A stretch of 64,000 nt of DNA from a virus. Taxonomy: Duplodnaviria > Heunggongvirae > Uroviricota > Caudoviricetes. A model generated the notes under the pieces. That model was given only the letters and a program-made list of their open reading frames with translations. It was not told where the DNA came from and ran no database searches. The translations under genes were made by a program, and so were the position numbers. Shown here piece after piece: positions 1-64,000 of this stretch (positions are counted from its first letter, which is position 1; each line of letters starts with the position of its first letter). The stretch lies in IMG/VR virus record IMGVR_UViG_3300029740_000238, one strand, 5' to 3'.

Positions 1-1563
1 CTTTTGGAGTCCCGTGGTTATAAGGTCAAGGTCTTTAACCTTATCAATCTGGACCTTTCTAATGCATGGGATTGTGTCCAGGAAATTTATGACCCGATTA
101 CCGGCAACATTGATGACCAGCGTGTGATTACCTTCTGTAAAACCGTTATTGCGAACACCGGCGGCGGTGCAAACAGTAAGGGTGACCCGTTCTGGGAAAG
201 CTCGGAAGAAAACTTGTTCCGCGTTGCTGTTTCCTATTGTGCGTATATCCGTGAAAAGAGCTTGATTGAGATTTATGAGCGCCGTGCAAAAGAGCTTTTG
301 ACTCAGCTGCCGTATATCACTCAGGAAGATGAGCAATCTCTGATTGAGATTGTAAAGAATCCGGAATCTGCAATGGTGGATAGACGCCGGGTTGTCGAAT
401 ACCTTGCTCATTCGTTCTACGGTGATGAGGAAGGGGACAGGAAACTCTCTGAATGGGAGGAGGATGCTCCGACCTGTAACATCTCTGATATCTATGACGC
501 TCTGCTTCACAACGACCTTGATAAGTGGGAAGCAAACTTCAAGTATGTACCGCTGAGCCATCCGGCCGCATCTGCATGGGCAGTGTTTAAGGGTATGGGT
601 GAGCGCGTACAGCCCAACATTGTTGGCGGCTTGAATACTCGACTCCAGCTGTTCATGACCTACAAGGTTCGCCGCGTTATCAGTAACGATGACATTCGCC
701 TGGCAAATCTTGGCGCGGAAAAAACCGCATTGTTCCTTATCATTTCCGATGATAACGCTTCTATGCAGCTGCTTTCCTCTCTGCTTTTGAGCTTCCTGTT
801 CAAAGACCTGAAAGAAGCTTTCGATGCAGTTGGTGGTGAAGGACGCATCCCGGTCAACGTTGTTGCGGACGAGTTGGCAAACACTGGCGTCTGGCCGAAC
901 TTTGAAAAGACGATTGCTACTGCACGCTCTCGTAAGATTGCAGTTTCCCTCATTTTGCAGAGTTTGCCGCAGTTGACTCAGTTGTACGGCGAGGAAAACG
1001 CCGAAACTATCATCGGCTGCTGCAATACGATGCTGGTTCTGGGCTGTAATGATAAGTATACAGCCGAATATATTTCCGATAAGAGCGGCATTGTTACGAT
1101 TCGCGCCAAGAGCGTCAGCGATACTCGTGCTTCCTCTGCCGGAAATCGCGGCGTGATGCAAGGGTATTCGCTCAGTGAAGGCGACGGCAAACGCAATCTT
1201 GTGAACCCTGATGAAGTTCAGCATTTGGACAAGGAACAGATTTTGATTATGACGAATGGCCAGAACATGTTGGAAGCCAAGCGCTTCGGATTTATTCATC
1301 ATCCTCTGTTCAATGACCCGCATTTTGTCCCCACCAAATGGGCAGAACTTCCGAAAACCGCAGACCTTTATCCCAATGCCCGGAAACACGACGCAATTGA
1401 ATCCCGTGAATCGTCGTTCGGTGATATCCAGCGCCAGAAAGAAATCAATACAGATATTACGCAGAAGCGTTCCGAAGAGCGCATGAAACCGCGTTTGTCC
1501 AAGAAAGATTTGCTGGCTACGGATGAACCTGCTCCCAAAAAGAAAAACGCATTCAAAAAATAA
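1..1563 (+). CDS. Type IV secretion coupling protein (VirD4/TraG family), C-terminal part; the 5' end lies outside the window
   Basis: The reading frame runs from window position 1 with no upstream stop. The conserved TraG/VirD4 C-terminal region is present (LFLIISDDNASMQ ... VADELANTGVWP ... ILQSLPQLTQLYG ... GCCNTMLVLGCND). Confidence 0.75.
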   Translation, partial: LLESRGYKVKVFNLINLDLSNAWDCVQEIYDPITGNIDDQRVITFCKTVIANTGGGANSKGDPFWESSEENLFRVAVSYCAYIREKSLIEIYERRAKELLTQLPYITQEDEQSLIEIVKNPESAMVDRRRVVEYLAHSFYGDEEGDRKLSEWEEDAPTCNISDIYDALLHNDLDKWEANFKYVPLSHPAASAWAVFKGMGERVQPNIVGGLNTRLQLFMTYKVRRVISNDDIRLANLGAEKTALFLIISDDNASMQLLSSLLLSFLFKDLKEAFDAVGGEGRIPVNVVADELANTGVWPNFEKTIATARSRKIAVSLILQSLPQLTQLYGEENAETIIGCCNTMLVLGCNDKYTAEYISDKSGIVTIRAKSVSDTRASSAGNRGVMQGYSLSEGDGKRNLVNPDEVQHLDKEQILIMTNGQNMLEAKRFGFIHHPLFNDPHFVPTKWAELPKTADLYPNARKHDAIESRESSFGDIQRQKEINTDITQKRSEERMKPRLSKKDLLATDEPAPKKKNAFKK

Positions 1564-1578
1564 ATAGTTTGTTCCTTA

Positions 1579-1618
1579 ACCCCTGGTTACTGATTGTGTG
1601 ACCGGGGTTTTTCTTTTT
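1579..1618 (+). terminator. Rho-independent terminator after the coupling-protein gene
   Basis: AACCCCTGGT ... ACCGGGGTT stem followed by TTTTTCTTTTT. Confidence 0.6.
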
Positions 1619-1765
1619 CCCTGATTCGCTCCATGCGGGTCAGGAACCACACAAATCGACAGCCTCCGCGCGGCGTGTGGTGGACAGTGCCCGAATCCTG
1701 CTACCGGGCAGCGACAAATGTCGATAATCTCATATTTCTTTTTTAATACAAAGGAGACAAATACC

Positions 1766-2902
1766 ATGAACGAAAATGAAATGCTGAATCCCACTGCCGT
1801 TGAAACCAATGAAGCTGCTGTCGCTGCTGCACCTGAAGAAAATGTAAACGCCGCGCCGGTATCTGAACCGCAGGAAGCGAAAGAGGCTACCGAAGCAGCT
1901 CCCGCCGATGAGGGCGTTGACGAAGAAGTCAATGAGGTTCCTCGTGCGACTCGCCGCTTCAATGATGATGACTTGGCGATTGGTGCTTTCATTGATGACG
2001 GCAACGATATGCTGCATGTCGATATGCCCGAAGACCGCCGCGCTCGTGACCTGGCTGAGATGCGCCGCTGCGTTGCTGACAACAAGCATGGCCCTCGACG
2101 CTTCCTGCAGGGCAAGGTCTTTGGCGTTCGCCCGGTTCAGAATGGCAGCGCTGTCGTTGAAGTGAGCCGTGGCACGCTGCGCGTCATGATTCCGGCAGAG
2201 GACTTCTTCTACTTCAGTCTGATGAAGGGCATTGAGGAGAACGATGCGACTACCCGGCAGCGCCGTTATCTGCGTAAGGCAAAGCTGATGAATGGCGCTA
2301 TCATCAACTTCTGCCCGTACATGGAAGCCAAGTCTGAGGATGGCGAGGTCGTATTCGCTGGCTCTCGTCAGGACGCTATGCAGCTCCAGCGCAACCGTCA
2401 CTTCTTTGGCCGTAATGCGGATGTTCAGAACGGCTCCCGCGCTATCGCTTCTATTCTGTCTAGTGGTCCGGATTACGTCATCGCTGAAGCTCTGGGCGTT
2501 GAGACCAGCATCGGTGCTGGTGCTCTGTCTGCTTACGAGTATATCGACGATGTATCCAAGAAGTTCCATGTCGGTGAAGGCATTCCCGTGGTCATCGAAG
2601 ACCTGAACGTGGATAACGAAAATGGCACTGTCAGCATGCGCATGAACCGCGCTATCCTGGAACGCCGCGCTAATCCCGCAATGAACATCCACAGCCTGGC
2701 TCGCAACGGCGCTTACGGTGCTACCGTGACTTCCGTTCAGGACAACTACTACCGCCTGATTGTGGATGTCGGCAACATTCAGGCTCGCGTTGCTCGTACC
2801 GCTTCCGATGAACTGCTGACTCGCGGCGACCGCGTGACGCTGCTTGTCTACGGTTACGACGATAAGCGCAACTACGTTTGGGGCGCTTGCCATAAGGCGT
2901 AA
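1766..2902 (+). CDS. Hypothetical protein (Ala/Glu-rich N-terminus)
   Basis: 378-aa ORF. ATG at 1766 is preceded by AAAGGAGAC. The earlier ATG at 1718 has no RBS. Confidence 0.6.
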   Translation: MNENEMLNPTAVETNEAAVAAAPEENVNAAPVSEPQEAKEATEAAPADEGVDEEVNEVPRATRRFNDDDLAIGAFIDDGNDMLHVDMPEDRRARDLAEMRRCVADNKHGPRRFLQGKVFGVRPVQNGSAVVEVSRGTLRVMIPAEDFFYFSLMKGIEENDATTRQRRYLRKAKLMNGAIINFCPYMEAKSEDGEVVFAGSRQDAMQLQRNRHFFGRNADVQNGSRAIASILSSGPDYVIAEALGVETSIGAGALSAYEYIDDVSKKFHVGEGIPVVIEDLNVDNENGTVSMRMNRAILERRANPAMNIHSLARNGAYGATVTSVQDNYYRLIVDVGNIQARVARTASDELLTRGDRVTLLVYGYDDKRNYVWGACHKA

Positions 2903-3058
2903 CTGAAACCCGGCCACTTACTTTTTCTGGCGAGTGGCCGGATACCGCGCATTGTCATCAGCCTTCTCGCGGCGCGTGGTGAGCAACTGCAAAAATTGCA
3001 GGCCAATGATGACTCTTGTTGAAAATGAATTTATTAAGTGGTGACGAGGTGATTTTTT

Positions 3059-3400
3059 GTGAGTAGGTGTGCGAATATGCGGTCGGGAATGTTTCATACG
3101 ACAATAAATGACACAGAAATTTTTGTTACGTGCAGTATAAATGGGCCATGCGTCAAACTGACGGTCTCTGCGTTCTTTGAAAGTGATTTATCTGATATGT
3201 GCAGTCAGATGCAGGCAATGAAAAGCGAGCCGGTTTTGCTTTCAATGGATGTCTATAAAAACGGTACAGTAGCAAACATCAGCGCTGTTGGATTATTGTC
3301 CAGAAAAGAAAAGGAAGACCAGAATATGCTGATGCAGCTATATCGTAATTGCTGCGCCGCAATGCTTGTATTGGCTCGGCAAAAGGGGGAAGAAGCATGA
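3059..3400 (+). CDS. Small hypothetical protein (possible)
   Basis: 113-aa ORF with a GTG start preceded by GACGAGGTGA. Its end overlaps the next gene start. No recognisable domain. Confidence 0.3.
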   Translation: MSRCANMRSGMFHTTINDTEIFVTCSINGPCVKLTVSAFFESDLSDMCSQMQAMKSEPVLLSMDVYKNGTVANISAVGLLSRKEKEDQNMLMQLYRNCCAAMLVLARQKGEEA

Positions 3401-4734
3401 GTAAAGAAGAGCAGAAGCCAAATATTTATCAAATCCCCAAAAACTCGTTTGATACCGGGTATGTGTTGAACGGACAATTCAAAACTCGAAACTTCGTTGA
3501 AGGTATCATCCTGGCACTACCGTTCTTGGGAATTTTCATTTATGGATGGCATGATTTGGGATGGGATGTACAAAGTACCGTGGCCTATTGCGCAATACTC
3601 TGTGCTGCTGCTTTCCTTGGTGCAGCTCATGGTGTTGGCGGCGATAGCTTGTTTGAGTTTATTCAACGTGTTATCCGTTTCCGGCAAAGTCGCAGAATCT
3701 CAAAATACAATCCTCGTATCAAAACCGAACTTGAACCGGAATATCTGATTCATGACGGGCGGATGCTCCCGAAAGACAAGCTCAAGCAAATGCTTGGCAC
3801 TGTAAAGGGAAAAGTTCTTGGTGAAGAGAACGGTCCTATCAGTTCCGACATTACAGATGAAGAGCTCAAGGTCTTCTACGATGATGACTATGGGTTCCTG
3901 GAAAAACCGGATGCCCTCAAATCTAAAGCAGAACTCCGTGCTGAAGCAAAACAGCGTGCGAAAGAAGAGAAGGAATACATTAACTCTTTGCCCCGTTCTG
4001 AACGCAAGGCTGCCAGAGAAGAAATCAAGCGTAAGCGTGAACAGGAAGAGGCTGAGAAGAAGGCAAAAGAAGCAGAGCGCGAACGCATTATTAACGAAGC
4101 TATTAAGAAGCGTCTGGATAAAGCCGAGCGTGTTAAGACCGCACAGTATTACGAGAAGTTCATGGACCCCGACAATGAGCAGGAAAATGACAAGCCGGAA
4201 GAGAATAACGCTGAACTGAATCCTCAGGCTGTAGAGTTCAAGCCCGTCGCTGTAGGGCCGAGCAATAATGCGGTTCAGGATGATGTCGATATCTTTGACA
4301 GTGAAGAAAGCATCGACACCGATGAAGTAGAAGCGAATGTGGAAGCAGATGCGGATACAGAGCTGTTTGAGGACGGCACTGATACCGATATCCAAGCCCC
4401 GCAGATTGATGATGTAGTCTTTGACGATGAAACGGAAGTACTTGACGTCGATGAGGACTTGGATGACTTGTCGGTTGATATCCAGGATACTCAGTCTGCA
4501 CAGCCCGCAAAGCAGGGCAGGGGACAAGTCGTGAACAGCGATGACGATGCCAGCTTGGATGATGTAGACCTTTTCGATGACAGCACGGTCAGCCGCACAG
4601 AGGAAAGACCTCAGAACGTCAAAACCTCTGGAAAGACGATGGGCTCGCAAAAGCAGCCGCAAACCACACAGAACAACAGCGATATTGATTATATGTCCTT
4701 GAATGACATTTCTATCTTTGATAGTGAGGAGTGA
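3397..4734 (+). CDS. Conjugal-transfer membrane protein (TcpE/PrgI/VirB3-like) with a long acidic low-complexity C-terminal tail
   Basis: ATG at 3397 follows AAAAGGGGGAAG. Two hydrophobic helices sit near the N-terminus. The gene lies immediately upstream of the VirB4-like gene. The C-terminal ~200 aa are rich in Asp and Glu. Confidence 0.6.
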   Translation: MSKEEQKPNIYQIPKNSFDTGYVLNGQFKTRNFVEGIILALPFLGIFIYGWHDLGWDVQSTVAYCAILCAAAFLGAAHGVGGDSLFEFIQRVIRFRQSRRISKYNPRIKTELEPEYLIHDGRMLPKDKLKQMLGTVKGKVLGEENGPISSDITDEELKVFYDDDYGFLEKPDALKSKAELRAEAKQRAKEEKEYINSLPRSERKAAREEIKRKREQEEAEKKAKEAERERIINEAIKKRLDKAERVKTAQYYEKFMDPDNEQENDKPEENNAELNPQAVEFKPVAVGPSNNAVQDDVDIFDSEESIDTDEVEANVEADADTELFEDGTDTDIQAPQIDDVVFDDETEVLDVDEDLDDLSVDIQDTQSAQPAKQGRGQVVNSDDDASLDDVDLFDDSTVSRTEERPQNVKTSGKTMGSQKQPQTTQNNSDIDYMSLNDISIFDSEE

Positions 4735-4739
4735 AGCCT

Positions 4740-7400
4740 ATGTTTCGATTCAAAAATGGCGGAGAAATCCCCCACGGTGTTGTGGAACAGAGTATCGGTA
4801 CAATCCCGCTGACGAAAAAGGAACGCGATGAAATCGCCAAAGAAGAGCGGCGGCGGATGAATCAAAAGCTGGAAGCTCAGAATGAGCGCTATCAAATCAT
4901 TCGAAGCACACAGCGTATCATCCCTATTGAGGATATTTACGGCGGCATTGTTGTGACAAAGGACCACCGATATATCAAAATCATGGAATTTCGCCCTATC
5001 AACTTTGCCTATATGGACGCGGAAACTCAAAACCGTATTATTTCGCTTTTCTATCAAACGTTCAAAGCAACTCCCTGCAATATCCAGTTCAAAACCTTTT
5101 CTCGTAAAGCTGATGTCGAGAATTCAATCGCGACCGTGACGGACTATTACAAAGCAGAAAAGAATCCGAGTCGTAAGCGAATGTTGCAGGCATACATCGG
5201 ATTGCTTCGTAAGACGGCTTTGTCCGTTGGTATTACCCGTCGCTTCTTTGTGGTCGTAGAATTCCAGCGCACTATCAGCAACGATGGTTCTAAATTTGAA
5301 ATGGTTGTGGCCGACTTGAATGCCGTTGCGGCAAACGTCCGCTCTCACATGGAACAGTGTGGTAATATCTTTATTCCTGCACTTGGTAACCCTGACGGAA
5401 ACGAGGACGCAGGTCTACACCAGCTTTTTTACCAGCTCTTGAACCGTAGAAAAAGCGAGACCATCACGTTCAAGCAGCATATGGACCCCATTGTTGACCG
5501 TTATTTTGAAGCCGAAAAGAATGGCGTTAAGACGTCTTTGCAGGCAACGGAACTGATTGCTCCGGACTGGATTGACTTTACGCATCACGATTACATTGTC
5601 ATTGATGGCAAGTTTTATACTTTCGCTTACATTCCCTCGAACGGGTTCAGCCAGCGTGTCTATGCGGGCTGGGTGGCTACGTTCGTAAATGCTGGTGAAG
5701 GCATTGACGTCGATATGTTCTTTGAGCACATGTCCCGTGAAGCTGTCTTCAATAAAATCAGTACACAGCTTCGTCTGAGCCGTGCAAACGCCATGGACAG
5801 TCACGATACTGACTCTGACTATCAGGCGCGTATGGAAAAAATTTCGTCCAGTGAATATATGCTGCGCGGCCTTTCCAGCGGCGAAGAGTTCTATTACCTG
5901 TCAATGCTCATCACTATTGTGGCAGATACAAAGAAGGAACTCGATTATAAGTTCGATGCTTTGAAAAAGCGTATCGAAGGTCAGAGCATGAAGATTCGCC
6001 GTGCGGATTTCATGATGGAAGAATGCTTCGATTCCTGCCTGCTTCCTCTTGCGAAAATCAATAAGGAGCTGGCAAAGAAATCTCATCGCAATCTTCTGAC
6101 TTCGGGTGTTGCATCCTGCTATCCGTTCATCTCGTTTGAAATGCAGGACCCGGGCGGCGTTATGGTCGGGACAAATCATGTCAACAACTCTCTGGTCACC
6201 ATCGATATGTTTGATACCCGCGCTCATGCAAACGCAAACGCCGTTATCTTGGGCTCTTCCGGTTACGGCAAGACTTTCACCGCACAGCTGTTCGCACTAC
6301 GCTTGTCTGAGATGGACACGCAGGTGTTTATCATCTCTCCTCTGAAAGGTTTGGAGGACTACGGCGGCGGTTGTAAGGCAGTCAATGGTCAGTTCGTCTC
6401 CATGGACCCCTCTTCGGACAACAACATCAACATCATGGACATTCGCGCTCCTGACGATGAGGACGCAAAACTGCTGGATGATTATGAGGCTTCCGGCTCC
6501 TTCTTGACCAAAAAGATTCATACGATTCTTTCGTTCCTGCACCTGGTTGTTCGCAATATGACGCAGGAAGAAGAGCAGCTGATTGACGGCTGCCTGTATG
6601 CGACATACGCAAAGTTCGGCATCACCCGTGATAACAACTCTATCTACGATAAAGATGGCAACTATAAGGTGATGCCGCTGCTGGAAGATTTGCAGGAAGA
6701 AATGAGAAAAAACCCTGAACTGCATACCGTCTGCAACATCTTGAATCCGCTAATTAACGGTTCTATGGCTTGCTTCAATCACCACACCAACGTGGACCTT
6801 GACTCCAAGTACATCGTATTTGACTTCAATGGCATGAAAGGCTCTTTGCTTACCATGTCTATGTTCGTGGTTCTGGACTTTGTCTGGACGAAAATCAAAG
6901 AGGACCGTACACAGCGCAAAGCCGTATTTATTGACGAATGCTGGAAATTGATTGGCACTGACTCTAACGAGCAGGCAGCTGAAGACGTTGTAGAAATCTT
7001 CCGTACGATTCGTGCTTATGGCGGTTCCGCTTTTGCTATGACTCAGGATATTTCTCAGTTCTACGAATACAAGGGCGGCAAATACGGCAAGGCAATTATT
7101 GGTAACGCCGATACCAAAATCATCATGCACCTGATTCCGTCCGAAGCAAAAGCCCTTCAGGAAGCCATTCAGCTGACCAGCGTTGAGATGGAAGCGGTAT
7201 CCAGTCTGCCGCGTGGTCAAGGTCTGGTTTGCTCTGCATCCGCAAAACTGTTCGTCGATTTTGTGGCCGATGACTATGAAGCCAAGGAAATCACAACCGA
7301 TGCTAAGTCCTTCTACGAACGCCGCAAGGCTTTGGAAAAGAAAAAGCGGGAAGAAGAAGAGAAGGCGGCGGAAAATACCGTCATTGATGTTGAAATGTGA
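4740..7400 (+). CDS. VirB4/TrsE/TcpF-family conjugative transfer ATPase
   Basis: Walker A GSSGYGKT and Walker B VFIDECWKL are present. The protein is ~880 aa. GAGGAG lies 9 nt upstream of the ATG at 4740. Confidence 0.9.
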   Translation: MFRFKNGGEIPHGVVEQSIGTIPLTKKERDEIAKEERRRMNQKLEAQNERYQIIRSTQRIIPIEDIYGGIVVTKDHRYIKIMEFRPINFAYMDAETQNRIISLFYQTFKATPCNIQFKTFSRKADVENSIATVTDYYKAEKNPSRKRMLQAYIGLLRKTALSVGITRRFFVVVEFQRTISNDGSKFEMVVADLNAVAANVRSHMEQCGNIFIPALGNPDGNEDAGLHQLFYQLLNRRKSETITFKQHMDPIVDRYFEAEKNGVKTSLQATELIAPDWIDFTHHDYIVIDGKFYTFAYIPSNGFSQRVYAGWVATFVNAGEGIDVDMFFEHMSREAVFNKISTQLRLSRANAMDSHDTDSDYQARMEKISSSEYMLRGLSSGEEFYYLSMLITIVADTKKELDYKFDALKKRIEGQSMKIRRADFMMEECFDSCLLPLAKINKELAKKSHRNLLTSGVASCYPFISFEMQDPGGVMVGTNHVNNSLVTIDMFDTRAHANANAVILGSSGYGKTFTAQLFALRLSEMDTQVFIISPLKGLEDYGGGCKAVNGQFVSMDPSSDNNINIMDIRAPDDEDAKLLDDYEASGSFLTKKIHTILSFLHLVVRNMTQEEEQLIDGCLYATYAKFGITRDNNSIYDKDGNYKVMPLLEDLQEEMRKNPELHTVCNILNPLINGSMACFNHHTNVDLDSKYIVFDFNGMKGSLLTMSMFVVLDFVWTKIKEDRTQRKAVFIDECWKLIGTDSNEQAAEDVVEIFRTIRAYGGSAFAMTQDISQFYEYKGGKYGKAIIGNADTKIIMHLIPSEAKALQEAIQLTSVEMEAVSSLPRGQGLVCSASAKLFVDFVADDYEAKEITTDAKSFYERRKALEKKKREEEEKAAENTVIDVEM

Positions 7401-7654
7401 TATTTGAAACGTCAAAATGAGGCGAAGGAGCGCTGATTATTATAAAGAATGATACATTTTGAGTAAAGCTGTGAATGTACACGTTAAAATGTGTTCATTT
7501 TTCACTTTCAAAATGTGTCATTCTTTTTCTTTTATCCATAAAAAGGCACAATTCAATTTCACGTAAGCACAACGCTAATGCGTTTAATTTATGGTTCACA
7601 AACGGCAAAAGAACACATTGGTTCATTTTGCTAGAAATGAAAGGAGACATTTAT

Positions 7655-8245
7655 ATGTCTGAGATTCACAATTCCGATATCCGCGAACTGCTGGATGCTA
7701 TCCCCGTTATTCCCAATGAACTGATGGCCGAGTATCTCACTCGTCAATATCAGGTCAGCAAAAACATGGCACAGGAAATCATTTACAACGCCTGCCGTAA
7801 AGGCTCCAACCGCCGTCCGGCTTGCTATCCTACCAAAGAAGGGTTGGCGAAAGCCGATTACATCACGATGACGAGCAGTATCCGCAAGCGCTGCCGTGCT
7901 TTCCGCGTTGCATGTGAATTTTTGCCGGAGAGTCGTAATTTTACGATTCCCAGCGGCACTCCCTGGCTGTTGAGCTTCTGCTTCGATGGCAGTGTCTACT
8001 ATGTTTGTGAATTTGAACGTGGCAACGAACTTATTTTGGGAGACACGATTCGGAGCCTTGGCATTCGTGAGGATATGATGCCGGTCACTTCCCGTATCGC
8101 AATCCTGGCCCCCGGCGCAAATCGAAAGCTTCTGAGTGAATGCGGGATTCGTTATTTCTGCATGGTCAGCGACAACTATGACCTGAATGTGACGGAACAA
8201 ATTGACGACGAGGATGTTTGGAATGGCGTTCCCATCATTAAATGA
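7655..8245 (+). CDS. Hypothetical protein
   Basis: ATG at 7655 is preceded by GAAAGGAGAC. The gene lies downstream of an AT-rich direct-repeat region. Confidence 0.55.
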   Translation: MSEIHNSDIRELLDAIPVIPNELMAEYLTRQYQVSKNMAQEIIYNACRKGSNRRPACYPTKEGLAKADYITMTSSIRKRCRAFRVACEFLPESRNFTIPSGTPWLLSFCFDGSVYYVCEFERGNELILGDTIRSLGIREDMMPVTSRIAILAPGANRKLLSECGIRYFCMVSDNYDLNVTEQIDDEDVWNGVPIIK

Positions 8246-8990
8246 TTATAAACGTTGCATCGACAAAAGCAATGTCAAACGCAACGCCGGTGATGATGCC
8301 CCTGAAGCCGAATATCAAGCCCCGGTTTTGTACAATGCATCGACAAAGTTCGTAAAAAGCAAGCTCCAAAAGGCAGTGGATGCTTTGAAATCGGTTCCGG
8401 ATGATGTTCCCTTGAAAAAGCTGCCGGATTCCATTCGTAATGATGTCTCGATTGAGATTCTTAAAGCCGAACGGTCAATTCTTGTCTCATTTGAGAGTGA
8501 TGAAGCCCCTGCACCGTATCAGCAAAAAAACATTGCAACGTCAATTCCAAACGATTTCTGTATGGTTTCTATCCCTCAAAATGGCTTTCTCAAGCTCCGG
8601 TTTTCTTCCTTTTTGCCGCCTTTTCAGCATGAGTGGTACAGCCGCAAGGCAAAGGCGAAAGACGCTGTTGGGCAGTATTATCTTGATGCCGAATTCGATT
8701 ACATCACGGAGGCTGCTATCAAGGCATTTATCGCTCAAAATGGGCCAATCAACCTGCCTTCCGAACAGCTTTTTCTTGTGTTTTGTCGCGGCGTTTCACC
8801 CACGAAAAAGACCCCGATTGACAGCAACAATGTCTATACGGGAGCCATCACAAATGCCATTTGCAGGGTGCTCCAACACGGTGATGGATGGGATATGATG
8901 AGCTTCCTTTACACTGCAATTCCGACCGAATATGACCCGTATTTGGAAGTGATTCTTTGCTCAAAAGCCGACCTCTTCCATTGGCTTTAA
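8223..8990 (+). CDS. Hypothetical protein
   Basis: ORF 8202..8990. ATG at 8223 has GAGGATG about 8 nt upstream. The start is uncertain (8202, 8214 or 8223). Confidence 0.5.
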   Translation: MAFPSLNDYKRCIDKSNVKRNAGDDAPEAEYQAPVLYNASTKFVKSKLQKAVDALKSVPDDVPLKKLPDSIRNDVSIEILKAERSILVSFESDEAPAPYQQKNIATSIPNDFCMVSIPQNGFLKLRFSSFLPPFQHEWYSRKAKAKDAVGQYYLDAEFDYITEAAIKAFIAQNGPINLPSEQLFLVFCRGVSPTKKTPIDSNNVYTGAITNAICRVLQHGDGWDMMSFLYTAIPTEYDPYLEVILCSKADLFHWL

Positions 8991-9020
8991 CGTAGTCCGG
9001 TAGTAACATTTTAAGGGATA

Positions 9021-9083
9021 TAAAAGAGTAACATTTTTAGGTGTCATATTTTCGTTCCCTAGAAATGTTACTCTTTCTTTTTG
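9021..9083 (+). terminator. Long inverted repeat AGAGTAACATTT ... AAATGTTACTCT followed by a T-run; terminator and/or operator
   Basis: A perfect 12-bp inverted repeat with a 26-nt spacer is followed by CTTTCTTTTTG. A third direct copy, GTAGTAACATTTT, sits at 9010. Confidence 0.5.
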
Positions 9084-9162
9084 ATTTTACGCGGTACGAT
9101 ATGAATTTCAGCCCTGCGATTCATATGAGGTACGGAATCGAACGGACAACTTTGGTGGTACT

Positions 9163-10440
9163 ATGACGAACGAACAAAAGCTTCTCGTATATCTCTATGG
9201 CGTTGATTCTATCCAGCACAAGCAGCTTGCCATTGCTCTCTCTGACATCCCATATCAATGCGTTACCAAAGCTCTGAGAGCGGCCAAAAAGCATGGGTAT
9301 GTTGAGGTCTTTATGAGAGATGAATCGCGGTATGTGCGTATCTCTCCGGACGGTCTGAAATACATTCGAAGCACTCAAAAAGACGCTCTGGATGTAGACA
9401 AGCGGGCGGCTATGAAGCGGCGAATCAAAGGCGAACAAGGACGGCTCACCAGGGTGGAAACGACACTCTGTATGTGCCGAGCAGCGGGAATTCAACCTGC
9501 CAAGGAAGCTGGAATCAAGCTGATTGATGTTCTTAATTCTGAACAGGATGCGTCCCAATCCTTCATGAGCGACTTCTTCTATGACAAAGGGCTTCTTTTC
9601 CTGTCCGATGAAATCTCTGCAACTATCAAGACGAGCACCACAATGGGCGAGGAGTACACGCTCGGTCAAAGCCGTCTGGTAGGTATCGTAATCAACCGCA
9701 CAGGCATTTCTTTTCTCTACTGTACGCTCGATAAGCTGATGCGATGGGTTGTGTCTTACGAACAGCGGCGTGTAAGTGCAGTGATGGAACTCTTGAAATC
9801 CAGCTCACTTGCGGCAACGGACGAGGACTTCGCAACAATCTGCAATATGTCTCCTAAGTGCATCGTTATCGGCAAGACCTGCGCCATAGTTCCAAAAATC
9901 ATTACTGGCGATAAGTATGGCAAAGCAATCGACAGCACTGATATTATCAAAATCCATAACGCAACAAGGCTCTTAACGCTCACGAATCTCGAACAAGTCT
10001 ACAAGTACAGCTATTTCGTTCCAACAAGTTCTATCGGCGTGGAACTTCTTACTCGAACAGCAGCTTTAACACGAAATGAACTCAATGAAATGATTTCCGT
10101 GTGGCTGGATGAGATGGCTGAAAGCCATACAACCGTTACTACTGGGCGATATGTTGAAGCATACATCAATGAACAGAAATGCAAAACCATAACGCTGCCG
10201 GTCATTGAGTTTGAAGAACTCGAATATCAAAAAAACGGACGAGTGCCTTATCATGTCGTTTGTGAGCGAGGAATGCAAGACGGTATCAGCCGGGCACTAG
10301 GAAGCAAAGTTCTCGATTTCAAGGATTTTGACAACATCCCAATGCCAGCACATAAATACGACGACGACGGAATTCGCCGCGATGGGATTAACCCATTGAC
10401 GCATAATGGATACAATGAAGAGGAGATGGATGACCAATGA
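9163..10440 (+). CDS. Hypothetical protein
   Basis: 425-aa ORF. No domain recognised. Confidence 0.55.
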   Translation: MTNEQKLLVYLYGVDSIQHKQLAIALSDIPYQCVTKALRAAKKHGYVEVFMRDESRYVRISPDGLKYIRSTQKDALDVDKRAAMKRRIKGEQGRLTRVETTLCMCRAAGIQPAKEAGIKLIDVLNSEQDASQSFMSDFFYDKGLLFLSDEISATIKTSTTMGEEYTLGQSRLVGIVINRTGISFLYCTLDKLMRWVVSYEQRRVSAVMELLKSSSLAATDEDFATICNMSPKCIVIGKTCAIVPKIITGDKYGKAIDSTDIIKIHNATRLLTLTNLEQVYKYSYFVPTSSIGVELLTRTAALTRNELNEMISVWLDEMAESHTTVTTGRYVEAYINEQKCKTITLPVIEFEELEYQKNGRVPYHVVCERGMQDGISRALGSKVLDFKDFDNIPMPAHKYDDDGIRRDGINPLTHNGYNEEEMDDQ

Positions 10441-10739
10441 TAGCAATTCGAGTATGTCCAACCTGCAAGCGCAAGTTTGAAGCTCGTGTGGGAGAACCCC
10501 AAACTTATTGTGAAGAGTGTCTTGAACTCAAAACCATGAGTGATTCGTCTGTGTGTTCTTGGTTCTTTGATGACGATGACTTCGATGACGATTTCGATAT
10601 CTCAGAAGCTGGAAAAGAAGAAAAGGCGGAGACACAAGAGGGGAAGCAGAGTAGACAAGTATTTGACTTGATTCCGCCGCACAAGGAAAAGACAAGACGC
10701 ATGGACAACGCTTTCTTCCAGGAAGCATTGAAAGGCTGA
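10437..10739 (+). CDS. Small zinc-ribbon protein with an acidic tail
   Basis: CPTC ... CEEC motifs. ATGA start/stop overlap with the upstream gene. Confidence 0.5.
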   Translation: MIAIRVCPTCKRKFEARVGEPQTYCEECLELKTMSDSSVCSWFFDDDDFDDDFDISEAGKEEKAETQEGKQSRQVFDLIPPHKEKTRRMDNAFFQEALKG

Positions 10740-10837
10740 CAGAGGGGTTGATGGAGCTACTTCAACCGCTCGTCTGGCAGGCTGGCAACACTTTGACCGC
10801 TAATCGTGAACTTTCATTTAACAAACCGGCTTCCAAA

Positions 10838-10866
10838 TTGAGAAAAAGTGCAATTTATGGTATAAT
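10838..10866 (+). promoter_or_regulatory. Sigma-A-type promoter
   Basis: TTGAGA, then a 17-nt spacer, then TATAAT, with TGG immediately upstream of the -10. Confidence 0.6.
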
Positions 10867-10970
10867 GCAGATATAGAAAAGAAAAATTGTACATACCTCT
10901 GACCACAAATCATTCAGATGCAATCTAATCAAAGTTTGAGGTTATCTAAATCAAATCGGAAGCATGTCCT

Positions 10971-11639
10971 ATGAAAAGAAAGTTTTTAATTCCATACGCT
11001 GCAGCAACACTGGCAATGGCAGCCGCAATCTGCACTGCCAGAATACCTTCCGTTGCTTTAGCAAGAACCTATGAGGGCTATAATGGAATGAAGCGTAGCT
11101 CGACGGCGGAAGAGACATTCCAGAAAATCAAAGTTCCTGCCTTTGCCTCCATCAAAGAAGTGACGGCGGAGGAAGCACGAAGCGTAGCTGATGGCATTAT
11201 CGTTTTTGCATTTCCTACCTGCCCTTATTGCCGGAACCTGATGCCGGAACTTATTGAGACCGCAAAAGAGGAGGGAAAGACCCTCTACTATTGCCAGATT
11301 GATAACTACCGCGACAAGTATGAATTTGATGAGACTCTGAATGGCCCGGTCATGACCGTGGCTCCCGGAAAAGGATATTATGAGCTTCTTGACTGGCTGA
11401 GCGATTATCTCATCGACTATACTGTGAAAGACGAGAACGGCGAAAGCATCAGTATCGGTGAAAAGAGAATCGGAGCGCCCACCATAATTACAGTCCAGAA
11501 CGGGGTTTCTGTATCCTCCTGGAAGTTGAGCATGGTAGAGAATGCCGAGTTCCCTGACAATGCGTATACTCGTTGGAGCCAGGAAACGCAGGAAATCGTA
11601 TCGGAGTCACTGCATCAATATTTTGCTGAGGAGGCATAA
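10971..11639 (+). CDS. Secreted thioredoxin-fold protein (CPYC active site)
   Basis: N-terminal signal peptide. AFPTCPYCRNL matches a thioredoxin/glutaredoxin CxxC motif. Confidence 0.7.
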   Translation: MKRKFLIPYAAATLAMAAAICTARIPSVALARTYEGYNGMKRSSTAEETFQKIKVPAFASIKEVTAEEARSVADGIIVFAFPTCPYCRNLMPELIETAKEEGKTLYYCQIDNYRDKYEFDETLNGPVMTVAPGKGYYELLDWLSDYLIDYTVKDENGESISIGEKRIGAPTIITVQNGVSVSSWKLSMVENAEFPDNAYTRWSQETQEIVSESLHQYFAEEA

Positions 11640-11642
11640 GTC

Positions 11643-11867
11643 ATGTCGAATATCACTGTTGGTCGAATCTTGCTTCTGGACCTTGTGTTCCTTGTTAATT
11701 CTGCTTTAACTCTTGTTGTTTTCAAGTTCGTTGGTCTTTTGGATGTTATGACTACACCGGCCTTGTTCTTTCATTTTGTTGGTTCTTATATTATCCTGGC
11801 ATATTTCATGTTTTGGATTTATCCGCAGATTCTGGAAGACCGGGAAAACAACGACGACGATAAATAA
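11643..11867 (+). CDS. Small membrane protein
   Basis: 74 aa with two hydrophobic helices. Confidence 0.45.
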   Translation: MSNITVGRILLLDLVFLVNSALTLVVFKFVGLLDVMTTPALFFHFVGSYIILAYFMFWIYPQILEDRENNDDDK

Positions 11868-11877
11868 CCTGGTCGTA

Positions 11878-12073
11878 CCGTAGGTGCTTGAAACCGTAGG
11901 TACTTGCCTAAAGTTGTGCGGGAAGCGTAGCCGCAATAGACTACTCCGAAAGTACCGTAGGCCCGCATACCGTAGGTCATACAATCAAGCGTAGCTGTTT
12001 GTAAAGAAATGAAAGACGGATGACGGAAGCGTAGCCGCTGCCCGGTAACAGGCTGCCGGTTGCGTAGCTGCCA
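11878..12073. repeat. Array of short repeats: 4x ACCGTAGG(T/C) and 4x (A)GCGTAGC
   Basis: The repeats were seen directly in an intergenic region. The same two motif types recur at 55681-55735. Confidence 0.7.
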
Positions 12074-12105
12074 TTCGTCTTTTTTGGTTTAGAGGAGAGA
12101 CGAGA

Positions 12106-12339
12106 ATGGTATATGAGGTAATCAGTCCACGCCCACATGGTTCAGAAACATTCGTGGGATTGCATACAGAATACCCGGAATGCATCGACCCGTTAAGTGT
12201 GCAGGAAGCGATGCTCAGCGGCGGTAACAAAATCACATTCAAGGGCACTGAGAAAGAATATGAGGCGGTCAAGAAAAAGCTGGCAGCCAAAGTCAAGGTG
12301 ACCATCATCAAAGAACAGAAAACGAAGAAAGAAAAATAA
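12106..12339 (+). CDS. Small hypothetical protein
   Basis: 77 aa. RBS AGAGGAGAGA. Confidence 0.5.
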   Translation: MVYEVISPRPHGSETFVGLHTEYPECIDPLSVQEAMLSGGNKITFKGTEKEYEAVKKKLAAKVKVTIIKEQKTKKEK

Positions 12340-12340
12340 T

Positions 12341-13090
12341 ATGGTAAAGACTGATTTCAAGAACACTTATGAAGCATTTATGCATTGCGATAAAAACAAG
12401 CTGGCGAAAGAATTTGCTGCCATGTATTCTGATAACGAGGAACAGGCGGCAGCAGTCAAGGAAGTCGATAGAGCATTTGCAAGAATGGAGACCGTCACGC
12501 CGAAAGCGGTGAACCCGGATGAACAGAGTATCATTGTGGTTTGCAAGGGATTTGGCGATGAGGGGGATGACACTGTCTGCATCGAAGTGGAAAACCTCCG
12601 TAAATGGAGAGAAGAGCACCTGAAAGAATCTGAGCCCATCAGTGATGAGATGCTGACCTTTATGAGCACGGACGAAATCGAGAATGCAGTGATGAAACAG
12701 GACCTTCCCACGAAATATGCTTTTGAGCTCAGTGCTTGGAATGAAATTCTTAGCTGGAAACTGGCACCATCCAGCATCTACATCTATGGCCTTGAATTCT
12801 GCCTGTCCCGTGTGTTATGGGAAATGACCTTCTTTGGTGTAGATGCATCCGGCGTTGAGCTGGAAAAGGAAAAGCTCGATACGAGATTTGAGGAAGCGCA
12901 GAGGGCTTTTGATGAAAACAAGGAACCTCGAATTGGATTCTCGATTGAAGACATTTCCAAGAAACTTCTCGGTGATGACTATACCGAAGACTGGTATCCC
13001 GAAGAAGAGCAGGAGCGCGACCGCCGGAACATGGTTATCTCTTCCTACAAAGACAATAATGAGATGGAACGGCTGCTCATGATGCTTTAA
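12341..13090 (+). CDS. Hypothetical protein
   Basis: 249-aa ORF tightly coupled to the upstream gene. Confidence 0.55.
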   Translation: MVKTDFKNTYEAFMHCDKNKLAKEFAAMYSDNEEQAAAVKEVDRAFARMETVTPKAVNPDEQSIIVVCKGFGDEGDDTVCIEVENLRKWREEHLKESEPISDEMLTFMSTDEIENAVMKQDLPTKYAFELSAWNEILSWKLAPSSIYIYGLEFCLSRVLWEMTFFGVDASGVELEKEKLDTRFEEAQRAFDENKEPRIGFSIEDISKKLLGDDYTEDWYPEEEQERDRRNMVISSYKDNNEMERLLMML

Positions 13091-13115
13091 GAGAAAACGA
13101 GAAGGGGAGATGAGG

Positions 13116-13955
13116 ATGAGCGAAATCTTCGTGGCGGGAGATATCCATGGAAACTATCAAGGATTGATGGAATCTCTCAATGCAGCAGGCTGGCAGGAAG
13201 GCGATACCATCATCTGCGTGGGAGATGTCACCGACCGTGGAAAAGATAATGCCAGAACGGTGTCTTTTCTGCAAGAGCATGAATGTGATGTGAGATTGGT
13301 TCAGGGCAACCATGAGCTTCAACACAGGAAGATGCTTCAGTACTATCATGTGTTAATCAAAGTCCCCCAAATTCGGTTGTTTGCGGCAGGAATATTCAGA
13401 ACATACAAGGAAGGATATACTTATCCCAAAACAAAAGAAGAACTCAAAGAGTATGAGTGCAGTGCTGATAAACGAATCGAAATTATTCGGGGGAAGCCAA
13501 AGACTTTCTATGCATTCGTTCGTGCCTTTATCACCTATACGATAGCATGGGAAGACGATAGCCTTTGGAAGATTATTCTGTACTTGCTGGAAGTGATGTG
13601 CGGCAATCCCTATGATGCCGAAAGAACTATATACGAGTATCTCTCCTGTACAAGGAAACAAAGAGCAGCGTTTGAATGGCTTTGGAATCAGACGGTTACG
13701 GAGGTTAATATAGATTATACAGAGCCATATAGATATCAGCATATAGTGATTACGCATAACAATCCTTTTGGAAGATATTACAGTTACGACCTGGATGAGT
13801 TACGACTTGGACACGATAAGACGCTCTATATCTTTGGACACATCCCGCATTCCGAAATTGTGAGATTCGACAGGGATTGTTCCGGATGCACTTATCTGGA
13901 CATTGACACATCTCCGAACTCGGTTGGCGTCATTAAGCTGAGCGATTATCTCTAA
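13116..13955 (+). CDS. Calcineurin-like metallophosphoesterase (Ser/Thr phosphatase fold)
   Basis: GDIHGN, GDVTDRG and GNHE motifs. RBS GGGGAG. Confidence 0.8.
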   Translation: MSEIFVAGDIHGNYQGLMESLNAAGWQEGDTIICVGDVTDRGKDNARTVSFLQEHECDVRLVQGNHELQHRKMLQYYHVLIKVPQIRLFAAGIFRTYKEGYTYPKTKEELKEYECSADKRIEIIRGKPKTFYAFVRAFITYTIAWEDDSLWKIILYLLEVMCGNPYDAERTIYEYLSCTRKQRAAFEWLWNQTVTEVNIDYTEPYRYQHIVITHNNPFGRYYSYDLDELRLGHDKTLYIFGHIPHSEIVRFDRDCSGCTYLDIDTSPNSVGVIKLSDYL

Positions 13956-13961
13956 GAAAGC

Positions 13962-14007
13962 ATAAGCACCATAGGGGCACAGAGCCTCTGTGGTGCTTTT
14001 TCTTTTT
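13962..14007 (+). terminator. Rho-independent terminator
   Basis: GC-rich palindrome (CACAGAGCCTCTGTG within AAGCACCA..TGGTGCTT) followed by TTTTTCTTTTTG. Confidence 0.65.
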
Positions 14008-14147
14008 GCATGGGTAAAGTTTCCTTGCTCATACGAAAACGATGCGCAGGTAAGGGCTTTCTGACGGCTGTGAGGAGGTAGAGCAATCAGTTCAAAGTCT
14101 GGTTTCATAATGTTCATCAGAACGGATGGCCTGGTCAAAACGAATCT

Positions 14148-14675
14148 ATGCCAAGGCATACCGATTTCTCAGCAGAGCGCAGTCGTCCCAATAAGATAGG
14201 TTCAGAACGTCTGCAGGGCCTTGTGACAACTGCCAGCTTGTCTTTTTGGCTACCCGGTTGTCTCAGCAAACTCTCCTGTAACCAAAACCAGAGACTTGGC
14301 TATTCGGCTTTGATAAAAGCAGTTCACAAAGCGGACTTCCCATTGTATAATAGTGACATACATTTGAGTTTCGCAGGACTGATATCAGGTGGAGCAGATG
14401 GGCAAGAATCGGATGAGCCGCAGGGAAGCGTGAGCAAGGAAAATCACAACGACCACAAATATAATCTTGGCAGAACGGAAAATGCCAAGCTATGGACCGA
14501 CTCGTACTCTGCAAAACTGTTTTCACCTGAATCTGAGATTCTAGTGGATGACAGGGCTTTTGAGAAAGTCGAGGCAGGGGAATATGTGTTTTGCGAGCGA
14601 GTAGACCCAGGAAAATATCAGGATAGAATCGAGAAAGTCCTTGTGTATTTCTGGAGCCGGAAATATCCTTCCTGA
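14148..14675 (+). CDS. Doubtful ORF; only the 3' part, if any, is likely coding
   Basis: No RBS at its ATG. A strong promoter lies inside it. An 11-codon ORF with RBS AGGTGGAG starts at about 14393. Confidence 0.2.
   Translation: MPRHTDFSAERSRPNKIGSERLQGLVTTASLSFWLPGCLSKLSCNQNQRLGYSALIKAVHKADFPLYNSDIHLSFAGLISGGADGQESDEPQGSVSKENHNDHKYNLGRTENAKLWTDSYSAKLFSPESEILVDDRAFEKVEAGEYVFCERVDPGKYQDRIEKVLVYFWSRKYPS
14323..14351 (+). promoter_or_regulatory. Sigma-A-type promoter inside the 14148 ORF
   Basis: TTCACA, then 17 nt, then TATAAT with TG adjacent. Confidence 0.5.
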
Positions 14676-14704
14676 AGCCAATAAATTATTGCGGAGGAAC
14701 CTTA

Positions 14705-15850
14705 ATGGGAACATACATCACGCATGAGGGCTTGCCGTTCCATGGCGCTCTCGAGAAAATCAGAATCAGGTCCTGCCGAGTGGCCGACCTATCTTTGCCA
14801 GGGTTCGATGAAAAGCAGCTTCTCGAAATCACACGGGATGGAACAGCGAAGCTCACGCAAAAGACGCCAGAGGGAACGAAAAAGGCTAAAACCCGTATTT
14901 CACAAGCCGATACTGACTACATCTTTGCTGCATTCTCCGAAACATTCGCGAACTATCGCAGGAAACGCATCCCGTCAGTTAGTGGACATTGGCGTGTCCG
15001 GCTTCTAACGGATGACGATGAAGTATACTTCTACCACGGGGCGAATGGCCAGGACTACCGCTATCACGACGAGTCTCTCACGGATATCCTTCGGCAAAGA
15101 ACCGGAATGCCAGAGCTGTTCGGTCTTTGTGTTAAGGCCGAAACGAAGAACAAGGTGAAATCCATCGAAATCAGCCTGGAACAGACTGCGGCAGATGAGG
15201 TAAAAGACCAATATGTAAATGAGTACGGAATTTGTATACATGATACAAATGAATGGTTGCTCGTTAGTTCAGAGGGCACGATAACTTATAATCGCCGTAT
15301 TGCGCGTGTGGGAAGAGTCTCCTTGCAGTACGAACTCAAAGACAAGGTGGCGGAGTTCCTCAAGGTATATGATGACCAGAGCGTGTTTTCCCACCCAAAA
15401 GGACACTCACCAGATACTGTACAGGATGAGGTTCGAAAGACCTATAGAATAGTCGTGACTCGTGACAGTGGAGACACTTCCGTTCTGGAAGGCTCATTCG
15501 ACAAGGACGGTCTGCCCGATAACTGGCCGGACTTTGTTGGCAGGCTGACAGACTTCTTCCAGGGCCAGAGCCTCGGGATGTTGTTCGACTCTCGCGTGTA
15601 TAGCAAAGTATTGAGGAAGTGCAATGAAGTGGCTTTTTGTGGTGTCGATATCGATGGCGTGGTGAGAACACGCTATTACCGCTGTGGGGACGAAATCTGC
15701 GAGGGAGATACGGTCGTGGTTCCAACACCGATGAAACACACAACGGCCATTGGACGGGTTGTTGAGATTCGGAATCATCCCAAAGACCAGATTCCGAAAG
15801 ACATGGCGCGGGTACAAGAAATTCTTGGTCTTGCCAAAGAAACAGAATAG
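14705..15850 (+). CDS. Hypothetical protein
   Basis: 381 aa. RBS GCGGAGGAA. Confidence 0.55.
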   Translation: MGTYITHEGLPFHGALEKIRIRSCRVADLSLPGFDEKQLLEITRDGTAKLTQKTPEGTKKAKTRISQADTDYIFAAFSETFANYRRKRIPSVSGHWRVRLLTDDDEVYFYHGANGQDYRYHDESLTDILRQRTGMPELFGLCVKAETKNKVKSIEISLEQTAADEVKDQYVNEYGICIHDTNEWLLVSSEGTITYNRRIARVGRVSLQYELKDKVAEFLKVYDDQSVFSHPKGHSPDTVQDEVRKTYRIVVTRDSGDTSVLEGSFDKDGLPDNWPDFVGRLTDFFQGQSLGMLFDSRVYSKVLRKCNEVAFCGVDIDGVVRTRYYRCGDEICEGDTVVVPTPMKHTTAIGRVVEIRNHPKDQIPKDMARVQEILGLAKETE

Positions 15851-15861
15851 GGAAAAGAAAA

Positions 15862-15895
15862 AAGAGGGGCTTAGAACAGCTCCTCTTTTCTTGTT
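15862..15895. terminator. Bidirectional terminator between convergent genes
   Basis: AAGAGGGGC ... GCTCCTCTT hairpin with T-rich flanks on both strands. Confidence 0.55.
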
Positions 15896-15898
15896 GCT

Positions 15899-16288
15899 TT
15901 ATTCGCCCAGAGCCTCTCCGAGCGAGAGGACCGCATTACGGACACATTCTGGGCAGGGACACAGAACCTTGCCGGTCTCAATGCCTTTCAGGTCCTTGCA
16001 GATGGTAGCACCGCATTTGCGCTCGAAATTCTGTACAAGCTCTTTGGAAATACGGGGCGTGCCTTTGCCATCCGTGAGAATACCTGCCACCATGACAGCG
16101 CCAATCAGGGCCCCGCAAGTGCTTTCCATACACCCCATACCGGCAGCATATCCCGCCGTCAGCTTCATCAGTGTTTCATCATCGATAGGTAGTTTGTCCT
16201 CAAACACCTTGACCACAGACTGTGTGCAGTTGCACTTTCCGGTCGCTTTCAGTTCAGCAGCAGCCGCTGCGCGTTCTTCGATACTCAT
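15899..16288 (-). CDS. C_GCAxxG_C_C-family redox-like protein
   Basis: The CGALIGAVM core and four conserved Cys residues are typical of the C_GCAxxG_C_C family. Confidence 0.7.
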   Translation of the reverse strand: MSIEERAAAAAELKATGKCNCTQSVVKVFEDKLPIDDETLMKLTAGYAAGMGCMESTCGALIGAVMVAGILTDGKGTPRISKELVQNFERKCGATICKDLKGIETGKVLCPCPECVRNAVLSLGEALGE

Positions 16289-16398
16289 ATTTCACACTCC
16301 TTTTTTCCAGTATACCACAAGATAGGCTCAAGCAAAAAGAAAGGAGCCACCCGAAGGCGACTCCAATGGTTTGAATTTCAGTCTGCGTCGTGAAAGCA

Positions 16399-17435
16399 TC
16401 AGGCGGCAGACGGGGTATCCGTTGCTGCATCAAAGAGCAGCGTGCCCTCGCCGTTGTAGCTTGCATCATTCAGAGCAGCGTAGGTGTAGTCAATGAAGTA
16501 GCCATCATCACCGTTATAGGCGGACTTCATGGAGATGAGATTGCCGTTGTCATCATAGGTGTTCTCGAAGGTCTGTTCGAAGTTGCCCATCGTAGCATCT
16601 TTGCCCTGCTGTTTGGTCATATTGCCATGCTCATCGTATTCGGTCGAGACCTCACTGCCCTGACCAAAATAATAAGTGGTCTTGTTGTCGCTCGCGCGCT
16701 TGTGATACACAATGTCATCTGCACCATCTTCGCTGACAGTTTCGATGTACAGGCCATCGACATCCATGGTATCGAAATCGCGGGTCGTGGTCTGGACACC
16801 GCTATCATTCGTGATAACTTCCGTGACGGGCAGCTCATGGGTATCATCATAGGTATAGGCGGTGGAGTAGTTCAGATACTGCTCACCATCACTTACGGTG
16901 TAGGACTCTTCGCTCAGTTTCCGGCCGTTGTCATCATAGGTGTACTGGCACACGATGGAAGGATTGCCATCCTCATCATCGCGTTCAATCATGTCCCCGT
17001 GGTCGTTGAAAACCTGAGTGTACAGATAGTTTTGCTCGCCATTGAGGCAGGAGGCCATTTTCAGGACATTGCCGTTCTCGTCCAGCTCTTTGATAATAAC
17101 GGTGTCCATATCACTTGCTTTGTCGATTTCACGCATGAAAACCTCATTGCCGTTCTCATCGTACTTATGGACGGTAACAACGCCATCTTCATCATCAGCA
17201 CTGTAGTGCATCGTCTCGGTGCTCAACAGCAGGTCCTCTGCAGCAGCTTCGTCTACATCAGTAACCTCGGAAGGCGCTTCCTCCGGCGTAGTCTCCTCAA
17301 CCACAGAACTTTCAGCCGGGGCGGTAGAAGCTGCTTCGGAAGAGAAAGCGGCGGCTTCTGAGTAGCGCATCCGGCAAGCATCAGGGCTGCAGCGGTTGCC
17401 ACAGCAGCGGCAGCGGTCAGGTTTTTGTTTCTCAT
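16399..17435 (-). CDS. Putative surface lipoprotein with D/N/G/Y-rich repeats; the signal peptide and the mature part are in different frames (apparent frameshift near 17340-17370)
   Basis: The ATG at 17435 (RBS AGGAGA) encodes MRNKNLTAAAAVATAAALMLAGC in one frame. The 324-aa body (SEAAAFSSEAAS...) is in another frame. Confidence 0.5.
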
Positions 17436-17561
17436 GTTCTTTCGTTCTCCTTCGTTTGGATAGTTTTTGCACAAATACTTCAATGTTGTATTTGTTGTAC
17501 AACTCCTATTGTATCTGGCTCGCATATCCCGGCAAGCAAACAAGGATTACAAAATAGTAAT

Positions 17562-17599
17562 TACAAGCCGTCTGCCTTCGGGTGGGCGGCTTTTTTCTT
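17562..17599 (+). terminator. Terminator-like hairpin with a UUCG loop and a T-run (GGGTGGGCGGCTTTTTTCTTTTG family)
   Basis: 12-bp stem AAGCCGTCTGCC / GGTGGGCGGCTT. Confidence 0.55.
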
Positions 17600-17620
17600 T
17601 TGAAAAAATGTTTGACGAAA

Positions 17621-17657
17621 CTTGCGAACGGCATACAATAAGTGTTGTACGACAGAT
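17621..17657 (+). promoter_or_regulatory. Recurrent promoter-like motif (TTGCGAACGGCATACAAT) plus a downstream inverted partner TTGTACGACAGATA
   Basis: A member of the GTGCGAAT..TACAAT family. Confidence 0.45.
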
Positions 17658-17697
17658 AATAAACCGACATCAACCATTCATAATCTGACAAATTCAG

Positions 17698-17731
17698 ACA
17701 GGCACCAATCGGGTGACCTGTCTTTTTTGTT
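17698..17731 (+). terminator. Leader hairpin plus T-run between the promoter-like motif and the 17769 gene
   Basis: GACAGG ... CCTGTC stem followed by TTTTTTG. Confidence 0.45.
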
Positions 17732-17768
17732 GCAAGACCGCGTAATGCGGAGAAAGTCGAGAAAAGCT

Positions 17769-18119
17769 ATGAACACCATTATGAACACCGCCGAATTCAT
17801 CCGCGTTACCGACCTCCTGAAGAAGGAGAAAATTGCCAAAAATAGCGTCAACATATTTGCCGCTATGATGGCGATGCGCGAGAACCGCCCCGAAGCAATC
17901 TGCGCAGATGGCTTTAAGATGTCTATCCAGGCATCCGAAGACCACTACTGCCAGAAGGACGACGAGGGGAGCTACGTGAGCGTAGAAGTCGGGTTCCCGT
18001 CTCCGTCCGAGCCATTGCTCGACGAATATGGTGATGACGGAGTGTACGGCTATGTGCCGCTCACTGTTGTCGATGCCATCATCGCCAAGCACGGTGGAAT
18101 CCTGCTCGATGAGCAGTAA
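17769..18119 (+). CDS. Small hypothetical protein
   Basis: 116 aa. Its N-terminus (MNTIMNTAEF) resembles the N-termini of the two downstream paralogs. Confidence 0.5.
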   Translation: MNTIMNTAEFIRVTDLLKKEKIAKNSVNIFAAMMAMRENRPEAICADGFKMSIQASEDHYCQKDDEGSYVSVEVGFPSPSEPLLDEYGDDGVYGYVPLTVVDAIIAKHGGILLDEQ

Positions 18120-18252
18120 GCCACTCTATCCAATTCCAGCATGACATTCGGCTGCACGCCGTATGCTCATATATGAAGCAGTTATCGTAAAAATGATAGC
18201 TGCTATTTTTATTTTACAAGCCTCGAAAATACGAGGAGAAAGAGAGTTTGCT

Positions 18253-19413
18253 ATGAAAACCGCTATGAACACCAACATCAACACCAACACTACCAATTCC
18301 AAGAAAGTTATCCCCGGCATCAATGACGTGGCTACCAAATGCCCTAAGGTCGCTGCCATGTGGAGTGACAAGAACACCTTCTCTCCCAGTAAAGTGGCTG
18401 CGGGAAGCAGAAGAAAGTTCACATTTGTTTGCCCAGACTGTGGGCAGGAATTTGAAAGCAAAATCTTTAGTGTTGTTCGTTCGGTAATGAACGGTAACAC
18501 TGGTTGCCCTGTTTGTGCAGGTAAAAAGATTGTTTCCGGCATCAATGATGTGGCTACTAAGTGCCCTATGGCCGCTGCCATGTGGAGTGACAAGAACGCT
18601 TTCACTCCCAGTGAAGCACCTGCAGGAAGCCACAAAAAAGCCATTTTTGTGTGTCCTGATTGCGGACAAGAGTTTGAGTCTTCCATTTGCAATGTCGTCA
18701 ACTCTTTGATGCATTACCGCACCGGTTGTCCCGTTTGTCGTGGCTTGAAAGTGGTTTCCGGAATCAACGACTTGGCTACTAAGTGCCCTGCAGCAGCCAA
18801 CATGTGGGGCAGCAAAAACGCTTGCTCTCCAAATGAGGTATCTGCAGGCAACAACAAAATGGCATGGTTTGTCTGCCCCGACTGCAAACAGGAGTTTAAG
18901 GCTCCCGTTTGCAACGTCGTCAATTCTTTGTTGCATGACAATACCGGTTGCCCTGTTTGTGCAGGTCGCAAAGCTGTTTCCGGCGTCAACGATTTGGCGA
19001 CCATGTATCCAAAAGCCGCTGCTATGTGGAGCGGCAAGAACGATTACGCCCCCAGCAAAATTCCTGCTCGGTCGTCCAGACGCGCAATTTTTGTGTGCCC
19101 CGATTGCAAACAAGAGTTTGTGACAAGCATCCACAACATGACGCGGGCTATTGCATCCGGTGTTACTTGCTGCCCCAATTGCAGAATGCGAGGACATACT
19201 ATCGGTGCGATTTACAAGGATGAGTATGGTTCGCCGAAATCTGTTGGCACTACGATGACGATGAAGGACGGCAGCAAAGCCACCTGCACCGCTTATCATG
19301 GTGTCAACAACATCACCGTCGAGTTCGAAGACGGGTTCGTTCTGTACCATGCTCGCTGGAATCAGTTTATCCGTGGCGCTCTTCACCACGGTCAGAAAAC
19401 CACTGAAGAATAA
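18253..19413 (+). CDS. Protein with four tandem ~70-aa zinc-ribbon repeats (GINDxATKCP ... W ... KN ... CPDC ... GCPVC)
   Basis: Internal repeats were seen directly. RBS GAGGAGAAAG. Paralogous to the next gene. Confidence 0.7.
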   Translation: MKTAMNTNINTNTTNSKKVIPGINDVATKCPKVAAMWSDKNTFSPSKVAAGSRRKFTFVCPDCGQEFESKIFSVVRSVMNGNTGCPVCAGKKIVSGINDVATKCPMAAAMWSDKNAFTPSEAPAGSHKKAIFVCPDCGQEFESSICNVVNSLMHYRTGCPVCRGLKVVSGINDLATKCPAAANMWGSKNACSPNEVSAGNNKMAWFVCPDCKQEFKAPVCNVVNSLLHDNTGCPVCAGRKAVSGVNDLATMYPKAAAMWSGKNDYAPSKIPARSSRRAIFVCPDCKQEFVTSIHNMTRAIASGVTCCPNCRMRGHTIGAIYKDEYGSPKSVGTTMTMKDGSKATCTAYHGVNNITVEFEDGFVLYHARWNQFIRGALHHGQKTTEE

Positions 19414-19542
19414 TAAAAAGCCATCTGATACGAAGTTGGCTTGTGAATGTGAATGTAGCAGCTATCATCTTCCTCCAGTAGGGGGATGGTCGCTGCTTTT
19501 TTATTACAAGCCTCGAATGTTACGAGGAGAAAGAGAAAAATT

Positions 19543-21102
19543 ATGAATGCTTTTATGAATGTTATGCACACCACCACCTGCAACTGCACTGCTTGCACGA
19601 CTGTTCCGACTCTTGGCATTAAGATGCCGTATGAGGAAGAGGAAAAGAAAGCTACTAAAACTAGAAAGACTCGCCAAAAACTGATTGTTGGAGAAAACGA
19701 TTTGGCTACGGTCGCTCCTGAAGTTGCCGCAATGCTGAGTGAGAAAGATAAGCACTTTGCTTTTGAAGTTACTGCTGGAAGCAACAGGAAACTTACTTTT
19801 GTCTGCCCTGACTGCAAGAAAGAGTTTGAGGCTAAAATTTGCAGTGTCACAATAGCAGTTTGCCCATGTCCTTATTGCCGCAAAGTAAAAAAAGCGCGTC
19901 GCAATCCGAAACCTATTGTTGGAGTTAATGATTTGGCTTCGCAATGCCCGCAGGCTGTAGCAATGTGGAGCGAAAAGAATAAATGCTACCCAGCAGAAGT
20001 TTTCGCCCAAAGCACTAAGACTGCAATTTTCAATTGCCCAAAATGTAAGCACGAATTTGAGACGACTGTCACATCCTTTGTGAAAAGCATCAAAAAATCG
20101 AAAGGCAATACTACTGGCTGCCCTATCTGTAATGGGACTAAAGTTGTTGTTGGCTACAATGATTTAGCTACGACCTGCCCCCAAGTAGCTGCTATGTTAA
20201 GCAAAAAAAACGCTGACTTTGCAACAAAGTACACTATGGGAAGCAATGCGGTTGCAAGTTTTACTTGTCCTGATTGCAAAAAAGAGTTTGAGGCTAAAAT
20301 TTGCAAAGTCACAAATGTAGTTTACCCATGTCCTTATTGCCGCGATACGAAAATTCTCGCTAATCATATGGATTTGGAAACTTACTTAAAGAAAAATAAT
20401 CGAGAGGATATTCTTAACTGTATTCGTCCAGATAGTCCGTATCAGGCAAGTGAAGTTTCTTATTCCAGCAACAAAACATTATTTCTTAATTGCCCTGAAT
20501 GTGGTAATAAATGGGTGATTTCAGCTAATTATCTGACTGCACAAGGCATTAGTTATATGTGTGGTAATTGTAATCAAACGACAAATTTTATTTCCAAACC
20601 AGAGCAGTATGCTGTTCGTATTGCAATGGGTTTTGCAAGGGAAAACGGAGTTCCAAATGCATTCGATGAAGTTCGTCACATTTTTGGCTATAACAACAAA
20701 TATGGTGTAGATTTTGTCGATAACACTCGCAAGGTTTGCATGGAGTACAATGGTGTATATTGGCATAAAGACAAAAAAAGAGTTGATTGCTATAAATTCA
20801 TCAAAATCCATAATGCCGGATATACTTTTATTCGTATACTGGAACCGGGCTTAAAAGCTTTTGACAAAAAATATGACATTGTATTGCCAAAAAACAACAA
20901 ACACGGTAACGAGTATGAATCAAAAATCATGGAGGACCTTGGCTATAAGCTTATTTCTTTATTTGAGGAAATCTATAATTACAAGGCCACTCCTGAAATT
21001 CAAAAATTAGTCGATTTTAAAGAATTCGAAAAGTGGTACGATATTCATCGCAAAAGAATTTCTGCAAAAGCTACCGACAACGCAGCAAAGAAAGCTGCCT
21101 GA
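19543..21102 (+). CDS. Zinc-ribbon-repeat protein with a C-terminal DUF559/Vsr-like PD-(D/E)xK-type nuclease domain
   Basis: Four to five repeats of the same zinc-ribbon unit. The C-terminal region (VDFVDNTRKVCMEYNGVYWHKD ... GYTFIRI) resembles Vsr/DUF559 endonucleases. Confidence 0.65.
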   Translation: MNAFMNVMHTTTCNCTACTTVPTLGIKMPYEEEEKKATKTRKTRQKLIVGENDLATVAPEVAAMLSEKDKHFAFEVTAGSNRKLTFVCPDCKKEFEAKICSVTIAVCPCPYCRKVKKARRNPKPIVGVNDLASQCPQAVAMWSEKNKCYPAEVFAQSTKTAIFNCPKCKHEFETTVTSFVKSIKKSKGNTTGCPICNGTKVVVGYNDLATTCPQVAAMLSKKNADFATKYTMGSNAVASFTCPDCKKEFEAKICKVTNVVYPCPYCRDTKILANHMDLETYLKKNNREDILNCIRPDSPYQASEVSYSSNKTLFLNCPECGNKWVISANYLTAQGISYMCGNCNQTTNFISKPEQYAVRIAMGFARENGVPNAFDEVRHIFGYNNKYGVDFVDNTRKVCMEYNGVYWHKDKKRVDCYKFIKIHNAGYTFIRILEPGLKAFDKKYDIVLPKNNKHGNEYESKIMEDLGYKLISLFEEIYNYKATPEIQKLVDFKEFEKWYDIHRKRISAKATDNAAKKAA

Positions 21103-21158
21103 TAGATTACAAGACCTCTGACGAACTCAGTCGTCTTTTTACATAGATAGCGTTTCCT

Positions 21159-21197
21159 GCCGTTCACCCATAACCGGGTGGGCGGCTTTTTCTTTTG
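21159..21197 (+). terminator. Rho-independent terminator (same GGGTGGGCGGCTTTTTCTTTTG family)
   Basis: GCCGTTCACCC ... GGGTGGGCGGC stem plus T-run. Confidence 0.6.
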
Positions 21198-21430
21198 CCA
21201 ACTACTTGCCATACGTCAATTTCATGCATGAATTACAAAATAGTAACCGTTCCATACAACCGCTGGCGATGACTACCAGTTGTAGTGTATTTGATTGGAC
21301 TTCCAAATTCTATTTTACACGCACATATTGCAACTTACGGTTGTATTTGTTATACTAATAACAACCGATAACAACCAACAAAGAGCAAATAACAACTAAC
21401 AGGTGTTGCGGCAAACAAGGGAGGCCAATC

Positions 21431-22699
21431 ATGGCGAGCGAACGAGCGATACTTCACTGTGACATGAACTCTTTTTACGCAAGCTGCGAGGCGGCTTATA
21501 ACCCAAAGCTGCAGGGAAAACCAATTGCGGTATGTGGTGACCCGGAAAGGCGAAATGGCATCGTGTTGACTGCCTCATATCCGGCCAAACGGATGGGCGT
21601 GAAAACCGGGATGGCTTTGTGGGAAGCACAGCAGCATTGCAGAGACATCATCTTTGTTCCGGCTCATTATGACCTTTATACTAGGTACAGTAAATACACC
21701 AGAGAAATCTTCTTGCGTTTCACAGACCAGGTCGAACCGTTTGGCTTAGATGAAGCATGGCTTGATTGTACCGCAAGCCAGTCACTTTTTGGGACAGGGG
21801 AAAAGATAGCCAAGAAAATCTCTGATACCGTGAAGGATGAGCTCGGCATCACCTGTTCTATCGGCGTGAGCTGGAATAAAGTCTTTGCAAAGCTGGGGTC
21901 CGACTATAAGAAACCGGATGCCACCACCATCATATCAAGGTCAAACTGGAAGGATATCGTATTCCCGCTGCCTGCCACGGACCTTTTGTATGTTGGGTCC
22001 AGAACGGGGAAAAAGCTGTCAAACTACTGTATCCATACAATCGGTGACTTGGCGACCACCAATCCAAGCTTTCTGAAAGAGAAACTCGGAAAAATCGGTC
22101 CCATGCTATGGGAATTTGCCAACGGGCTTGATACGGGAACGGTAGCAAAATACGAGGACAGGGAGGCTCAAGCACCCATCAAGAGCGTTGGGAACAGTTG
22201 GACCACGCCAAGAGACCTCCTAACTGATGGGGACGTCTGGATAGTGCTTTATCTTCTTTCGGAGAGTGTTGCGGCCCGCCTCCGGGAGAATCATTTCCGA
22301 TGTCGAGGAGTAGAAGTGAGTCTCCGAGATTCCAGCCTTTTCAGCTTTGAACGGCAAGTCAAGCTGCCTCAGCCAACGATGCAGGAAAAGGATATTGCAG
22401 AGGCAGCGTACCAGCTGTACAAGAAGAATTATCGGTGGAGTGAGCATCTTCGCTCAGTCGGTGTGCGTGCCATTGACCTGCGTCCGGATACCGAACCAAA
22501 CCAGATATCTTTTGAGTATAGTGCCGAAAAGCAAGAGGAGACTGAACGACTCGAATCCGCAATCGATGGGATACGAAACCGATTCGGATACTACTCTGTG
22601 CAAAGGGCTGTTATGTACAAGGACCGCTTTCTCTCGCATTGTGATGCAAAGGGTGACCATACGATTCACCCACATGGGTATTTGCAAGGGAGCGTCTAA
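21431..22699 (+). CDS. Y-family DNA polymerase (DinB/UmuC/ImpB family)
   Basis: The N-terminus DMNSFYASCE ... LDEAWLD is diagnostic. RBS GGGAGG. Confidence 0.9.
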   Translation: MASERAILHCDMNSFYASCEAAYNPKLQGKPIAVCGDPERRNGIVLTASYPAKRMGVKTGMALWEAQQHCRDIIFVPAHYDLYTRYSKYTREIFLRFTDQVEPFGLDEAWLDCTASQSLFGTGEKIAKKISDTVKDELGITCSIGVSWNKVFAKLGSDYKKPDATTIISRSNWKDIVFPLPATDLLYVGSRTGKKLSNYCIHTIGDLATTNPSFLKEKLGKIGPMLWEFANGLDTGTVAKYEDREAQAPIKSVGNSWTTPRDLLTDGDVWIVLYLLSESVAARLRENHFRCRGVEVSLRDSSLFSFERQVKLPQPTMQEKDIAEAAYQLYKKNYRWSEHLRSVGVRAIDLRPDTEPNQISFEYSAEKQEETERLESAIDGIRNRFGYYSVQRAVMYKDRFLSHCDAKGDHTIHPHGYLQGSV

Positions 22700-22702
22700 G
22701 CT

Positions 22703-22975
22703 ATGCCAGAACAAAGAATCAAGAAATATGTAGAAGTCATTGCCGACTTTTCTCCTGAAGGTATCCTGACACCTCAAACAGTCATCTGGGACACAGGCCA
22801 GAAATTCGACATCACCTGTATCTCGGAGGTGCTGCCACGCAAATACTCAAAGACTGGTGGTGTTGGGGTACGCTATACCTGCCAAATAGGAAGAGCCAAA
22901 ACATATCTGTTCTTTGAGGAAGACAAGTGGTTTGTTGAGGCAAAAGAAAACGCTGCAGCAGCAGACTCTTGCTAA
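22703..22975 (+). CDS. Small protein translationally coupled to the Y-family polymerase (possible YolD-like accessory protein)
   Basis: 90 aa, 3 nt after the polymerase stop. The family call rests on position alone. Confidence 0.4.
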   Translation: MPEQRIKKYVEVIADFSPEGILTPQTVIWDTGQKFDITCISEVLPRKYSKTGGVGVRYTCQIGRAKTYLFFEEDKWFVEAKENAAAADSC

Positions 22976-23361
22976 AAGTCGAAGAAATAATTGCCCGTCA
23001 AGACTCCATCGACTTTCATAGTAGCGTTTGGGTCAGGCTTGCAACCGGATTTGCGGCAGAATGACTCCATTTCATGCGTTAACACGGACTGAATGATAAT
23101 GCGGTGTACACCGTATTCTTCGCAAATTTTCTTCAAAGCCGAAAGTATCGCTGTCATCGTACCACAACGCTTATGCGCGAACTCAACACGAGAAAGAACC
23201 AGTGCAAAATGGCCAAGAAAAGCAACACGTAACTCGTTCTTTCCATCGCTTGAGGTAATCCAAACAGTACGCATGCTGGTAGAAACACTGCAATGACAGT
23301 TTTGCTTATTTTCAATAATATCAACAAGTTGTTGTATTTGTTCTTTTGTAAGCTCGAGCAT
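22972..23361 (-). CDS. Hypothetical protein (possibly acyltransferase-fold)
   Basis: 129-aa ORF on the minus strand. Weak fold guess only. Confidence 0.4.
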   Translation of the reverse strand: MLELTKEQIQQLVDIIENKQNCHCSVSTSMRTVWITSSDGKNELRVAFLGHFALVLSRVEFAHKRCGTMTAILSALKKICEEYGVHRIIIQSVLTHEMESFCRKSGCKPDPNATMKVDGVLTGNYFFDF

Positions 23362-23461
23362 ACCGATAGCCCTCCGATATTTTTATCGCTTAAACATTAT
23401 AACACAATATTAAGCAGACGAAACGACTCTAAAACAATTCACAGAAAGAAGGTGAAGCATT

Positions 23462-24016
23462 GTGAATAGCAAGTATCGAGAGCAAACCTGCTGCTTTGTC
23501 GGGCACAAGGATATCCCACCGGGAGAAAAGCTCAAAATATTAGCCAGAGTAGAGCATCGACTGATTCCTCTCATTCAGCAGGGAGTCATATACTTTGGTA
23601 TCGGTGGCTCTTTAGGGTTCGATGCCCTCATGGCAGATATGCTGGTTTCCTTGAAAGCTGCACATCCTCGTATTCGTATCATTGAGGTTTTACCATTTGA
23701 GGGATACCGTTCCAGGTGGAGTTTAGAACAACAGCGGCACGCAGAGAAGATAGACAAACAGGTGGATAAGATTGTCTATGCGGCGAAAGAGCCAAGCAGG
23801 GGAGTATATCTTTTAAGAGACCGGCATTTAGTGGATTGTTCTGCCTATTGCATCTCCTATTGTACTAGAAATACTGGAGGCACAGCATATACGGTAAAAT
23901 ACGCTCTGGAACATGGCGTAACGGTGTATAACGCTTCCAGTTTCGATGTGAGCGCCTTGCTTCAGGCTCAGCCGCTTGGGAAGAACGAACAGGTAGTGTC
24001 TTCGCACAAAATATGA
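23462..24016 (+). CDS. SLOG-superfamily protein (DUF1273/YpsA-like)
   Basis: CCFVGHKDIP near the N-terminus matches the C-x-TGHR signature. GTG start with RBS GAAGGTGAAG. Confidence 0.55.
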   Translation: MNSKYREQTCCFVGHKDIPPGEKLKILARVEHRLIPLIQQGVIYFGIGGSLGFDALMADMLVSLKAAHPRIRIIEVLPFEGYRSRWSLEQQRHAEKIDKQVDKIVYAAKEPSRGVYLLRDRHLVDCSAYCISYCTRNTGGTAYTVKYALEHGVTVYNASSFDVSALLQAQPLGKNEQVVSSHKI

Positions 24017-24296
24017 GGGAGATTTCCTGGCGTTTGGAAAAAGCACCCCTATGACTTTGAGCTTTGCCGCACAAAAAGCGAGCCTCCGCTCTTTGGCGGG
24101 GGCTCTTCTTGTATTCTCAAAAACGTTGAATTTAATTTCACTGAATTCCGATTCAGCATTATTTGGCGTGGCTCAGCTTGGCCCGGTAGCACGATACCAT
24201 GGCGGCCGAACACAACGATTCTCCAGAACGGAATTCTCGACATTCGGTGCGAATCGTATATAATCTAAATAATAAAACAGTATAGGAATATAGCTA

Positions 24297-24338
24297 AGCC
24301 GCCAAGCGAGTGAAATCGTTTGGTGGCTTTTCTTTTTG
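24297..24338 (+). terminator. Rho-independent terminator
   Basis: AGCCGCCAA ... TTGGTGGCT stem plus TTTTCTTTTTG. Confidence 0.55.
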
Positions 24339-24381
24339 CTGCGGAAAAGTAGACATTGTACTTGTCATGAGCTTGTTGCAT

Positions 24382-24445
24382 ACTTGCTACGAACTTGCTA
24401 AAAACTTGCTAAGCACTTGCGACGCTTCACCTCGAAGCAAGTTCA
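24382..24445. repeat. Four direct repeats of ACTTGC(T/G)A at exact 11-bp phasing, plus an inverted GCAAGT copy
   Basis: Copies at 24382, 24393, 24404 and 24415, seen directly. Confidence 0.7.
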
Positions 24446-24903
24446 TTTTTTTGCGCGAAAGAATATCGGATAAGTGACGCTTCCTACTCGTATGACCGAA
24501 AGAAAACATGCAAAGACTCTACCATTCTGGTAGGGCTTTTTTGCTGCCCAAAAAGTTGGAAAAATGTCGCAAGCGAGCCGCTGAAACCTCAGAATTTTGT
24601 CGCAGCCTTTCCGAATATGAGATGTATCTCACAAAAGCGAAATGCGCTGCTTCGTATCTGTGGTGAGACAATCGGAACAGGCGAATAGCAAAATCTCAGC
24701 TGCCGCAAATGCTGTCAAGTTCAAATCACAACTCCCAAAAGTTTCGTTTGGGAAAGCCTGCATTAAAAGTTTCGTTCTGGAAAATGCAGAGGGGAAAGGA
24801 AAATGTCGAAGCATATATGCACTGATTTTCTTCTTGCTATTTGTGCAATCCGCTCAAATTGGCGATAAATATTCCCAAAATAAATAAGTCAAAGTGCTTT
24901 TGG

Positions 24904-24911
24904 TGTATAAT
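24904..24911 (+). promoter_or_regulatory. Extended -10 promoter (TGTATAAT) for the lipoprotein gene
   Basis: TGTATAAT lies 32 nt upstream of the start. A duplicate copy precedes the paralog. Confidence 0.5.
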
Positions 24912-24942
24912 GGCTCTGACAAACAGAAAAAAGGAGAACACT

Positions 24943-26034
24943 ATGAAAAAGGTTGTATCATTAGCACTTTCGACTTTGCTCGTCCTCTCGTTGGCTGCCT
25001 GTGGCAAGGCAGACAGTTCTGCTGCAGCCTCAAGTAAATCCAAGTCAAGTGCTTCGTCGTCAAGTGCTTCGTCAAATAGCACTTCCAATAGCACGCAAGA
25101 TTACAGCCCTGACGGGATTAAAGTAGGAGAGACATATACTACAGAAGACGGCAAAACATATGAAAGGGTGTGGAACGGCACAGGCAGCGATTTACCCACG
25201 CCGTCCCCCGAACCCAAAATTACATACGATAATGATTTCCAGGCACAAACACTTGTTGATAATGAAGAATGCACCATTATCTTGCAGAGCGTAGGCTACG
25301 ATGATGATTACGGCTATTATTGGAAGCTTTACTTCAAGAATAAGACATCAGATAAAAAACTCGGTTACTCGTTTGGCGACTGCACATTGAATGGCGTGGG
25401 TGCGAGCCTTTGGCTTACGAGTGTTGAACCTGGTCAAGAGGAAACGGAGATTCATCATTGGGAAAGTTCCGGGCTTAAAATTTATAACATCAATCCGCAG
25501 GATATCAATACGGTAAGTTTTTATCTCAATGTTTATAACGAATTAGATGATGCTGTCCCACGACATGACCTTGTTGATGACGATTTCGTGGTTTATCCAA
25601 AAGGGGAAGAAAACGCAACCGAGCCAAAGCATGAAACTCAACCCACAGACCTCGTACTGGCCGACAATGACGCTTGCACTCTGATGATTTGTGGATTTGA
25701 CCCCGATGGCCTGGACGGTTACACGGCTAAAGCTTACATCGAAAACAAAACAGATAAAGAAATCATGCTTGCCTTTAGAAGTGGAGGTTCCATAAATGGC
25801 TTTGAGTGCTTCCCTGAAACAGATACAATGGGAATTGATGCGCACACTAATGCCTATGTAGACATCTACTATCGCGATTATTTGGATACTTATGAGGCCA
25901 ACGGTAAAGACCCCACCTCTATCACCGAAATGGTGATGCCAATCGTTATAAACAATTTCAATACTCGGGACATCTATGTAGATGAGACTTTCACTATCAA
26001 CCCTCAGACAAATTCCGTGACAACATCGGAATAA
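24943..26034 (+). CDS. Lipoprotein with an internally duplicated domain (paralog A)
   Basis: MKKVVSLALSTLLVLSLAACG lipobox. Two copies of a DNxxCTxxLQxVGYDDxYGYYW ... NKTD domain. Confidence 0.7.
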   Translation: MKKVVSLALSTLLVLSLAACGKADSSAAASSKSKSSASSSSASSNSTSNSTQDYSPDGIKVGETYTTEDGKTYERVWNGTGSDLPTPSPEPKITYDNDFQAQTLVDNEECTIILQSVGYDDDYGYYWKLYFKNKTSDKKLGYSFGDCTLNGVGASLWLTSVEPGQEETEIHHWESSGLKIYNINPQDINTVSFYLNVYNELDDAVPRHDLVDDDFVVYPKGEENATEPKHETQPTDLVLADNDACTLMICGFDPDGLDGYTAKAYIENKTDKEIMLAFRSGGSINGFECFPETDTMGIDAHTNAYVDIYYRDYLDTYEANGKDPTSITEMVMPIVINNFNTRDIYVDETFTINPQTNSVTTSE

Positions 26035-26150
26035 TTTGACGCCCTCCTGCGATTAAAATTGTTGGCTTTCCCAGACTTCATTTGCAATTTTGCAAATAAA
26101 GTTTCATTCTGGAAAACACGGTGGAAAAGTAAAATGCCGAAGCGCTTTTG

Positions 26151-26158
26151 ATGTATAA
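26151..26158 (+). promoter_or_regulatory. Extended -10 promoter (TGTATAAT), duplicate
   Basis: Same element as at 24904. Confidence 0.5.
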
Positions 26159-26189
26159 TAGCCTTATACAAAGAAAAAAGGAGAAAATC

Positions 26190-27212
26190 ATGAAAAAGGT
26201 TGTATCATTAGCACTTTCGGCTTTGCTTGCCCTTTCCCTGGCCGCCTGTAGCAGCTCTAACACTACCAGTACTGCTGCCAGCAGTGCAGCTACATCTGAT
26301 GCTGCATCCTCCGAGGAAAGCACCAGCGACTCTTCAACGAGTACTGCAAGTAGTGCTGCCGATAATGCAACGGCTGAACCCGACATCCAGTTCGATGAGA
26401 GCTTCCAGCCACAGACGATTGCCGACAACGATACCTGTACCATCATCTTGCAGAACGTGGGTTATGATGACAGCTATGGCTACTACTGGACCGTTGATTT
26501 CCAAAATAAAACGGATGACAAAACTCTTTGCGCTATCACAAGCAGCTCGTCCTTGAATGGAATCCCGGCAGATACCAGTTGGTTCCCGGAAATTGGACCA
26601 GGAGTGAAAACCACCGAGGTCGTTTCGTGGGATAAAGCAGGACTGGAAATCTATGGAGTGAAACCGCAAGACATCGATACCGTCAAACTTCACATCGATG
26701 TCTATGATGAAGCAGAATGGGATGTGTCGAATCGTGATGACCCTGTCGATGATGACTTTGTGATTTATCCGAAAGGTGAAGAGAACGCGACAGAACCAAA
26801 ACACGAGATTCAGCCCACGGATATTGTGCTGTTCGACAATAATGCCTGCAGCATGGTCATTTGCGGATTCTATTCCGACAGCTTCATGGGCTATACGGCG
26901 AAAGCCTACTATCAGAACAAGACGGATGACCGTATCGATATCATTTTGGACAAAGGCTCTATCAACGGCTTTGAATGTACCCCGGAAGGAGCGGCACTAC
27001 TGGAACCACATTCCAACGCCTATGTTGACATTCGTTGGCAAGAATATGCTGAAACTTATGCAGAGAATGGCAACGACCCAACATCCATCACAGAAATTGT
27101 AATGCCAGTTTTTGTGAGAAAAGACACAGGGAACAATACGGTATACATTGATGCCACTTATTCTATTGACCCGCAGGCAAGAACTGCAACGCCGATAGTG
27201 AACCCCCAATGA
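26190..27212 (+). CDS. Lipoprotein paralog B (same duplicated-domain architecture)
   Basis: MKKVVSLALSALLALSLAACS lipobox. Shares long identical stretches with paralog A (DDDFV.YPKGEENATEPKHE.QPTD). Confidence 0.7.
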   Translation: MKKVVSLALSALLALSLAACSSSNTTSTAASSAATSDAASSEESTSDSSTSTASSAADNATAEPDIQFDESFQPQTIADNDTCTIILQNVGYDDSYGYYWTVDFQNKTDDKTLCAITSSSSLNGIPADTSWFPEIGPGVKTTEVVSWDKAGLEIYGVKPQDIDTVKLHIDVYDEAEWDVSNRDDPVDDDFVIYPKGEENATEPKHEIQPTDIVLFDNNACSMVICGFYSDSFMGYTAKAYYQNKTDDRIDIILDKGSINGFECTPEGAALLEPHSNAYVDIRWQEYAETYAENGNDPTSITEIVMPVFVRKDTGNNTVYIDATYSIDPQARTATPIVNPQ

Positions 27213-27307
27213 TAGTCGCATGATTTTCCGAAACCAAAAAACTTCTGGAATAGCAGCAAAACTTTTCTGGAATGGGAAAACTCTCCGGCTTTTTGGAATG
27301 AAAAAAT

Positions 27308-27344
27308 AAAAGCGCTCACCATTTTTCGGTGGGCGCTTTTCTTC
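27308..27344. terminator. Bidirectional terminator
   Basis: AAAGCGCTCACC ... GGTGGGCGCTTT stem with T/A runs on both sides. Confidence 0.6.
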
Positions 27345-27372
27345 ATAAATCAGGGCAAGGAGACCCGCGACT

Positions 27373-28917
27373 TTAGTCGTGGGTTATTGACTCTTCAGTT
27401 TTCTTTTTCAGCCATTGTCTTCTCACAAACGGCGTGACATAAGTTTCATCACTCTTCAGCTCATAGCCATAGCTTTCAGCTATCAGGATGGCACGTTCGC
27501 TTGCTTTCTGTCCGGCAGGCAGGTGGCGAATGAAACCATTGATGTTTTTGGACGAAGCATCATATTTGGACTTGTCGAACACCCGCAGCGGCTCGTCGTC
27601 ACCATTGCCTTTCTTGCGATAATCGCGGGGCTTTCCGCCAATCATCAGACAACGAATCCCAAATGGAGCATCCGCGTGTGTCACAAACGAAGACCGGAAC
27701 GACGCATCAGTGGGCAGGACATCCGGCAAATCACAGGCGAGAGAAGTGTACAGCCAGAGAATCAGATTCGTGACGCTGTCAACCAGCTCTGGAAATTGAG
27801 CTCGGTCAGTCAAAATATAAAACCACTCGGTGCTTGTGTTATAGTATCCGGCCAGGTCACCGAACTTGGTTACGATTTTATACAGACACACAATCTCGTT
27901 GTCGCGGCAAGTCTCTTTCAGCTTAATTTCCTGTATCAGCTGGCAGACATCAAACTGAAACAATGCACCGTTGGCGGGAAGAGTTCTGCGGCGATGGTGC
28001 AGCGTATCTTTCAGAAACTCTGTCGTATATTTGGGTGAGATGGGCTTTGGCCACCAGGACCACATGTTCGGAGTATTCTCAATCAGCGGCTTGTCCGGCA
28101 GCATGTCCACGGTATACTCGTTCACATAGGTGGCCATCGAAAGAACCGTGTTTGTATACAAATGCGAGAGCAAAGCGAGGTCGTTGATGCTATCGAAATC
28201 TGCTACATTCTCATAGCCATAACGCTTATAGTACGAAAAGACCATATCCAGGCGTCTATCTTCAGAAATCTGAAAATCGCATTTATCGTATGGCCGATTA
28301 TTGAAAAGGGCTTCACTATAATAGACTGGAACATCCGCAAGGGGATAGGGGTCCCGAATGATGATAGGCTCATTCTCAGTCGAAATGCCAACAATGTTGT
28401 TCACAATGTCAAATTCCTGAGGCTTGAGGTATTCGCTCCCCTGTATCAGCATATCGATTACCGCGTACAGGACAGAATCATTACGTTCCATAACTCCGTC
28501 AATGGACAATCCTGAATGAACACATTCCTGCGCATAGGCAATAGCCTTGAAATACAGAGCATAGTCCTTATTCTTCTTGATGGGCTTTGTGAGCTCCTGC
28601 AAGAACCGATGATATCCCTTGATGAATTTATCAGAGTTCGCCATGGCGAGCTCTATCTGAGAGTTAACGGCCTCAATAAGAGGTTTGCACTCCTCAGCTC
28701 CACGGGCCAGGTGAAAGAGGAAAGTAGATGCTTTCCCAAAATCCATGTCATGCAATGTCGTCGCAACCTGGCAAGCGCTGGACAGGGTTCTTCTCTGAAA
28801 TACCCAGATAAACTCGCCTTTGCTCCGATACTTCTTATCCCATACCGGTGCGTATTTATCGACTAAGGCATTACCGAAATCTTCCTGCACTGCCAAAACA
28901 CCATTTTCGTTCTGCAC
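27373..28917 (-). CDS. Hypothetical 514-aa protein, second gene of a two-gene operon
   Basis: Starts 10 nt after the upstream gene stop. No domain recognised. Confidence 0.55.
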   Translation of the reverse strand: MQNENGVLAVQEDFGNALVDKYAPVWDKKYRSKGEFIWVFQRRTLSSACQVATTLHDMDFGKASTFLFHLARGAEECKPLIEAVNSQIELAMANSDKFIKGYHRFLQELTKPIKKNKDYALYFKAIAYAQECVHSGLSIDGVMERNDSVLYAVIDMLIQGSEYLKPQEFDIVNNIVGISTENEPIIIRDPYPLADVPVYYSEALFNNRPYDKCDFQISEDRRLDMVFSYYKRYGYENVADFDSINDLALLSHLYTNTVLSMATYVNEYTVDMLPDKPLIENTPNMWSWWPKPISPKYTTEFLKDTLHHRRRTLPANGALFQFDVCQLIQEIKLKETCRDNEIVCLYKIVTKFGDLAGYYNTSTEWFYILTDRAQFPELVDSVTNLILWLYTSLACDLPDVLPTDASFRSSFVTHADAPFGIRCLMIGGKPRDYRKKGNGDDEPLRVFDKSKYDASSKNINGFIRHLPAGQKASERAILIAESYGYELKSDETYVTPFVRRQWLKKKTEESITHD

Positions 28918-28927
28918 GGTATCCTCC

Positions 28928-30325
28928 TTACAACTTTAACTGCCCCACACAACTCTGCGCGGTGGGCAGTAGCTTGTGGGCCATCTCGTTTCGAAAATAC
29001 TTGGGGTCCACGGCCCGCATCCCGAACCGCACACGGTCCAGGGCATCTGCGTCCTTGAGAATCGTATATAGCAGCCACACCCGTTCTTTGTTTCGAATAT
29101 TGGATGTTTTGAGGTCTGCAAGAGCCTTGCGGTCATCCAAGCAATGATACTCGATGAGGAAAGCAGTTGCCGAATTGCATTCGGGAACAGCATCATAATA
29201 AATGTCATTGGACTTTGCTCCGTGACTGTCATCGACATCATCATTCGTCCGCCCAATATCATGATAAAGAATCGCATCACATAGCTGGTGGGATTCTTTT
29301 CTTGTTAAGGCAATGCCCTGAACCTGAACCAAAAGCAGCGCATCAAAGAGAACTCGCAGCGTATGCTCGGCGTCGTGCTCCTCATCATTAGCCCGGCCAT
29401 AAGCATCATACAGAGTGGAAATGCGGCTCCGGTAGCGCTGGTAGAGAGGGTAGAGCGCCTGGATTTCGTCTGTCAGAGCGTTGATACCGAGAAGCACATC
29501 GACCTTTACATCTTTTACGGCAGCCGGTAGGACAAGGACCTCTTTTTCCTCATCGTCCGGAAAATACTCGATGATGTCACATTTGCTGACATGGGCAGTG
29601 ATGATTCTGCTGTTCTCGAGACTCGGGATGCGGCAGGCGAAGAAACAGGCTGCCTTGTAGCTTGTGGTCCAGGAGAAAGATTTCTCGTATGGAGTTGACT
29701 TACTCCCTTCCCCGCGATAGATGGTCACAACATCCGGCAGGCTGGACAGCTTCTTTTCAGTATCTTCCTTTTGCTTTTGAGATTTTCCAGCAAAGACCTT
29801 TTGCAGGCCATTCTCACTGAGGGAAGAAAAGCCAAAATCACTGGTGCGATACAGGTCAAGAAAGAGAACATATAAGTCCTCACCAGGATTGGACAACTCA
29901 ATGTATTTAGAAAGAACCGATACGCGAAGGCTGTCTTCCAGGGAAAAGAGGTAGCTGCGAATAAAGGGGGCGTTTCCCGATGAGATTTTCTCGGCCATAT
30001 CCAGAACTCTCTGCTGAAACTTTTCGTCCGATTCGCCGTTCACAGCCAGACGCTTGTCCCCGTAAATGTTCAGAGAGAGAACAATGGGAACGGTCGTGCT
30101 ATCGAGCTCGCAATAATAGAGAGGAGCAAGCATATTGTGCGCAGCATAAATCTTGTCGATGGGGAGTCTCGGATACTTTTTAGCGAATTCAGTGGCTGTT
30201 ATACCGATGCTGTAGCCTTCTTTGTAGTACCGTTCAATATCCGCGCTCGTCTGCACTGCAGTGAGGGGTAGCATCGTCTCGAGACTTGCTTGGTTGATGC
30301 TTACAAGAATATCCCCGACCGTCAT
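28928..30325 (-). CDS. Multidomain protein: central ADP-ribosyltransferase-like motifs plus a C-terminal HD phosphohydrolase domain
   Basis: HD motifs at EHTLRV and LYHDIGR. Candidate R-S-E triad at YRG (aa 203-205), TTS (220-222) and EKEVLVLP (260-267). RBS GGAGGAGAAA. Confidence 0.55.
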   Translation of the reverse strand: MTVGDILVSINQASLETMLPLTAVQTSADIERYYKEGYSIGITATEFAKKYPRLPIDKIYAAHNMLAPLYYCELDSTTVPIVLSLNIYGDKRLAVNGESDEKFQQRVLDMAEKISSGNAPFIRSYLFSLEDSLRVSVLSKYIELSNPGEDLYVLFLDLYRTSDFGFSSLSENGLQKVFAGKSQKQKEDTEKKLSSLPDVVTIYRGEGSKSTPYEKSFSWTTSYKAACFFACRIPSLENSRIITAHVSKCDIIEYFPDDEEKEVLVLPAAVKDVKVDVLLGINALTDEIQALYPLYQRYRSRISTLYDAYGRANDEEHDAEHTLRVLFDALLLVQVQGIALTRKESHQLCDAILYHDIGRTNDDVDDSHGAKSNDIYYDAVPECNSATAFLIEYHCLDDRKALADLKTSNIRNKERVWLLYTILKDADALDRVRFGMRAVDPKYFRNEMAHKLLPTAQSCVGQLKL

Positions 30326-30792
30326 TGTTTTTCTCCTCCCACAATTCTTCTAACATAATTATATCATATTTTACAGATGGACGGGCCAAAATCGCAACTT
30401 TGTTCATGAATACTTAACCTTTATGCACGAGATTTATTGTTGCCTTAATATATAAAACTAGAGCCCCGTCATCTTGGATGGGGCTCTTGAGTTGTAGCTG
30501 GAGGTGTATCTCATTTTGTGCCAGGGGTATTGTATGGTAGTTTTCGAAAATGAGTGCAAAAAAACAAACACCAGAAGTCAAACTCAAAAATATCTTAGTC
30601 TTGGCAAGTTTACCCTTGCGCTGCTGTGCGAACTTCGTACAATAAGAATTGTACAAGAGAAACGGCAAGAGACATTTGTAGTGATTGTAGTTGGTCGCCA
30701 CGAATCGATGCCGCATCTGCTTGCGCATAATTACCTCTTTTCGAAGCCCACAGGTCATTCTCTCACCTGTGGGTTTTGTTTATTGCGGAATC

Positions 30793-30810
30793 GTGCGAAT
30801 TGCGGACAAT
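30793..30810 (+). promoter_or_regulatory. Recurrent promoter-like motif GTGCGAATTGCGGACAAT
   Basis: Family consensus GTGCGAATTGC-N-TACAAT. A partial second copy AGTGCGATTGTGAG follows. Confidence 0.45.
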
Positions 30811-30829
30811 TAAAGACAGTGCGATTGTG

Positions 30830-31190
30830 AGATGGGGCGATACCGATGCAGTAGGGATGAGAATCTTAGCAGCTAAAAGAGTCAACAACCCCGCCTAAAC
30901 CGGTTCGGCGGTTATAGACGGGGCTTGCGGGGCAACCTGTAAGCCCAGTTGATTAGCCTAAGCCCATTGCTCCGGCAGTGGGGAAAACTACGTTGTGTAC
31001 TAATAATATAGGCACCTTATCCATGCTCCACAAGTGGTGAGCTCTGCAGGCGTTTCGTTAAACATCTCCGAGGGGAGGAGAAGTGCGAGCGTTATGTCGA
31101 AAGGCTAAAACAGTGCATAACATTGGCGAAGTGGACCACAGGACGCAAGTCCTGACTTATAGTTTTATTACTATTTTACGAATGGAGAAA
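30830..31190 (+). other. About 360 nt of GC-rich, hairpin-dense non-coding sequence upstream of the flotillin gene; candidate structured leader or ncRNA
   Basis: Multiple stems (CCGCC..GGCGG, GGGCTT..AAGCCC, CCCATTG..CAGTGGG, AGGAC-GCAA-GTCCT plus a U-rich tail) and no ORF. Confidence 0.35.
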
Positions 31191-31198
31191 CAAAAATT

Positions 31199-32842
31199 AT
31201 GGTATATGTGATTGGAATTGTGGCAGCCCTGATTATTCTCTTTGGATTTCTCTGCTACAAGAAAGCTCCGCCCACGGAGGCTATCGTTGTAACTGGCTTT
31301 GGCCTGTCTAAGCCTAAAGTGGTTTGCGGAAAGGGTACATTTGTTCTGCCCGTTCTTCAACGGGCTGACCGACTGAATATGCGCCTTTTGAAAATCGATG
31401 TCAAGACTCCTGAAACAGGTGTTAAGACGAAGAACGGCGTAAGTCTCTGGATTGACTCTGTTGTCACGATTCAAGTCTACAGCGAAAACTCTACCGTTCT
31501 GGATGAAGAAGTGAAGGCATCCGGTCTGAAAGACGCCAAGGCGTACATCATGTCCCGCCAGCAGGCAGCCATCTCGAACTTTCTCGGCATGAACGAGCAG
31601 GGCATCAATGAGAAAGTTAATGACGTTCTGCAGGGCAATTTGCGTGAGATTGTCTCTGACATGACCGTTGACCAAATTCTGACGAACCGCAAGCAGATGG
31701 CTGTGAGCGTTATCGAGAATGCTCGCCCCGACCTTGCTAAGATGGGACTTGAGGTCGTGACTTTTAATGTCCAGGACATCAGGGATGCAGTGGATGTTCA
31801 AGGCCACAATCACGGCGTTATCGAAGCTATCGGCATCGAACAGGAAGAGCTCGTAAAGAAACAGGCTGAAATTGCCCGTGCTCAGGCTGCCCGTGATGTA
31901 GCCTGCGCGAAGGCCGATGCTGAGATGGCTGCAAATGCCAAGGAAGTTGAAGCGCAGACTGCGATTGCAAAACGCAACAATGAATTGCAGCTCGCCAAGG
32001 CAAAGCTGAAAGCTGAAGCTGATAAAGCTGCGGCTGACGCAGATGCTGCCGGTCAGATTCAGATGAATCTCCGCGCCAAAGAAATCAAAGAAGCGGAAGC
32101 GGATGCTGAAATCGCCAAGCAGAAGAAAATGGTAGACCTTGCCGCACAGGAAGCCGAGGTCCAGCAACGCAAACTGGATGCGGAAGTCCGCAAACAGGCA
32201 GATGCTGACCTGTACCGCTGCCAGAAAGAGGCAGAAGCCAAGAAATATGAGGCGGAACGTGCAGCTGAGGCACAGAAGTTCTCTAAGCAGCAGGAAGCAG
32301 AAGGCATTGAGCTTGTCGGTAAGGCAGAAGCTGAAGCGATTCGTCAGAAAGGCTTGGCTGAAGCGGAAGCCATGAAACAGAAAGCAGAGGCATATAAGCA
32401 GTATAACGATGCGGCTGTGGCTGAAATGCTCATCAAGGTTCTTCCTGACATTGCCAAGAGCGTGGCTCAGCCTTTGTCCAGCATTGATAAGGTTTCTATC
32501 ATTGGCGGTGATGCCTCCGGCGTATCCGGCGTTTCCGGGAACGTTCCTATCCTGATGGCTCAAACCATGCAGACGGTGAAAGAAGCGACCGGCATTGACA
32601 TGGGCGAAATTGTCCGTGCCAACAGCATCCAGGCAAAGACAGACCGCAACATCAACATTATGACTCAATGTGAACAGCCTGAGAATAACAAAGAGAAAGG
32701 AGGTGCCAAGGCAATGGAACGCGTAGAAGGCGGCTATCTGATTCATGAGAAGAATCTCAACGGTGAGGAAGTCACTCATTTTCGACCGGATGTGACCGAA
32801 GAAGAGAAGGCTATCATGAAAGACAAAAAGGCCAAAGATTAA
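31199..32842 (+). CDS. Flotillin-like SPFH/band-7 protein with an Ala/Glu/Lys-rich coiled-coil region
   Basis: N-terminal TM helix, SPFH core and long EA-repeat coiled coil, as in FloT/YuaG. Confidence 0.8.
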   Translation: MVYVIGIVAALIILFGFLCYKKAPPTEAIVVTGFGLSKPKVVCGKGTFVLPVLQRADRLNMRLLKIDVKTPETGVKTKNGVSLWIDSVVTIQVYSENSTVLDEEVKASGLKDAKAYIMSRQQAAISNFLGMNEQGINEKVNDVLQGNLREIVSDMTVDQILTNRKQMAVSVIENARPDLAKMGLEVVTFNVQDIRDAVDVQGHNHGVIEAIGIEQEELVKKQAEIARAQAARDVACAKADAEMAANAKEVEAQTAIAKRNNELQLAKAKLKAEADKAAADADAAGQIQMNLRAKEIKEAEADAEIAKQKKMVDLAAQEAEVQQRKLDAEVRKQADADLYRCQKEAEAKKYEAERAAEAQKFSKQQEAEGIELVGKAEAEAIRQKGLAEAEAMKQKAEAYKQYNDAAVAEMLIKVLPDIAKSVAQPLSSIDKVSIIGGDASGVSGVSGNVPILMAQTMQTVKEATGIDMGEIVRANSIQAKTDRNINIMTQCEQPENNKEKGGAKAMERVEGGYLIHEKNLNGEEVTHFRPDVTEEEKAIMKDKKAKD

Positions 32843-32974
32843 AGACAACGAATGAAAAGAGGGTGACTCGAAAGAGCCATCCTTTTTTCTGTTGTGACGC
32901 AAACGAAAAGTTCATGGTAGCCATCCAATTTGGGTGACTGTCTTTTTTGCATGTTAAGGCTTTGTTGCTGAATT

Positions 32975-32992
32975 GTGCGAATTGAAGATAAT
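32975..32992 (+). promoter_or_regulatory. Recurrent promoter-like motif GTGCGAATTGAAGATAAT
   Basis: Family member about 55 nt upstream of the 33047 gene. Confidence 0.4.
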
Positions 32993-33046
32993 TAAAAACA
33001 AAAGATGCTTTGTATCAAATCGATTGAAACCGAAGAGGTGAAGTTA

Positions 33047-33439
33047 ATGCTCGGCGTGAGTTTGATTATCATAGCAGCGGCTATAGTCTACATGGTCGAA
33101 ACCTATATCAGCACCTATTACACTATCGAATACATGCACGGAACATCGCTGTTCCTTATCCTCCTTGCGAAATATGGCACGCCAGTCCTGTTCCTGCTGC
33201 TCTGCGCCTACATTGCATATCGCAAATTCCTCAAAAAGCAGAAAGCTGCGGCTTCTGCTGCATCTGAACGGCCTACAAGCAAAGAAGAGCTGTATACCAA
33301 CAAAATTCAAACGGCATTGACACCTCCCACGATTGAAATCGTGGGATTCCTGGGCGGCGCGGCAAGGTTCATCGCCAAACCGTGTCTGAAACAGCGAGTT
33401 ATGTGGTTTCCCATCATGCACTACGGGTGTAGCGCATGA
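33047..33439 (+). CDS. Small membrane protein (possible flotillin-associated NfeD-like partner)
   Basis: 130 aa with two to three TM helices. RBS GAAGAGGTGAAG. The family call rests on position alone. Confidence 0.45.
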   Translation: MLGVSLIIIAAAIVYMVETYISTYYTIEYMHGTSLFLILLAKYGTPVLFLLLCAYIAYRKFLKKQKAAASAASERPTSKEELYTNKIQTALTPPTIEIVGFLGGAARFIAKPCLKQRVMWFPIMHYGCSA

Positions 33440-33449
33440 CGAGCATCCA

Positions 33450-33577
33450 GCCAAAATGGTTGACCAACATACTTGTCTGTATTCCCAGTTCTTTTAAGTG
33501 CATCCTCCGAAGGGAGTTTCACCTCTTGCGAGGCAGCTCTTTAATGAGGGAGTGTCGAACCCCCAGAAAGTTATTGT
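33450..33577 (-). ncRNA. Candidate TnpB guide (omega/right-end RNA) region at the IS right end
   Basis: By analogy, TnpB guide RNAs derive from the 3' end of tnpB plus the IS right end. A hairpin-rich segment lies directly downstream of the tnpB stop. Confidence 0.3.
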
Positions 33578-35314
33578 TTAGAATCCAATGCTTGCAGGAA
33601 GAGAACTTCCAACCGCCTGCAAGCGATGCTTTGTATTTTCGTGCATTTCTAAAAATGCAGGAAAAGCTGAATTAAGGGTTTCCATATTGTACTGCAAGGA
33701 TTCGATATCTATATGTTCAAGCAGGAAGGCAGAATATAAGTCACGCTGGACTACTTCTCCGCTGTGGAGACGAGCCATTCGCTCGGATAGTTTCTTTTTG
33801 GTATAACTTTCATCTGTATGGTCAAATTGCGAGGCTTTTGTTTCAAAGGTGCTGACTTTGATAACGCTGCCGCCATAACGATTGGCTTTTTTGTTCAGGA
33901 TGGAAATAAACATTGCGGGGGCGCAGCGGCTTAGAGACTTTCCGAACCGTTTTTTCGTATGTGCTCTGCCAGTTTTAGCGTTGATTTTTGTTTCTTTGCT
34001 GCGCTTCTGCAAGGCTTTGTAGTTCATATCTTCAACCACAAACTCGTTACCATATGCCAACAATTCGTTGGCGAGAATGTTGTGCTCCATTTTGCGAATG
34101 TCAGCTAACTTACGGTACAGGTTACGAAGCTTTGCACGCAAACGATAATACCTTTTGCTGTATTTCCACTTGCGCTTTTGTTTTTGTCCATGCTGTCGCT
34201 TCAACCTTTTGATTGTACCATCCGAATTATAGTATTTCGGATTCGTAGCGCGGCGCGAACGGTCCATTGCACGAAGCGTACAAGCGATTTCGTTCACGAG
34301 GCTTTTTGCCTGCGCTCTTGCAGACGGAGCGAGTACGCGAAGGTCGCAAACATCCTTACCGCTAAAGGCAATGGTTTGTGTACCGATATCAAGACCTATG
34401 CGCCCTTGATTGACAGGATGCTTCATCACACCGTTACTGTCGCATTTGGTGGGAGGATAGCCTTCTAAGATGAATTGTGCATAATACTTCCACTTGGTCT
34501 TAACCCACTTACGAGTAATGCGGCAGTATTTCACTCCACATTTGAGAGCTTCTTGCTGATATTTTCCTGTCTGAGTTTTAGGATTACGCAACACAACAGG
34601 AAATTCATGCTTTCCGTACACAATGCGCAGGTTGCCTTCTCCGATAGTGGGCTTAATTTTTGCGATAGCGGCAGCAATTTCAGCTTCCATTTGTGGTTTT
34701 ACCTCATCAGGAAGAACGACTTTCTTATCGTCTTTAGGGTCAGGCCGCCCGTACATATCATCGTATCGCTTCTCGACGGCTTTTTGCGCCTTGCGCTTAG
34801 CCGACTCAATATTGCTTGTAGTGAGGTTTGCCGGGCGAAGCACGATACCGGTGAAGTTGTTTTTTCCGGAGATAGCTGCTAAATCATCTAACCTTTTGTA
34901 GTGAACCTCTTTTCCTTTGCTAAAGAAGAAAGTGCTCCATGCTTTCCAAACATCAGAGGCAACTGCCTGTGCTATATGGGAGTTTATGGCATAGTGCTTC
35001 GCGTACGGCACAACCAACTTATGAAAAGCATCTTCAGAAAAACGATATTCTTTAAGCATCTTTTCGCGTTGCTTAAAGAGTGTTTTTTGCTCATCGCTGT
35101 CGGGAGTTGCTTTTGCAATAGCTGCCATCAACTCACGATACTTGCGCGTCTTGCGCAATTGATGCCACATTTTTGTAGTCGCACTCACAAGCTGATTGTA
35201 GATGACACCACACTTCTTGAACTCCTTATACAGATAGTCTTGCTCGTTGAGACTTATATCAAGAGGCAATGTCAATACAAATGATGGCGTGCTATTCTTG
35301 CTCCCGAAAGCCAT
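33578..35314 (-). CDS. tnpB: TnpB (IS605 OrfB family, RuvC-like RNA-guided nuclease homolog)
   Basis: GLDIG (RuvC-I), VVEDMNYKALQKR (RuvC-II) and C-terminal QRDLYSAFLL (RuvC-III-like) motifs. 578 aa. Confidence 0.75.
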   Translation of the reverse strand: MAFGSKNSTPSFVLTLPLDISLNEQDYLYKEFKKCGVIYNQLVSATTKMWHQLRKTRKYRELMAAIAKATPDSDEQKTLFKQREKMLKEYRFSEDAFHKLVVPYAKHYAINSHIAQAVASDVWKAWSTFFFSKGKEVHYKRLDDLAAISGKNNFTGIVLRPANLTTSNIESAKRKAQKAVEKRYDDMYGRPDPKDDKKVVLPDEVKPQMEAEIAAAIAKIKPTIGEGNLRIVYGKHEFPVVLRNPKTQTGKYQQEALKCGVKYCRITRKWVKTKWKYYAQFILEGYPPTKCDSNGVMKHPVNQGRIGLDIGTQTIAFSGKDVCDLRVLAPSARAQAKSLVNEIACTLRAMDRSRRATNPKYYNSDGTIKRLKRQHGQKQKRKWKYSKRYYRLRAKLRNLYRKLADIRKMEHNILANELLAYGNEFVVEDMNYKALQKRSKETKINAKTGRAHTKKRFGKSLSRCAPAMFISILNKKANRYGGSVIKVSTFETKASQFDHTDESYTKKKLSERMARLHSGEVVQRDLYSAFLLEHIDIESLQYNMETLNSAFPAFLEMHENTKHRLQAVGSSLPASIGF

Positions 35315-35318
35315 AAAG

Positions 35319-35720
35319 TTACCCTCCTCTCTTTTTTTGCTGTTCTACATAGTGTTGAATCGTAGCGGTAGACACATCTCCGGCAGTGCTTACAAAATAG
35401 TTGCGTGTCCACATTTGCATTTCGATGTCGGGAAAAAATTCTTTCTTTAATTGCCTGCCGGTGGTTCCTTTAATAATTTTCATGATTTCTGCAGCACTTA
35501 ATGTAGGCGGAGCATTCACGAAAAGATGACAATGGTCGATATGACATTCCATTGCCAGTATCACAATGTCGTTTTGCTCACAAATTTGAGTTACAAGTTC
35601 CTTGAAACGAGCTTCAAACCCATCCACCAGAAATAATTTTCTCCGATAGCGTGGGCAAAACACAAAGTGATAATTTATCATAGAAACGGTTGTTTTTGTG
35701 CGTCTGTAGTTTCTTTTCAT
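35319..35720 (-). CDS. tnpA: IS200/IS605 TnpA (Y1 HUH transposase)
   Basis: HIDHCHLFV (HuH) motif and a catalytic Tyr in RNYFVSTAG. Confidence 0.85.
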   Translation of the reverse strand: MKRNYRRTKTTVSMINYHFVFCPRYRRKLFLVDGFEARFKELVTQICEQNDIVILAMECHIDHCHLFVNAPPTLSAAEIMKIIKGTTGRQLKKEFFPDIEMQMWTRNYFVSTAGDVSTATIQHYVEQQKKRGG

Positions 35721-35920
35721 GTATCTATTTTATCACAATTCAGACAATTTTATGTTACAGATATATGAACTTTATATCACAACATCGTCACATTACAATT
35801 ATATTGGCAAATACGAAGAAAACCATTATTGTCGGCCTATCATCCCACGGTTGAAACCGTGGGCTTTCCCGGCCTTCATTTTGTAAAGACAAAAAGCGTC
35901 TTCTCAGAGCAGGCTGACCA

Positions 35921-36227
35921 AATGCTGTATCAGGTACGGCGCTTCGGGCAAAAAATGGCCGTTGCCTACAGCATGACCCAGGATAGCAAGACGTCCGGGG
36001 AACAAGCCAAGTGCCTAACGTTATTGGAATCCGCAGAACGTATCTTCTATGACCGACTGGATGACGCGATTCGCTCGGCTTCAATGTTTGATGAAACGGA
36101 ATACAAGGCTTTCTGTCTGGTCGGAAACGGCACGGTCATCAGCTACCAGTGCCGGTCGATGGATGAGGCGGTCGATATGGTCGCCGCCTTGTACAATGGC
36201 AGAAAAACAGAAGCAGCGCAAGCATAA
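35921..36227 (+). CDS. Hypothetical protein, possibly 5'-truncated by the IS insertion
   Basis: ORF 35829..36227 begins inside the IS left end. The first plausible internal start is at 35921. Confidence 0.3.
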
Positions 36228-36247
36228 CCATCCTGCAAAAATATATG

Positions 36248-36284
36248 CCGTTCATCTTTTTGGGTGGACGGCTTTTTGTTTTGT
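36248..36284 (+). terminator. Rho-independent terminator (GGGTGGACGGCTTTTTGTTTTG family)
   Basis: GCCGTTCATC ... GGGTGGACGGC stem plus T-run. Confidence 0.55.
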
Positions 36285-36316
36285 GAATACAGCGATTCAG
36301 TGGCGAAGCGAGCCGA

Positions 36317-36373
36317 TTTTACCAGCAGTTTGATATTCTGCGGCATGATTTCCAGCAGTTTGATACTCTGTGG
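36317..36373. repeat. Tandem copies of TTT(A)CCAGCAGTTTGATAYTCTGYGG
   Basis: Copies at 36317-36343 and 36349-36373. A third copy is at 42521-42547. Confidence 0.7.
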
Positions 36374-36386
36374 GCAGTTGCACAGC

Positions 36387-36404
36387 CGTGCAAATTGCAT
36401 ACAA
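36387..36404 (+). promoter_or_regulatory. Recurrent promoter-like motif variant GTGCAAATTGCATACAAT
   Basis: Family member downstream of the tandem repeats. Confidence 0.4.
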
Positions 36405-36748
36405 TGGGAATTGGAAAACAAAAAGAGCGATGCAAGGCTGTATTTACAAAAAATCCTGTGAGCGTTTTTTAGTATTCATTAAACGACACGAAATTCAACA
36501 AAACGCGAAGAGAATACAAGAAAAGGTGAATGAAATCCGGCTGAGGCGGATAAAACTTGCGCTGAGTGGTTTGAAGTCCGGACAATGGGACAGCTAAAGT
36601 GGTAGAATGAAACAAGGAATACCTAAAATCAGATTTAACCGAAAAAACAAAAACCATGAATGAATAATTGGTTGCTAAAAAGTAACCGCTCGCTTTTATA
36701 CCCAAACCAACAAATGACACAAATCTGTTTAGAAAGGATAGGCACAAA

Positions 36749-38914
36749 ATGGCAAGAAGGAAAACAAACGACTTGGAAAATCAGATGTCGCTGATGGACA
36801 TGATGGCATCGGAAAGCCCCGAATATACCGAAGAAGGCCCGGAAGAACTCTTGGACCCCGGCGAGGACATGGAGGACAGTGAAGGGCAGACGGATAAGCC
36901 CTTCAAACTCGTGGCGAACAAGACCACGAAGGCAAAGGCGAGCATCTCCACGCAGGCGTTGAGTGTTGTGAAGGCGGTATATGCTGATACGGTAGAAACG
37001 AATTGGGAAGAGTTGTTTGACGGGTTCGACAGACTCTATGCTATCACTTTTTCGTCCGGTATCGAGTTCGTGAATAAGGTCATCAACAAGTTCTCGTATG
37101 CGGAAGTCGTGTTCGGCTGCGAGAAAATCATCGCCAACGACATTGCTGCCATCATGTCGGTGCAAATCGACAGCGTGCAGCGGCTCGCTAAGTCTAAGTC
37201 GGCAGGGAACCTTGCGAACCGCCTCGATGACGGGTCTTTGCAGCTGTATGTATCGCGAGACACGAAATCGCACGAGAAAATCTTTATCTTGGAGAGCGCT
37301 GACCATAAGCGTGTCCGAGTCATCACCGGCAGTGCGAATATGTCGGCATCGGCGTTTTGCGGCATTCAGCGAGAGAATATCGTCTGCTTCGATGACGAGG
37401 CGGCATTTTCGCATTACAAGGTTCTGTTCGAGACCTTCAAGGAGACCTGCTCCGACAATGTCTCCTATAAGGCAGTCGTGAACACCATGAACCAGGAAGA
37501 TTATCTGAAAGAGAACATCAAAGAAGTACCCGTCTTTCAGTCTATTGAAAAGCAGAAGCTTGTCTTTCTGGAACAGGCACAGCCTGAGGATGAGGTCGAA
37601 TACGAGATAGTTGCCGATGTCAAGAAAATGCAGGAACTCGTCAAGCCAATCATGCCTAAGATGCCGGTACAGGCGAATCGTATTGTAGTGGCAGCGGAAC
37701 CGATGCGCGTTTTCGGGAAACGATATACCGAGGTTCGGCGTGTGGCAGCTGAGGCAGTTAAGCAGCTCCCGAAATTACATATCGACTATGATGCCGGGAC
37801 CATGACCTTCAACGACGAGAATATCGACCTCAATCCGAATCTCAGCGAGGTGGCAAAGAACATCAAGAGCATCCAGAAGTTCTTCTCAGGCATGGACTAC
37901 TTTTACGGCGATATCGAGCAGGCCAAGAAGGACTACTTCAAATACATGACCTGGTATCTGGCTACTCCGTTCATGGCGTATCTGCGGTATTTCGCATCGA
38001 GGAACAACTACGATACGAAGCTGTTCCCGATGTACGGCGTTATATACGGCGACTCAAACGGCGGCAAGACGACATTTATAAAATTTCTTGTCAAACTCAT
38101 GTGCGGTGAGACCGTTAAGATGAACACGACGGAGGATTTCACAGCCACAAGAATCGACGGCCTCAAACGAGTTTGTGAGGGACTGCCGCTGAACATCGAC
38201 GACCTCGCCAAGACCCAGTTTCAGAACCATTCAGAACGGGTAATCAAGAACGATGAATGGGGTATCTCGGACAGGCTTGTGAACTATCCTGCTGTATCTA
38301 TCACATCGAATAAAATTACCTCGCTGACAAAAGACCTCTCGAAACGCGCTATCATCTGTCGAATTGGTGCTAAAATCGACAACGAGCGCGGTGCCAAGAA
38401 CTCGAAGCGTGTGAATGAGAGTATGTCGGAGCTGACAACCGCGTTCTATGGCGAATATGTCCGCCGAATGCTTGTTTGCATCGATGAGATGACGACGGAA
38501 ATGCGTGAAAATGCGAATGGCAAGGAATACTTCCCGGATATCTTCCACGCTTCGTCTAGCGTCATTGCAGATATCTTCGAGGCATGCGGAATCGATTTGC
38601 CGGACTATGTGCGTATCCTGTACTATAACGACTATATGGGTGATGAGAGCATTGGTCGTGCTGCAATTGAGAAAATCGAACTGGCATGGCAGGCTGACCC
38701 GAGCAAGTTCCGGGTCGATAAGAAGCAGAACAGGCTCATTTACTCCTATCCGCCGGATGGACCGTGGTACGAACTGAAATACATTGCAGATGAGCTGCCG
38801 AACTCCCTCGAAGCAGAGATTTCTGGCGGCAACCAGCTTATCATGAACTACGAGCAGGCACAGGAATTGTTCGGCATCAAGTTTCGGCGCTGGCTGGGCA
38901 TCTTTAACCTCTAA
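36749..38914 (+). CDS. Large protein with an N-terminal PLD/HKD-like nuclease motif and a C-terminal P-loop NTPase (VirE/primase-C-terminal-like)
   Basis: SHEKIFILE ... ITGSANMS resembles an HxK ... GSxN motif. Walker A YGDSNGGKTTF and Walker B LPLNIDDL. Confidence 0.55.
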   Translation: MARRKTNDLENQMSLMDMMASESPEYTEEGPEELLDPGEDMEDSEGQTDKPFKLVANKTTKAKASISTQALSVVKAVYADTVETNWEELFDGFDRLYAITFSSGIEFVNKVINKFSYAEVVFGCEKIIANDIAAIMSVQIDSVQRLAKSKSAGNLANRLDDGSLQLYVSRDTKSHEKIFILESADHKRVRVITGSANMSASAFCGIQRENIVCFDDEAAFSHYKVLFETFKETCSDNVSYKAVVNTMNQEDYLKENIKEVPVFQSIEKQKLVFLEQAQPEDEVEYEIVADVKKMQELVKPIMPKMPVQANRIVVAAEPMRVFGKRYTEVRRVAAEAVKQLPKLHIDYDAGTMTFNDENIDLNPNLSEVAKNIKSIQKFFSGMDYFYGDIEQAKKDYFKYMTWYLATPFMAYLRYFASRNNYDTKLFPMYGVIYGDSNGGKTTFIKFLVKLMCGETVKMNTTEDFTATRIDGLKRVCEGLPLNIDDLAKTQFQNHSERVIKNDEWGISDRLVNYPAVSITSNKITSLTKDLSKRAIICRIGAKIDNERGAKNSKRVNESMSELTTAFYGEYVRRMLVCIDEMTTEMRENANGKEYFPDIFHASSSVIADIFEACGIDLPDYVRILYYNDYMGDESIGRAAIEKIELAWQADPSKFRVDKKQNRLIYSYPPDGPWYELKYIADELPNSLEAEISGGNQLIMNYEQAQELFGIKFRRWLGIFNL

Positions 38915-38975
38915 TATGCATGGCAGGTTCTTTTCGGAGCCTGCCTTCTTATTTCGCAAAAATAGTTGCCCATTT

Positions 38976-38993
38976 GTGCGAATTGCAGACAAT
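38976..38993 (+). promoter_or_regulatory. Recurrent promoter-like motif GTGCGAATTGCAGACAAT
   Basis: Family member. Confidence 0.45.
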
Positions 38994-39076
38994 CAGAAAT
39001 AAAGCATAAAGCAAAGGAGCTGAGTACCATCTCAAAATTTGCAAGCAAAAAGTTGATTGAGCGAAATTGGAATATC

Positions 39077-39544
39077 ATGAAAGACTACGGCAACGGCTAT
39101 TCCATTGAGGAGCTTGCCGCAAAATACAGGTTGAGCGTCCGTACATGCTATCGAGCGTTAGACGACGCGAAACAGGAGGCCAGAATTCAGTTGGCGCAGG
39201 TAGAGGATGCTAGAAAGGCCGAAATTCTTGCGGCATACAAGAACAGTGTCCCTCTCAAGGAAATGATTGCGAAATTTAACGTGGCAGAAGGATATTGCAG
39301 CATGGTTGCCAACGATGCGGGCCTGACTGAAAACCGTAGAAATGAGCGCATCAAAATTAGACAAAGACCGCGCAATGAGAATATCTTTCGAGAATACGAG
39401 AGTGGCGTACCGGTGCAGAAACTATCCGAAAAATATCAGCTCTCGGTTCCTGGTATTTACAAGGTTATCCAGCGAGTGAGAAGGCAAAAGGAGGCGATGA
39501 GTCTTGCAATGGATTGTGAAGCAAACCAAATCGAAAGGATATGA
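39077..39544 (+). CDS. Small DNA-binding protein with three tandem helix-turn-helix repeats (sigma-70 region 4 / resolvase-HTH-like)
   Basis: Three similar ~45-aa segments (SIEELAAKYRLSVRTCYRAL / LKEMIAKFNVAEGYCSMVA / VQKLSEKYQLSVPGIYKVIQR). The start is uncertain (ORF opens at 38966). Confidence 0.5.
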   Translation: MKDYGNGYSIEELAAKYRLSVRTCYRALDDAKQEARIQLAQVEDARKAEILAAYKNSVPLKEMIAKFNVAEGYCSMVANDAGLTENRRNERIKIRQRPRNENIFREYESGVPVQKLSEKYQLSVPGIYKVIQRVRRQKEAMSLAMDCEANQIERI

Positions 39545-40142
39545 GTTCACCTTCGATATCGTGAAAGGCAAGGCCGTTATCGGGCAGGCACACTATATCC
39601 CGAAATTGCTACGGCAGGGTTATGGCATCCGGCTGAATGATTCCAAGTTTCTGCTGCAATACATGCCAGCTGCTGACGCAAGGGCGTACATGCGCGGCAT
39701 CAACACGAAAGATATTCTGAGACACCCTTTTGCTATCCGTGAGAACAACTGCACGGTAGGCGAGATTTCCGTCATCCATACAAAAACCGGATTCCTCCAA
39801 GGATACAATTCTATCGCCATGCAGCTGTATGGCGAGGAATACCAAAGCTACAAAATTGGTTTTGGAAAAGAAGGAGTATGCTGCCCTGTATTCCTTTGCG
39901 GACAGCAAATCGCCCAAATCAATAAGAGCGCGGTGGTCAAGGATAATCTGGATGAATACCTGATTTACGCAGTGAATGAAAAAGCACTGATGCCGTCCGT
40001 TATGTTCGCCATTTATATCGATGGGATATACTACGCAAACCGAGGCATGTATGTGGATGACGCAACGACTATCAACTGCGAATACAGCTTGAACGAGGAA
40101 GTCCTGTCCCACTACGACCCGAATTTTGTCAAAGGACTATGA
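39504..40142 (+). CDS. Hypothetical protein
   Basis: TTG start with AAAGGAGG 9 nt upstream. 212 aa. Confidence 0.5.
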   Translation: MQWIVKQTKSKGYEFTFDIVKGKAVIGQAHYIPKLLRQGYGIRLNDSKFLLQYMPAADARAYMRGINTKDILRHPFAIRENNCTVGEISVIHTKTGFLQGYNSIAMQLYGEEYQSYKIGFGKEGVCCPVFLCGQQIAQINKSAVVKDNLDEYLIYAVNEKALMPSVMFAIYIDGIYYANRGMYVDDATTINCEYSLNEEVLSHYDPNFVKGL

Positions 40143-40185
40143 CTCCGATAACTGGTATTCACAGACAATATCATGTTGCGAAACT

Positions 40186-40203
40186 GTGCGAATCGCAGAC
40201 AAT
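40186..40203 (+). promoter_or_regulatory. Recurrent promoter-like motif GTGCGAATCGCAGACAAT
   Basis: Family member 40 nt upstream of the 40243 gene. Confidence 0.45.
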
Positions 40204-40242
40204 TAAAAGTGAATGAATTACAAAAGCTACAGAGGATAAACA

Positions 40243-40839
40243 ATGAGCTATGAACCCATTATCACACCGGGCAGGAATTTCTTTCTTGTCTCGACGGAGT
40301 ACAAAGAGAGCTGCTCTGCCTGGTGCCGCAAGCAAATTAGAGCGACACTGAGGACCTGTCAGGGACGAGTCATCATCATTGATGCAACGGGCGAGTACGC
40401 GGACTTGGCGCTTGAACATGACAGATTGATTCGAGAGAAAATCCCGTCCATCATTTATCGGTATAAGCTGGTGGACGGGAAACCGTATATTGCTCATGTC
40501 ATTGAAGTTGATACGGAAGCAAATGAAGCACCGCACCTGATTGTATACGATATCAGCCGGACCATAATCACCAGCTGGAAGGTCGGCGTGGAGGCAATTG
40601 ATAAAATCCTGCAATCCTATGCCGTGATGCAGGACAGTGAAATTGCGTGGCTGTATGTTCCGTTGGACCTATATACCAATGTCAAGCCCGAAAGCGAATC
40701 CTGGAACATTTTGGAACGAACCATCAAGGGCAATGAAGGAAAGCTCATGACAGTACTGACGACTCGCAAATTCACCATTGGGATGGTCCAGCGCTGTTTG
40801 CATATGACAAAAAATAAACTTTTGGAGGATAGCAAATGA
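40243..40839 (+). CDS. Hypothetical protein
   Basis: 198 aa. RBS AGAGGATAA. Confidence 0.55.
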   Translation: MSYEPIITPGRNFFLVSTEYKESCSAWCRKQIRATLRTCQGRVIIIDATGEYADLALEHDRLIREKIPSIIYRYKLVDGKPYIAHVIEVDTEANEAPHLIVYDISRTIITSWKVGVEAIDKILQSYAVMQDSEIAWLYVPLDLYTNVKPESESWNILERTIKGNEGKLMTVLTTRKFTIGMVQRCLHMTKNKLLEDSK

Positions 40840-41723
40840 CCAATGAACAGCTGAGAATCGCATTGACAGCGAATGCCGTTACCAAACAGACCCGTAACCA
40901 TTTTGGGTTCAGTGACCCGTGTGGGAAGACTCTGGAAGAGTACAACAAATCTTCAACGCTTTGCTGTGTGACGGCAGCGCAGAAAATGAACACGCCGGGT
41001 TTTGAGCGTGTTTTGGCTGCGCAGATTTTTCCCTGCTTTACCATTGGCTGCTGGAATCAGACAAAGACGGTCTATGATTTTGACTACGAGTTTCAGAAAA
41101 TGCTGATGGATACGGATGACGTGGCAATTCATCAGGATATTCTGCAGCGACTCCCGGCTCGTGATTTCTTTATCCCGGTGTATGACAGCTACGACTACAA
41201 CGGTATGTTCGTGCATGTGGAATTCGAAGAGAAAGAGAAGACCACTGCTTTCGGCATCGTTCTTGTCGGCCCGGCCAAAGGCAGCCATGATGATTTCACG
41301 TTCCTGACTCTGCCTGCCTGGGCCAAAGAAAACCAGAGCTTGACGGAAGCAACTCGGAGCACGAAAGAATACCTGGAAAAGGCAGCCGGGCAGCGGCAGG
41401 TAAATGGAATCAGTGTACCGGCTGTGATGGAAGCAGTTCCTTCGGTCTTTGACGGCGGCACACCTTATGTTCGCCTGGCAATCCTGTGTGCCTACTATCT
41501 TGCCAGTAAGAACCCTGATGTCCGCTTGGAAACTTCCAAAAAGCGTGACCGCCCGGTATTCGTGTTTCAGGGAAAGGCACAGCGAATCAACGTCAAGACA
41601 TATACCGTTGGTGAGAATGCGGCCAAAGAATACAAAAAGAATGGGGAAGGCAAAACTCCCCGCTGGCGGCATTACTGGTGCGGCAATAGCCGGGAACGCC
41701 GGGAACGCAAGTTTATTTACTGA
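40836..41723 (+). CDS. Hypothetical protein
   Basis: 295 aa. ATGA overlap with the upstream gene. Confidence 0.55.
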   Translation: MTNEQLRIALTANAVTKQTRNHFGFSDPCGKTLEEYNKSSTLCCVTAAQKMNTPGFERVLAAQIFPCFTIGCWNQTKTVYDFDYEFQKMLMDTDDVAIHQDILQRLPARDFFIPVYDSYDYNGMFVHVEFEEKEKTTAFGIVLVGPAKGSHDDFTFLTLPAWAKENQSLTEATRSTKEYLEKAAGQRQVNGISVPAVMEAVPSVFDGGTPYVRLAILCAYYLASKNPDVRLETSKKRDRPVFVFQGKAQRINVKTYTVGENAAKEYKKNGEGKTPRWRHYWCGNSRERRERKFIY

Positions 41724-41741
41724 TGGCGGTGAGGGTGAATC

Positions 41742-42449
41742 ATGGCTCCCCATACTTATCAGGACCCGATTGGGTTCTATGAATGGTTCGATGACCTTCC
41801 TTATGCTATCCAGGATAGTATTCTGAAACACCTGCCGCATATGGAAGGCGAGGAATGGCTCATTGTCATTATCCTTGCAGCTCTTCTTCTGATGATTCTG
41901 GTTTCAGCGTATCTGGGCTTTGCAAGACATAATGTCAAAAAAACGAGTGAACGACTCAACGCTTTGAAAGAGCTGAACAACGCGACTGAATTCATGCCGG
42001 TCGAGGCGCAGTACCGCTACTATCTACGTTCTGATACGAAGCTGGAATACGAGGAGTTCTCGCTCCCGAAGTTCTTTCGCCGTGAAGTGAGGGAAAACTT
42101 CAAGCTGTACAATACCCTGCTTGGCAATGCTCGGGCAAACACGGTATTGTATGAAACATACGGCCGCGAAATCCAGGAACTCCCGGATTGGACAGAATCG
42201 GATGACGATTGCGGGCGGCATATCCCGTTCTTTCTCTACCACAACATCGAGAAAGAGTTGTACGATGAAACCGTCCTGGACTGCCCCGTAACGAGCCCTG
42301 AGTTTGTCTGTACGAAAAGCTATCTGCCCAAAGATGCCAAAGAGCCGATTGAGACGGAAGAAACCTATACGCTGGAAGAGCTCGAAGAGTACATACGCCG
42401 CTTGAAGGTTGCAGCCGATGTCAAGAAGAACAGCCAGAACGCAGGCTGA
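41742..42449 (+). CDS. Hypothetical membrane-anchored protein
   Basis: 235 aa. One TM helix (WLIVIILAALLLMILVSAYLGF). Confidence 0.55.
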   Translation: MAPHTYQDPIGFYEWFDDLPYAIQDSILKHLPHMEGEEWLIVIILAALLLMILVSAYLGFARHNVKKTSERLNALKELNNATEFMPVEAQYRYYLRSDTKLEYEEFSLPKFFRREVRENFKLYNTLLGNARANTVLYETYGREIQELPDWTESDDDCGRHIPFFLYHNIEKELYDETVLDCPVTSPEFVCTKSYLPKDAKEPIETEETYTLEELEEYIRRLKVAADVKKNSQNAG

Positions 42450-42520
42450 AAAAAGTCAGCAGCCATAAGCAAGAAGCAGGGCCCTGTGTTTCATGGTTCC
42501 AGAACGTCTTCCCACCTTAA

Positions 42521-42547
42521 TTTTACCAGTACTTTGATATTCTGTGG
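42521..42547. repeat. Third copy of TTTTACCAG(T/C)A(C/G)TTTGATATTCTGTGG
   Basis: Matches the tandem pair at 36317-36373. Confidence 0.65.
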
Positions 42548-42588
42548 CCATTGACAAACGGCGCAAAAGGTGCTTGGGTTAAAAGCCC

Positions 42589-42616
42589 TTGCAAAAAAGT
42601 GCAATATCCATATAAT
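42589..42616 (+). promoter_or_regulatory. Sigma-A-type promoter
   Basis: TTGCAA, then 16 nt, then TATAAT, about 28 nt upstream of the 42644 start. Confidence 0.55.
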
Positions 42617-42643
42617 AAGAAATCCAAAAGGGAGATACACATT

Positions 42644-43252
42644 ATGAGTGAACAGAAAGAAAATGCTCAGCTCGAAGCTTATCGGAAGCTCGTTGAAGAT
42701 TTCAAGCGCTTCGTCAGTTCTGAAATTCGGGCAGAAGAGAACAGCTACAGGATTGTGGACATGACTTCCGAAGATGCCGAAATCGATGACCCGAGCGTTC
42801 CGGTGACTCAACTGGAGGACGAAAAAGCAGAGAAGCTTGCCGGTATTTGCATGGACCTGTCCAATGCCACGCTGTGGCTCTACTACAACCGTGACAAATT
42901 TGCAAACGTCGAGTTTATGCCCCTGACTGATGAAACTCTGAAAGAATACCAGAAGCAGGCTCAGAATGCTCTGAATGAACCGAAGAGCCCTCTGTATCTG
43001 AAATCCTGGTATCAGCTCATTGAAATGTTGAGTCAGGAATGTATCCCGCAGCGCTACGAGGACGACGGTCAGCGATATACAGACGTCTATGTGAACACCT
43101 ATATGCTCATGTACCTGACCATGACCCGACTCAAGAATGGCGGAACCTTTACACGCCTTGCAAACGGGCAGGGAAGCGATGCTGTGAAAATCACGACCAT
43201 CGCAATGTACTACTTCTCCAGCCTTTTGACGGTTCTCTGCACTGAATATTAA
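42644..43252 (+). CDS. Hypothetical protein
   Basis: 202 aa. RBS AAAGGGAGA. Confidence 0.55.
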   Translation: MSEQKENAQLEAYRKLVEDFKRFVSSEIRAEENSYRIVDMTSEDAEIDDPSVPVTQLEDEKAEKLAGICMDLSNATLWLYYNRDKFANVEFMPLTDETLKEYQKQAQNALNEPKSPLYLKSWYQLIEMLSQECIPQRYEDDGQRYTDVYVNTYMLMYLTMTRLKNGGTFTRLANGQGSDAVKITTIAMYYFSSLLTVLCTEY

Positions 43253-43262
43253 GAAATTTTTT

Positions 43263-43302
43263 CCCGTGTGAGCAGCGACGCTCATGCGGGAATTTTTTTG
43301 TA
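43263..43302 (+). terminator. Rho-independent terminator
   Basis: 13-bp stem TTCCCGTGTGAGC / GCTCATGCGGGAA followed by TTTTTTTG. Confidence 0.65.
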
Positions 43303-43320
43303 ATTTTCTATTGTCAATCT

Positions 43321-43338
43321 GTGCGAATTACGTACAAT
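43321..43338 (+). promoter_or_regulatory. Recurrent promoter-like motif GTGCGAATTACGTACAAT
   Basis: Family member. Confidence 0.45.
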
Positions 43339-43372
43339 GAAAAATATAAACCAAAAATATATCTTATCGTTG

Positions 43373-43410
43373 TCCCGCATGAGTTGTTTGTGCGGGACTT
43401 TTTTGTTTGC
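43373..43410 (+). terminator. Leader hairpin plus T-run between the promoter-like motif and the small gene
   Basis: Perfect 8-bp stem GTCCCGCA / TGCGGGAC followed by TTTTTTGTTTG. Confidence 0.5.
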
Positions 43411-43426
43411 GGAAAGGAAATGCACT

Positions 43427-43624
43427 ATGTACGGTTTATCAGAAGAAAGCTTAACGATTGTTGGTGTTATTTTGATTGTGGTTGGTGTCGCTATGATTGG
43501 TTGGGGATTTGAATGGAATCAGGACATTACCAATGATAAACGGGTCGGAACCGTTGTCAGAGACATTGGCGTTATGGTTTTGGCAACCGGCATTATATTT
43601 GTGATGCAGCGGGCAATGAACTAA
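43427..43624 (+). CDS. Small membrane protein (65 aa)
   Basis: Two hydrophobic helices. RBS AAAGGAAAT. Confidence 0.45.
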   Translation: MYGLSEESLTIVGVILIVVGVAMIGWGFEWNQDITNDKRVGTVVRDIGVMVLATGIIFVMQRAMN

Positions 43625-43679
43625 ATTGAGAAAAAGTAAGGCAGGCTCATTTCGGGCTTGCTTGTTTTTTGGGTGAAAT

Positions 43680-45875
43680 ATGATTACAACAAAGAAGATT
43701 GACCCACGGCCATATCAGCAGAAAGCTGCTGCGGCGATTCATAGAGAGTGGGATGCCGGGAATAAGAAAACGCTGGTTGTGATGCCGACCGGAACCGGCA
43801 AAACTATTGTGTTTGCAAGCATCGTGAACGACCAGGTGGCAAAGGGCGAACACGTTTTGATTCTTGCGCACCGGGAAGAGCTTTTACAGCAGGCAAGCGA
43901 CAAGCTCAAGATGGTGACGGGGCTAGAGACCGCGTTAGAGAAAGCGCAAAGCTCGGCGCTCGATTCCGATAAGATGGTCGTGGTTGCCAGTGTTCAGACT
44001 CTCTCTAAGCAGAATCGGTTAATGAAGTATCCGCGTGATTATTTCGGGACTATCATCATTGATGAAGCGCATCACACGGCAGCCAAAACTTACAAGGGAA
44101 TTCTCGAGCATTTCATCGATGCCAAAGTGTTGGGCGTGACCGCAACACCCGACCGAAGCGACATGAAATCCCTATCTGATATCTTTGATAGTCTTGCATT
44201 TGAATATAAGCTCCCGGATGCAATTCGGGAAGGATATCTCGGCAAAATTAACACGAAGACAATTCCGGTCGAGGTAGACATCAGCAAGGTTCATATCAAT
44301 GCCGGTGATTTCAGTGCTCAGGACCTCGGCAATGTTCTTGACCTGTATCTGGACACGATTGCGGATGCCATTGTGCGAGAATGCCAGAACCGAAAGACTG
44401 TCATCTTTACGCCTCTGGTACGAATCAGCAAAAGACTGTGTAATATCCTCAATAAGCGAAACTTCAAGACCGCAGAAGTCAACGGCGCGTCTGCGGACCG
44501 GAAGGACGTTCTGAAAGGGTTTGACAATGGCGAGTACAAGGCGCTGACGAACGCGATGCTCCTGACGGAAGGCTGGGATTGCCCGACCGTTGACTGTATC
44601 ATCTGCTTGCGTCCTACCAAGAGCCGTAGCCTGTATGCGCAGATTGTGGGACGCGGAACACGCCTATGTGAAGGGAAAAAGAATCTTCTCGTGCTGGATT
44701 TCCTGTGGCTGACAAAGAAACATAGTCTTTGCCATCCTGCTGATATTTTCTGTGAAGACCCGGAAGTGGCACAAAAGACCACCGATTTGCTGGCGGATGC
44801 GGCACTCACCGGTTCGAATAGCCAGGAGAATTTCGGGAGTCCCGAATTGGGGCTGATTGAGGCAATCGAGGAAGCACAGACTGAGCTGGACGAGGAAAAG
44901 CGGAAAGCACTGTGTGAACTCGAAAAGCAGGATACGATTCAGCGCAAGCTCAAGGCACAGCGTCAAAAGCCGAGAGGATTGGTTGACCCGCTGCAGTACA
45001 TTTTCAGCATCGAAGCGCCGGAACTCAACGATTATCAGCCGATGTTTGAGAGTGAGAGGCAGGAGCCTTCCGATGACATCATCGATAGTATTTCGTGCTA
45101 CGGCGTAAAAGGGGATGCCATCAAATCTCAGGGCCTTGCCGCTGCGATTCTCAAACGACTCATCGCTCGCAGGGCCAGCGGAATGGCTACCCCGAAACAG
45201 ATTCGGTGTCTTGAAAGTTTTGGGTTCGTCCATGTTGGGCGCTGGACAATGCAGTATGCAAGCAGTTTCCTGAACGTCATCAGCTCTCATGACTGGAAAC
45301 TTCCGAATGGGTTCGACGCATCCACGCTGGACCCGGAAAAGAATACGGCAGAAGACCTCGCCAAGCTGTATCCAGACTACAAGGAAGATGAGACGAAGAA
45401 AGCACCGCGTGGGGATGCTTTCATCTGCTGCTACTACGATGCAAGCTACAATTTGGCTCGCAAGAAGGTCTGCAACAGTGAAAAAGAAATGTTGAATCTG
45501 TATTATTCACTGTTCAATACTTGCGAAGCAAAGTACTTCTATTATACGAAGGAAGCTGATGCCTGGATGGCAGAAAAGCAGAATCTAATTGCCAGAAAGA
45601 CTGGAACACCGATTCCTGCCGCACAGCCGACTCAGGCAACACCCGCAGTACCTCCTCCCTTTGTCCCGACAGCTCCCGCTAAGAGCCACGAATATTATTG
45701 CTGCCTTGCCCGATGGGATGGGTCCTACATTGGCTATGAAACTTACAAGAGTGAGCAGGCAGCTCAGAATGCCCGAAAGCAGATTGCCCGGCGCGGTGAG
45801 ACGGCAGTGTATGCCACAGTAGAGGAAGCCGAAGCGTGGGTCGAACAACAGAAGGCGGCAAGAACCAGGAGGTAA
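43680..45875 (+). CDS. SF2 DEAD/DEAH-box helicase (type III restriction Res-subunit-like ATPase) with a C-terminal extension
   Basis: Motif I VVMPTGTGKT, motif II DEAHH and motif III TATPDR. Confidence 0.8.
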   Translation: MITTKKIDPRPYQQKAAAAIHREWDAGNKKTLVVMPTGTGKTIVFASIVNDQVAKGEHVLILAHREELLQQASDKLKMVTGLETALEKAQSSALDSDKMVVVASVQTLSKQNRLMKYPRDYFGTIIIDEAHHTAAKTYKGILEHFIDAKVLGVTATPDRSDMKSLSDIFDSLAFEYKLPDAIREGYLGKINTKTIPVEVDISKVHINAGDFSAQDLGNVLDLYLDTIADAIVRECQNRKTVIFTPLVRISKRLCNILNKRNFKTAEVNGASADRKDVLKGFDNGEYKALTNAMLLTEGWDCPTVDCIICLRPTKSRSLYAQIVGRGTRLCEGKKNLLVLDFLWLTKKHSLCHPADIFCEDPEVAQKTTDLLADAALTGSNSQENFGSPELGLIEAIEEAQTELDEEKRKALCELEKQDTIQRKLKAQRQKPRGLVDPLQYIFSIEAPELNDYQPMFESERQEPSDDIIDSISCYGVKGDAIKSQGLAAAILKRLIARRASGMATPKQIRCLESFGFVHVGRWTMQYASSFLNVISSHDWKLPNGFDASTLDPEKNTAEDLAKLYPDYKEDETKKAPRGDAFICCYYDASYNLARKKVCNSEKEMLNLYYSLFNTCEAKYFYYTKEADAWMAEKQNLIARKTGTPIPAAQPTQATPAVPPPFVPTAPAKSHEYYCCLARWDGSYIGYETYKSEQAAQNARKQIARRGETAVYATVEEAEAWVEQQKAARTRR

Positions 45876-45879
45876 CAAG

Positions 45880-46434
45880 ATGCGTACAAACAAGACGGCA
45901 AGCCATATTTACTATGAGCTTGACCACGATGTGCAGGAATATGCGAAACGGCTTTTAGCCAAAAAAATTCTGCACGCGGCACAGCAGAACAATGCCGCTC
46001 CGTTATCTGATAAAACGGCAAAGAAGACTGCTGAGACGGCAGTATTTCTGACCGAACGCCTCGCGCTTTTGTATGAGCTGAATTCTGGATTCCGAGGCAT
46101 CCGATTCAGCACTTTCGGAGAACAACCTGCTGTTTACACTACCATGGTCCAGCACAATGCTCCGCTGTACGATGAGCTGATGCTTGGACGGGCCTATAAC
46201 CTTGCCAACTACCTTGCTGCTGATAACGCGGATATCAAAGAATCTGCTTTGATGAAGCACAAGGTTTTGGCAGCAATTTATAGTGCCGCTGCGCACATAA
46301 GGGAACAGACTTTGGAACCGGGGAAAATCAAGGTTCAGAGCCAGCTGTTTGTGTCTACGGCTGTTGAGCTGTTCAGCAGCCTTTTGGATGCAGTGGCAGA
46401 GAAAAAGAACGACAGCAATAAAAGTGCCGCCTGA
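45880..46434 (+). CDS. Hypothetical protein
   Basis: 184 aa. RBS CAGGAGG. Confidence 0.55.
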   Translation: MRTNKTASHIYYELDHDVQEYAKRLLAKKILHAAQQNNAAPLSDKTAKKTAETAVFLTERLALLYELNSGFRGIRFSTFGEQPAVYTTMVQHNAPLYDELMLGRAYNLANYLAADNADIKESALMKHKVLAAIYSAAAHIREQTLEPGKIKVQSQLFVSTAVELFSSLLDAVAEKKNDSNKSAA

Positions 46435-46456
46435 GTTAGAAATTAGGGGAGTTTGC

Positions 46457-46909
46457 ATGATTCGAGTTAAGAAAGAGAACCACCGTAGTTGGTTCATGAG
46501 CAACTATTATCATTGCGAATTTGTGATGAATGGGATTCGTTACAAGAACGCCGAGGCAGCATTCCAGAGTCACAAGGTCCCACTGGAAGAGCGCAGACAG
46601 TTTGCGGACATGCCACCGGCTTCTGCCAAGCGCTTTGGCCGCAATGTAGCTATCCCCGCAAACTGGGATGAGGCTCGGGACGACGTGATGCGCCGCGTGG
46701 TGATGGCCAAGTTCGAGCAGAATGAGGACCTCAAACAGCGTCTCCTCGAAACGGGAACGCAGCCAATCGAGGAAGATACCACCAGTTGGCACGATAACTA
46801 CTGGGGAAACTGCCATTGCCCGAAATGCCGGAACATCCCGGGTCAGAACCGGCTTGGGATTATTCTGATGGAAACGAGGGACAAGCTAAAAAAACAAACG
46901 AGTAAATAA
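46457..46909 (+). CDS. NADAR/YbiA-like (DUF1768) protein; candidate ADP-ribosyl N-glycosidase
   Basis: SNYYHCEF ... YKNAEAAFQSHK ... W ... pattern typical of the NADAR family. RBS GGGGAG. Confidence 0.65.
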   Translation: MIRVKKENHRSWFMSNYYHCEFVMNGIRYKNAEAAFQSHKVPLEERRQFADMPPASAKRFGRNVAIPANWDEARDDVMRRVVMAKFEQNEDLKQRLLETGTQPIEEDTTSWHDNYWGNCHCPKCRNIPGQNRLGIILMETRDKLKKQTSK

Positions 46910-46940
46910 TATTTGCGAGTCATTTCCTTTTTTAAGACAA

Positions 46941-46980
46941 AAGGCTGCCGCCCATCACGGGTAGCAGCCTTCTTTTTTTG
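46941..46980. terminator. Bidirectional terminator
   Basis: AAGGCTGC ... GCAGCCTT perfect stem with T-runs on both strands. Confidence 0.65.
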
Positions 46981-46981
46981 T

Positions 46982-47416
46982 TTAGTGGGTGTCGTGGCAC
47001 ACATGCTCGAAATCGACGAGCAGCTCATTTGCTGCCTTTTGCACACATGCTATGGCCGGTTCATCCTTGACTTTTTCAGGTAAAAGGATAAGGCACGGAC
47101 GGTTAATATCAGTTGAGCTGCTATAGTGGCAGGAGAGCAACTCTTCTCCAAATTCGTGATTAAGGGCGGAGGCAAGACATTTACCGAGCAAAGCACAATC
47201 CTCATCTTTCGCCAAAAGCCTATCCGCCTCATCGTAGTTAATGCGGCCGTTATCGAGACATATACGGTCAAGAAATGCACGAACAGAAGCAGATGCGCTC
47301 ATGGCATCTATAGTCTGACGATGATTCTCAAGAAAAATGCAAAATATCGGCTTTTCGATTTCATCCAAGTAAAAGCCAAGGCCGGTAATACGGGTATTGG
47401 TATCGGTTTGTGTCAT
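46982..47416 (-). CDS. Hypothetical protein
   Basis: The second in-frame ATG (47416) has RBS GGATGAGGTG. 144 aa. Confidence 0.5.
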   Translation of the reverse strand: MTQTDTNTRITGLGFYLDEIEKPIFCIFLENHRQTIDAMSASASVRAFLDRICLDNGRINYDEADRLLAKDEDCALLGKCLASALNHEFGEELLSCHYSSSTDINRPCLILLPEKVKDEPAIACVQKAANELLVDFEHVCHDTH

Positions 47417-47470
47417 AGGAAACACCTCATCCATTATGGCAGCGAATCACCTTGCCGCATTCAGAACAAC

Positions 47471-49357
47471 TCACTGAACAACTTCGCCAAGGTCATTTGC
47501 GTATTTCGGGTCACACATCATGAAATAGTTGACGGGGCCGTACTCCAGACCGAGCTCCTGCGCGTATGCCTTGATGACTTCCAGAACGTCCTCTTTCTTG
47601 AGATTATACTTGGAATGCAGACGGGCAAACTCTTTGTCAGAGACAGAAACGCAAGAGCAATTTTCTGCATCGGTTTCTTTGCTGCCCAGCATCCCGTCAA
47701 AGATGTCCTGCCCTGCACAGAGAATCGTCTCATTGTTCATCGCATAGGCGATAACGGAAGCCTTACAGTCAAAGTCGCTGTCTTCCACAAGGAAATCCTC
47801 AGGGCGGCCGTGACGTTCAACAACGTTTTCATAGATGTCCCGGAGTTCGATAGGAGCAGAAGGAGCGGTCAGCGCTGCTTTATGAAGGCGCATGAATTCC
47901 ACAAACTTTTCATCCGAGAGGGTATCGGTATAAAAGCCGATGCCGGAAACGCGAACCTTCACTTCGCTGGCAAAGTAATCGTTAATTTTGGAGACGATTT
48001 TCTGCTGGACCCGCTTGTATGCTTCCTGAACATTGGAAGCCGTGTAAAATACCGGGAACTTCATGATGTCGATTCCCTCCGGCAGACTCGCGTCATAGGC
48101 CGCATCAATGCCGCCCCGCAGCGCCGGAACCGCGTCATGCAGCTCTTTCACAGAAGAAATGTATCCGGTAATGTACAGCTCATCGTTTTTGCTGTAATGC
48201 CCGATAAGTCCCACATAGAGGGTCTGCATCAGCATCCGCTTGAAGCTGAACCAACATAGACGAATGGGTAGAATGACATTAGCAGCCGTACCTTCCGCAC
48301 GATAGGTGCCGGGGGCAGAGACCTTTTCCAGCAGAATCTGGTCGTTCTTGTCACCGTATTTTTCCTTGAAAAGAGCTTGAAGAATTTCAGTGGACGAAAG
48401 AGGAGTGGACATTGGAATCGTTTCATTCAGAAAAGAGAGGAATGCATCCACGTTGTCTTTCTGCCATGCGTCATCAGACATGCTTGCACGCTGCATAGAG
48501 AGCTTGTCTTTCCCGTCGTCAGGCAAGGGCTCATACCCACAGGCGATACGAAGCTCGTTCTCCGTGACAGCATCCGTTGCGCTTGCAATTTTCTTGATGG
48601 TATTTTCGGTCGGCTGAGCTTTTGCGTTGCCATTCACGAGGCTGCTGATATACCCACGAGTCAGTCCTGCCTGAAACGCAAACTTACCCTGTGTTCGGGT
48701 TCCGATGGCTTTTTTGACCAGCGATGCCAGCCTTTGAAAGTCGGGCTCTTTGGGAAAGGTGGCCTCCGTATCCTTATTGCTGTTCTTTTCAAGTACCGAC
48801 TTGTCCCAACCGGTGACAAGAGAATACCCAATATCCTTCAAGGATTGATAGGCAACCCCGTTCTGGTCAAGAGCCGGGGAGTATGTACCGCTGTTATCTT
48901 CCAGCTGCTCTACAGCGTCACGCACCATCCTTGCTTCGTTCATCAGGATGACGTCCGGGGCTTCAAGCCGGGCAAGACTCTTGTACCGATTATTGAGGCG
49001 CTCGACTCGTGCGGCCAATGCAGTGATGTTGGCAACTTGGTCTTCCGTTGCATGGGCAGAGATATCTGCACCAAGTTCAAAATGGTTCAGTGCAGGAATA
49101 TCCACGCCTTTGCTCTTGGCGAATTCCACAATGGCTTCCGCGCCATAGAAACGCTTCTCATGGGCTGCGACAACTTTCGTTATCGTGTCGGCCGAGTTGT
49201 CCAGCTCAAGCACTTCACCTTTTCCGGCATCCTCGACATAACACCTGGCGTTGGTGAGAAAGCCTTTCAAAAAATCAGCATCCACATCCAGCTTCTTAGC
49301 GATGCCGGGCAGCTGCTTATAGAAAATCACGGGCGTGGCGAGGTTAACAGAAATCAT
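47471..49357 (-). CDS. Large hypothetical protein with a central XRE-type helix-turn-helix
   Basis: 628 aa. KFAFQAGLTRGYISSLVNG resembles an HTH_XRE segment. Divergent from hsdM. Confidence 0.55.
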   Translation of the reverse strand: MISVNLATPVIFYKQLPGIAKKLDVDADFLKGFLTNARCYVEDAGKGEVLELDNSADTITKVVAAHEKRFYGAEAIVEFAKSKGVDIPALNHFELGADISAHATEDQVANITALAARVERLNNRYKSLARLEAPDVILMNEARMVRDAVEQLEDNSGTYSPALDQNGVAYQSLKDIGYSLVTGWDKSVLEKNSNKDTEATFPKEPDFQRLASLVKKAIGTRTQGKFAFQAGLTRGYISSLVNGNAKAQPTENTIKKIASATDAVTENELRIACGYEPLPDDGKDKLSMQRASMSDDAWQKDNVDAFLSFLNETIPMSTPLSSTEILQALFKEKYGDKNDQILLEKVSAPGTYRAEGTAANVILPIRLCWFSFKRMLMQTLYVGLIGHYSKNDELYITGYISSVKELHDAVPALRGGIDAAYDASLPEGIDIMKFPVFYTASNVQEAYKRVQQKIVSKINDYFASEVKVRVSGIGFYTDTLSDEKFVEFMRLHKAALTAPSAPIELRDIYENVVERHGRPEDFLVEDSDFDCKASVIAYAMNNETILCAGQDIFDGMLGSKETDAENCSCVSVSDKEFARLHSKYNLKKEDVLEVIKAYAQELGLEYGPVNYFMMCDPKYANDLGEVVQ

Positions 49358-49592
49358 GGTGTACTCCTTTCAAATGTGTCATTTGCTGTATAATAATGTC
49401 ATCTTCTGTAATTATAATAGCACATCTCGTACTAAAAAGCAAGCATGAATTTACAATAAATGACAAGAAAATACACGAGATGACATATTTGGGCAAAGCG
49501 GTTGATTTTTGGCATTTCCTGTTCAGCAACGGAACAAGTCCCATGTGCCTTGTCTTTGTCACGGCTTTGCCATATTTTTGCCTTGTGCATCC

Positions 49593-49610
49593 GTGCGAAT
49601 TGAATATGAT
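49593..49610 (+). promoter_or_regulatory. Recurrent promoter-like motif variant GTGCGAATTGAATATGAT
   Basis: Family member upstream of hsdM. Confidence 0.4.
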
Positions 49611-49635
49611 GGGAAATATAAAATAAATAAGTGTA

Positions 49636-49672
49636 AGCCGCAGAGATTATGTTTCTGCGGCTCTTTCTTTTG
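49636..49672 (+). terminator. Leader hairpin plus T-run between the promoter-like motif and hsdM
   Basis: Perfect 9-bp stem AGCCGCAGA / TCTGCGGCT followed by CTTTCTTTTG. Confidence 0.5.
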
Positions 49673-49730
49673 TGGTCCCCATGCGGATGAAAATGTCTGC
49701 GTGGGGATTTTAATTTTAGGAGAATCTATT

Positions 49731-51548
49731 ATGGTAAAAGCATTTCGCACGGAAGACGAAGTTCGTGACAGTGCCAAGCTGGTTCTTGGCTTTGATAGGG
49801 AGGAATCCGGCGTACAGCAGGGAACGGGGCAAATCACTACCTTCAACCAGCTGGGATTCCGTGGCTGTAATGATAAGCCCGATGGCTGGTATCTGCCGGA
49901 TGACGCCAGCAAACCCGCCATCATTCTCGAAACGAAATCGGAAGCAGAAGGCGTTTCCAAGGAAAAGCATGTCAAGGAACTGTTCAAGAACATCGATGTA
50001 GTTGCCAAGAAATACTCCAAGACCATCGGTATTCTTTATAGCGGCAGTGCTATCCGCGTGTTCAAGAACAAAATCGAGCTGTCTGATGCGTCCAAGCGCT
50101 TGGAAAACAAGGACTACTACATCCGCCTGTGTACGAGCCAGAAACTCGACAGCAACTACATCTTCGAAATCACGCAGAAAATCAACAACAGCCTGCATTT
50201 CAAGTTCGGCATGACGGACTTGCAGGACCGGATGATTTTTACGGCTTGTGCCCTTGTCGCCCAGCGTTTTCACCCTCAACAAGGATTAAAACAACTCAAA
50301 GGCATGAGTTTTGAAATGTTTAAAAAGTGGATTCTTGATACATTAGAAAATGAACTCAAAAATGATATAAAGAAAAATGAAAAACTCGAAATTTTGATAA
50401 AAGAATACGAAAGCATTACAGTGTCAATCGAAAAAACGGAAGCTATTAACGATTTCATTGATAATGTCTGCAAAATTGCTGACCTCGTAAATTCCGATGG
50501 TTGGAATGGCGAAGATGTCATGGCAATCTTCTTCAATGAGTTCAACCGTTATCGCGGTAAAGCTCAGGCGGGACAGGTGTTTACTCCTGACCATATTGCA
50601 TCGTTTATGTACCGACTCATTGATGTGAATATGAATGACCGGGTTCTGGATGCCACCTGTGGTTCCGGCACCTTCCTCGTAAAGAGCATGTGCAATATGA
50701 TTCGTGAGGCAGGCGGCAGCAACACCAGCAAGGCAAAGCAAATCAAGTCTGAGCAGTTGTTTGGTATCGAGATGTACCGGAAAGTCTACGCTCTGGCTTG
50801 CGCAAACATGATGATTCATAAGGATGGCAAAACTAATCTTGTCCAGATGGATGCAAAATCACAGGAGGCATCAGATTGGATTAAAAAGCAGCGCATTACC
50901 AAAGTTTTAATGAACCCGCCGTATGAACGTAAATACGGTTGCGCAACAATCGTCTCCAATGTGCTGGACAGCGTTCCTGCCGGTACGAAGTGTGCCTTCA
51001 TTCTCCCGGATAAGAAAATAGAGAAGGAATCCAAGCTGAAAGCCTTGCTGGAACGCCATACCCTGACCACCATCATCAAGCTGCCTGAAAATCTTTTCTT
51101 CGGTCTGGGCGTTACTACTTCCATCTTCATTTTTGAAACCGGCAAGCCGCAGAATGGACGCAACATCAAGGGCTACTATGTAGCTGATGACGGTCTGGAG
51201 ACGGTCAAGAACAAGGGTCGGCAGGATGTACACGACAAGTGGCCTGCGCTGGAAGATTACTGGGTCAAGGCAATTCAGGATGACAACGATGACCGCTACA
51301 ACACCCGCCAGCTTATCAATCCGGCTAAACACCTGTCCTATCAGATGCCGGAGAAGCCTTTTGAATTGTACGAGGAAGATTTCATTAAGACCGTGATGGA
51401 CTACGAGATGTACAAGCGTGGCATCAACGCCAAGGAGTTCGGAGACAAACTGCTGCAGAAGGTGCTCTACGGTTCGACTGTGACCGGCACGGAGGAAGGC
51501 ACGAACATTCTGGTAGAGAAGGGAGAGGACAATAATGGGGAAGATTGA
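49731..51548 (+). CDS. hsdM: Type I restriction-modification N6-adenine DNA methyltransferase subunit (HsdM-like)
   Basis: Motif I LDATCGSGTFL and motif IV NPPY. RBS TTAGGAGAA. Overlaps hsdS. Confidence 0.8.
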   Translation: MVKAFRTEDEVRDSAKLVLGFDREESGVQQGTGQITTFNQLGFRGCNDKPDGWYLPDDASKPAIILETKSEAEGVSKEKHVKELFKNIDVVAKKYSKTIGILYSGSAIRVFKNKIELSDASKRLENKDYYIRLCTSQKLDSNYIFEITQKINNSLHFKFGMTDLQDRMIFTACALVAQRFHPQQGLKQLKGMSFEMFKKWILDTLENELKNDIKKNEKLEILIKEYESITVSIEKTEAINDFIDNVCKIADLVNSDGWNGEDVMAIFFNEFNRYRGKAQAGQVFTPDHIASFMYRLIDVNMNDRVLDATCGSGTFLVKSMCNMIREAGGSNTSKAKQIKSEQLFGIEMYRKVYALACANMMIHKDGKTNLVQMDAKSQEASDWIKKQRITKVLMNPPYERKYGCATIVSNVLDSVPAGTKCAFILPDKKIEKESKLKALLERHTLTTIIKLPENLFFGLGVTTSIFIFETGKPQNGRNIKGYYVADDGLETVKNKGRQDVHDKWPALEDYWVKAIQDDNDDRYNTRQLINPAKHLSYQMPEKPFELYEEDFIKTVMDYEMYKRGINAKEFGDKLLQKVLYGSTVTGTEEGTNILVEKGEDNNGED

Positions 51549-52602
51549 TACTTCCGAATGGAAGAAGTTCCGGGTAGGAGATTTGTTCGAGGCTTGCCTT
51601 TCAAAAGATGATATTCAGCCAAAAGATTTTGTCGAAGGGAAAATTCCGCTTGTATCTTCTGGCAAAGAAAACAATGGCATTATTGCGTTTGTTGAAGATA
51701 AGAAAGCGCGGCTGTGGGAAGCAAATACCTTGACCATCGACATGTTTGGAAAAGTATTTTATCAAGAAAATCCGTACTTTGCCGTTTCTCATGGACGCGT
51801 AAACATCCTGTTGCCAAAAATCAGTATGACAAAAGGGTGCCTTCAGTTTATGGGGTGTGCAATCGAAAAAGTTACGTTACAGAAATACGCATTTAACGAA
51901 ATGTGTACAGGCACTAAAGTTCTGAAGGATAACATCAAACTCCCAGCCACCCCTGACGGTGCCCCAGATTGGGCTTATATGGAATCCTACATGGCAAACC
52001 TTGAAACCAAAGTTGCCGAGTCTATGACCCTGCTGCAGGCTGCGAAGAATGCGGAAAAGAAAAAGGTGGATACAAGGGAGTGGGGAGAGTTCCGGGTAGG
52101 GGAGTTGTTTGAAGTAAAAATCAGCAAAAGCGTTGACAAAGGCGAATTGGAATTTGCTGAAGATGGAGAATATGACTTTATTGGTAGAACCCCTTTGAAT
52201 AATGGAATTCAGGGGAGATTGAACAAATTAAAGTTTGAAGCTAACCAAGAAGGCACATATTCTATTGCTCAAATTGGAATGCATGTTTGTCAATATAGAG
52301 AAAGAAAATGGTATGCAAGCCAAAATATATTTGTTTTAACGCCTTTTGCGGAGAAATCACATAAAGCAAACAAGTTCATCGCGACTATCATCACTAGATA
52401 TTTGGATTGCGCCTATGGAGAGGATACTTACGCTACATATCCAACCGCAAAAACACTGCCTCATCTTAAAATTAAGCTTCCTGTGGACAAGACCGGCCAG
52501 CCTGACTGGGCGTATATGGAGGAGTATATGAGGAAGATGGAAGAACGGGTGAAGGTAATGATGGGAAAATATGAAATGACAGTAAATGAGGCTGCTTTAT
52601 GA
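51535..52602 (+). CDS. hsdS: Type I restriction-modification specificity subunit (HsdS) with two target-recognition domains
   Basis: Duplicated halves, each with EW(K/G)xFRVG(D/E)LFE and LPxxxxGxPDWAYMExYM conserved regions. Confidence 0.85.
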   Translation: MGKIDTSEWKKFRVGDLFEACLSKDDIQPKDFVEGKIPLVSSGKENNGIIAFVEDKKARLWEANTLTIDMFGKVFYQENPYFAVSHGRVNILLPKISMTKGCLQFMGCAIEKVTLQKYAFNEMCTGTKVLKDNIKLPATPDGAPDWAYMESYMANLETKVAESMTLLQAAKNAEKKKVDTREWGEFRVGELFEVKISKSVDKGELEFAEDGEYDFIGRTPLNNGIQGRLNKLKFEANQEGTYSIAQIGMHVCQYRERKWYASQNIFVLTPFAEKSHKANKFIATIITRYLDCAYGEDTYATYPTAKTLPHLKIKLPVDKTGQPDWAYMEEYMRKMEERVKVMMGKYEMTVNEAAL

Positions 52603-53414
52603 TTGATGTCAATGGTCCGCAAGCACAATATGACGCGGAAGAACGGTGCCTGAAAATTGCCAGAACGGCGGCAAAGTATGAATACACAAAAAATGTTATT
52701 CAAGAAATCATTGGAGATAACATTGTAGAACCAACACGGTCAAATGCTCCATTAGACTTCGTAATTAAAGATAAAAATGCAGACATGCCAGTAGGCGGGA
52801 TTGAGCATTTTCATGTAAGCCTCATATACGAAGGTGCTGAAGGAAACCAATTGAAAAGCACTGCGAAAAAACATGAAGAGCAGACAAAAGAACTTTTTAA
52901 TAAGCACGAAAATTCAAGTGAACCTCAAGAATTAAGCACTGCATTTAATGAATTGTTGCTTTTGACAAGCGACTCAATAAATGACAGAAGGAAATTCGAT
53001 TACAAAAACTATATAAAACAATTCAGTTACCAAACAGAGAAACATTTCAGCAAAATTCGTAGTTATTGTGAAACGGCGCAATGTAGTCCTGACAAAGTAG
53101 CGTTTATGATAGAAATAGTTGTTCCTAATTGTGCTGAATGGAATACAATCAACTATAAAACGCAAAGATTTGAAGCCTTACCATACGAAAAATTTCCAAT
53201 AACACAGGATGTAATCAATATCATTGAAAGCGGGAAAACCCAAGGAATAAAATATGTCCTACTTGTTGTTCATGACGAATTTGGAAGTGAGACTAAAATA
53301 GTTTACGCATTTGATGTCAACGATATTGAAACCTCTTGTAAGGCGCAAAACATCACAATATATGAATGTTTCGCGCCAAAGCCACTGTTGGCAAAAATAC
53401 AGGTGCTTTATTAG
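52599..53414 (+). CDS. Hypothetical protein translationally coupled to hsdS (not an HsdR)
   Basis: ATGA overlap with hsdS. 271 aa. No helicase motifs. Confidence 0.5.
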   Translation: MIDVNGPQAQYDAEERCLKIARTAAKYEYTKNVIQEIIGDNIVEPTRSNAPLDFVIKDKNADMPVGGIEHFHVSLIYEGAEGNQLKSTAKKHEEQTKELFNKHENSSEPQELSTAFNELLLLTSDSINDRRKFDYKNYIKQFSYQTEKHFSKIRSYCETAQCSPDKVAFMIEIVVPNCAEWNTINYKTQRFEALPYEKFPITQDVINIIESGKTQGIKYVLLVVHDEFGSETKIVYAFDVNDIETSCKAQNITIYECFAPKPLLAKIQVLY

Positions 53415-53444
53415 AAGCATACAAAATCAGCGAGGTAGAAGACA

Positions 53445-53834
53445 ATGTTTAACACTAAGAAAACCGTCCGCCAAAACATTCACGGAAGTGAAGCAACTTA
53501 CTCCGGAACCGTGACCACCGTCACCCACAAGACCATCGTGGTCTTCATCCCGGCGCTCGATATCGATGTGGATGTCCAGCGTAACCCCGATGCATCCGTC
53601 CAGAACGGTTCTGTCCCCGAAGTAGGGGATATCGCAACCGTGCAGATTGTGCTCGAAGACGGCGACTATACCGCTACCGCTGCCACGTTCGTGCCACAGC
53701 AGGACATCAGGGAAGACATTCCCGTCACTGATGACGACTTCTTTGATGACGATTTGGATGATGAAAAAGCAGAGGAGTATGACTGGTACAACGAGCCTCC
53801 TGCAGATGATTTTGGCAACTTAGATATTGACTGA
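53445..53834 (+). CDS. Small hypothetical protein with an acidic C-terminus
   Basis: 129 aa. Confidence 0.45.
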   Translation: MFNTKKTVRQNIHGSEATYSGTVTTVTHKTIVVFIPALDIDVDVQRNPDASVQNGSVPEVGDIATVQIVLEDGDYTATAATFVPQQDIREDIPVTDDDFFDDDLDDEKAEEYDWYNEPPADDFGNLDID

Positions 53835-53961
53835 GTTATTGATAATGATAATTGCAAATCAAAAAAATGAATGGTATAATGTAAATAATACAAACCGCCA
53901 TCCCGCACCAAATTCAAATACCAACAATCCAAACAAATCCCATCATGAAAGGAGCCATACC

Positions 53962-54426
53962 ATGTCCACCCTCAAAAACGGCGAGTTCGGCATCGATTTG
54001 GACAAGGAGAAAATTCTCTGGACTGACCGCAAACGCCACACTATCTTTTCTCTGCCGCTGTCCTTTACGAAGTACACCCTTACCGAGACCAAACTCATCA
54101 TCCAGCGTGGCTGCTTTAACCTGCGCGAGGATGAAATTCAGCTGTACCGCGTCCGGGACATCGCGTTCAAGCAGAACTTCTATGAACGCCTTTGCCGTGT
54201 TGGCAGCATCCATCTCTGCTCCACAGATGCCATGACACCTGAAATCGATATCCGTCGTATCAAGAACCCGCGCGATGTCAAGGAAGTACTTTCTAAGACC
54301 ATCGAGGCTTGCCGGAAAGCAAACGGTATCCGTACTTCGGAAATCATCGGGGACCATGGCCACTTCCCCGAGCCTGACCTGCATGGTATGCCACCTGAAC
54401 CCTGCCACGAACATCCTCATGACTAA
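53962..54426 (+). CDS. Bacterial PH-domain-like protein (bPH_2/YdbT-like fold)
   Basis: LWTDRKRHTIFSL ... ETKLIIQRG ... EIQLYRVRDI pattern. RBS GAAAGGAG. Confidence 0.5.
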   Translation: MSTLKNGEFGIDLDKEKILWTDRKRHTIFSLPLSFTKYTLTETKLIIQRGCFNLREDEIQLYRVRDIAFKQNFYERLCRVGSIHLCSTDAMTPEIDIRRIKNPRDVKEVLSKTIEACRKANGIRTSEIIGDHGHFPEPDLHGMPPEPCHEHPHD

Positions 54427-54430
54427 TACA

Positions 54431-54470
54431 AGCCCGTACAGATTCGATTCTGTGCGGGCTATTTTTTTTG
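54431..54470 (+). terminator. Rho-independent terminator
   Basis: AGCCCGTACAGA ... TCTGTGCGGGCT stem plus T8. Confidence 0.7.
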
Positions 54471-54514
54471 TTTACAAAGAAATTTAAAATCCGGTCTGGT
54501 CGGATTCATGAGGC

Positions 54515-54703
54515 ATGACGGTTGACCGATTATGCGAACCTCATACAAGTCAACTACCCAACCTGAAGGAGGGGTGTACTAAGATTGGCCTTGAATACAA
54601 GCAGGTTAGCAGCTTCTCCGACCACATGCAGCGGATGACTGTTGAGGAGTTTGGCGAACGCCTGAAGGAACAGTGGAAGGTTTTGATGAGAGACCTGAAA
54701 TAA
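54515..54703 (+). CDS. Small hypothetical protein (doubtful)
   Basis: 62 aa with a weak RBS. Confidence 0.25.
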   Translation: MTVDRLCEPHTSQLPNLKEGCTKIGLEYKQVSSFSDHMQRMTVEEFGERLKEQWKVLMRDLK

Positions 54704-54722
54704 ACTGCCACCGAAAAGAATA

Positions 54723-54755
54723 ACCTACCTGCCACAAGCAGGTGGGTCTTTTTGT
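54723..54755 (+). terminator. Rho-independent terminator
   Basis: ACCTACCTGC ... GCAGGTGGGT stem plus CTTTTTG. Confidence 0.6.
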
Positions 54756-54844
54756 ACTGGCAGCAGCCTAAAGAGGAGGGAGCCGCCCAATGGAATACCT
54801 ATTCCAGAACGTCTTAAATTGACTCGTGGTGCGATTCGCATAGA

Positions 54845-55081
54845 ATGAAAAGAAATGAAATAGAAAGCGAGATGAGTATAATGTTTGCCATGTGTCGAGA
54901 TGGCTCAGCCGTTCATGTCTTTGGGAACACCATAAGTGTCAGCGGCCGGGGCATGAGCGAAACCTATATTTTGTGCGGGAACATGCTCATGGGCCCACGC
55001 GGATTCAGGTCGATGAACTGCAGGAGCATCGACGAGGCGTTTTGCCTGGTGTGCGGTGTACACGGCGGCAAGAATTGGTGA
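54845..55081 (+). CDS. Small hypothetical protein (doubtful)
   Basis: 78 aa with no clear RBS. Confidence 0.2.
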   Translation: MKRNEIESEMSIMFAMCRDGSAVHVFGNTISVSGRGMSETYILCGNMLMGPRGFRSMNCRSIDEAFCLVCGVHGGKNW

Positions 55082-55090
55082 AGCAAAATC

Positions 55091-55171
55091 CTTGATTTGT
55101 GTTGTTTTCGGGGGTGTGTTAAGGTCTTGATTTGTGTAGGATTTTACCCTTTCATAGGTCTTGATTTGTGT
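55091..55171. repeat. Three direct repeats of CTTGATTTGTGT spaced 34-35 bp apart
   Basis: Copies at 55091, 55126 and 55160, seen directly. Confidence 0.7.
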
Positions 55172-55234
55172 TAAGTCCTGAGACAAATACAAGAAATCGC
55201 GAACCCGATATAAGAAATTTTGTATTGCTACAGC

Positions 55235-55252
55235 GTGCGAATTGCATACAAT
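55235..55252 (+). promoter_or_regulatory. Recurrent promoter-like motif GTGCGAATTGCATACAAT (near-consensus copy)
   Basis: Lies 49 nt upstream of the 55301 start. A TTGCTA hexamer sits 17 nt upstream of TACAAT. Confidence 0.5.
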
Positions 55253-55300
55253 AAAAGATGTCGAAAGATAAACCACAACACACAAAAAGGAGATTTTAAC

Positions 55301-55621
55301 ATGAGCACTAGCATTCTGAAACTTGAAGCCACTGTAATCCGTCCCAAAGATTTTGACGAACTCGACGGCCTCGCCGCTTCCATCAGCTTCCCTGTCGAAT
55401 ACGATGATGAAGCAATTGGTGAGGCCCTGGGCGACCAGGACCTAATGGCCTATGTCGTCGGAGAGCTGCACGACCTCGTTGTCCGTATGCGTCCCGAATG
55501 GCTGGATAACGAGGATACCAGCCTGACCATCAAGGCATTCCTGGACGACGCCGAGTGCCAGAAGTTTAAGGGCCTTGTTGCAATGAAAGAGGGCAGCTAC
55601 ACCTTCGACCTTGAAGGCTAA
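55301..55621 (+). CDS. Hypothetical acidic protein
   Basis: 106 aa. RBS AAAAAGGAGA. Confidence 0.55.
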   Translation: MSTSILKLEATVIRPKDFDELDGLAASISFPVEYDDEAIGEALGDQDLMAYVVGELHDLVVRMRPEWLDNEDTSLTIKAFLDDAECQKFKGLVAMKEGSYTFDLEG

Positions 55622-55642
55622 ACACAACAGTGCAAAAGCAAA

Positions 55643-55680
55643 CCCTGCTCGCAGCAAAATGCGGGTAGGACTTTTTTGTT
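55643..55680 (+). terminator. Rho-independent terminator
   Basis: CCCTGCTCGCA ... TGCGGGTAGG stem plus TTTTTTG. Confidence 0.55.
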
Positions 55681-55735
55681 TGCGTAGCTGCATCCTTTTG
55701 CCCGCAGAAACCGTAGGTGCCAGGATGCGTAGCTG
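55681..55735. repeat. Second cluster of GCGTAGC / ACCGTAGGT motifs
   Basis: TGCGTAGCTGC ... AACCGTAGGTGC ... TGCGTAGCTGCC; the same motifs as at 11878-12073. Confidence 0.65.
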
Positions 55736-55755
55736 CCGACATGGCTTGACCTGAT

Positions 55756-55793
55756 GTGCGAGGCTCGTACAATCAGATTTGTACGACAGATAT
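55756..55793 (+). promoter_or_regulatory. Promoter-like motif GTGCGAGGCTCGTACAAT with an inverted partner ATTTGTACGACAGATA
   Basis: Family member of the palindromic subtype. Confidence 0.45.
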
Positions 55794-55861
55794 CAAACAC
55801 AAAATAGGGTTTACATTGAGCTGCTCAGTGGCCTTATGGCTGTTGGGTAGCTTTTTCTTTT

Positions 55862-55879
55862 GTGCGAGTTGCGTACAAT
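55862..55879 (+). promoter_or_regulatory. Recurrent promoter-like motif GTGCGAGTTGCGTACAAT
   Basis: Lies 25 nt upstream of the lipoprotein gene start. Confidence 0.45.
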
Positions 55880-55903
55880 AAAAACCAAGCGGAGGAAACG
55901 ACG

Positions 55904-56311
55904 ATGAAAAAATTTATTGGAATTGTTTTAGTGTTGTGCTGCCTGGCTCTACCTTTGGCTGGCTGTGAGGACGCAATCAGCACTGTGACAAGTACCACAA
56001 TGTCTGAACTCGAAGATATTCCGAGTCAGATATTGTCTACACCAGAAAGTGCTGAGACAGTACCGGAATACAATTACATTCATTTTCGCTACGACAATAT
56101 TTGGACCGTATCCGCTCTCGTAAGCTACGAAATCGTGGACAACGGGCAAAACATCAAGTTTGAAATCAACGATAGCCGTTATCGTGATAAAGTCTTTTAT
56201 ACCAGCATGTCCAATGTCGAGCTCGTATACCGCGACGATAGCGTTGATTATCGCACGGACTATGCTGTTTATCCGGGTAACACCTCGAAGTTTGACAGGA
56301 AGGGAAAATGA
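55904..56311 (+). CDS. Small lipoprotein
   Basis: MKKFIGIVLVLCCLALPLAGC lipobox. RBS GCGGAGGAA. Confidence 0.65.
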   Translation: MKKFIGIVLVLCCLALPLAGCEDAISTVTSTTMSELEDIPSQILSTPESAETVPEYNYIHFRYDNIWTVSALVSYEIVDNGQNIKFEINDSRYRDKVFYTSMSNVELVYRDDSVDYRTDYAVYPGNTSKFDRKGK

Positions 56312-56312
56312 C

Positions 56313-64000: not shown

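What the first reader, a model, noticed from the sequence alone, without database searches (positions are those of the whole stretch)
33450..35875. Intact IS200/IS605 unit with TnpB and a candidate guide-RNA region
tnpA (HUH/Y1) and tnpB are both intact, with a perfect subterminal hairpin at 35844-35863 upstream of tnpA. The 128 bp beyond the tnpB stop (33450-33577) is hairpin-rich and is the expected source of the TnpB omega/right-end RNA. The TnpB here appears to lack the usual CxxC zinc-finger pair before its RuvC-III-like motif (QRDLYSAFLL), which is atypical. The IS appears to have inserted between a flotillin-associated membrane gene and a now N-terminally ambiguous gene (35829-36227).
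Basis: partly seen in the sequence, partly recalled or inferred. Interest (0 to 1): 0.5.

Follow-up and report, generated by a model that had tools for sequence, protein, structure and literature searches.

The report
Phage-borne IS608-like element, zinc-finger-less TnpB
This is an intact 2,566-bp IS200/IS605-type jumping gene that has landed inside a gene of a large gut phage-like genome; it is an ordinary kind of element, but its RNA-guided nuclease (TnpB) belongs to a large, barely annotated branch that has lost the usual zinc finger and uses a long guide-RNA scaffold lying entirely after the gene.

Summary

**Boundaries.** The element spans 33317-35882 on the minus strand, not 33450-35875.
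- 13 empty sites match the joined flanks exactly.
- At least 16 independent insertions of close relatives all lie 3' of TTAC or TTAT and end in ...GTCAA.
- There is no target duplication.

**End architecture.** It copies IS608: TTAC, 19 nt ending in AAAG, then the left hairpin; GAAT, the right hairpin, then 9 nt ending in TCAA.

**Insertion site.** The IS sits inside one conserved ~267-aa membrane-protein gene, not between two genes.

**TnpB.** The 578-aa protein has a TnpB/Cas12 fold and a conserved D309/E428/D525 triad. Both CxxC pairs are missing across the whole family, which has more than 500 clusters at 50% identity. It scores below every curated TnpB threshold.

**Guide RNA.** The 261 nt after the stop codon, not 128, form a conserved structured RNA. 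A covarying 5-bp pseudoknot joins the first hairpin loop to the bases just before the guide, as in ISDra2 omega RNA.

**Selection.** tnpA and tnpB both show dN/dS of about 0.1.

**Verdict.** This is a new member of a known kind. Loss of the zinc finger in TnpB branches is already reported. RNA-guided cleavage with a TTAC TAM is inferred, not shown.

The parts
33317..35882 (-). Whole IS, 2,566 bp. The top (active) strand is the minus strand. There are no terminal inverted repeats and no target duplication.
   Evidence: Thirteen empty sites join 33316 directly to 35883. L036-L038 match the joined flanks 120/120. Ten IMG/VR loci show contiguous alignments that break exactly at 33316 and 35883. 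Copies at other sites lose similarity exactly at these ends.
35883..35886 (-). Target and left cleavage tetranucleotide TTAC. It lies in the flank, not in the IS, and is the inferred TAM for TnpB.
   Evidence: Of 16 distinct left flanks of close relatives, 13 end in TTAC and 3 in TTAT. The position 19 nt 5' of the hairpin foot matches IS608 (PMC3201880).
35721..35882 (-). Left end. It contains the hairpin at 35844-35863 and the guide tetranucleotide AAAG (35864-35867) directly 5' of the hairpin.
   Evidence: AAAG is the IS608 left guide sequence (PMC3201880).
35319..35720 (-). tnpA, a 133-aa Y1 HUH transposase.
   Evidence: Pfam Y1_Tnp at E=3.1e-33 and NCBIfam transpos_IS200 at 127 bits against a cutoff of 55. 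dN/dS is 0.07-0.09.
33578..35314 (-). tnpB-like gene, 578 aa. The RuvC residues are D309 (34388-34390), E428 (34031-34033) and D525 (33740-33742). There is no zinc finger. An insertion of about 70 aa (roughly residues 163-235) is specific to this subfamily.
   Evidence: The AF2 model has pLDDT 90.1. The best Foldseek hit is ISFba1 TnpB 8iaz at E=8e-12. Motif alignments are. dN/dS is 0.07-0.12. Scores fall below all curated cutoffs.
33317..33577 (-). Right end and candidate omega-RNA scaffold, 261 nt between the tnpB stop and the IS end. It may start up to about 100 nt earlier, inside the ORF.
   Evidence: Element positions 2201-2566 (window 33317-33682) are 86-100% invariant per 50-nt block among six copies that are 83-87% identical overall. 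The fold z-score is -4.55. RNAalifold predicts 70 pairs, 11 with compensatory changes. Rfam has no match.
33548..33564 (-). First hairpin after the stop codon (GGGG-loop-TCCC). Loop bases GACAC (33552-33556) form the 5' arm of the pseudoknot.
33504..33533 (-). Hairpin CCTC-GCAA-GAGG, the motif GTGAAAC (conserved family-wide as GTGAAA followed by C or G), and hairpin CTCC-CTTC-GGAG.
   Evidence: The pair at columns 52/59 changes U-A to C-G in 4 sequences.
33410..33443 (-). A 15-bp hairpin that carries most of the compensatory changes.
   Evidence: columns 145-178: pairs 150/173, 152/171, 153/170, 154/169, 157/166 and 159/164 change on both sides.
33326..33349 (-). Right-end hairpin (33326-33345) with the guide tetranucleotide GAAT (33346-33349) directly 5' of it on the top strand.
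   Evidence: Distant relatives carry GAAC together with a TCAG end, so the fourth positions covary.
33317..33323 (-). GTGTCAA. GTGTC (33319-33323) is the 3' arm of the pseudoknot. TCAA (33317-33320) is the right cleavage site and the last bases of the IS.
33301..33316 (-). Predicted guide of this copy (TGCCGTTTGAATTTTG), read through from the right end into the flank.
   Evidence: This is inferred from how characterised TnpB elements work. The only match in the window is this site itself, preceded by TCAA rather than TTAC. Empty alleles carrying TTAC plus this sequence exist in 13 fetched loci.
33005..33316 (+). 5' part (104 codons) of the interrupted host gene, a predicted membrane protein next to flotillin.
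35883..36227 (+). Continuation of the same host gene, in frame with the 5' part. From about 36117 the sequence departs from intact homologues because 2-3.3 kb present in relatives is missing here.

Best explanation
The feature is an intact, probably still mobile IS200/IS605-family insertion sequence with IS608-type ends, at window 33317-35882 on the minus strand. It sits in a large gut phage-like replicon.

**Shown here**
- It inserted 3' of a TTAC, without duplication, into a conserved ~267-aa membrane-protein gene downstream of a flotillin gene.

**Transposition (inferred from IS608)**
- The Y1 transposase TnpA binds the two subterminal hairpins on the single-stranded top strand.
- It finds its cleavage sites by pairing TTAC with AAAG at the left end and TCAA with GAAT at the right end.
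- It excises a single-stranded circle and pastes it 3' of another TTAC.

**RNA-guided cleavage (inferred from characterised TnpB)**
- The tnpB transcript continues through the 261-nt right end into the flank.
- The structured scaffold of about 240-260 nt is bound by the 578-aa TnpB, and the next ~16-20 nt (TGCCGTTTGAATTTTG...) act as the guide.
- The complex should cut DNA carrying TTAC followed by that sequence. That is the empty donor site, or the IS-free allele of a co-resident genome. Repair would then restore or spread the IS.
- The occupied site is protected because TCAA replaces TTAC.

**How the TnpB differs from characterised ones**
- It has no zinc finger in the TNB domain.
- It is about 170 aa longer.
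- Its RNA scaffold lies almost wholly downstream of the stop codon.
For: **Ends and target**
- Exact ends and absence of duplication.
- TTAC/TTAT target at 16 of 16 distinct sites.
- About 20 different right flanks among relatives at 78% identity or more.
- IS608 spacing and guide tetranucleotides: with PMC3201880.

**Proteins**
- TnpA domain.
- Purifying selection on both genes, dN/dS 0.07-0.12.
- Many metagenome contigs of about 2.5 kb, as expected for a repeated element that assemblers collapse.
- TnpB/Cas12 fold: pLDDT 90.1; top PDB hits are TnpB, Cas12f, Cas12m, Fanzor2 and TranC.
- D309 is invariant, and E428 and D525 are at least 90% conserved. They align to the catalytic D/E/D of RdCas12n and ISDra2 TnpB.

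**RNA**
- The right end is more conserved than the coding sequence.
- Structure: z=-4.55; 11 compensatory pairs.
- Pseudoknot next to the guide: 13 distinct loop/tail combinations with 62 of 65 positions paired, and 0 of 100,000 permutations as good. Paired cells are 97.4% against 78.8±2.5% in shuffles, the covariation score is 0.526 against 0.159 (0 of 500 shuffles), and slid controls give 5-49%.
- The geometry mirrors the ISDra2 omega-RNA pseudoknot, where -5 to -3 pair with -103 to -105 (PMC10097598).

**Natural targets**
- IS-free alleles that carry the predicted TAM plus target exist in related viral contigs.
Against: - No RNA data exist. The transcript, its 5' end and its processing are all inferred.
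- No nuclease or TAM assay exists for any member of this zinc-finger-less branch that I could find.
- The protein fails every curated TnpB threshold: NF040570 scores 72.7 against 100 bits, and Pfam OrfB_IS605 scores 17.6 against 30.5.
- This particular copy sits at the same site in at least 10 metagenomes at 99.2-100% identity. This copy may therefore be inherited rather than recently mobile.
- The covarying structures could in principle act in single-stranded DNA rather than in RNA.
- The distance from the right hairpin to the cleavage site is 9 nt, against 10 nt in IS608.
Confidence: 0.8

Rival explanations
1. This is the reader's version: an IS spanning about 33450-35875, with a 128-nt right end, inserted in the spacer between a membrane-protein gene and a separate downstream gene.
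For: ORF calling gives two separate ORFs, 33005-33439 and 35829-36227. Gene callers in public assemblies also call two short genes of 130 and 101 aa.
Against: - A second hairpin lies at 33326-33345.
- Other copies and 13 empty sites place the ends at 33317 and 35882.
- Uninterrupted 267-268-aa homologues read straight across the junction ...NKIQTA|VKTKSV....
Confidence: 0.02
2. The TnpB-like protein is not an RNA-guided nuclease. Having lost the zinc finger, it might act as a nuclease-dead RNA-guided repressor (like TldR) or as a protein-only accessory factor of transposition.
For: The zinc finger is absent. Scores are below the curated family thresholds. No biochemical work on this branch was found.
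Against: - The catalytic D-E-D triad is conserved family-wide and aligns to the active residues of solved enzymes.
- The gene remains linked to tnpA and to mobile ends at many sites. TldRs, by contrast, are immobile and catalytically dead.
- A guide-adjacent pseudoknot is conserved.
- Selection is strongly purifying.
- PMC10691335 notes that zinc fingers are lost in some large TnpB branches and takes conserved catalytic-site rearrangements in several branches to mean those enzymes remain active.
Confidence: 0.08
3. The conserved, covarying structure after tnpB works only as single-stranded DNA. It would be an extended right end that presents the TCAA cleavage site to TnpA, not a guide-RNA scaffold.
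For: IS200/IS605 transposition uses folded single-stranded ends. The pseudoknot's 3' arm overlaps the TCAA cleavage site. Covariation cannot tell DNA from RNA.
Against: - IS608 transpososome assembly needs only about 45-56 nt of the right end (PMC3201880). No role is known there for a partner about 230 nt away.
- A pseudoknot at -7 to -3 relative to the guide is the hallmark of TnpB and Cas12 guide RNAs (PMC10097598).
- G-U/G-T wobble is tolerated at the fifth pseudoknot pair (3 U-G cells). That fits RNA, though only weakly.
Confidence: 0.08

Closest known systems
IS608 of Helicobacter pylori (IS200/IS605 family, tnpA plus tnpB)
   Same: - Gene order is left end, tnpA, tnpB, right end on one strand.
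- It inserts 3' of TTAC without duplication.
- TTAC lies 19 nt 5' of the left hairpin foot, and AAAG sits directly 5' of that hairpin.
- The right end terminates in TCAA a few nt 3' of the right hairpin (PMC3201880).
- GAAT 5' of the right hairpin also matches IS608, as I recall it; this is from memory and is not in the text I read.
   Different: - The DNA shows no detectable similarity beyond tnpA.
- The right hairpin-to-end distance is 9 nt, not 10.
- The right end is 261 nt long.
- IS608 TnpB belongs to the 'typical' clade of 300-450 aa (PMC10691335), whereas this one is 578 aa and has no zinc finger.
- The host here is a phage-like replicon of gut Clostridia-type bacteria.
ISDra2 TnpB and its omega RNA (PDB 8h1j, 8exa, 8bf8)
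   Same: - Both have the WED/REC/RuvC/TNB fold, with Foldseek E-values of 1.8e-9 to 1e-5.
- The catalytic D/E/D residues align.
- In both, the guide RNA is read from the right end into the flank, with a pseudoknot immediately 5' of the guide.
   Different: - Sequence identity is about 13%.
- ISDra2 has a CCCC zinc finger (C331, C334, C351, C354), which is absent here.
- The ISDra2 scaffold is 116 nt and, as I recall, overlaps the 3' end of tnpB. Here the pseudoknot partner lies 22-26 nt after the stop codon, which gives a scaffold of about 240 nt downstream of the ORF.
- The TAM is TTGAT in ISDra2, against an inferred TTAC here.
OrfA/OrfB pairs of Clostridium phage c-st (CST172/CST171), Geobacillus virus E3 (GP156/GP155), C. 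difficile phages phiCD211 and phiCDIF1296T, C. botulinum plasmids and pXO1-20-like Bacillus plasmid genes
   Same: - They belong to the same zinc-finger-less protein family at 35-40% identity over about 85% of the length.
- The gene sits next to an IS200-type tnpA.
- They share the RNA motifs and the covarying pseudoknot.
- They occur on phages and plasmids.
   Different: - They are shorter (about 480-495 aa) and lack the ~70-aa insertion.
- Their right ends are shorter (about 160-210 nt) and finish in TCAG, with GAAC as the guide tetranucleotide.
- They are annotated only as 'transposase', 'putative IS transposase (OrfB)' or 'hypothetical protein'.
TnpB clade RIIIr-4 of Altae-Tran et al. 2023 (PMC10691335)
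   Same: It is a large TnpB clade reported to lack the C4 zinc finger and to be over-represented in viruses.
   Different: RIIIr-4 is defined by replacement of the RuvC-III aspartate with histidine. Here the aspartate (D525, in QRDLYS) is kept in at least 90% of the family. The paper's tree and supplements were not available, so I could not determine which named branch this family belongs to.

Membership tests
IS200/IS605 insertion-sequence family | Encodes a Y1 (HUH) single-strand transposase TnpA. | tested here: met
   Pfam Y1_Tnp at 114.9 bits (cutoff 23). NF033573 at 127 bits (cutoff 55).
IS200/IS605 insertion-sequence family | Subterminal hairpins at both ends, with no terminal inverted repeats. 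| tested here: met
   Hairpins lie at 35844-35863 and 33326-33345 in direct, not inverted, orientation. Zero matches are expected by chance.
IS200/IS605 insertion-sequence family | Insertion 3' of a specific short sequence, without target-site duplication. | tested here: met
   Thirteen empty sites equal the joined flanks exactly. Sixteen of 16 left flanks end in TTAC or TTAT.
IS200/IS605 insertion-sequence family | Cleavage sites specified by guide tetranucleotides 5' of each hairpin (the IS608 rule). | tested here: met
   TTAC with AAAG, and TCAA with GAAT, sit at the IS608 positions (PMC3201880). Relatives switch to TCAG with GAAC. This is sequence evidence only.
IS200/IS605 insertion-sequence family | Transposition through a single-stranded circular intermediate. 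| not testable with these tools
   This needs an excision and integration assay.
TnpB (OMEGA RNA-guided endonuclease) | Passes the curated family HMM thresholds. | tested here: not met
   NF040570 scores 72.7 against 100 bits, PF01385 17.6 against 30.5, and PF07282 14.3 against 26.3. Across 56 family members, 49 hit NF040570 at E≤0.001 (best E=4e-28). Only 9 hit PF01385 and 1 hits PF07282.
TnpB (OMEGA RNA-guided endonuclease) | Split RuvC (RNase H) fold with a catalytic D-E-D triad. | tested here: met
   The AF2 model (pLDDT 90.1) matches TnpB and Cas12 structures at E-values down to 8e-12. D309, E428 and D525 are conserved and align to the catalytic residues.
TnpB (OMEGA RNA-guided endonuclease) | CxxC...CxxC zinc finger in the TNB domain between RuvC-II and RuvC-III. 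This is typical but not universal. | tested here: not met
   There are no cysteine pairs. The family consensus is KASQYNH...LSxRW...QRDLYSAFL, and it aligns opposite the cysteines of 9j09 and 8bf8.
TnpB (OMEGA RNA-guided endonuclease) | Guide RNA derived from the 3' region and right end, with a structured scaffold and a pseudoknot next to the guide. | tested here: inconclusive
   Conservation, compensatory helices and a covarying pseudoknot all support it. Expression and binding of the RNA were not observed.
TnpB (OMEGA RNA-guided endonuclease) | TAM-dependent, RNA-guided DNA cleavage. | not testable with these tools
   This needs biochemistry or an interference assay.
TnpB clade RIIIr-4 (PMC10691335) | RuvC-III aspartate replaced by histidine. 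| tested here: not met
   D525 is kept in at least 90% of sequences.
TnpB clade RIIIr-4 (PMC10691335) | Lacks the C4 zinc finger. | tested here: met
TldR (TnpB-like nuclease-dead repressors) | Inactivated RuvC site and loss of the transposon context. | tested here: not met
   The catalytic triad is intact. The gene lies inside a mobile IS with tnpA and both ends.

The most novel reading that the evidence does not exclude
This zinc-finger-less, long-scaffold TnpB branch could be a phage- and plasmid-adapted lineage whose main role is non-restorative homing. When two related phages co-infect a cell, the IS-encoded nuclease would cut the IS-free allele, which exists in nature at this very site. 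That would drive the IS, and possibly linked phage DNA, into the competitor genome. The same branch may also have produced a small CRISPR-associated type V effector: the ~495-aa relatives in L105-L108 are followed by arrays of three or four 32-nt repeats. Such an enzyme would work without zinc and might have distinct biochemical properties.
Probability: 0.2. Interest if true: 0.6.

Novelty: new member of a known kind. Interest (0 to 1): 0.38.

Why it matters
- **For annotation.** The family has 565 clusters at 50% identity with E≤1e-30 and 238 IMG/VR contigs. It is almost invisible to Pfam and falls below NCBI's TnpB cutoff, so public records call it 'hypothetical protein' or 'transposase'. 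A dedicated profile and an RNA model would recover thousands of RNA-guided nuclease loci.
- **For mechanism.** This is a natural TnpB lineage that dispenses with the TNB zinc finger while keeping the catalytic triad and the guide-adjacent pseudoknot. It gives a direct test of what the zinc finger is for, which PMC10691335 calls unclear.
- **For biology.** Occupied and empty alleles of the same site coexist in one phage lineage. That makes it a convenient natural system for testing TnpB-driven homing between co-infecting genomes.
- **Overall.** None of this makes the element itself unusual. It is a standard IS with standard logic.

Tried and rejected
- **Rfam.** A permissive scan of 32800-36400 gave only a chance miRNA hit and no known omega-RNA or RAGATH family.
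- **Promoters and terminators.** The scan found no more than shuffled sequence does, and nothing useful on the minus strand.
- **GTDB species representatives.** This found one locus only, a Clostridiales MAG copy with a truncated right end, so it was little help for boundaries.
- **DNA searches.** The plasmid search with the whole IS matched only tnpA at about 65% identity. Megablast of the neighbouring 15 kb against GenBank phages found nothing.
- **Occupied junction in IMG/VR.** The search returned no hit. The empty junction returned 10 hits.
- **Membership of RIIIr-4.** I considered and rejected it, because the RuvC-III aspartate is kept. The paper's supplements were not available for naming the branch.
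- **Frame-shift explanation for the missing zinc finger.** I rejected it. The ORF is continuous, the trait holds in all 56 aligned relatives, and dN/dS is about 0.1.
- **Covariance model of the whole 261-nt scaffold.** I used RNAalifold plus an explicit pair count instead.
Full report
**1. What is at the coordinates**

Two adjacent minus-strand ORFs fill most of 33578-35720.
- The 133-aa ORF (35319-35720) is a clear IS200-type Y1 transposase. Pfam Y1_Tnp gives E=3e-33, and NCBIfam transpos_IS200 gives 127 bits against a cutoff of 55.
- The 578-aa ORF (33578-35314) hits TnpB models only weakly, always below the curated cutoffs: NF040570 72.7 against 100 bits, PF01385 17.6 against 30.5, PF07282 14.3 against 26.3.
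Such a pattern is not expected by chance in the window.

**2. Exact boundaries and target**

On the minus (top) strand the left flank reads ...GTCTTTAC. The element then begins AAAATGAAGGCCGGGAAAG, followed by the hairpin. At the other end the hairpin is followed by AGGTGTCAA, and then the flank TGCCGTTT....
- Copies that are 83-87% identical but sit at other genomic sites lose similarity exactly at these two points.
- Among close relatives, 16 distinct left flanks end in TTAC (13) or TTAT (3). About 20 different right flanks follow ...GTCAA.
- Three metagenome contigs match the joined flanks 120/120.
- Ten IMG/VR viral contigs contain the 31-nt empty junction. They align to the window up to 33316 and resume at 35883 with no gap in their own sequence.

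The IS is therefore 33317-35882, 2,566 bp, with no target duplication. Many metagenome contigs of about 2.5 kb carry this protein, which is what an assembler produces for a repeated element.

**3. IS608-type ends**
- TTAC lies 19 nt 5' of the left hairpin foot.
- The four bases directly 5' of that hairpin are AAAG.
- The element ends in TCAA, 9 nt 3' of the right hairpin.

These are the IS608 values: C_L is TTAC at 19 nt, G_L is AAAG, and C_R is TCAA at 10 nt (PMC3201880). The four bases 5' of the right hairpin are GAAT, which I recall as the IS608 G_R. Distant relatives end in TCAG and have GAAC at that position, so the fourth bases covary.

**4. Where it landed**

Deleting 33317-35882 fuses 104 codons of ORF 33005... 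in frame to 35883....
- Homologues of 267-268 aa, one cluster with 1,370 members, read ...YTNKIQTA-VKTKSVFSEQ... straight across the junction.
The apparent 3' end of the first ORF and the TTG start of the second both lie inside the IS ends.
- From about 36117 the window also lacks 2-3.3 kb that relatives carry, namely the rest of this gene plus a VWA gene.
- One contig (L036) has this deletion but no IS. Either the deletion came first or the IS was later excised precisely.

**5. Host replicon**

The empty-site contigs are IMG/VR viral genomes of 68-222 kb.
- The window encodes PHROG matches to a terminase large subunit, a DNA polymerase (E=3e-82), helicases and a methyltransferase.
- It has no close relative among GenBank phages.
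- The same insertion, with identical flanks at 99.2-100% identity, is present in at least 10 gut metagenomes.
- Several of the empty-site phage contigs carry copies of the IS family at other positions.

The insertion is thus polymorphic within one phage-like lineage.

**6. The TnpB-like protein**

The family is large. There are 2,163 representatives of 50%-identity clusters at E≤1e-3, of which 565 are at E≤1e-30. Most are 480-570 aa.

In a 56-sequence alignment:
- D309 (GxDxG) is invariant.
- E428 (vExmN) and D525 (QRDLYSAF) are at least 90% conserved.
- There is no conserved cysteine pair anywhere.

A profile of this alignment against the PDB aligns:
- GiDiG with GVDLG;
- EkmN with EDLN;
- ASQynH with SSQTCSEC (RdCas12n) and SSQLCHDC (ISDra2);
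- vqRDlYSA with MDRDLNAA and THDRDENAA.

The catalytic triad is therefore canonical, and both CxxC motifs have been replaced.

An AlphaFold model built on the alignment is confident (pLDDT 90.1, pTM 0.80). Its best PDB matches are ISFba1 TnpB (E=8e-12, target TM 0.72), Cas12m2, AsCas12f, ISDra2 TnpB, Cas12p, Fanzor2 and TranC, at 10-15% identity.

The 578-aa subfamily has an extra ~70-aa helical insertion at about residues 163-235. Both genes evolve under strong purifying selection, with dN/dS of 0.07-0.12 at dS of 0.3-2.

**7. How the family is known**

Annotated relatives at 35-40% identity sit next to IS200-type tnpA genes. They occur in Clostridium phage c-st ('putative IS transposase (OrfB)'), Geobacillus virus E3, C. 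difficile phages, C. botulinum plasmids and 98 Bacillus plasmid records. Their labels are 'hypothetical protein' or 'transposase'.

Only 9 of 56 members reach E≤1e-3 on Pfam OrfB_IS605, and only 1 does on the TNB domain. Forty-nine of 56 hit NF040570 at E≤0.001; the window protein scores 72.7 against a 100-bit cutoff, and the best member E-value is 4e-28.

Altae-Tran et al. [quoted passage not shown] They also state that the major clade RIIIr-4 lacks it, but RIIIr-4 has the RuvC-III aspartate changed to histidine, which is not the case here. I could not name the branch because the supplements are not held.

Zinc-finger loss is therefore documented at survey level. I found no experimental work on such an enzyme.

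**8. The candidate guide RNA**
- Element positions 2201-2566 (window 33317-33682) are 86-100% invariant per 50-nt block among six copies whose coding regions are 52-94% invariant per block.
- As RNA, the region folds far better than shuffles do (z=-4.55).
- RNAalifold on 17 distinct right ends predicts 70 pairs, 11 with compensatory double changes. These concentrate in a 15-bp hairpin (window 33410-33443), in the CCTC/GAGG hairpin and in the CCA/TGG hairpin.

Across relatives down to 32% protein identity the same order recurs:
- a hairpin just after the stop whose loop contains GAnnn (CGAC, TGAC or TGAA types);
- a hairpin of variable length;
- the motif GTGAAA followed by C or G;
- a short hairpin;
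- a variable middle section;
- the right-end hairpin and the GTCAA or TCAG terminus.

The five loop bases (window GACAC, 33552-33556) are complementary to the five bases just before the terminal AA (GTGTC, 33319-33323). The pair changes in step across subfamilies: GACGT/ACGTC, GACGC/GCGTC, GAAAC/GTTTC, GAACC/GGTTC, GATAC/GTATC, GAATT/GATTC and GGCTC/GAGTC.
- The loop columns were fixed by a sequence alignment made without reference to the 3' end.
- Thirteen distinct combinations give 62 of 65 paired positions. Permuting partners gives 47.5±2.9, and none of 100,000 permutations reaches 62.
- The pair-count tool gives 97.4% paired cells against 78.8±2.5% in shuffles, and a covariation score of 0.526 against 0.159 (0 of 500). 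Slid controls give 5-49%.

In ISDra2 omega RNA, nucleotides -5 to -3 pair with -103 to -105 to form a pseudoknot. That 'guide-PK-stem' arrangement is described as conserved in all Cas12 guide RNAs (PMC10097598).

Here the equivalent pairing is -7 to -3 with about -240 to -236. The scaffold would then be about 240 nt and lie almost entirely downstream of the stop codon. Rfam has no model for it.

**9. Mechanism**

The anatomy above is shown. The following steps are inferred from IS608 and from characterised TnpB elements:
- TnpA excises and inserts the top strand as single-stranded DNA at TTAC.
- The tnpB transcript is read through into the flank and trimmed to scaffold plus guide.
- TnpB with this RNA cuts TTAC followed by TGCCGTTTGAATTTTG..., which is the empty site.

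In the window that 16-mer occurs once, preceded by TCAA rather than TTAC, so the occupied allele should be immune. Empty alleles with the predicted TAM and target exist in related viral contigs. A role in homing between co-resident genomes is therefore possible. A 2026 review discusses that idea in theory (PMC13565253). It is untested here.

**10. Verdict**

This is a correctly recognised, ordinary kind of element whose boundaries and context needed correcting.

The part worth a specialist's attention is the protein-RNA pair. It is a very large, poorly annotated, phage- and plasmid-rich TnpB lineage that keeps the catalytic triad and the guide-adjacent pseudoknot, has no zinc finger, and uses a long scaffold downstream of the ORF.

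I rate it a new member of a known kind, with interest of about 0.4.

Noticed in passing
L105-L108 (IMG/VR contigs 3300045988_078977, 7000000460_000083, 3300045988_119110, 3300045988_080233), about 230 nt after the TnpB-like stop codon: Relatives of about 495 aa from the same zinc-finger-less family (34-35% identity) are followed by short CRISPR-like arrays. Each has 3-4 copies of a 32-nt repeat (GTTGYGGTTTACATRTGTGYGTAAGTTGCCAG) spaced 55-70 nt apart, instead of an IS right end. This may be a small type V (Cas12-like) offshoot of this branch in gut phages.
   Followed up: partly
window ~36117 (and 36117-36748): Every related contig that lacks the IS matches the window up to 36117. It then either diverges or carries an extra 2-3.3 kb holding the rest of the 267-aa gene and a 564-aa VWA-domain gene. 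The window and L036 lack this segment, so the interrupted gene had a second lesion. The next gene (36749-38914, 721 aa) carries PLD-like, RE_NgoFVII and Aq_aa27 signatures and is followed by a Mor-like regulator.
   Followed up: partly
whole window: The window looks like part of a large uncultivated gut phage or phage-plasmid. It has PHROG matches to a terminase large subunit (4731-7400), HNH endonucleases, a DNA polymerase (21431-22699), helicases and a methyltransferase. Its IS-free relatives are IMG/VR viral contigs of 68-222 kb, and nothing similar is in GenBank phages. A flotillin gene (31199-32842) on such a replicon is unusual.
   Followed up: partly
L046/L098, L056/L078, L072/L094, L079/L104, L076/L090, L075/L091 (pairs on the same IMG/VR contigs): Single viral contigs carry two copies of this IS family from different subfamilies, for example 96% and 65% identity to the window TnpB. 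Several lineages of the element therefore coexist in one phage genome.
   Followed up: no
L025:3637-3666: A second right-end-like hairpin and terminus (TCCCACGATTTCAATCGTGGGAGAAGTCAA) lies 168 nt downstream of the right end of that IS copy. It may be a solo right end, a guide-RNA remnant or a miniature derivative.
   Followed up: no
L001 (Clostridiales bacterium MAG HRGM_Genome_2451), about 165 nt after the tnpB stop codon: The only copy found among GTDB species representatives loses similarity about 95 nt before the right end. It lacks the right hairpin, so it is probably immobilised.
   Followed up: no
L040-L045: A 71%-identical relative has its tnpB split into 165-aa and 414-aa ORFs, apparently by a frameshift. 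It sits at a fixed site in many samples and looks like a decaying copy.
   Followed up: no
L005, L006 and L014, upstream of the flotillin gene: Some strains of the same replicon carry a canonical 369-aa TnpB, with HTH_OrfB_IS605, OrfB_IS605 and the zinc-ribbon TNB domain, near the flotillin gene. The window lineage does not have it there. Two very different TnpB types thus share this genome family.
   Followed up: no
window 33579-33635 (last ~55 nt of the tnpB ORF): An inverted repeat (GCTTGCAGG...CCTGCAAGC) lies inside the 3' end of tnpB, in a stretch that is 90-100% invariant at the nucleotide level. A 71% relative has GCTTGAA...TTCAAGC at the same place, with amino-acid changes on both sides. 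It could be an extra 5' stem of the guide RNA or a processing site.
   Followed up: no

What the first reader, a model, noticed from the sequence alone, without database searches (positions are those of the whole stretch)
36317..36373. Tandem TTTACCAGCAGTTTGATATTCTGYGG repeats (third copy at 42521) upstream of a PLD-like plus P-loop protein
Two adjacent 25-bp copies, plus one more 6 kb away, flank a block of hypothetical genes (36749-42449). The first gene of the block encodes a P-loop NTPase of the primase-C-terminal/VirE type fused to an HKD-like nuclease motif. Repeats next to a primase- or helicase-like initiator are reminiscent of pri-rep/ori modules of integrative elements. Each repeat contains an inverted GCAG..CTGC pair.
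Basis: partly seen in the sequence, partly recalled or inferred. Interest (0 to 1): 0.6.

Follow-up and report, generated by a model that had tools for sequence, protein, structure and literature searches.

The report
Operator boxes beside two plasmid promoters
The three 26-base repeats are real and conserved, but they sit directly against the promoters of two linked genes on a gut Clostridiales conjugative plasmid, so they are most likely binding sites for a transcription regulator and not a replication origin, which in related plasmids lies elsewhere.

Summary
Three copies of a 26-nt box lie at 36318-36343, 36348-36373 (30-bp period) and 42522-42547; none is expected by chance.

The origin reading does not hold:
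- Each box ends 3-4 bp before a -35 hexamer (TTGCAC; at site B TTGACA, 37 nt ahead of the family promoter).
- One box set precedes the PLD/helicase gene (36749-38914). The other precedes the ORFan at 42644-43252.
- In about 50 related contigs the box-to-promoter distance never varies. Copy number is 1, 2 or 3. The boxes are more conserved than their flanks.
- The window is a conjugative plasmid. Two related contigs that carry the boxes also carry a Rep_3 initiator with at least 14 unrelated iterons, an AT-rich stretch and ParA/ParB.
- A 91%-identical PLD/helicase gene exists without boxes. The boxes exist without that gene.

Distant homologues, however, sit in defence-island-like contexts.

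The boxes are most likely operators of an unidentified regulator, in the manner of the Reg576 operators of plasmid p576. This is a new member of a known kind and of modest interest.

The parts
36247..36272 (+). Intrinsic terminator of the upstream gene (35829-36227). It separates that transcript from the box-plus-promoter module.
   Evidence: 11-pair stem followed by a T run. The sequence is conserved in relatives.
36318..36343 (+). Box 1 (distal), TTTACCAGCAGTTTGATATTCTGCGG, at about -94 to -69 from the inferred start of P1.
36348..36373 (+). Box 2 (proximal), ATTTCCAGCAGTTTGATACTCTGTGG, at about -64 to -39. It ends 4 bp before the -35 hexamer.
   Evidence: (offset of 36 nt to the promoter core in every relative).
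36377..36405 (+). Promoter P1, a member of the element-wide promoter family. The -35 is TTGCAC (36378-36383) and the -10 is TACAAT (36400-36405), with the conserved spacer GTGCAAATTGCA.
   Evidence: (family D1). In relatives 21 of its 29 positions are invariant.
36557..36586 (+). Weaker second promoter-like site P2 inside the 337-nt leader (TTGCGC, 18-nt spacer, GACAAT). L171 lacks the boxes and P1, and keeps only this part of the leader.
36749..38914 (+). Gene for the 721-aa PLD nuclease fused to a Cch/SaPI-Rep-like AAA+ ATPase (Pfam Aq_aa27 family).
38922..38945 (+). Terminator after the PLD/helicase gene.
38965..38993 (+). Plain family promoter with no box. It forms the junction between the two architectures seen in relatives.
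39077..39544 (+). Mor-like protein with two HTH domains (HTH_28/HTH_23 plus the Mor/CD3324 family). It is a candidate box-binding regulator, with no supporting evidence beyond position and domain content.
42522..42547 (+). Box 3 (site B), TTTACCAGTACTTTGATATTCTGTGG, at about -101 to -76 from the inferred start of the promoter of the 42644 gene.
   Evidence: One search gave a 73-nt offset to the promoter core in the three site-B relatives whose core passed the mismatch filter.
42551..42588 (+). Conserved stretch between box 3 and the promoter. It opens with a perfect TTGACA 3 nt after the box and has no credible -10. Its role is unknown.
42589..42616 (+). Family-type promoter of the 42644 gene (TTGCAA, 16-nt spacer, TATAAT).
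42644..43252 (+). 202-aa ORFan. Its 36-38%-identical homologue lies directly after the PLD/helicase gene in architecture B and in L171, which suggests it is a functional partner.
43261..43292 (+). Terminator closing the 42644 cassette.

Best explanation
The 26-nt boxes are cis-regulatory protein-binding sites (operators or upstream activating sites). They place two promoters of a Clostridiales conjugative plasmid under one sequence-specific regulator. The two promoters are P1 of the PLD-nuclease/Cch-like helicase gene and the promoter of the 202-aa ORFan at 42644.

Shown:
- The box is a discrete element of about 24-26 bp.
- It ends 3-4 bp before a -35 hexamer, always in the same orientation.
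- Its distance to the promoter is invariant across relatives.
- The same positions are conserved in all three box classes (TT.CCAG.A.TTTGATATT.T..GG).
- It is conserved more strongly than its flanks.

Inferred:
- A regulator binds each asymmetric box. The two conserved blocks, CCAG and TTGATA, lie about one helical turn apart. That fits a protein with two HTH units or a head-to-tail dimer.
- The 30-bp tandem boxes at P1 allow cooperative occupancy next to RNA polymerase.
- I favour repression. About 13 other promoters of the same family in the window carry no box and are presumably active without one, and the products include a nuclease.
- In that case transcription would burst when the plasmid enters a regulator-free recipient or when the regulator is inactivated, as in the Reg576 system of p576. 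Activation is not excluded.

The regulator is not identified. The Mor-like two-HTH protein encoded between the two promoters is the nearest candidate.
For: - Position: box 2 ends at 36373 and the -35 hexamer TTGCAC starts at 36378. Box 3 ends at 42547 and TTGACA starts at 42551.
- Fixed geometry: the proximal box core starts exactly 36 nt before the promoter core in all 48 site-A clusters where the core could be scored. The offset was 73 nt in the three site-B relatives whose core passed the filter.
- Restricted regulon: about 15 promoters of the same family occur in the window, all on the + strand, but only two carry boxes. In 2.17 Mb of fetched loci, and in a scan of all IMG/VR contigs, box-like sequences from this plasmid family occur only at these two kinds of site.
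- Footprint in 31 distinct two-copy sites, as mean major-allele frequency: boxes 0.945 and 0.938 (18 and 19 of 26 positions invariant), promoter 0.981, upstream flank 0.816, leader 0.787. Distal, proximal and site-B boxes share the same pattern of conserved positions.
- Copy number is 1 (5 distinct sites), 2 (32) or 3 (1), always with a 30-bp period.
- The two regulated genes are adjacent in architecture B and in L171. Co-regulation therefore makes sense where they are separated, as in the window.
- Precedent: in p576, dual direct heptamers immediately upstream of the -35 of four strong promoters (the establishment-gene promoters and the repressor's own) are operators of the repressor Reg576 (PMC8708921).
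- The region has no unusual single-strand structure (z -0.20 and -0.34).
Against: - No binding protein is identified.
- The Mor-like gene has close homologues only in architecture-A contigs. No recognisable DNA-binding gene lies within 13 kb upstream of the boxes in an architecture-B relative.
- No third box-bearing promoter was found in front of a regulator gene, which an autoregulated repressor would predict.
- The footprint comes from closely related plasmids and from ungapped comparison, so indels inflate the apparent divergence of the flanks.
- The direction of regulation is a guess.
- All promoter assignments are sequence-based. No transcription start has been mapped.
Confidence: 0.7

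Rival explanations
1. The boxes are iterons of a replication origin, and the PLD/helicase protein is its initiator. It would bind the boxes, load itself as a helicase and also autoregulate its own promoter.
For: - From general knowledge, iterons that overlap the rep promoter and serve for autoregulation are common in plasmids.
- The 337-nt leader is moderately AT-rich, 54-69%.
Against: - Two related contigs that carry the boxes also carry Rep_3, at least 14 unrelated iterons, an AT-rich stretch and ParA/ParB. L204 comes from the same contig as L043, and L208 from the same contig as L072.
- L171 has a 91%-identical protein with no boxes, 10 kb from its Rep_3 gene.
- L063 keeps the boxes and lacks the gene.
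- Box 3 serves the promoter of a different gene.
- There are only 1-3 copies, and no DnaA box was found next to the repeats.
- SaPI-type origins lie 3' of rep, with 6-12 opposed iterons. Nothing comparable follows this gene.
- Homologues at 25-45% identity lie in a WYL-PIN7 operon beside restriction-modification and McrB-like genes, in an integrase and Type ISP island, or as a two-gene cassette between metabolic operons.
- No tandem upstream repeats were seen in three distant homologue loci, apart from one weak AT-rich pair.
Confidence: 0.06
2. The boxes have no function of their own. A 30-bp slippage duplication happened upstream of one promoter, and the third copy is a leftover from the duplication of a promoter module.
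For: - Copy number varies between 1 and 3, as expected for slippage or unequal crossing-over.
- The element shuffles cassettes by recombination within its repeated promoters: L063 is a deletion between two such promoters.
- The relatives are closely related, so conservation is weak evidence.
Against: - Homology between site A and site B is confined to the box. The sequences on both sides differ, and about 13 other promoters of the family lack the box.
- The boxes are clearly more conserved than their flanks, and the same positions are conserved in all three classes.
- Orientation and spacing to the -35 never vary.
- At least one box is retained in every relative that has P1.
Confidence: 0.14
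3. The boxes are recombination sites that bound a mobile 6.2-kb cassette (36.3-42.5 kb), acting as att-like direct repeats or as targets of a site-specific recombinase.
For: - Direct repeats bracket a gene block whose content differs between architectures A and B.
- An IS200/IS605 pair lies just upstream, at 33578-35720.
Against: - The junctions between architectures map to the shared promoter cores and not to the boxes.
- In architecture B the boxes occur only at site A, so they do not bracket anything there.
- No recombinase gene lies in the block.
- No relative shows the deletion product expected from box-by-box recombination.
Confidence: 0.04

Closest known systems
Reg576 operators (dual motifs, EGeRS2) at the establishment-gene promoters of Bacillus plasmid p576 and clade II of the pLS20 family (PMC8708921)
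   Same: [quoted passage not shown] Both occur at several separate promoters of a Gram-positive conjugative plasmid, in a variable, multi-operon accessory region.
   Different: - The p576 motif is 2 x 7 bp (TTATCCCnnTTATCCC). Here the box is an asymmetric 26 bp repeated every 30 bp.
- In p576 the ribbon-helix-helix repressor and its autoregulated promoter are known. Here no regulator and no box-bearing regulator promoter were found.
- Only two promoters carry the box here.
- It is not known whether this region is the leading (first-transferred) region.
Iterons of Rep_3-type theta plasmids, and the SaPI rep-ori module
   Same: Both involve direct repeats near a gene whose ATPase domain has the Cch/SaPI-Rep helicase fold. 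The plasmid family does use iterons, but at a different place.
   Different: - The real iterons of this plasmid family are about 15-nt AAACTCCYTTTATCA units, at least 14 copies over about 1.7 kb, next to an AT-rich stretch and a Rep_3 gene.
- SaPI iterons are 5-6 nt, 6-12 copies, opposed around an AT-rich centre and located 3' of rep.
- The boxes here are 26 nt, 1-3 copies, 5' of the gene and directly against a -35. They are also found at an unrelated gene.
Mor- and C-dependent middle and late promoters of phage Mu (from general knowledge)
   Same: A Mor-family HTH protein is encoded next to promoters whose regulatory site lies just upstream of the -35.
   Different: - Mor and C bind dyad-symmetric sites that overlap the -35 region of promoters with poor -35 elements. 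The boxes here are asymmetric and lie wholly upstream of the -35.
- The local protein has an extra N-terminal HTH.
- The local protein is absent near the boxes in architecture B.
PLD-nuclease restriction enzymes with motor or DNA-binding modules (SauUSI, NgoAVII, BfiI), and the Cch and SaPI Rep helicases, as relatives of the 721-aa protein
   Different: - None of the solved structures matched in the fold and sequence searches combines a PLD domain with a Cch-like ATPase. SauUSI pairs PLD with a helicase motor that aligned only poorly with this model, and by general knowledge that motor is an SF2 helicase.
- No primase domain was identified.
- No PADLOC defence model matches convincingly; the best hit is ZacB at E 0.003.
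- The function of the family (Pfam Aq_aa27) is untested.

Membership tests
Iteron-type plasmid replication origin | An array of several (usually at least 3-4) tandem iterons | tested here: not met
   The boxes occur as 2 copies plus 1 isolated copy in the window. In relatives the count is 1 copy (5 distinct sites), 2 (32) or 3 (1).
Iteron-type plasmid replication origin | An adjacent A+T-rich unwinding region, often with DnaA boxes | tested here: not met
   No DnaA box with up to 1 mismatch lies next to the repeats. The nearest, at 34476 and 40052, are about 1.8 and 3.7 kb away. The leader is 54-69% A+T with no sharp AT block. By contrast L208 3960-4020, next to Rep_3, is almost pure A+T.
Iteron-type plasmid replication origin | A cognate initiator gene that always accompanies the repeats | tested here: not met
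   L171 has a 91%-identical PLD/helicase gene and no boxes. L063 has the boxes and no such gene. The family's Rep_3 gene with its own iterons lies elsewhere.
Iteron-type plasmid replication origin | Autonomous replication of the fragment and initiator binding to the repeats | not testable with these tools
   This needs cloning of 36250-38950 and binding assays.
SaPI-type pri-rep-ori module | A Rep helicase of the Cch/SaPI fold | tested here: met
SaPI-type pri-rep-ori module | A primase gene or primase domain next to rep | tested here: not met
   The N-terminal half is a PLD nuclease and not a primase. No primase domain was found in the neighbouring ORFs.
SaPI-type pri-rep-ori module | An origin immediately 3' of rep, with 6-12 short iterons in opposed sets around an AT-rich centre (PMC9371898) | tested here: not met
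   The 3' side, 38915-39075, holds a terminator and a family promoter only. The boxes lie 5' of the gene, are 26 nt long and all point the same way.
Promoter-proximal operator repeats of plasmid regulons (p576 Reg576 type) | Repeats immediately upstream of, or overlapping, the promoter hexamers | tested here: met
   The boxes end 3-4 bp before the -35 hexamers. The offset to the promoter core is invariant in relatives.
Promoter-proximal operator repeats of plasmid regulons (p576 Reg576 type) | The same motif at more than one promoter of the element | tested here: met
   The motif occurs at site A and site B, before two different genes, and was found nowhere else in the plasmid family.
Promoter-proximal operator repeats of plasmid regulons (p576 Reg576 type) | Motif conserved above background | tested here: met
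   One search gives 0.94 for the boxes against 0.79-0.82 for the flanks. One search shows the same conserved positions in all three box classes. The caveat is that the relatives are close and the comparison was ungapped.
Promoter-proximal operator repeats of plasmid regulons (p576 Reg576 type) | A cognate regulator encoded on the element, usually autoregulated through the same motif | tested here: inconclusive
   The Mor-like two-HTH gene is a candidate only in architecture A. No box-bearing regulator promoter was found.
Promoter-proximal operator repeats of plasmid regulons (p576 Reg576 type) | Demonstrated binding and an effect on transcription | not testable with these tools
   This needs gel-shift or footprint assays and reporter fusions.
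Mor/C-activated promoters (phage Mu type) | A dyad-symmetric activator site overlapping the -35 region | tested here: not met
   The dyad GCAG..CTGC is perfect in only 1 of the 3 copies in the window. Its positions are the variable ones and show no covariation. The box lies wholly upstream of the -35.
PLD (HKD) nuclease superfamily, for the 721-aa protein | The HxK(x)4D/E...GSxN motif and the PLD fold | tested here: met
Cch/SaPI-Rep/SF3-like AAA+ helicases, for the 721-aa protein | Walker A and B motifs, a sensor-1 Asn, an Arg finger and the ATPase fold | tested here: met
   G434, G439 and K440 are invariant. A DD follows the nearly invariant G478 and P480, and N521 and R533 are invariant. Reading these four as Walker B, sensor-1 and Arg finger is my inference from their order. 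Helicase activity itself is untested.

The most novel reading that the evidence does not exclude
The PLD/Cch-like protein could be a new kind of nicking initiator. Its PLD domain, which by general knowledge of PLD nucleases such as BfiI works through a covalent phosphohistidine-DNA intermediate, would play the part that the HUH endonuclease plays in HUH-SF3 rolling-circle Rep proteins. The 26-nt boxes would be its recognition sites. This would give the plasmid a second origin, or a DNA-processing site coupled to transfer, in addition to the Rep_3 origin. The evidence makes this unlikely but does not formally exclude it. The protein's DNA specificity is unknown, and its nearest structural relatives are initiator helicases.
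Probability: 0.05. Interest if true: 0.8.

Novelty: new member of a known kind. Interest (0 to 1): 0.3.

Why it matters
If the boxes are operators, they define a small regulon of two promoters on an uncultured gut Clostridiales conjugative plasmid family. That family is very common in metagenomes: the PLD/helicase protein clusters hold about 5000 and 2900 member sequences.

The regulon links two genes of unknown function: an uncharacterised PLD-nuclease/Cch-like helicase (Pfam Aq_aa27) and a 202-aa ORFan. This linkage is a practical lead for finding out what the pair does. Defence, anti-defence and plasmid competition are the obvious candidates, given the defence-island contexts of distant homologues.

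The result also corrects a tempting misreading. A helicase of initiator fold with direct repeats beside it is not an origin here, because the real Rep_3 iteron origin was located in relatives. The finding itself is an ordinary kind of regulatory element.

Tried and rejected
- Megablast of 36000-44000 against phage and plasmid records found nothing. A protein search against phage records found nothing.
- A sequence or profile search of the 721-aa protein against PDB gave only marginal P-loop and NucT hits. PHROGs and NCBIfam gave nothing, and PADLOC gave only ZacB at E 0.003.
- The genome-collection scan returned a single MAG, a Clostridiales bacterium, with the upstream region cut off. The host is therefore known only to order level.
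- Single-strand folding of the repeat region, on both strands, was no better than shuffles. I rejected a hairpin, a single-strand promoter and a single-strand origin.
- Rfam found nothing at the locus.
- The search for a regulator gave little. No HTH or RHH protein is evident among small ORFs of the window by inspection of their translations. None was found by Pfam within 13 kb upstream of the boxes in architecture B. Close homologues of the Mor-like gene occur only in architecture-A contigs.
- The 42644 ORFan has only near-identical homologues plus the 36-38% allele. The shallow-alignment AlphaFold model has pLDDT 38.7 and is unusable. Its similarity to the 194-aa partner of a distant homologue is not significant.
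I reached it instead through a ParA-based locus search.
- Literature searches for the plasmid family and for PLD-SF3 fusions found nothing relevant.
- The first script printed nothing.

Full report
**Observation.** The pattern TTTACCAGCAGTTTGATATTCTGYGG, allowing up to 3 mismatches, occurs three times in the window. The copies are at 36318-36343, 36348-36373 and 42522-42547, all on the + strand. None of 100 dinucleotide-preserving shuffles gave a match. An independent repeat search recovers the same family, with spacings of 30 and 6174 nt (D2). The claimed internal inverted pair GCAG..CTGC is perfect only in copy 1. In 43 distinct instances from relatives those arm positions are the variable ones and do not co-vary.

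**Immediate anatomy.**
- The gene at 35829-36227 ends in a strong terminator at 36247-36272.
- The two boxes follow. Four bases after box 2 comes a promoter: -35 TTGCAC at 36378-36383 and -10 TACAAT at 36400-36405.
- This promoter belongs to a family with the form (G/A)TTGC-N6-GTGCGAATTGCAGACAAT. One search found five members between 33 and 47 kb. extend this to about 15 credible copies between 17.6 and 64 kb. All are on the + strand, and each lies in front of a gene or short operon that usually ends in its own terminator.
- Box 3 is followed after 3 nt by a perfect TTGACA. Then comes a conserved stretch, then a family-type promoter (42589-42616), then a 202-aa ORF (42644-43252).
- A 337-nt leader separates P1 from the start codon of the 721-aa ORF. 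It contains a second, weaker family-like promoter at 36557-36586.

**What the element is.** The window encodes a type IV coupling protein (4-1563) and a VirB4-like ATPase (4731-7400). A long accessory region transcribed in one direction follows. It includes:
- a UmuC-like polymerase and a YpsA/SLOG protein;
- a flotillin;
- an IS200/IS605 pair;
- the PLD/P-loop protein and a Mor-like two-HTH protein;
- a ResIII helicase and a NADAR protein;
- an orphan type I methylase with its S subunit;
- a UvrD-like helicase and a metallo-beta-lactamase-fold protein.

The only genome hit is a Clostridiales MAG. Relatives are very common in metagenomes. In IMG/VR they are filed as viral contigs of 35-346 kb.

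**Comparative evidence on the boxes.**
- A scan of IMG/VR with the box core gave 72 stretches. About 40 belong to this plasmid family, and the rest are an unrelated enterobacterial sequence.
- With the promoter-core scan I held about 50 site-A loci and 16-20 site-B loci.
- The proximal box core starts exactly 36 nt before the promoter core in all 48 site-A clusters where the core could be scored. The site-B box starts 73 nt before it in the three site-B relatives whose core passed the filter.
- Among distinct site-A sequences, 32 have two boxes, 5 have one and 1 has three, always with a 30-bp period.
- In 31 distinct two-box sites the mean major-allele frequency is 0.945 and 0.938 in the boxes, 0.981 in the promoter, 0.816 in the upstream flank and 0.787 in the leader. 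The relatives are close and the comparison was ungapped, so this is supportive and not decisive.
- Distal, proximal and site-B boxes share the same conserved positions, TT.CCAG.A.TTTGATATT.T..GG.
- Homology between sites A and B is confined to the box.
- In 2.17 Mb of fetched loci, box-like sequences from this plasmid family occur only at these two kinds of site.
- As single strands, the region folds no better than shuffled sequence (z -0.20 and -0.34).

**Gene architectures.**
- Architecture A is the window's arrangement: boxes-P1-PLD/helicase, then promoter-Mor-like-g39504, then promoter-g40243-g40836-g41742, then box-promoter-g42644.
- In architecture B, seen in many relatives, the PLD/helicase gene is followed by a terminator, a plain family promoter and a 37%-identical homologue of g42644.
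- In L063 the PLD/helicase gene is missing, and boxes-P1 are fused within the shared promoter core to the g42644-like gene.
- The repeated promoters are therefore the recombination junctions of this cassette array.
- The two box-controlled genes of the window are neighbours elsewhere (also in L171). This argues that they work together.

**The protein.**
- The 721-aa product has the PLD motif SHEKIFILE...GSANMS and the Walker A motif GDSNGGKT. Pfam gives RE_NgoFVII at 3.5e-7 and PLDc_2 at 4e-6.
- It belongs to a large family. The search found 925 representatives at E up to 0.001, of which 285 are below 1e-30. Those listed with 24-45% identity are 640-780 aa long and mostly align over nearly the whole query.
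- K177, G434, G439, K440, N521 and R533 are invariant, and H175, S195 and N197 nearly so. Precomputed Pfam names the C-terminal part Aq_aa27.
- An AlphaFold model built from 44 sequences has mean pLDDT 85.

**Why it is nevertheless not an origin module.**
1. L171 carries a 91%-identical PLD/helicase gene. It has Rep_3, ParA and ParB 10 kb upstream, and no boxes or P1. Only the P2 part of the leader remains.
2. A ParA-based search found the replicon in contigs that also hold the boxes. L204 comes from the contig of L043, and L208 from the contig of L072.
3. In those loci a 495-aa Rep_3 protein (Pfam Rep3_N 1.5e-30) is preceded by at least 14 iterons of consensus AAACTCCYTTTATCA over about 1.7 kb, and by an almost pure A+T stretch. 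These iterons are unrelated to the box, which is absent from these loci.
4. No DnaA box was found next to the repeats. The nearest one-mismatch matches are about 1.8 and 3.7 kb away.
5. There are only 1-3 boxes.
6. SaPI origins lie 3' of rep, with 6-12 opposed 5-6-nt iterons (PMC9371898). Here the 3' side holds a terminator and a promoter.
7. Homologues at 25-45% identity lie in a WYL-PIN7-PLD operon beside restriction-modification and McrB-like genes, in an integrase and Type ISP island with PIN_3, or as a two-gene cassette between metabolic operons. On Acetobacter and Komagataeibacter plasmids the 28%-identical homologues are annotated as PLD-family or hypothetical proteins. In the one plasmid inspected the gene stands alone among toxin-antitoxin genes, a recombinase and a relaxase.

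**Most likely mechanism.** The boxes are binding sites for a sequence-specific regulator that co-controls P1 and the g42644 promoter.
- The two conserved blocks of the asymmetric box lie about one helical turn apart. That fits a protein with two HTH units or a head-to-tail dimer (inference).
- I lean towards repression, because the box-free promoters of the same family presumably fire without help and one product is a nuclease.
- The closest described precedent is p576. There, dual direct heptamers immediately upstream of the -35 of four strong promoters (the establishment-gene promoters and the repressor's own) are operators of the repressor Reg576. This gives a transient burst of expression in recipients (PMC8708921).
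- The regulator here is unknown. The Mor-like two-HTH protein at 39077-39544 lies between the two promoters, but close homologues are confined to architecture A. Nothing recognisable lies within 13 kb upstream in architecture B.
- The 628-aa HTH_3 ORF on the minus strand is a conserved neighbour even where the boxes are absent.

**Verdict.** The protein call is right and the origin interpretation is not supported. The repeats are an ordinary kind of element, promoter-proximal operator boxes, in an uncharacterised and abundant gut plasmid family. The more interesting open questions concern the PLD/Cch-like protein and its ORFan partner.

Noticed in passing
window, about 15 sites on the + strand (for example 30782-30810, 32964-32992, 36377-36405, 38965-38993, 40175-40203, 43310-43338, 55224-55252): An element-wide promoter family, (G/A)TTGC-N6-GTGCGAATTGCAGACAAT, with a strongly conserved spacer. 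It precedes most gene cassettes, and many of these have their own terminator. The 18-nt core occurs in more than 120 IMG/VR stretches. The reason the spacer is conserved is unknown; it could be a shared operator or specificity for an element-encoded factor. Recombination within these promoters shuffles and deletes cassettes (L063).
   Followed up: partly
window 30881-31141 (+): A complete Rfam HEARO RNA (RF02033, the IscB omega-RNA family; 89.7 bits against a gathering score of 83). It lies about 70 nt downstream of a family promoter. The ORF that follows is a flotillin/Band_7 protein (31199-32842) and not an IscB.
   Followed up: no
window 47471-49357 (-): A 628-aa ORF on the opposite strand to nearly all other genes. 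It has an HTH_3 domain at residues 222-269 and a 65-residue stretch (110-175) resembling RNA polymerase beta' (NCBIfam rpoC, E 2.3e-7). Minus-strand ORFs of 626 aa in the same relative position occur in L171 (faint precomputed HTH_3 hit) and L053 (not compared), so it appears to be a conserved neighbour of the PLD/helicase locus.
   Followed up: partly
L208 2300-4100 and L204 2260-4100 (relatives): The replication origin of the plasmid family: at least 14 iterons of consensus AAACTCCYTTTATCA, an almost pure A+T stretch, and then a 495-aa Rep_3 gene, ParA and a ParB_N protein. IMG/VR lists these 172-kb and 346-kb contigs as viral. With the type IV secretion genes in the window, they look like conjugative plasmids.
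   Followed up: yes
window 33578-35720 (-): An IS200/IS605 pair: a Y1 transposase (35319-35720) and a 578-aa TnpB-like ORF (33578-35314). It is inserted just upstream of the gene that precedes the boxes. In relatives two paralogues of that gene lie about 3.5 kb apart, so the window copy may be a recombinant.
   Followed up: no
L027, L041, L095, L142 (relatives): The Mor-like gene is interrupted after residue 71; in L041, L095 and L142 an insert of about 1.9 kb is visible, while L027 ends soon after the break. In L027 and L041 the site-A boxes are within the locus and remain intact.
   Followed up: no
window 49509-52602 (+): A type I N6-methylase and an S subunit, with no R subunit found in the window. 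A NADAR protein (46349-46909), a UmuC-like polymerase (21431-22699) and a UvrD-like helicase (56911-59676) lie in the same one-direction array. This resembles the anti-defence or establishment regions of conjugative plasmids, but oriT and the relaxase were not located.
   Followed up: no
L195 813-4622, L198 6001-10169, L200 6001-8609 (distant homologues): The PLD/Cch-like family (Pfam Aq_aa27) occurs in a WYL-PIN7-PLD operon beside restriction-modification and McrB-like genes, with a PIN_3 gene in an integrase and Type ISP island, and as a two-gene cassette between metabolic operons. This pattern suggests an undescribed defence-type system. No PADLOC model matches it convincingly.
   Followed up: partly
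window 42551-42588 (+): A conserved stretch between box 3 and the promoter. It starts with a consensus TTGACA and has no usable -10. It is conserved across diverged site-B variants, and its function is unknown.
   Followed up: no
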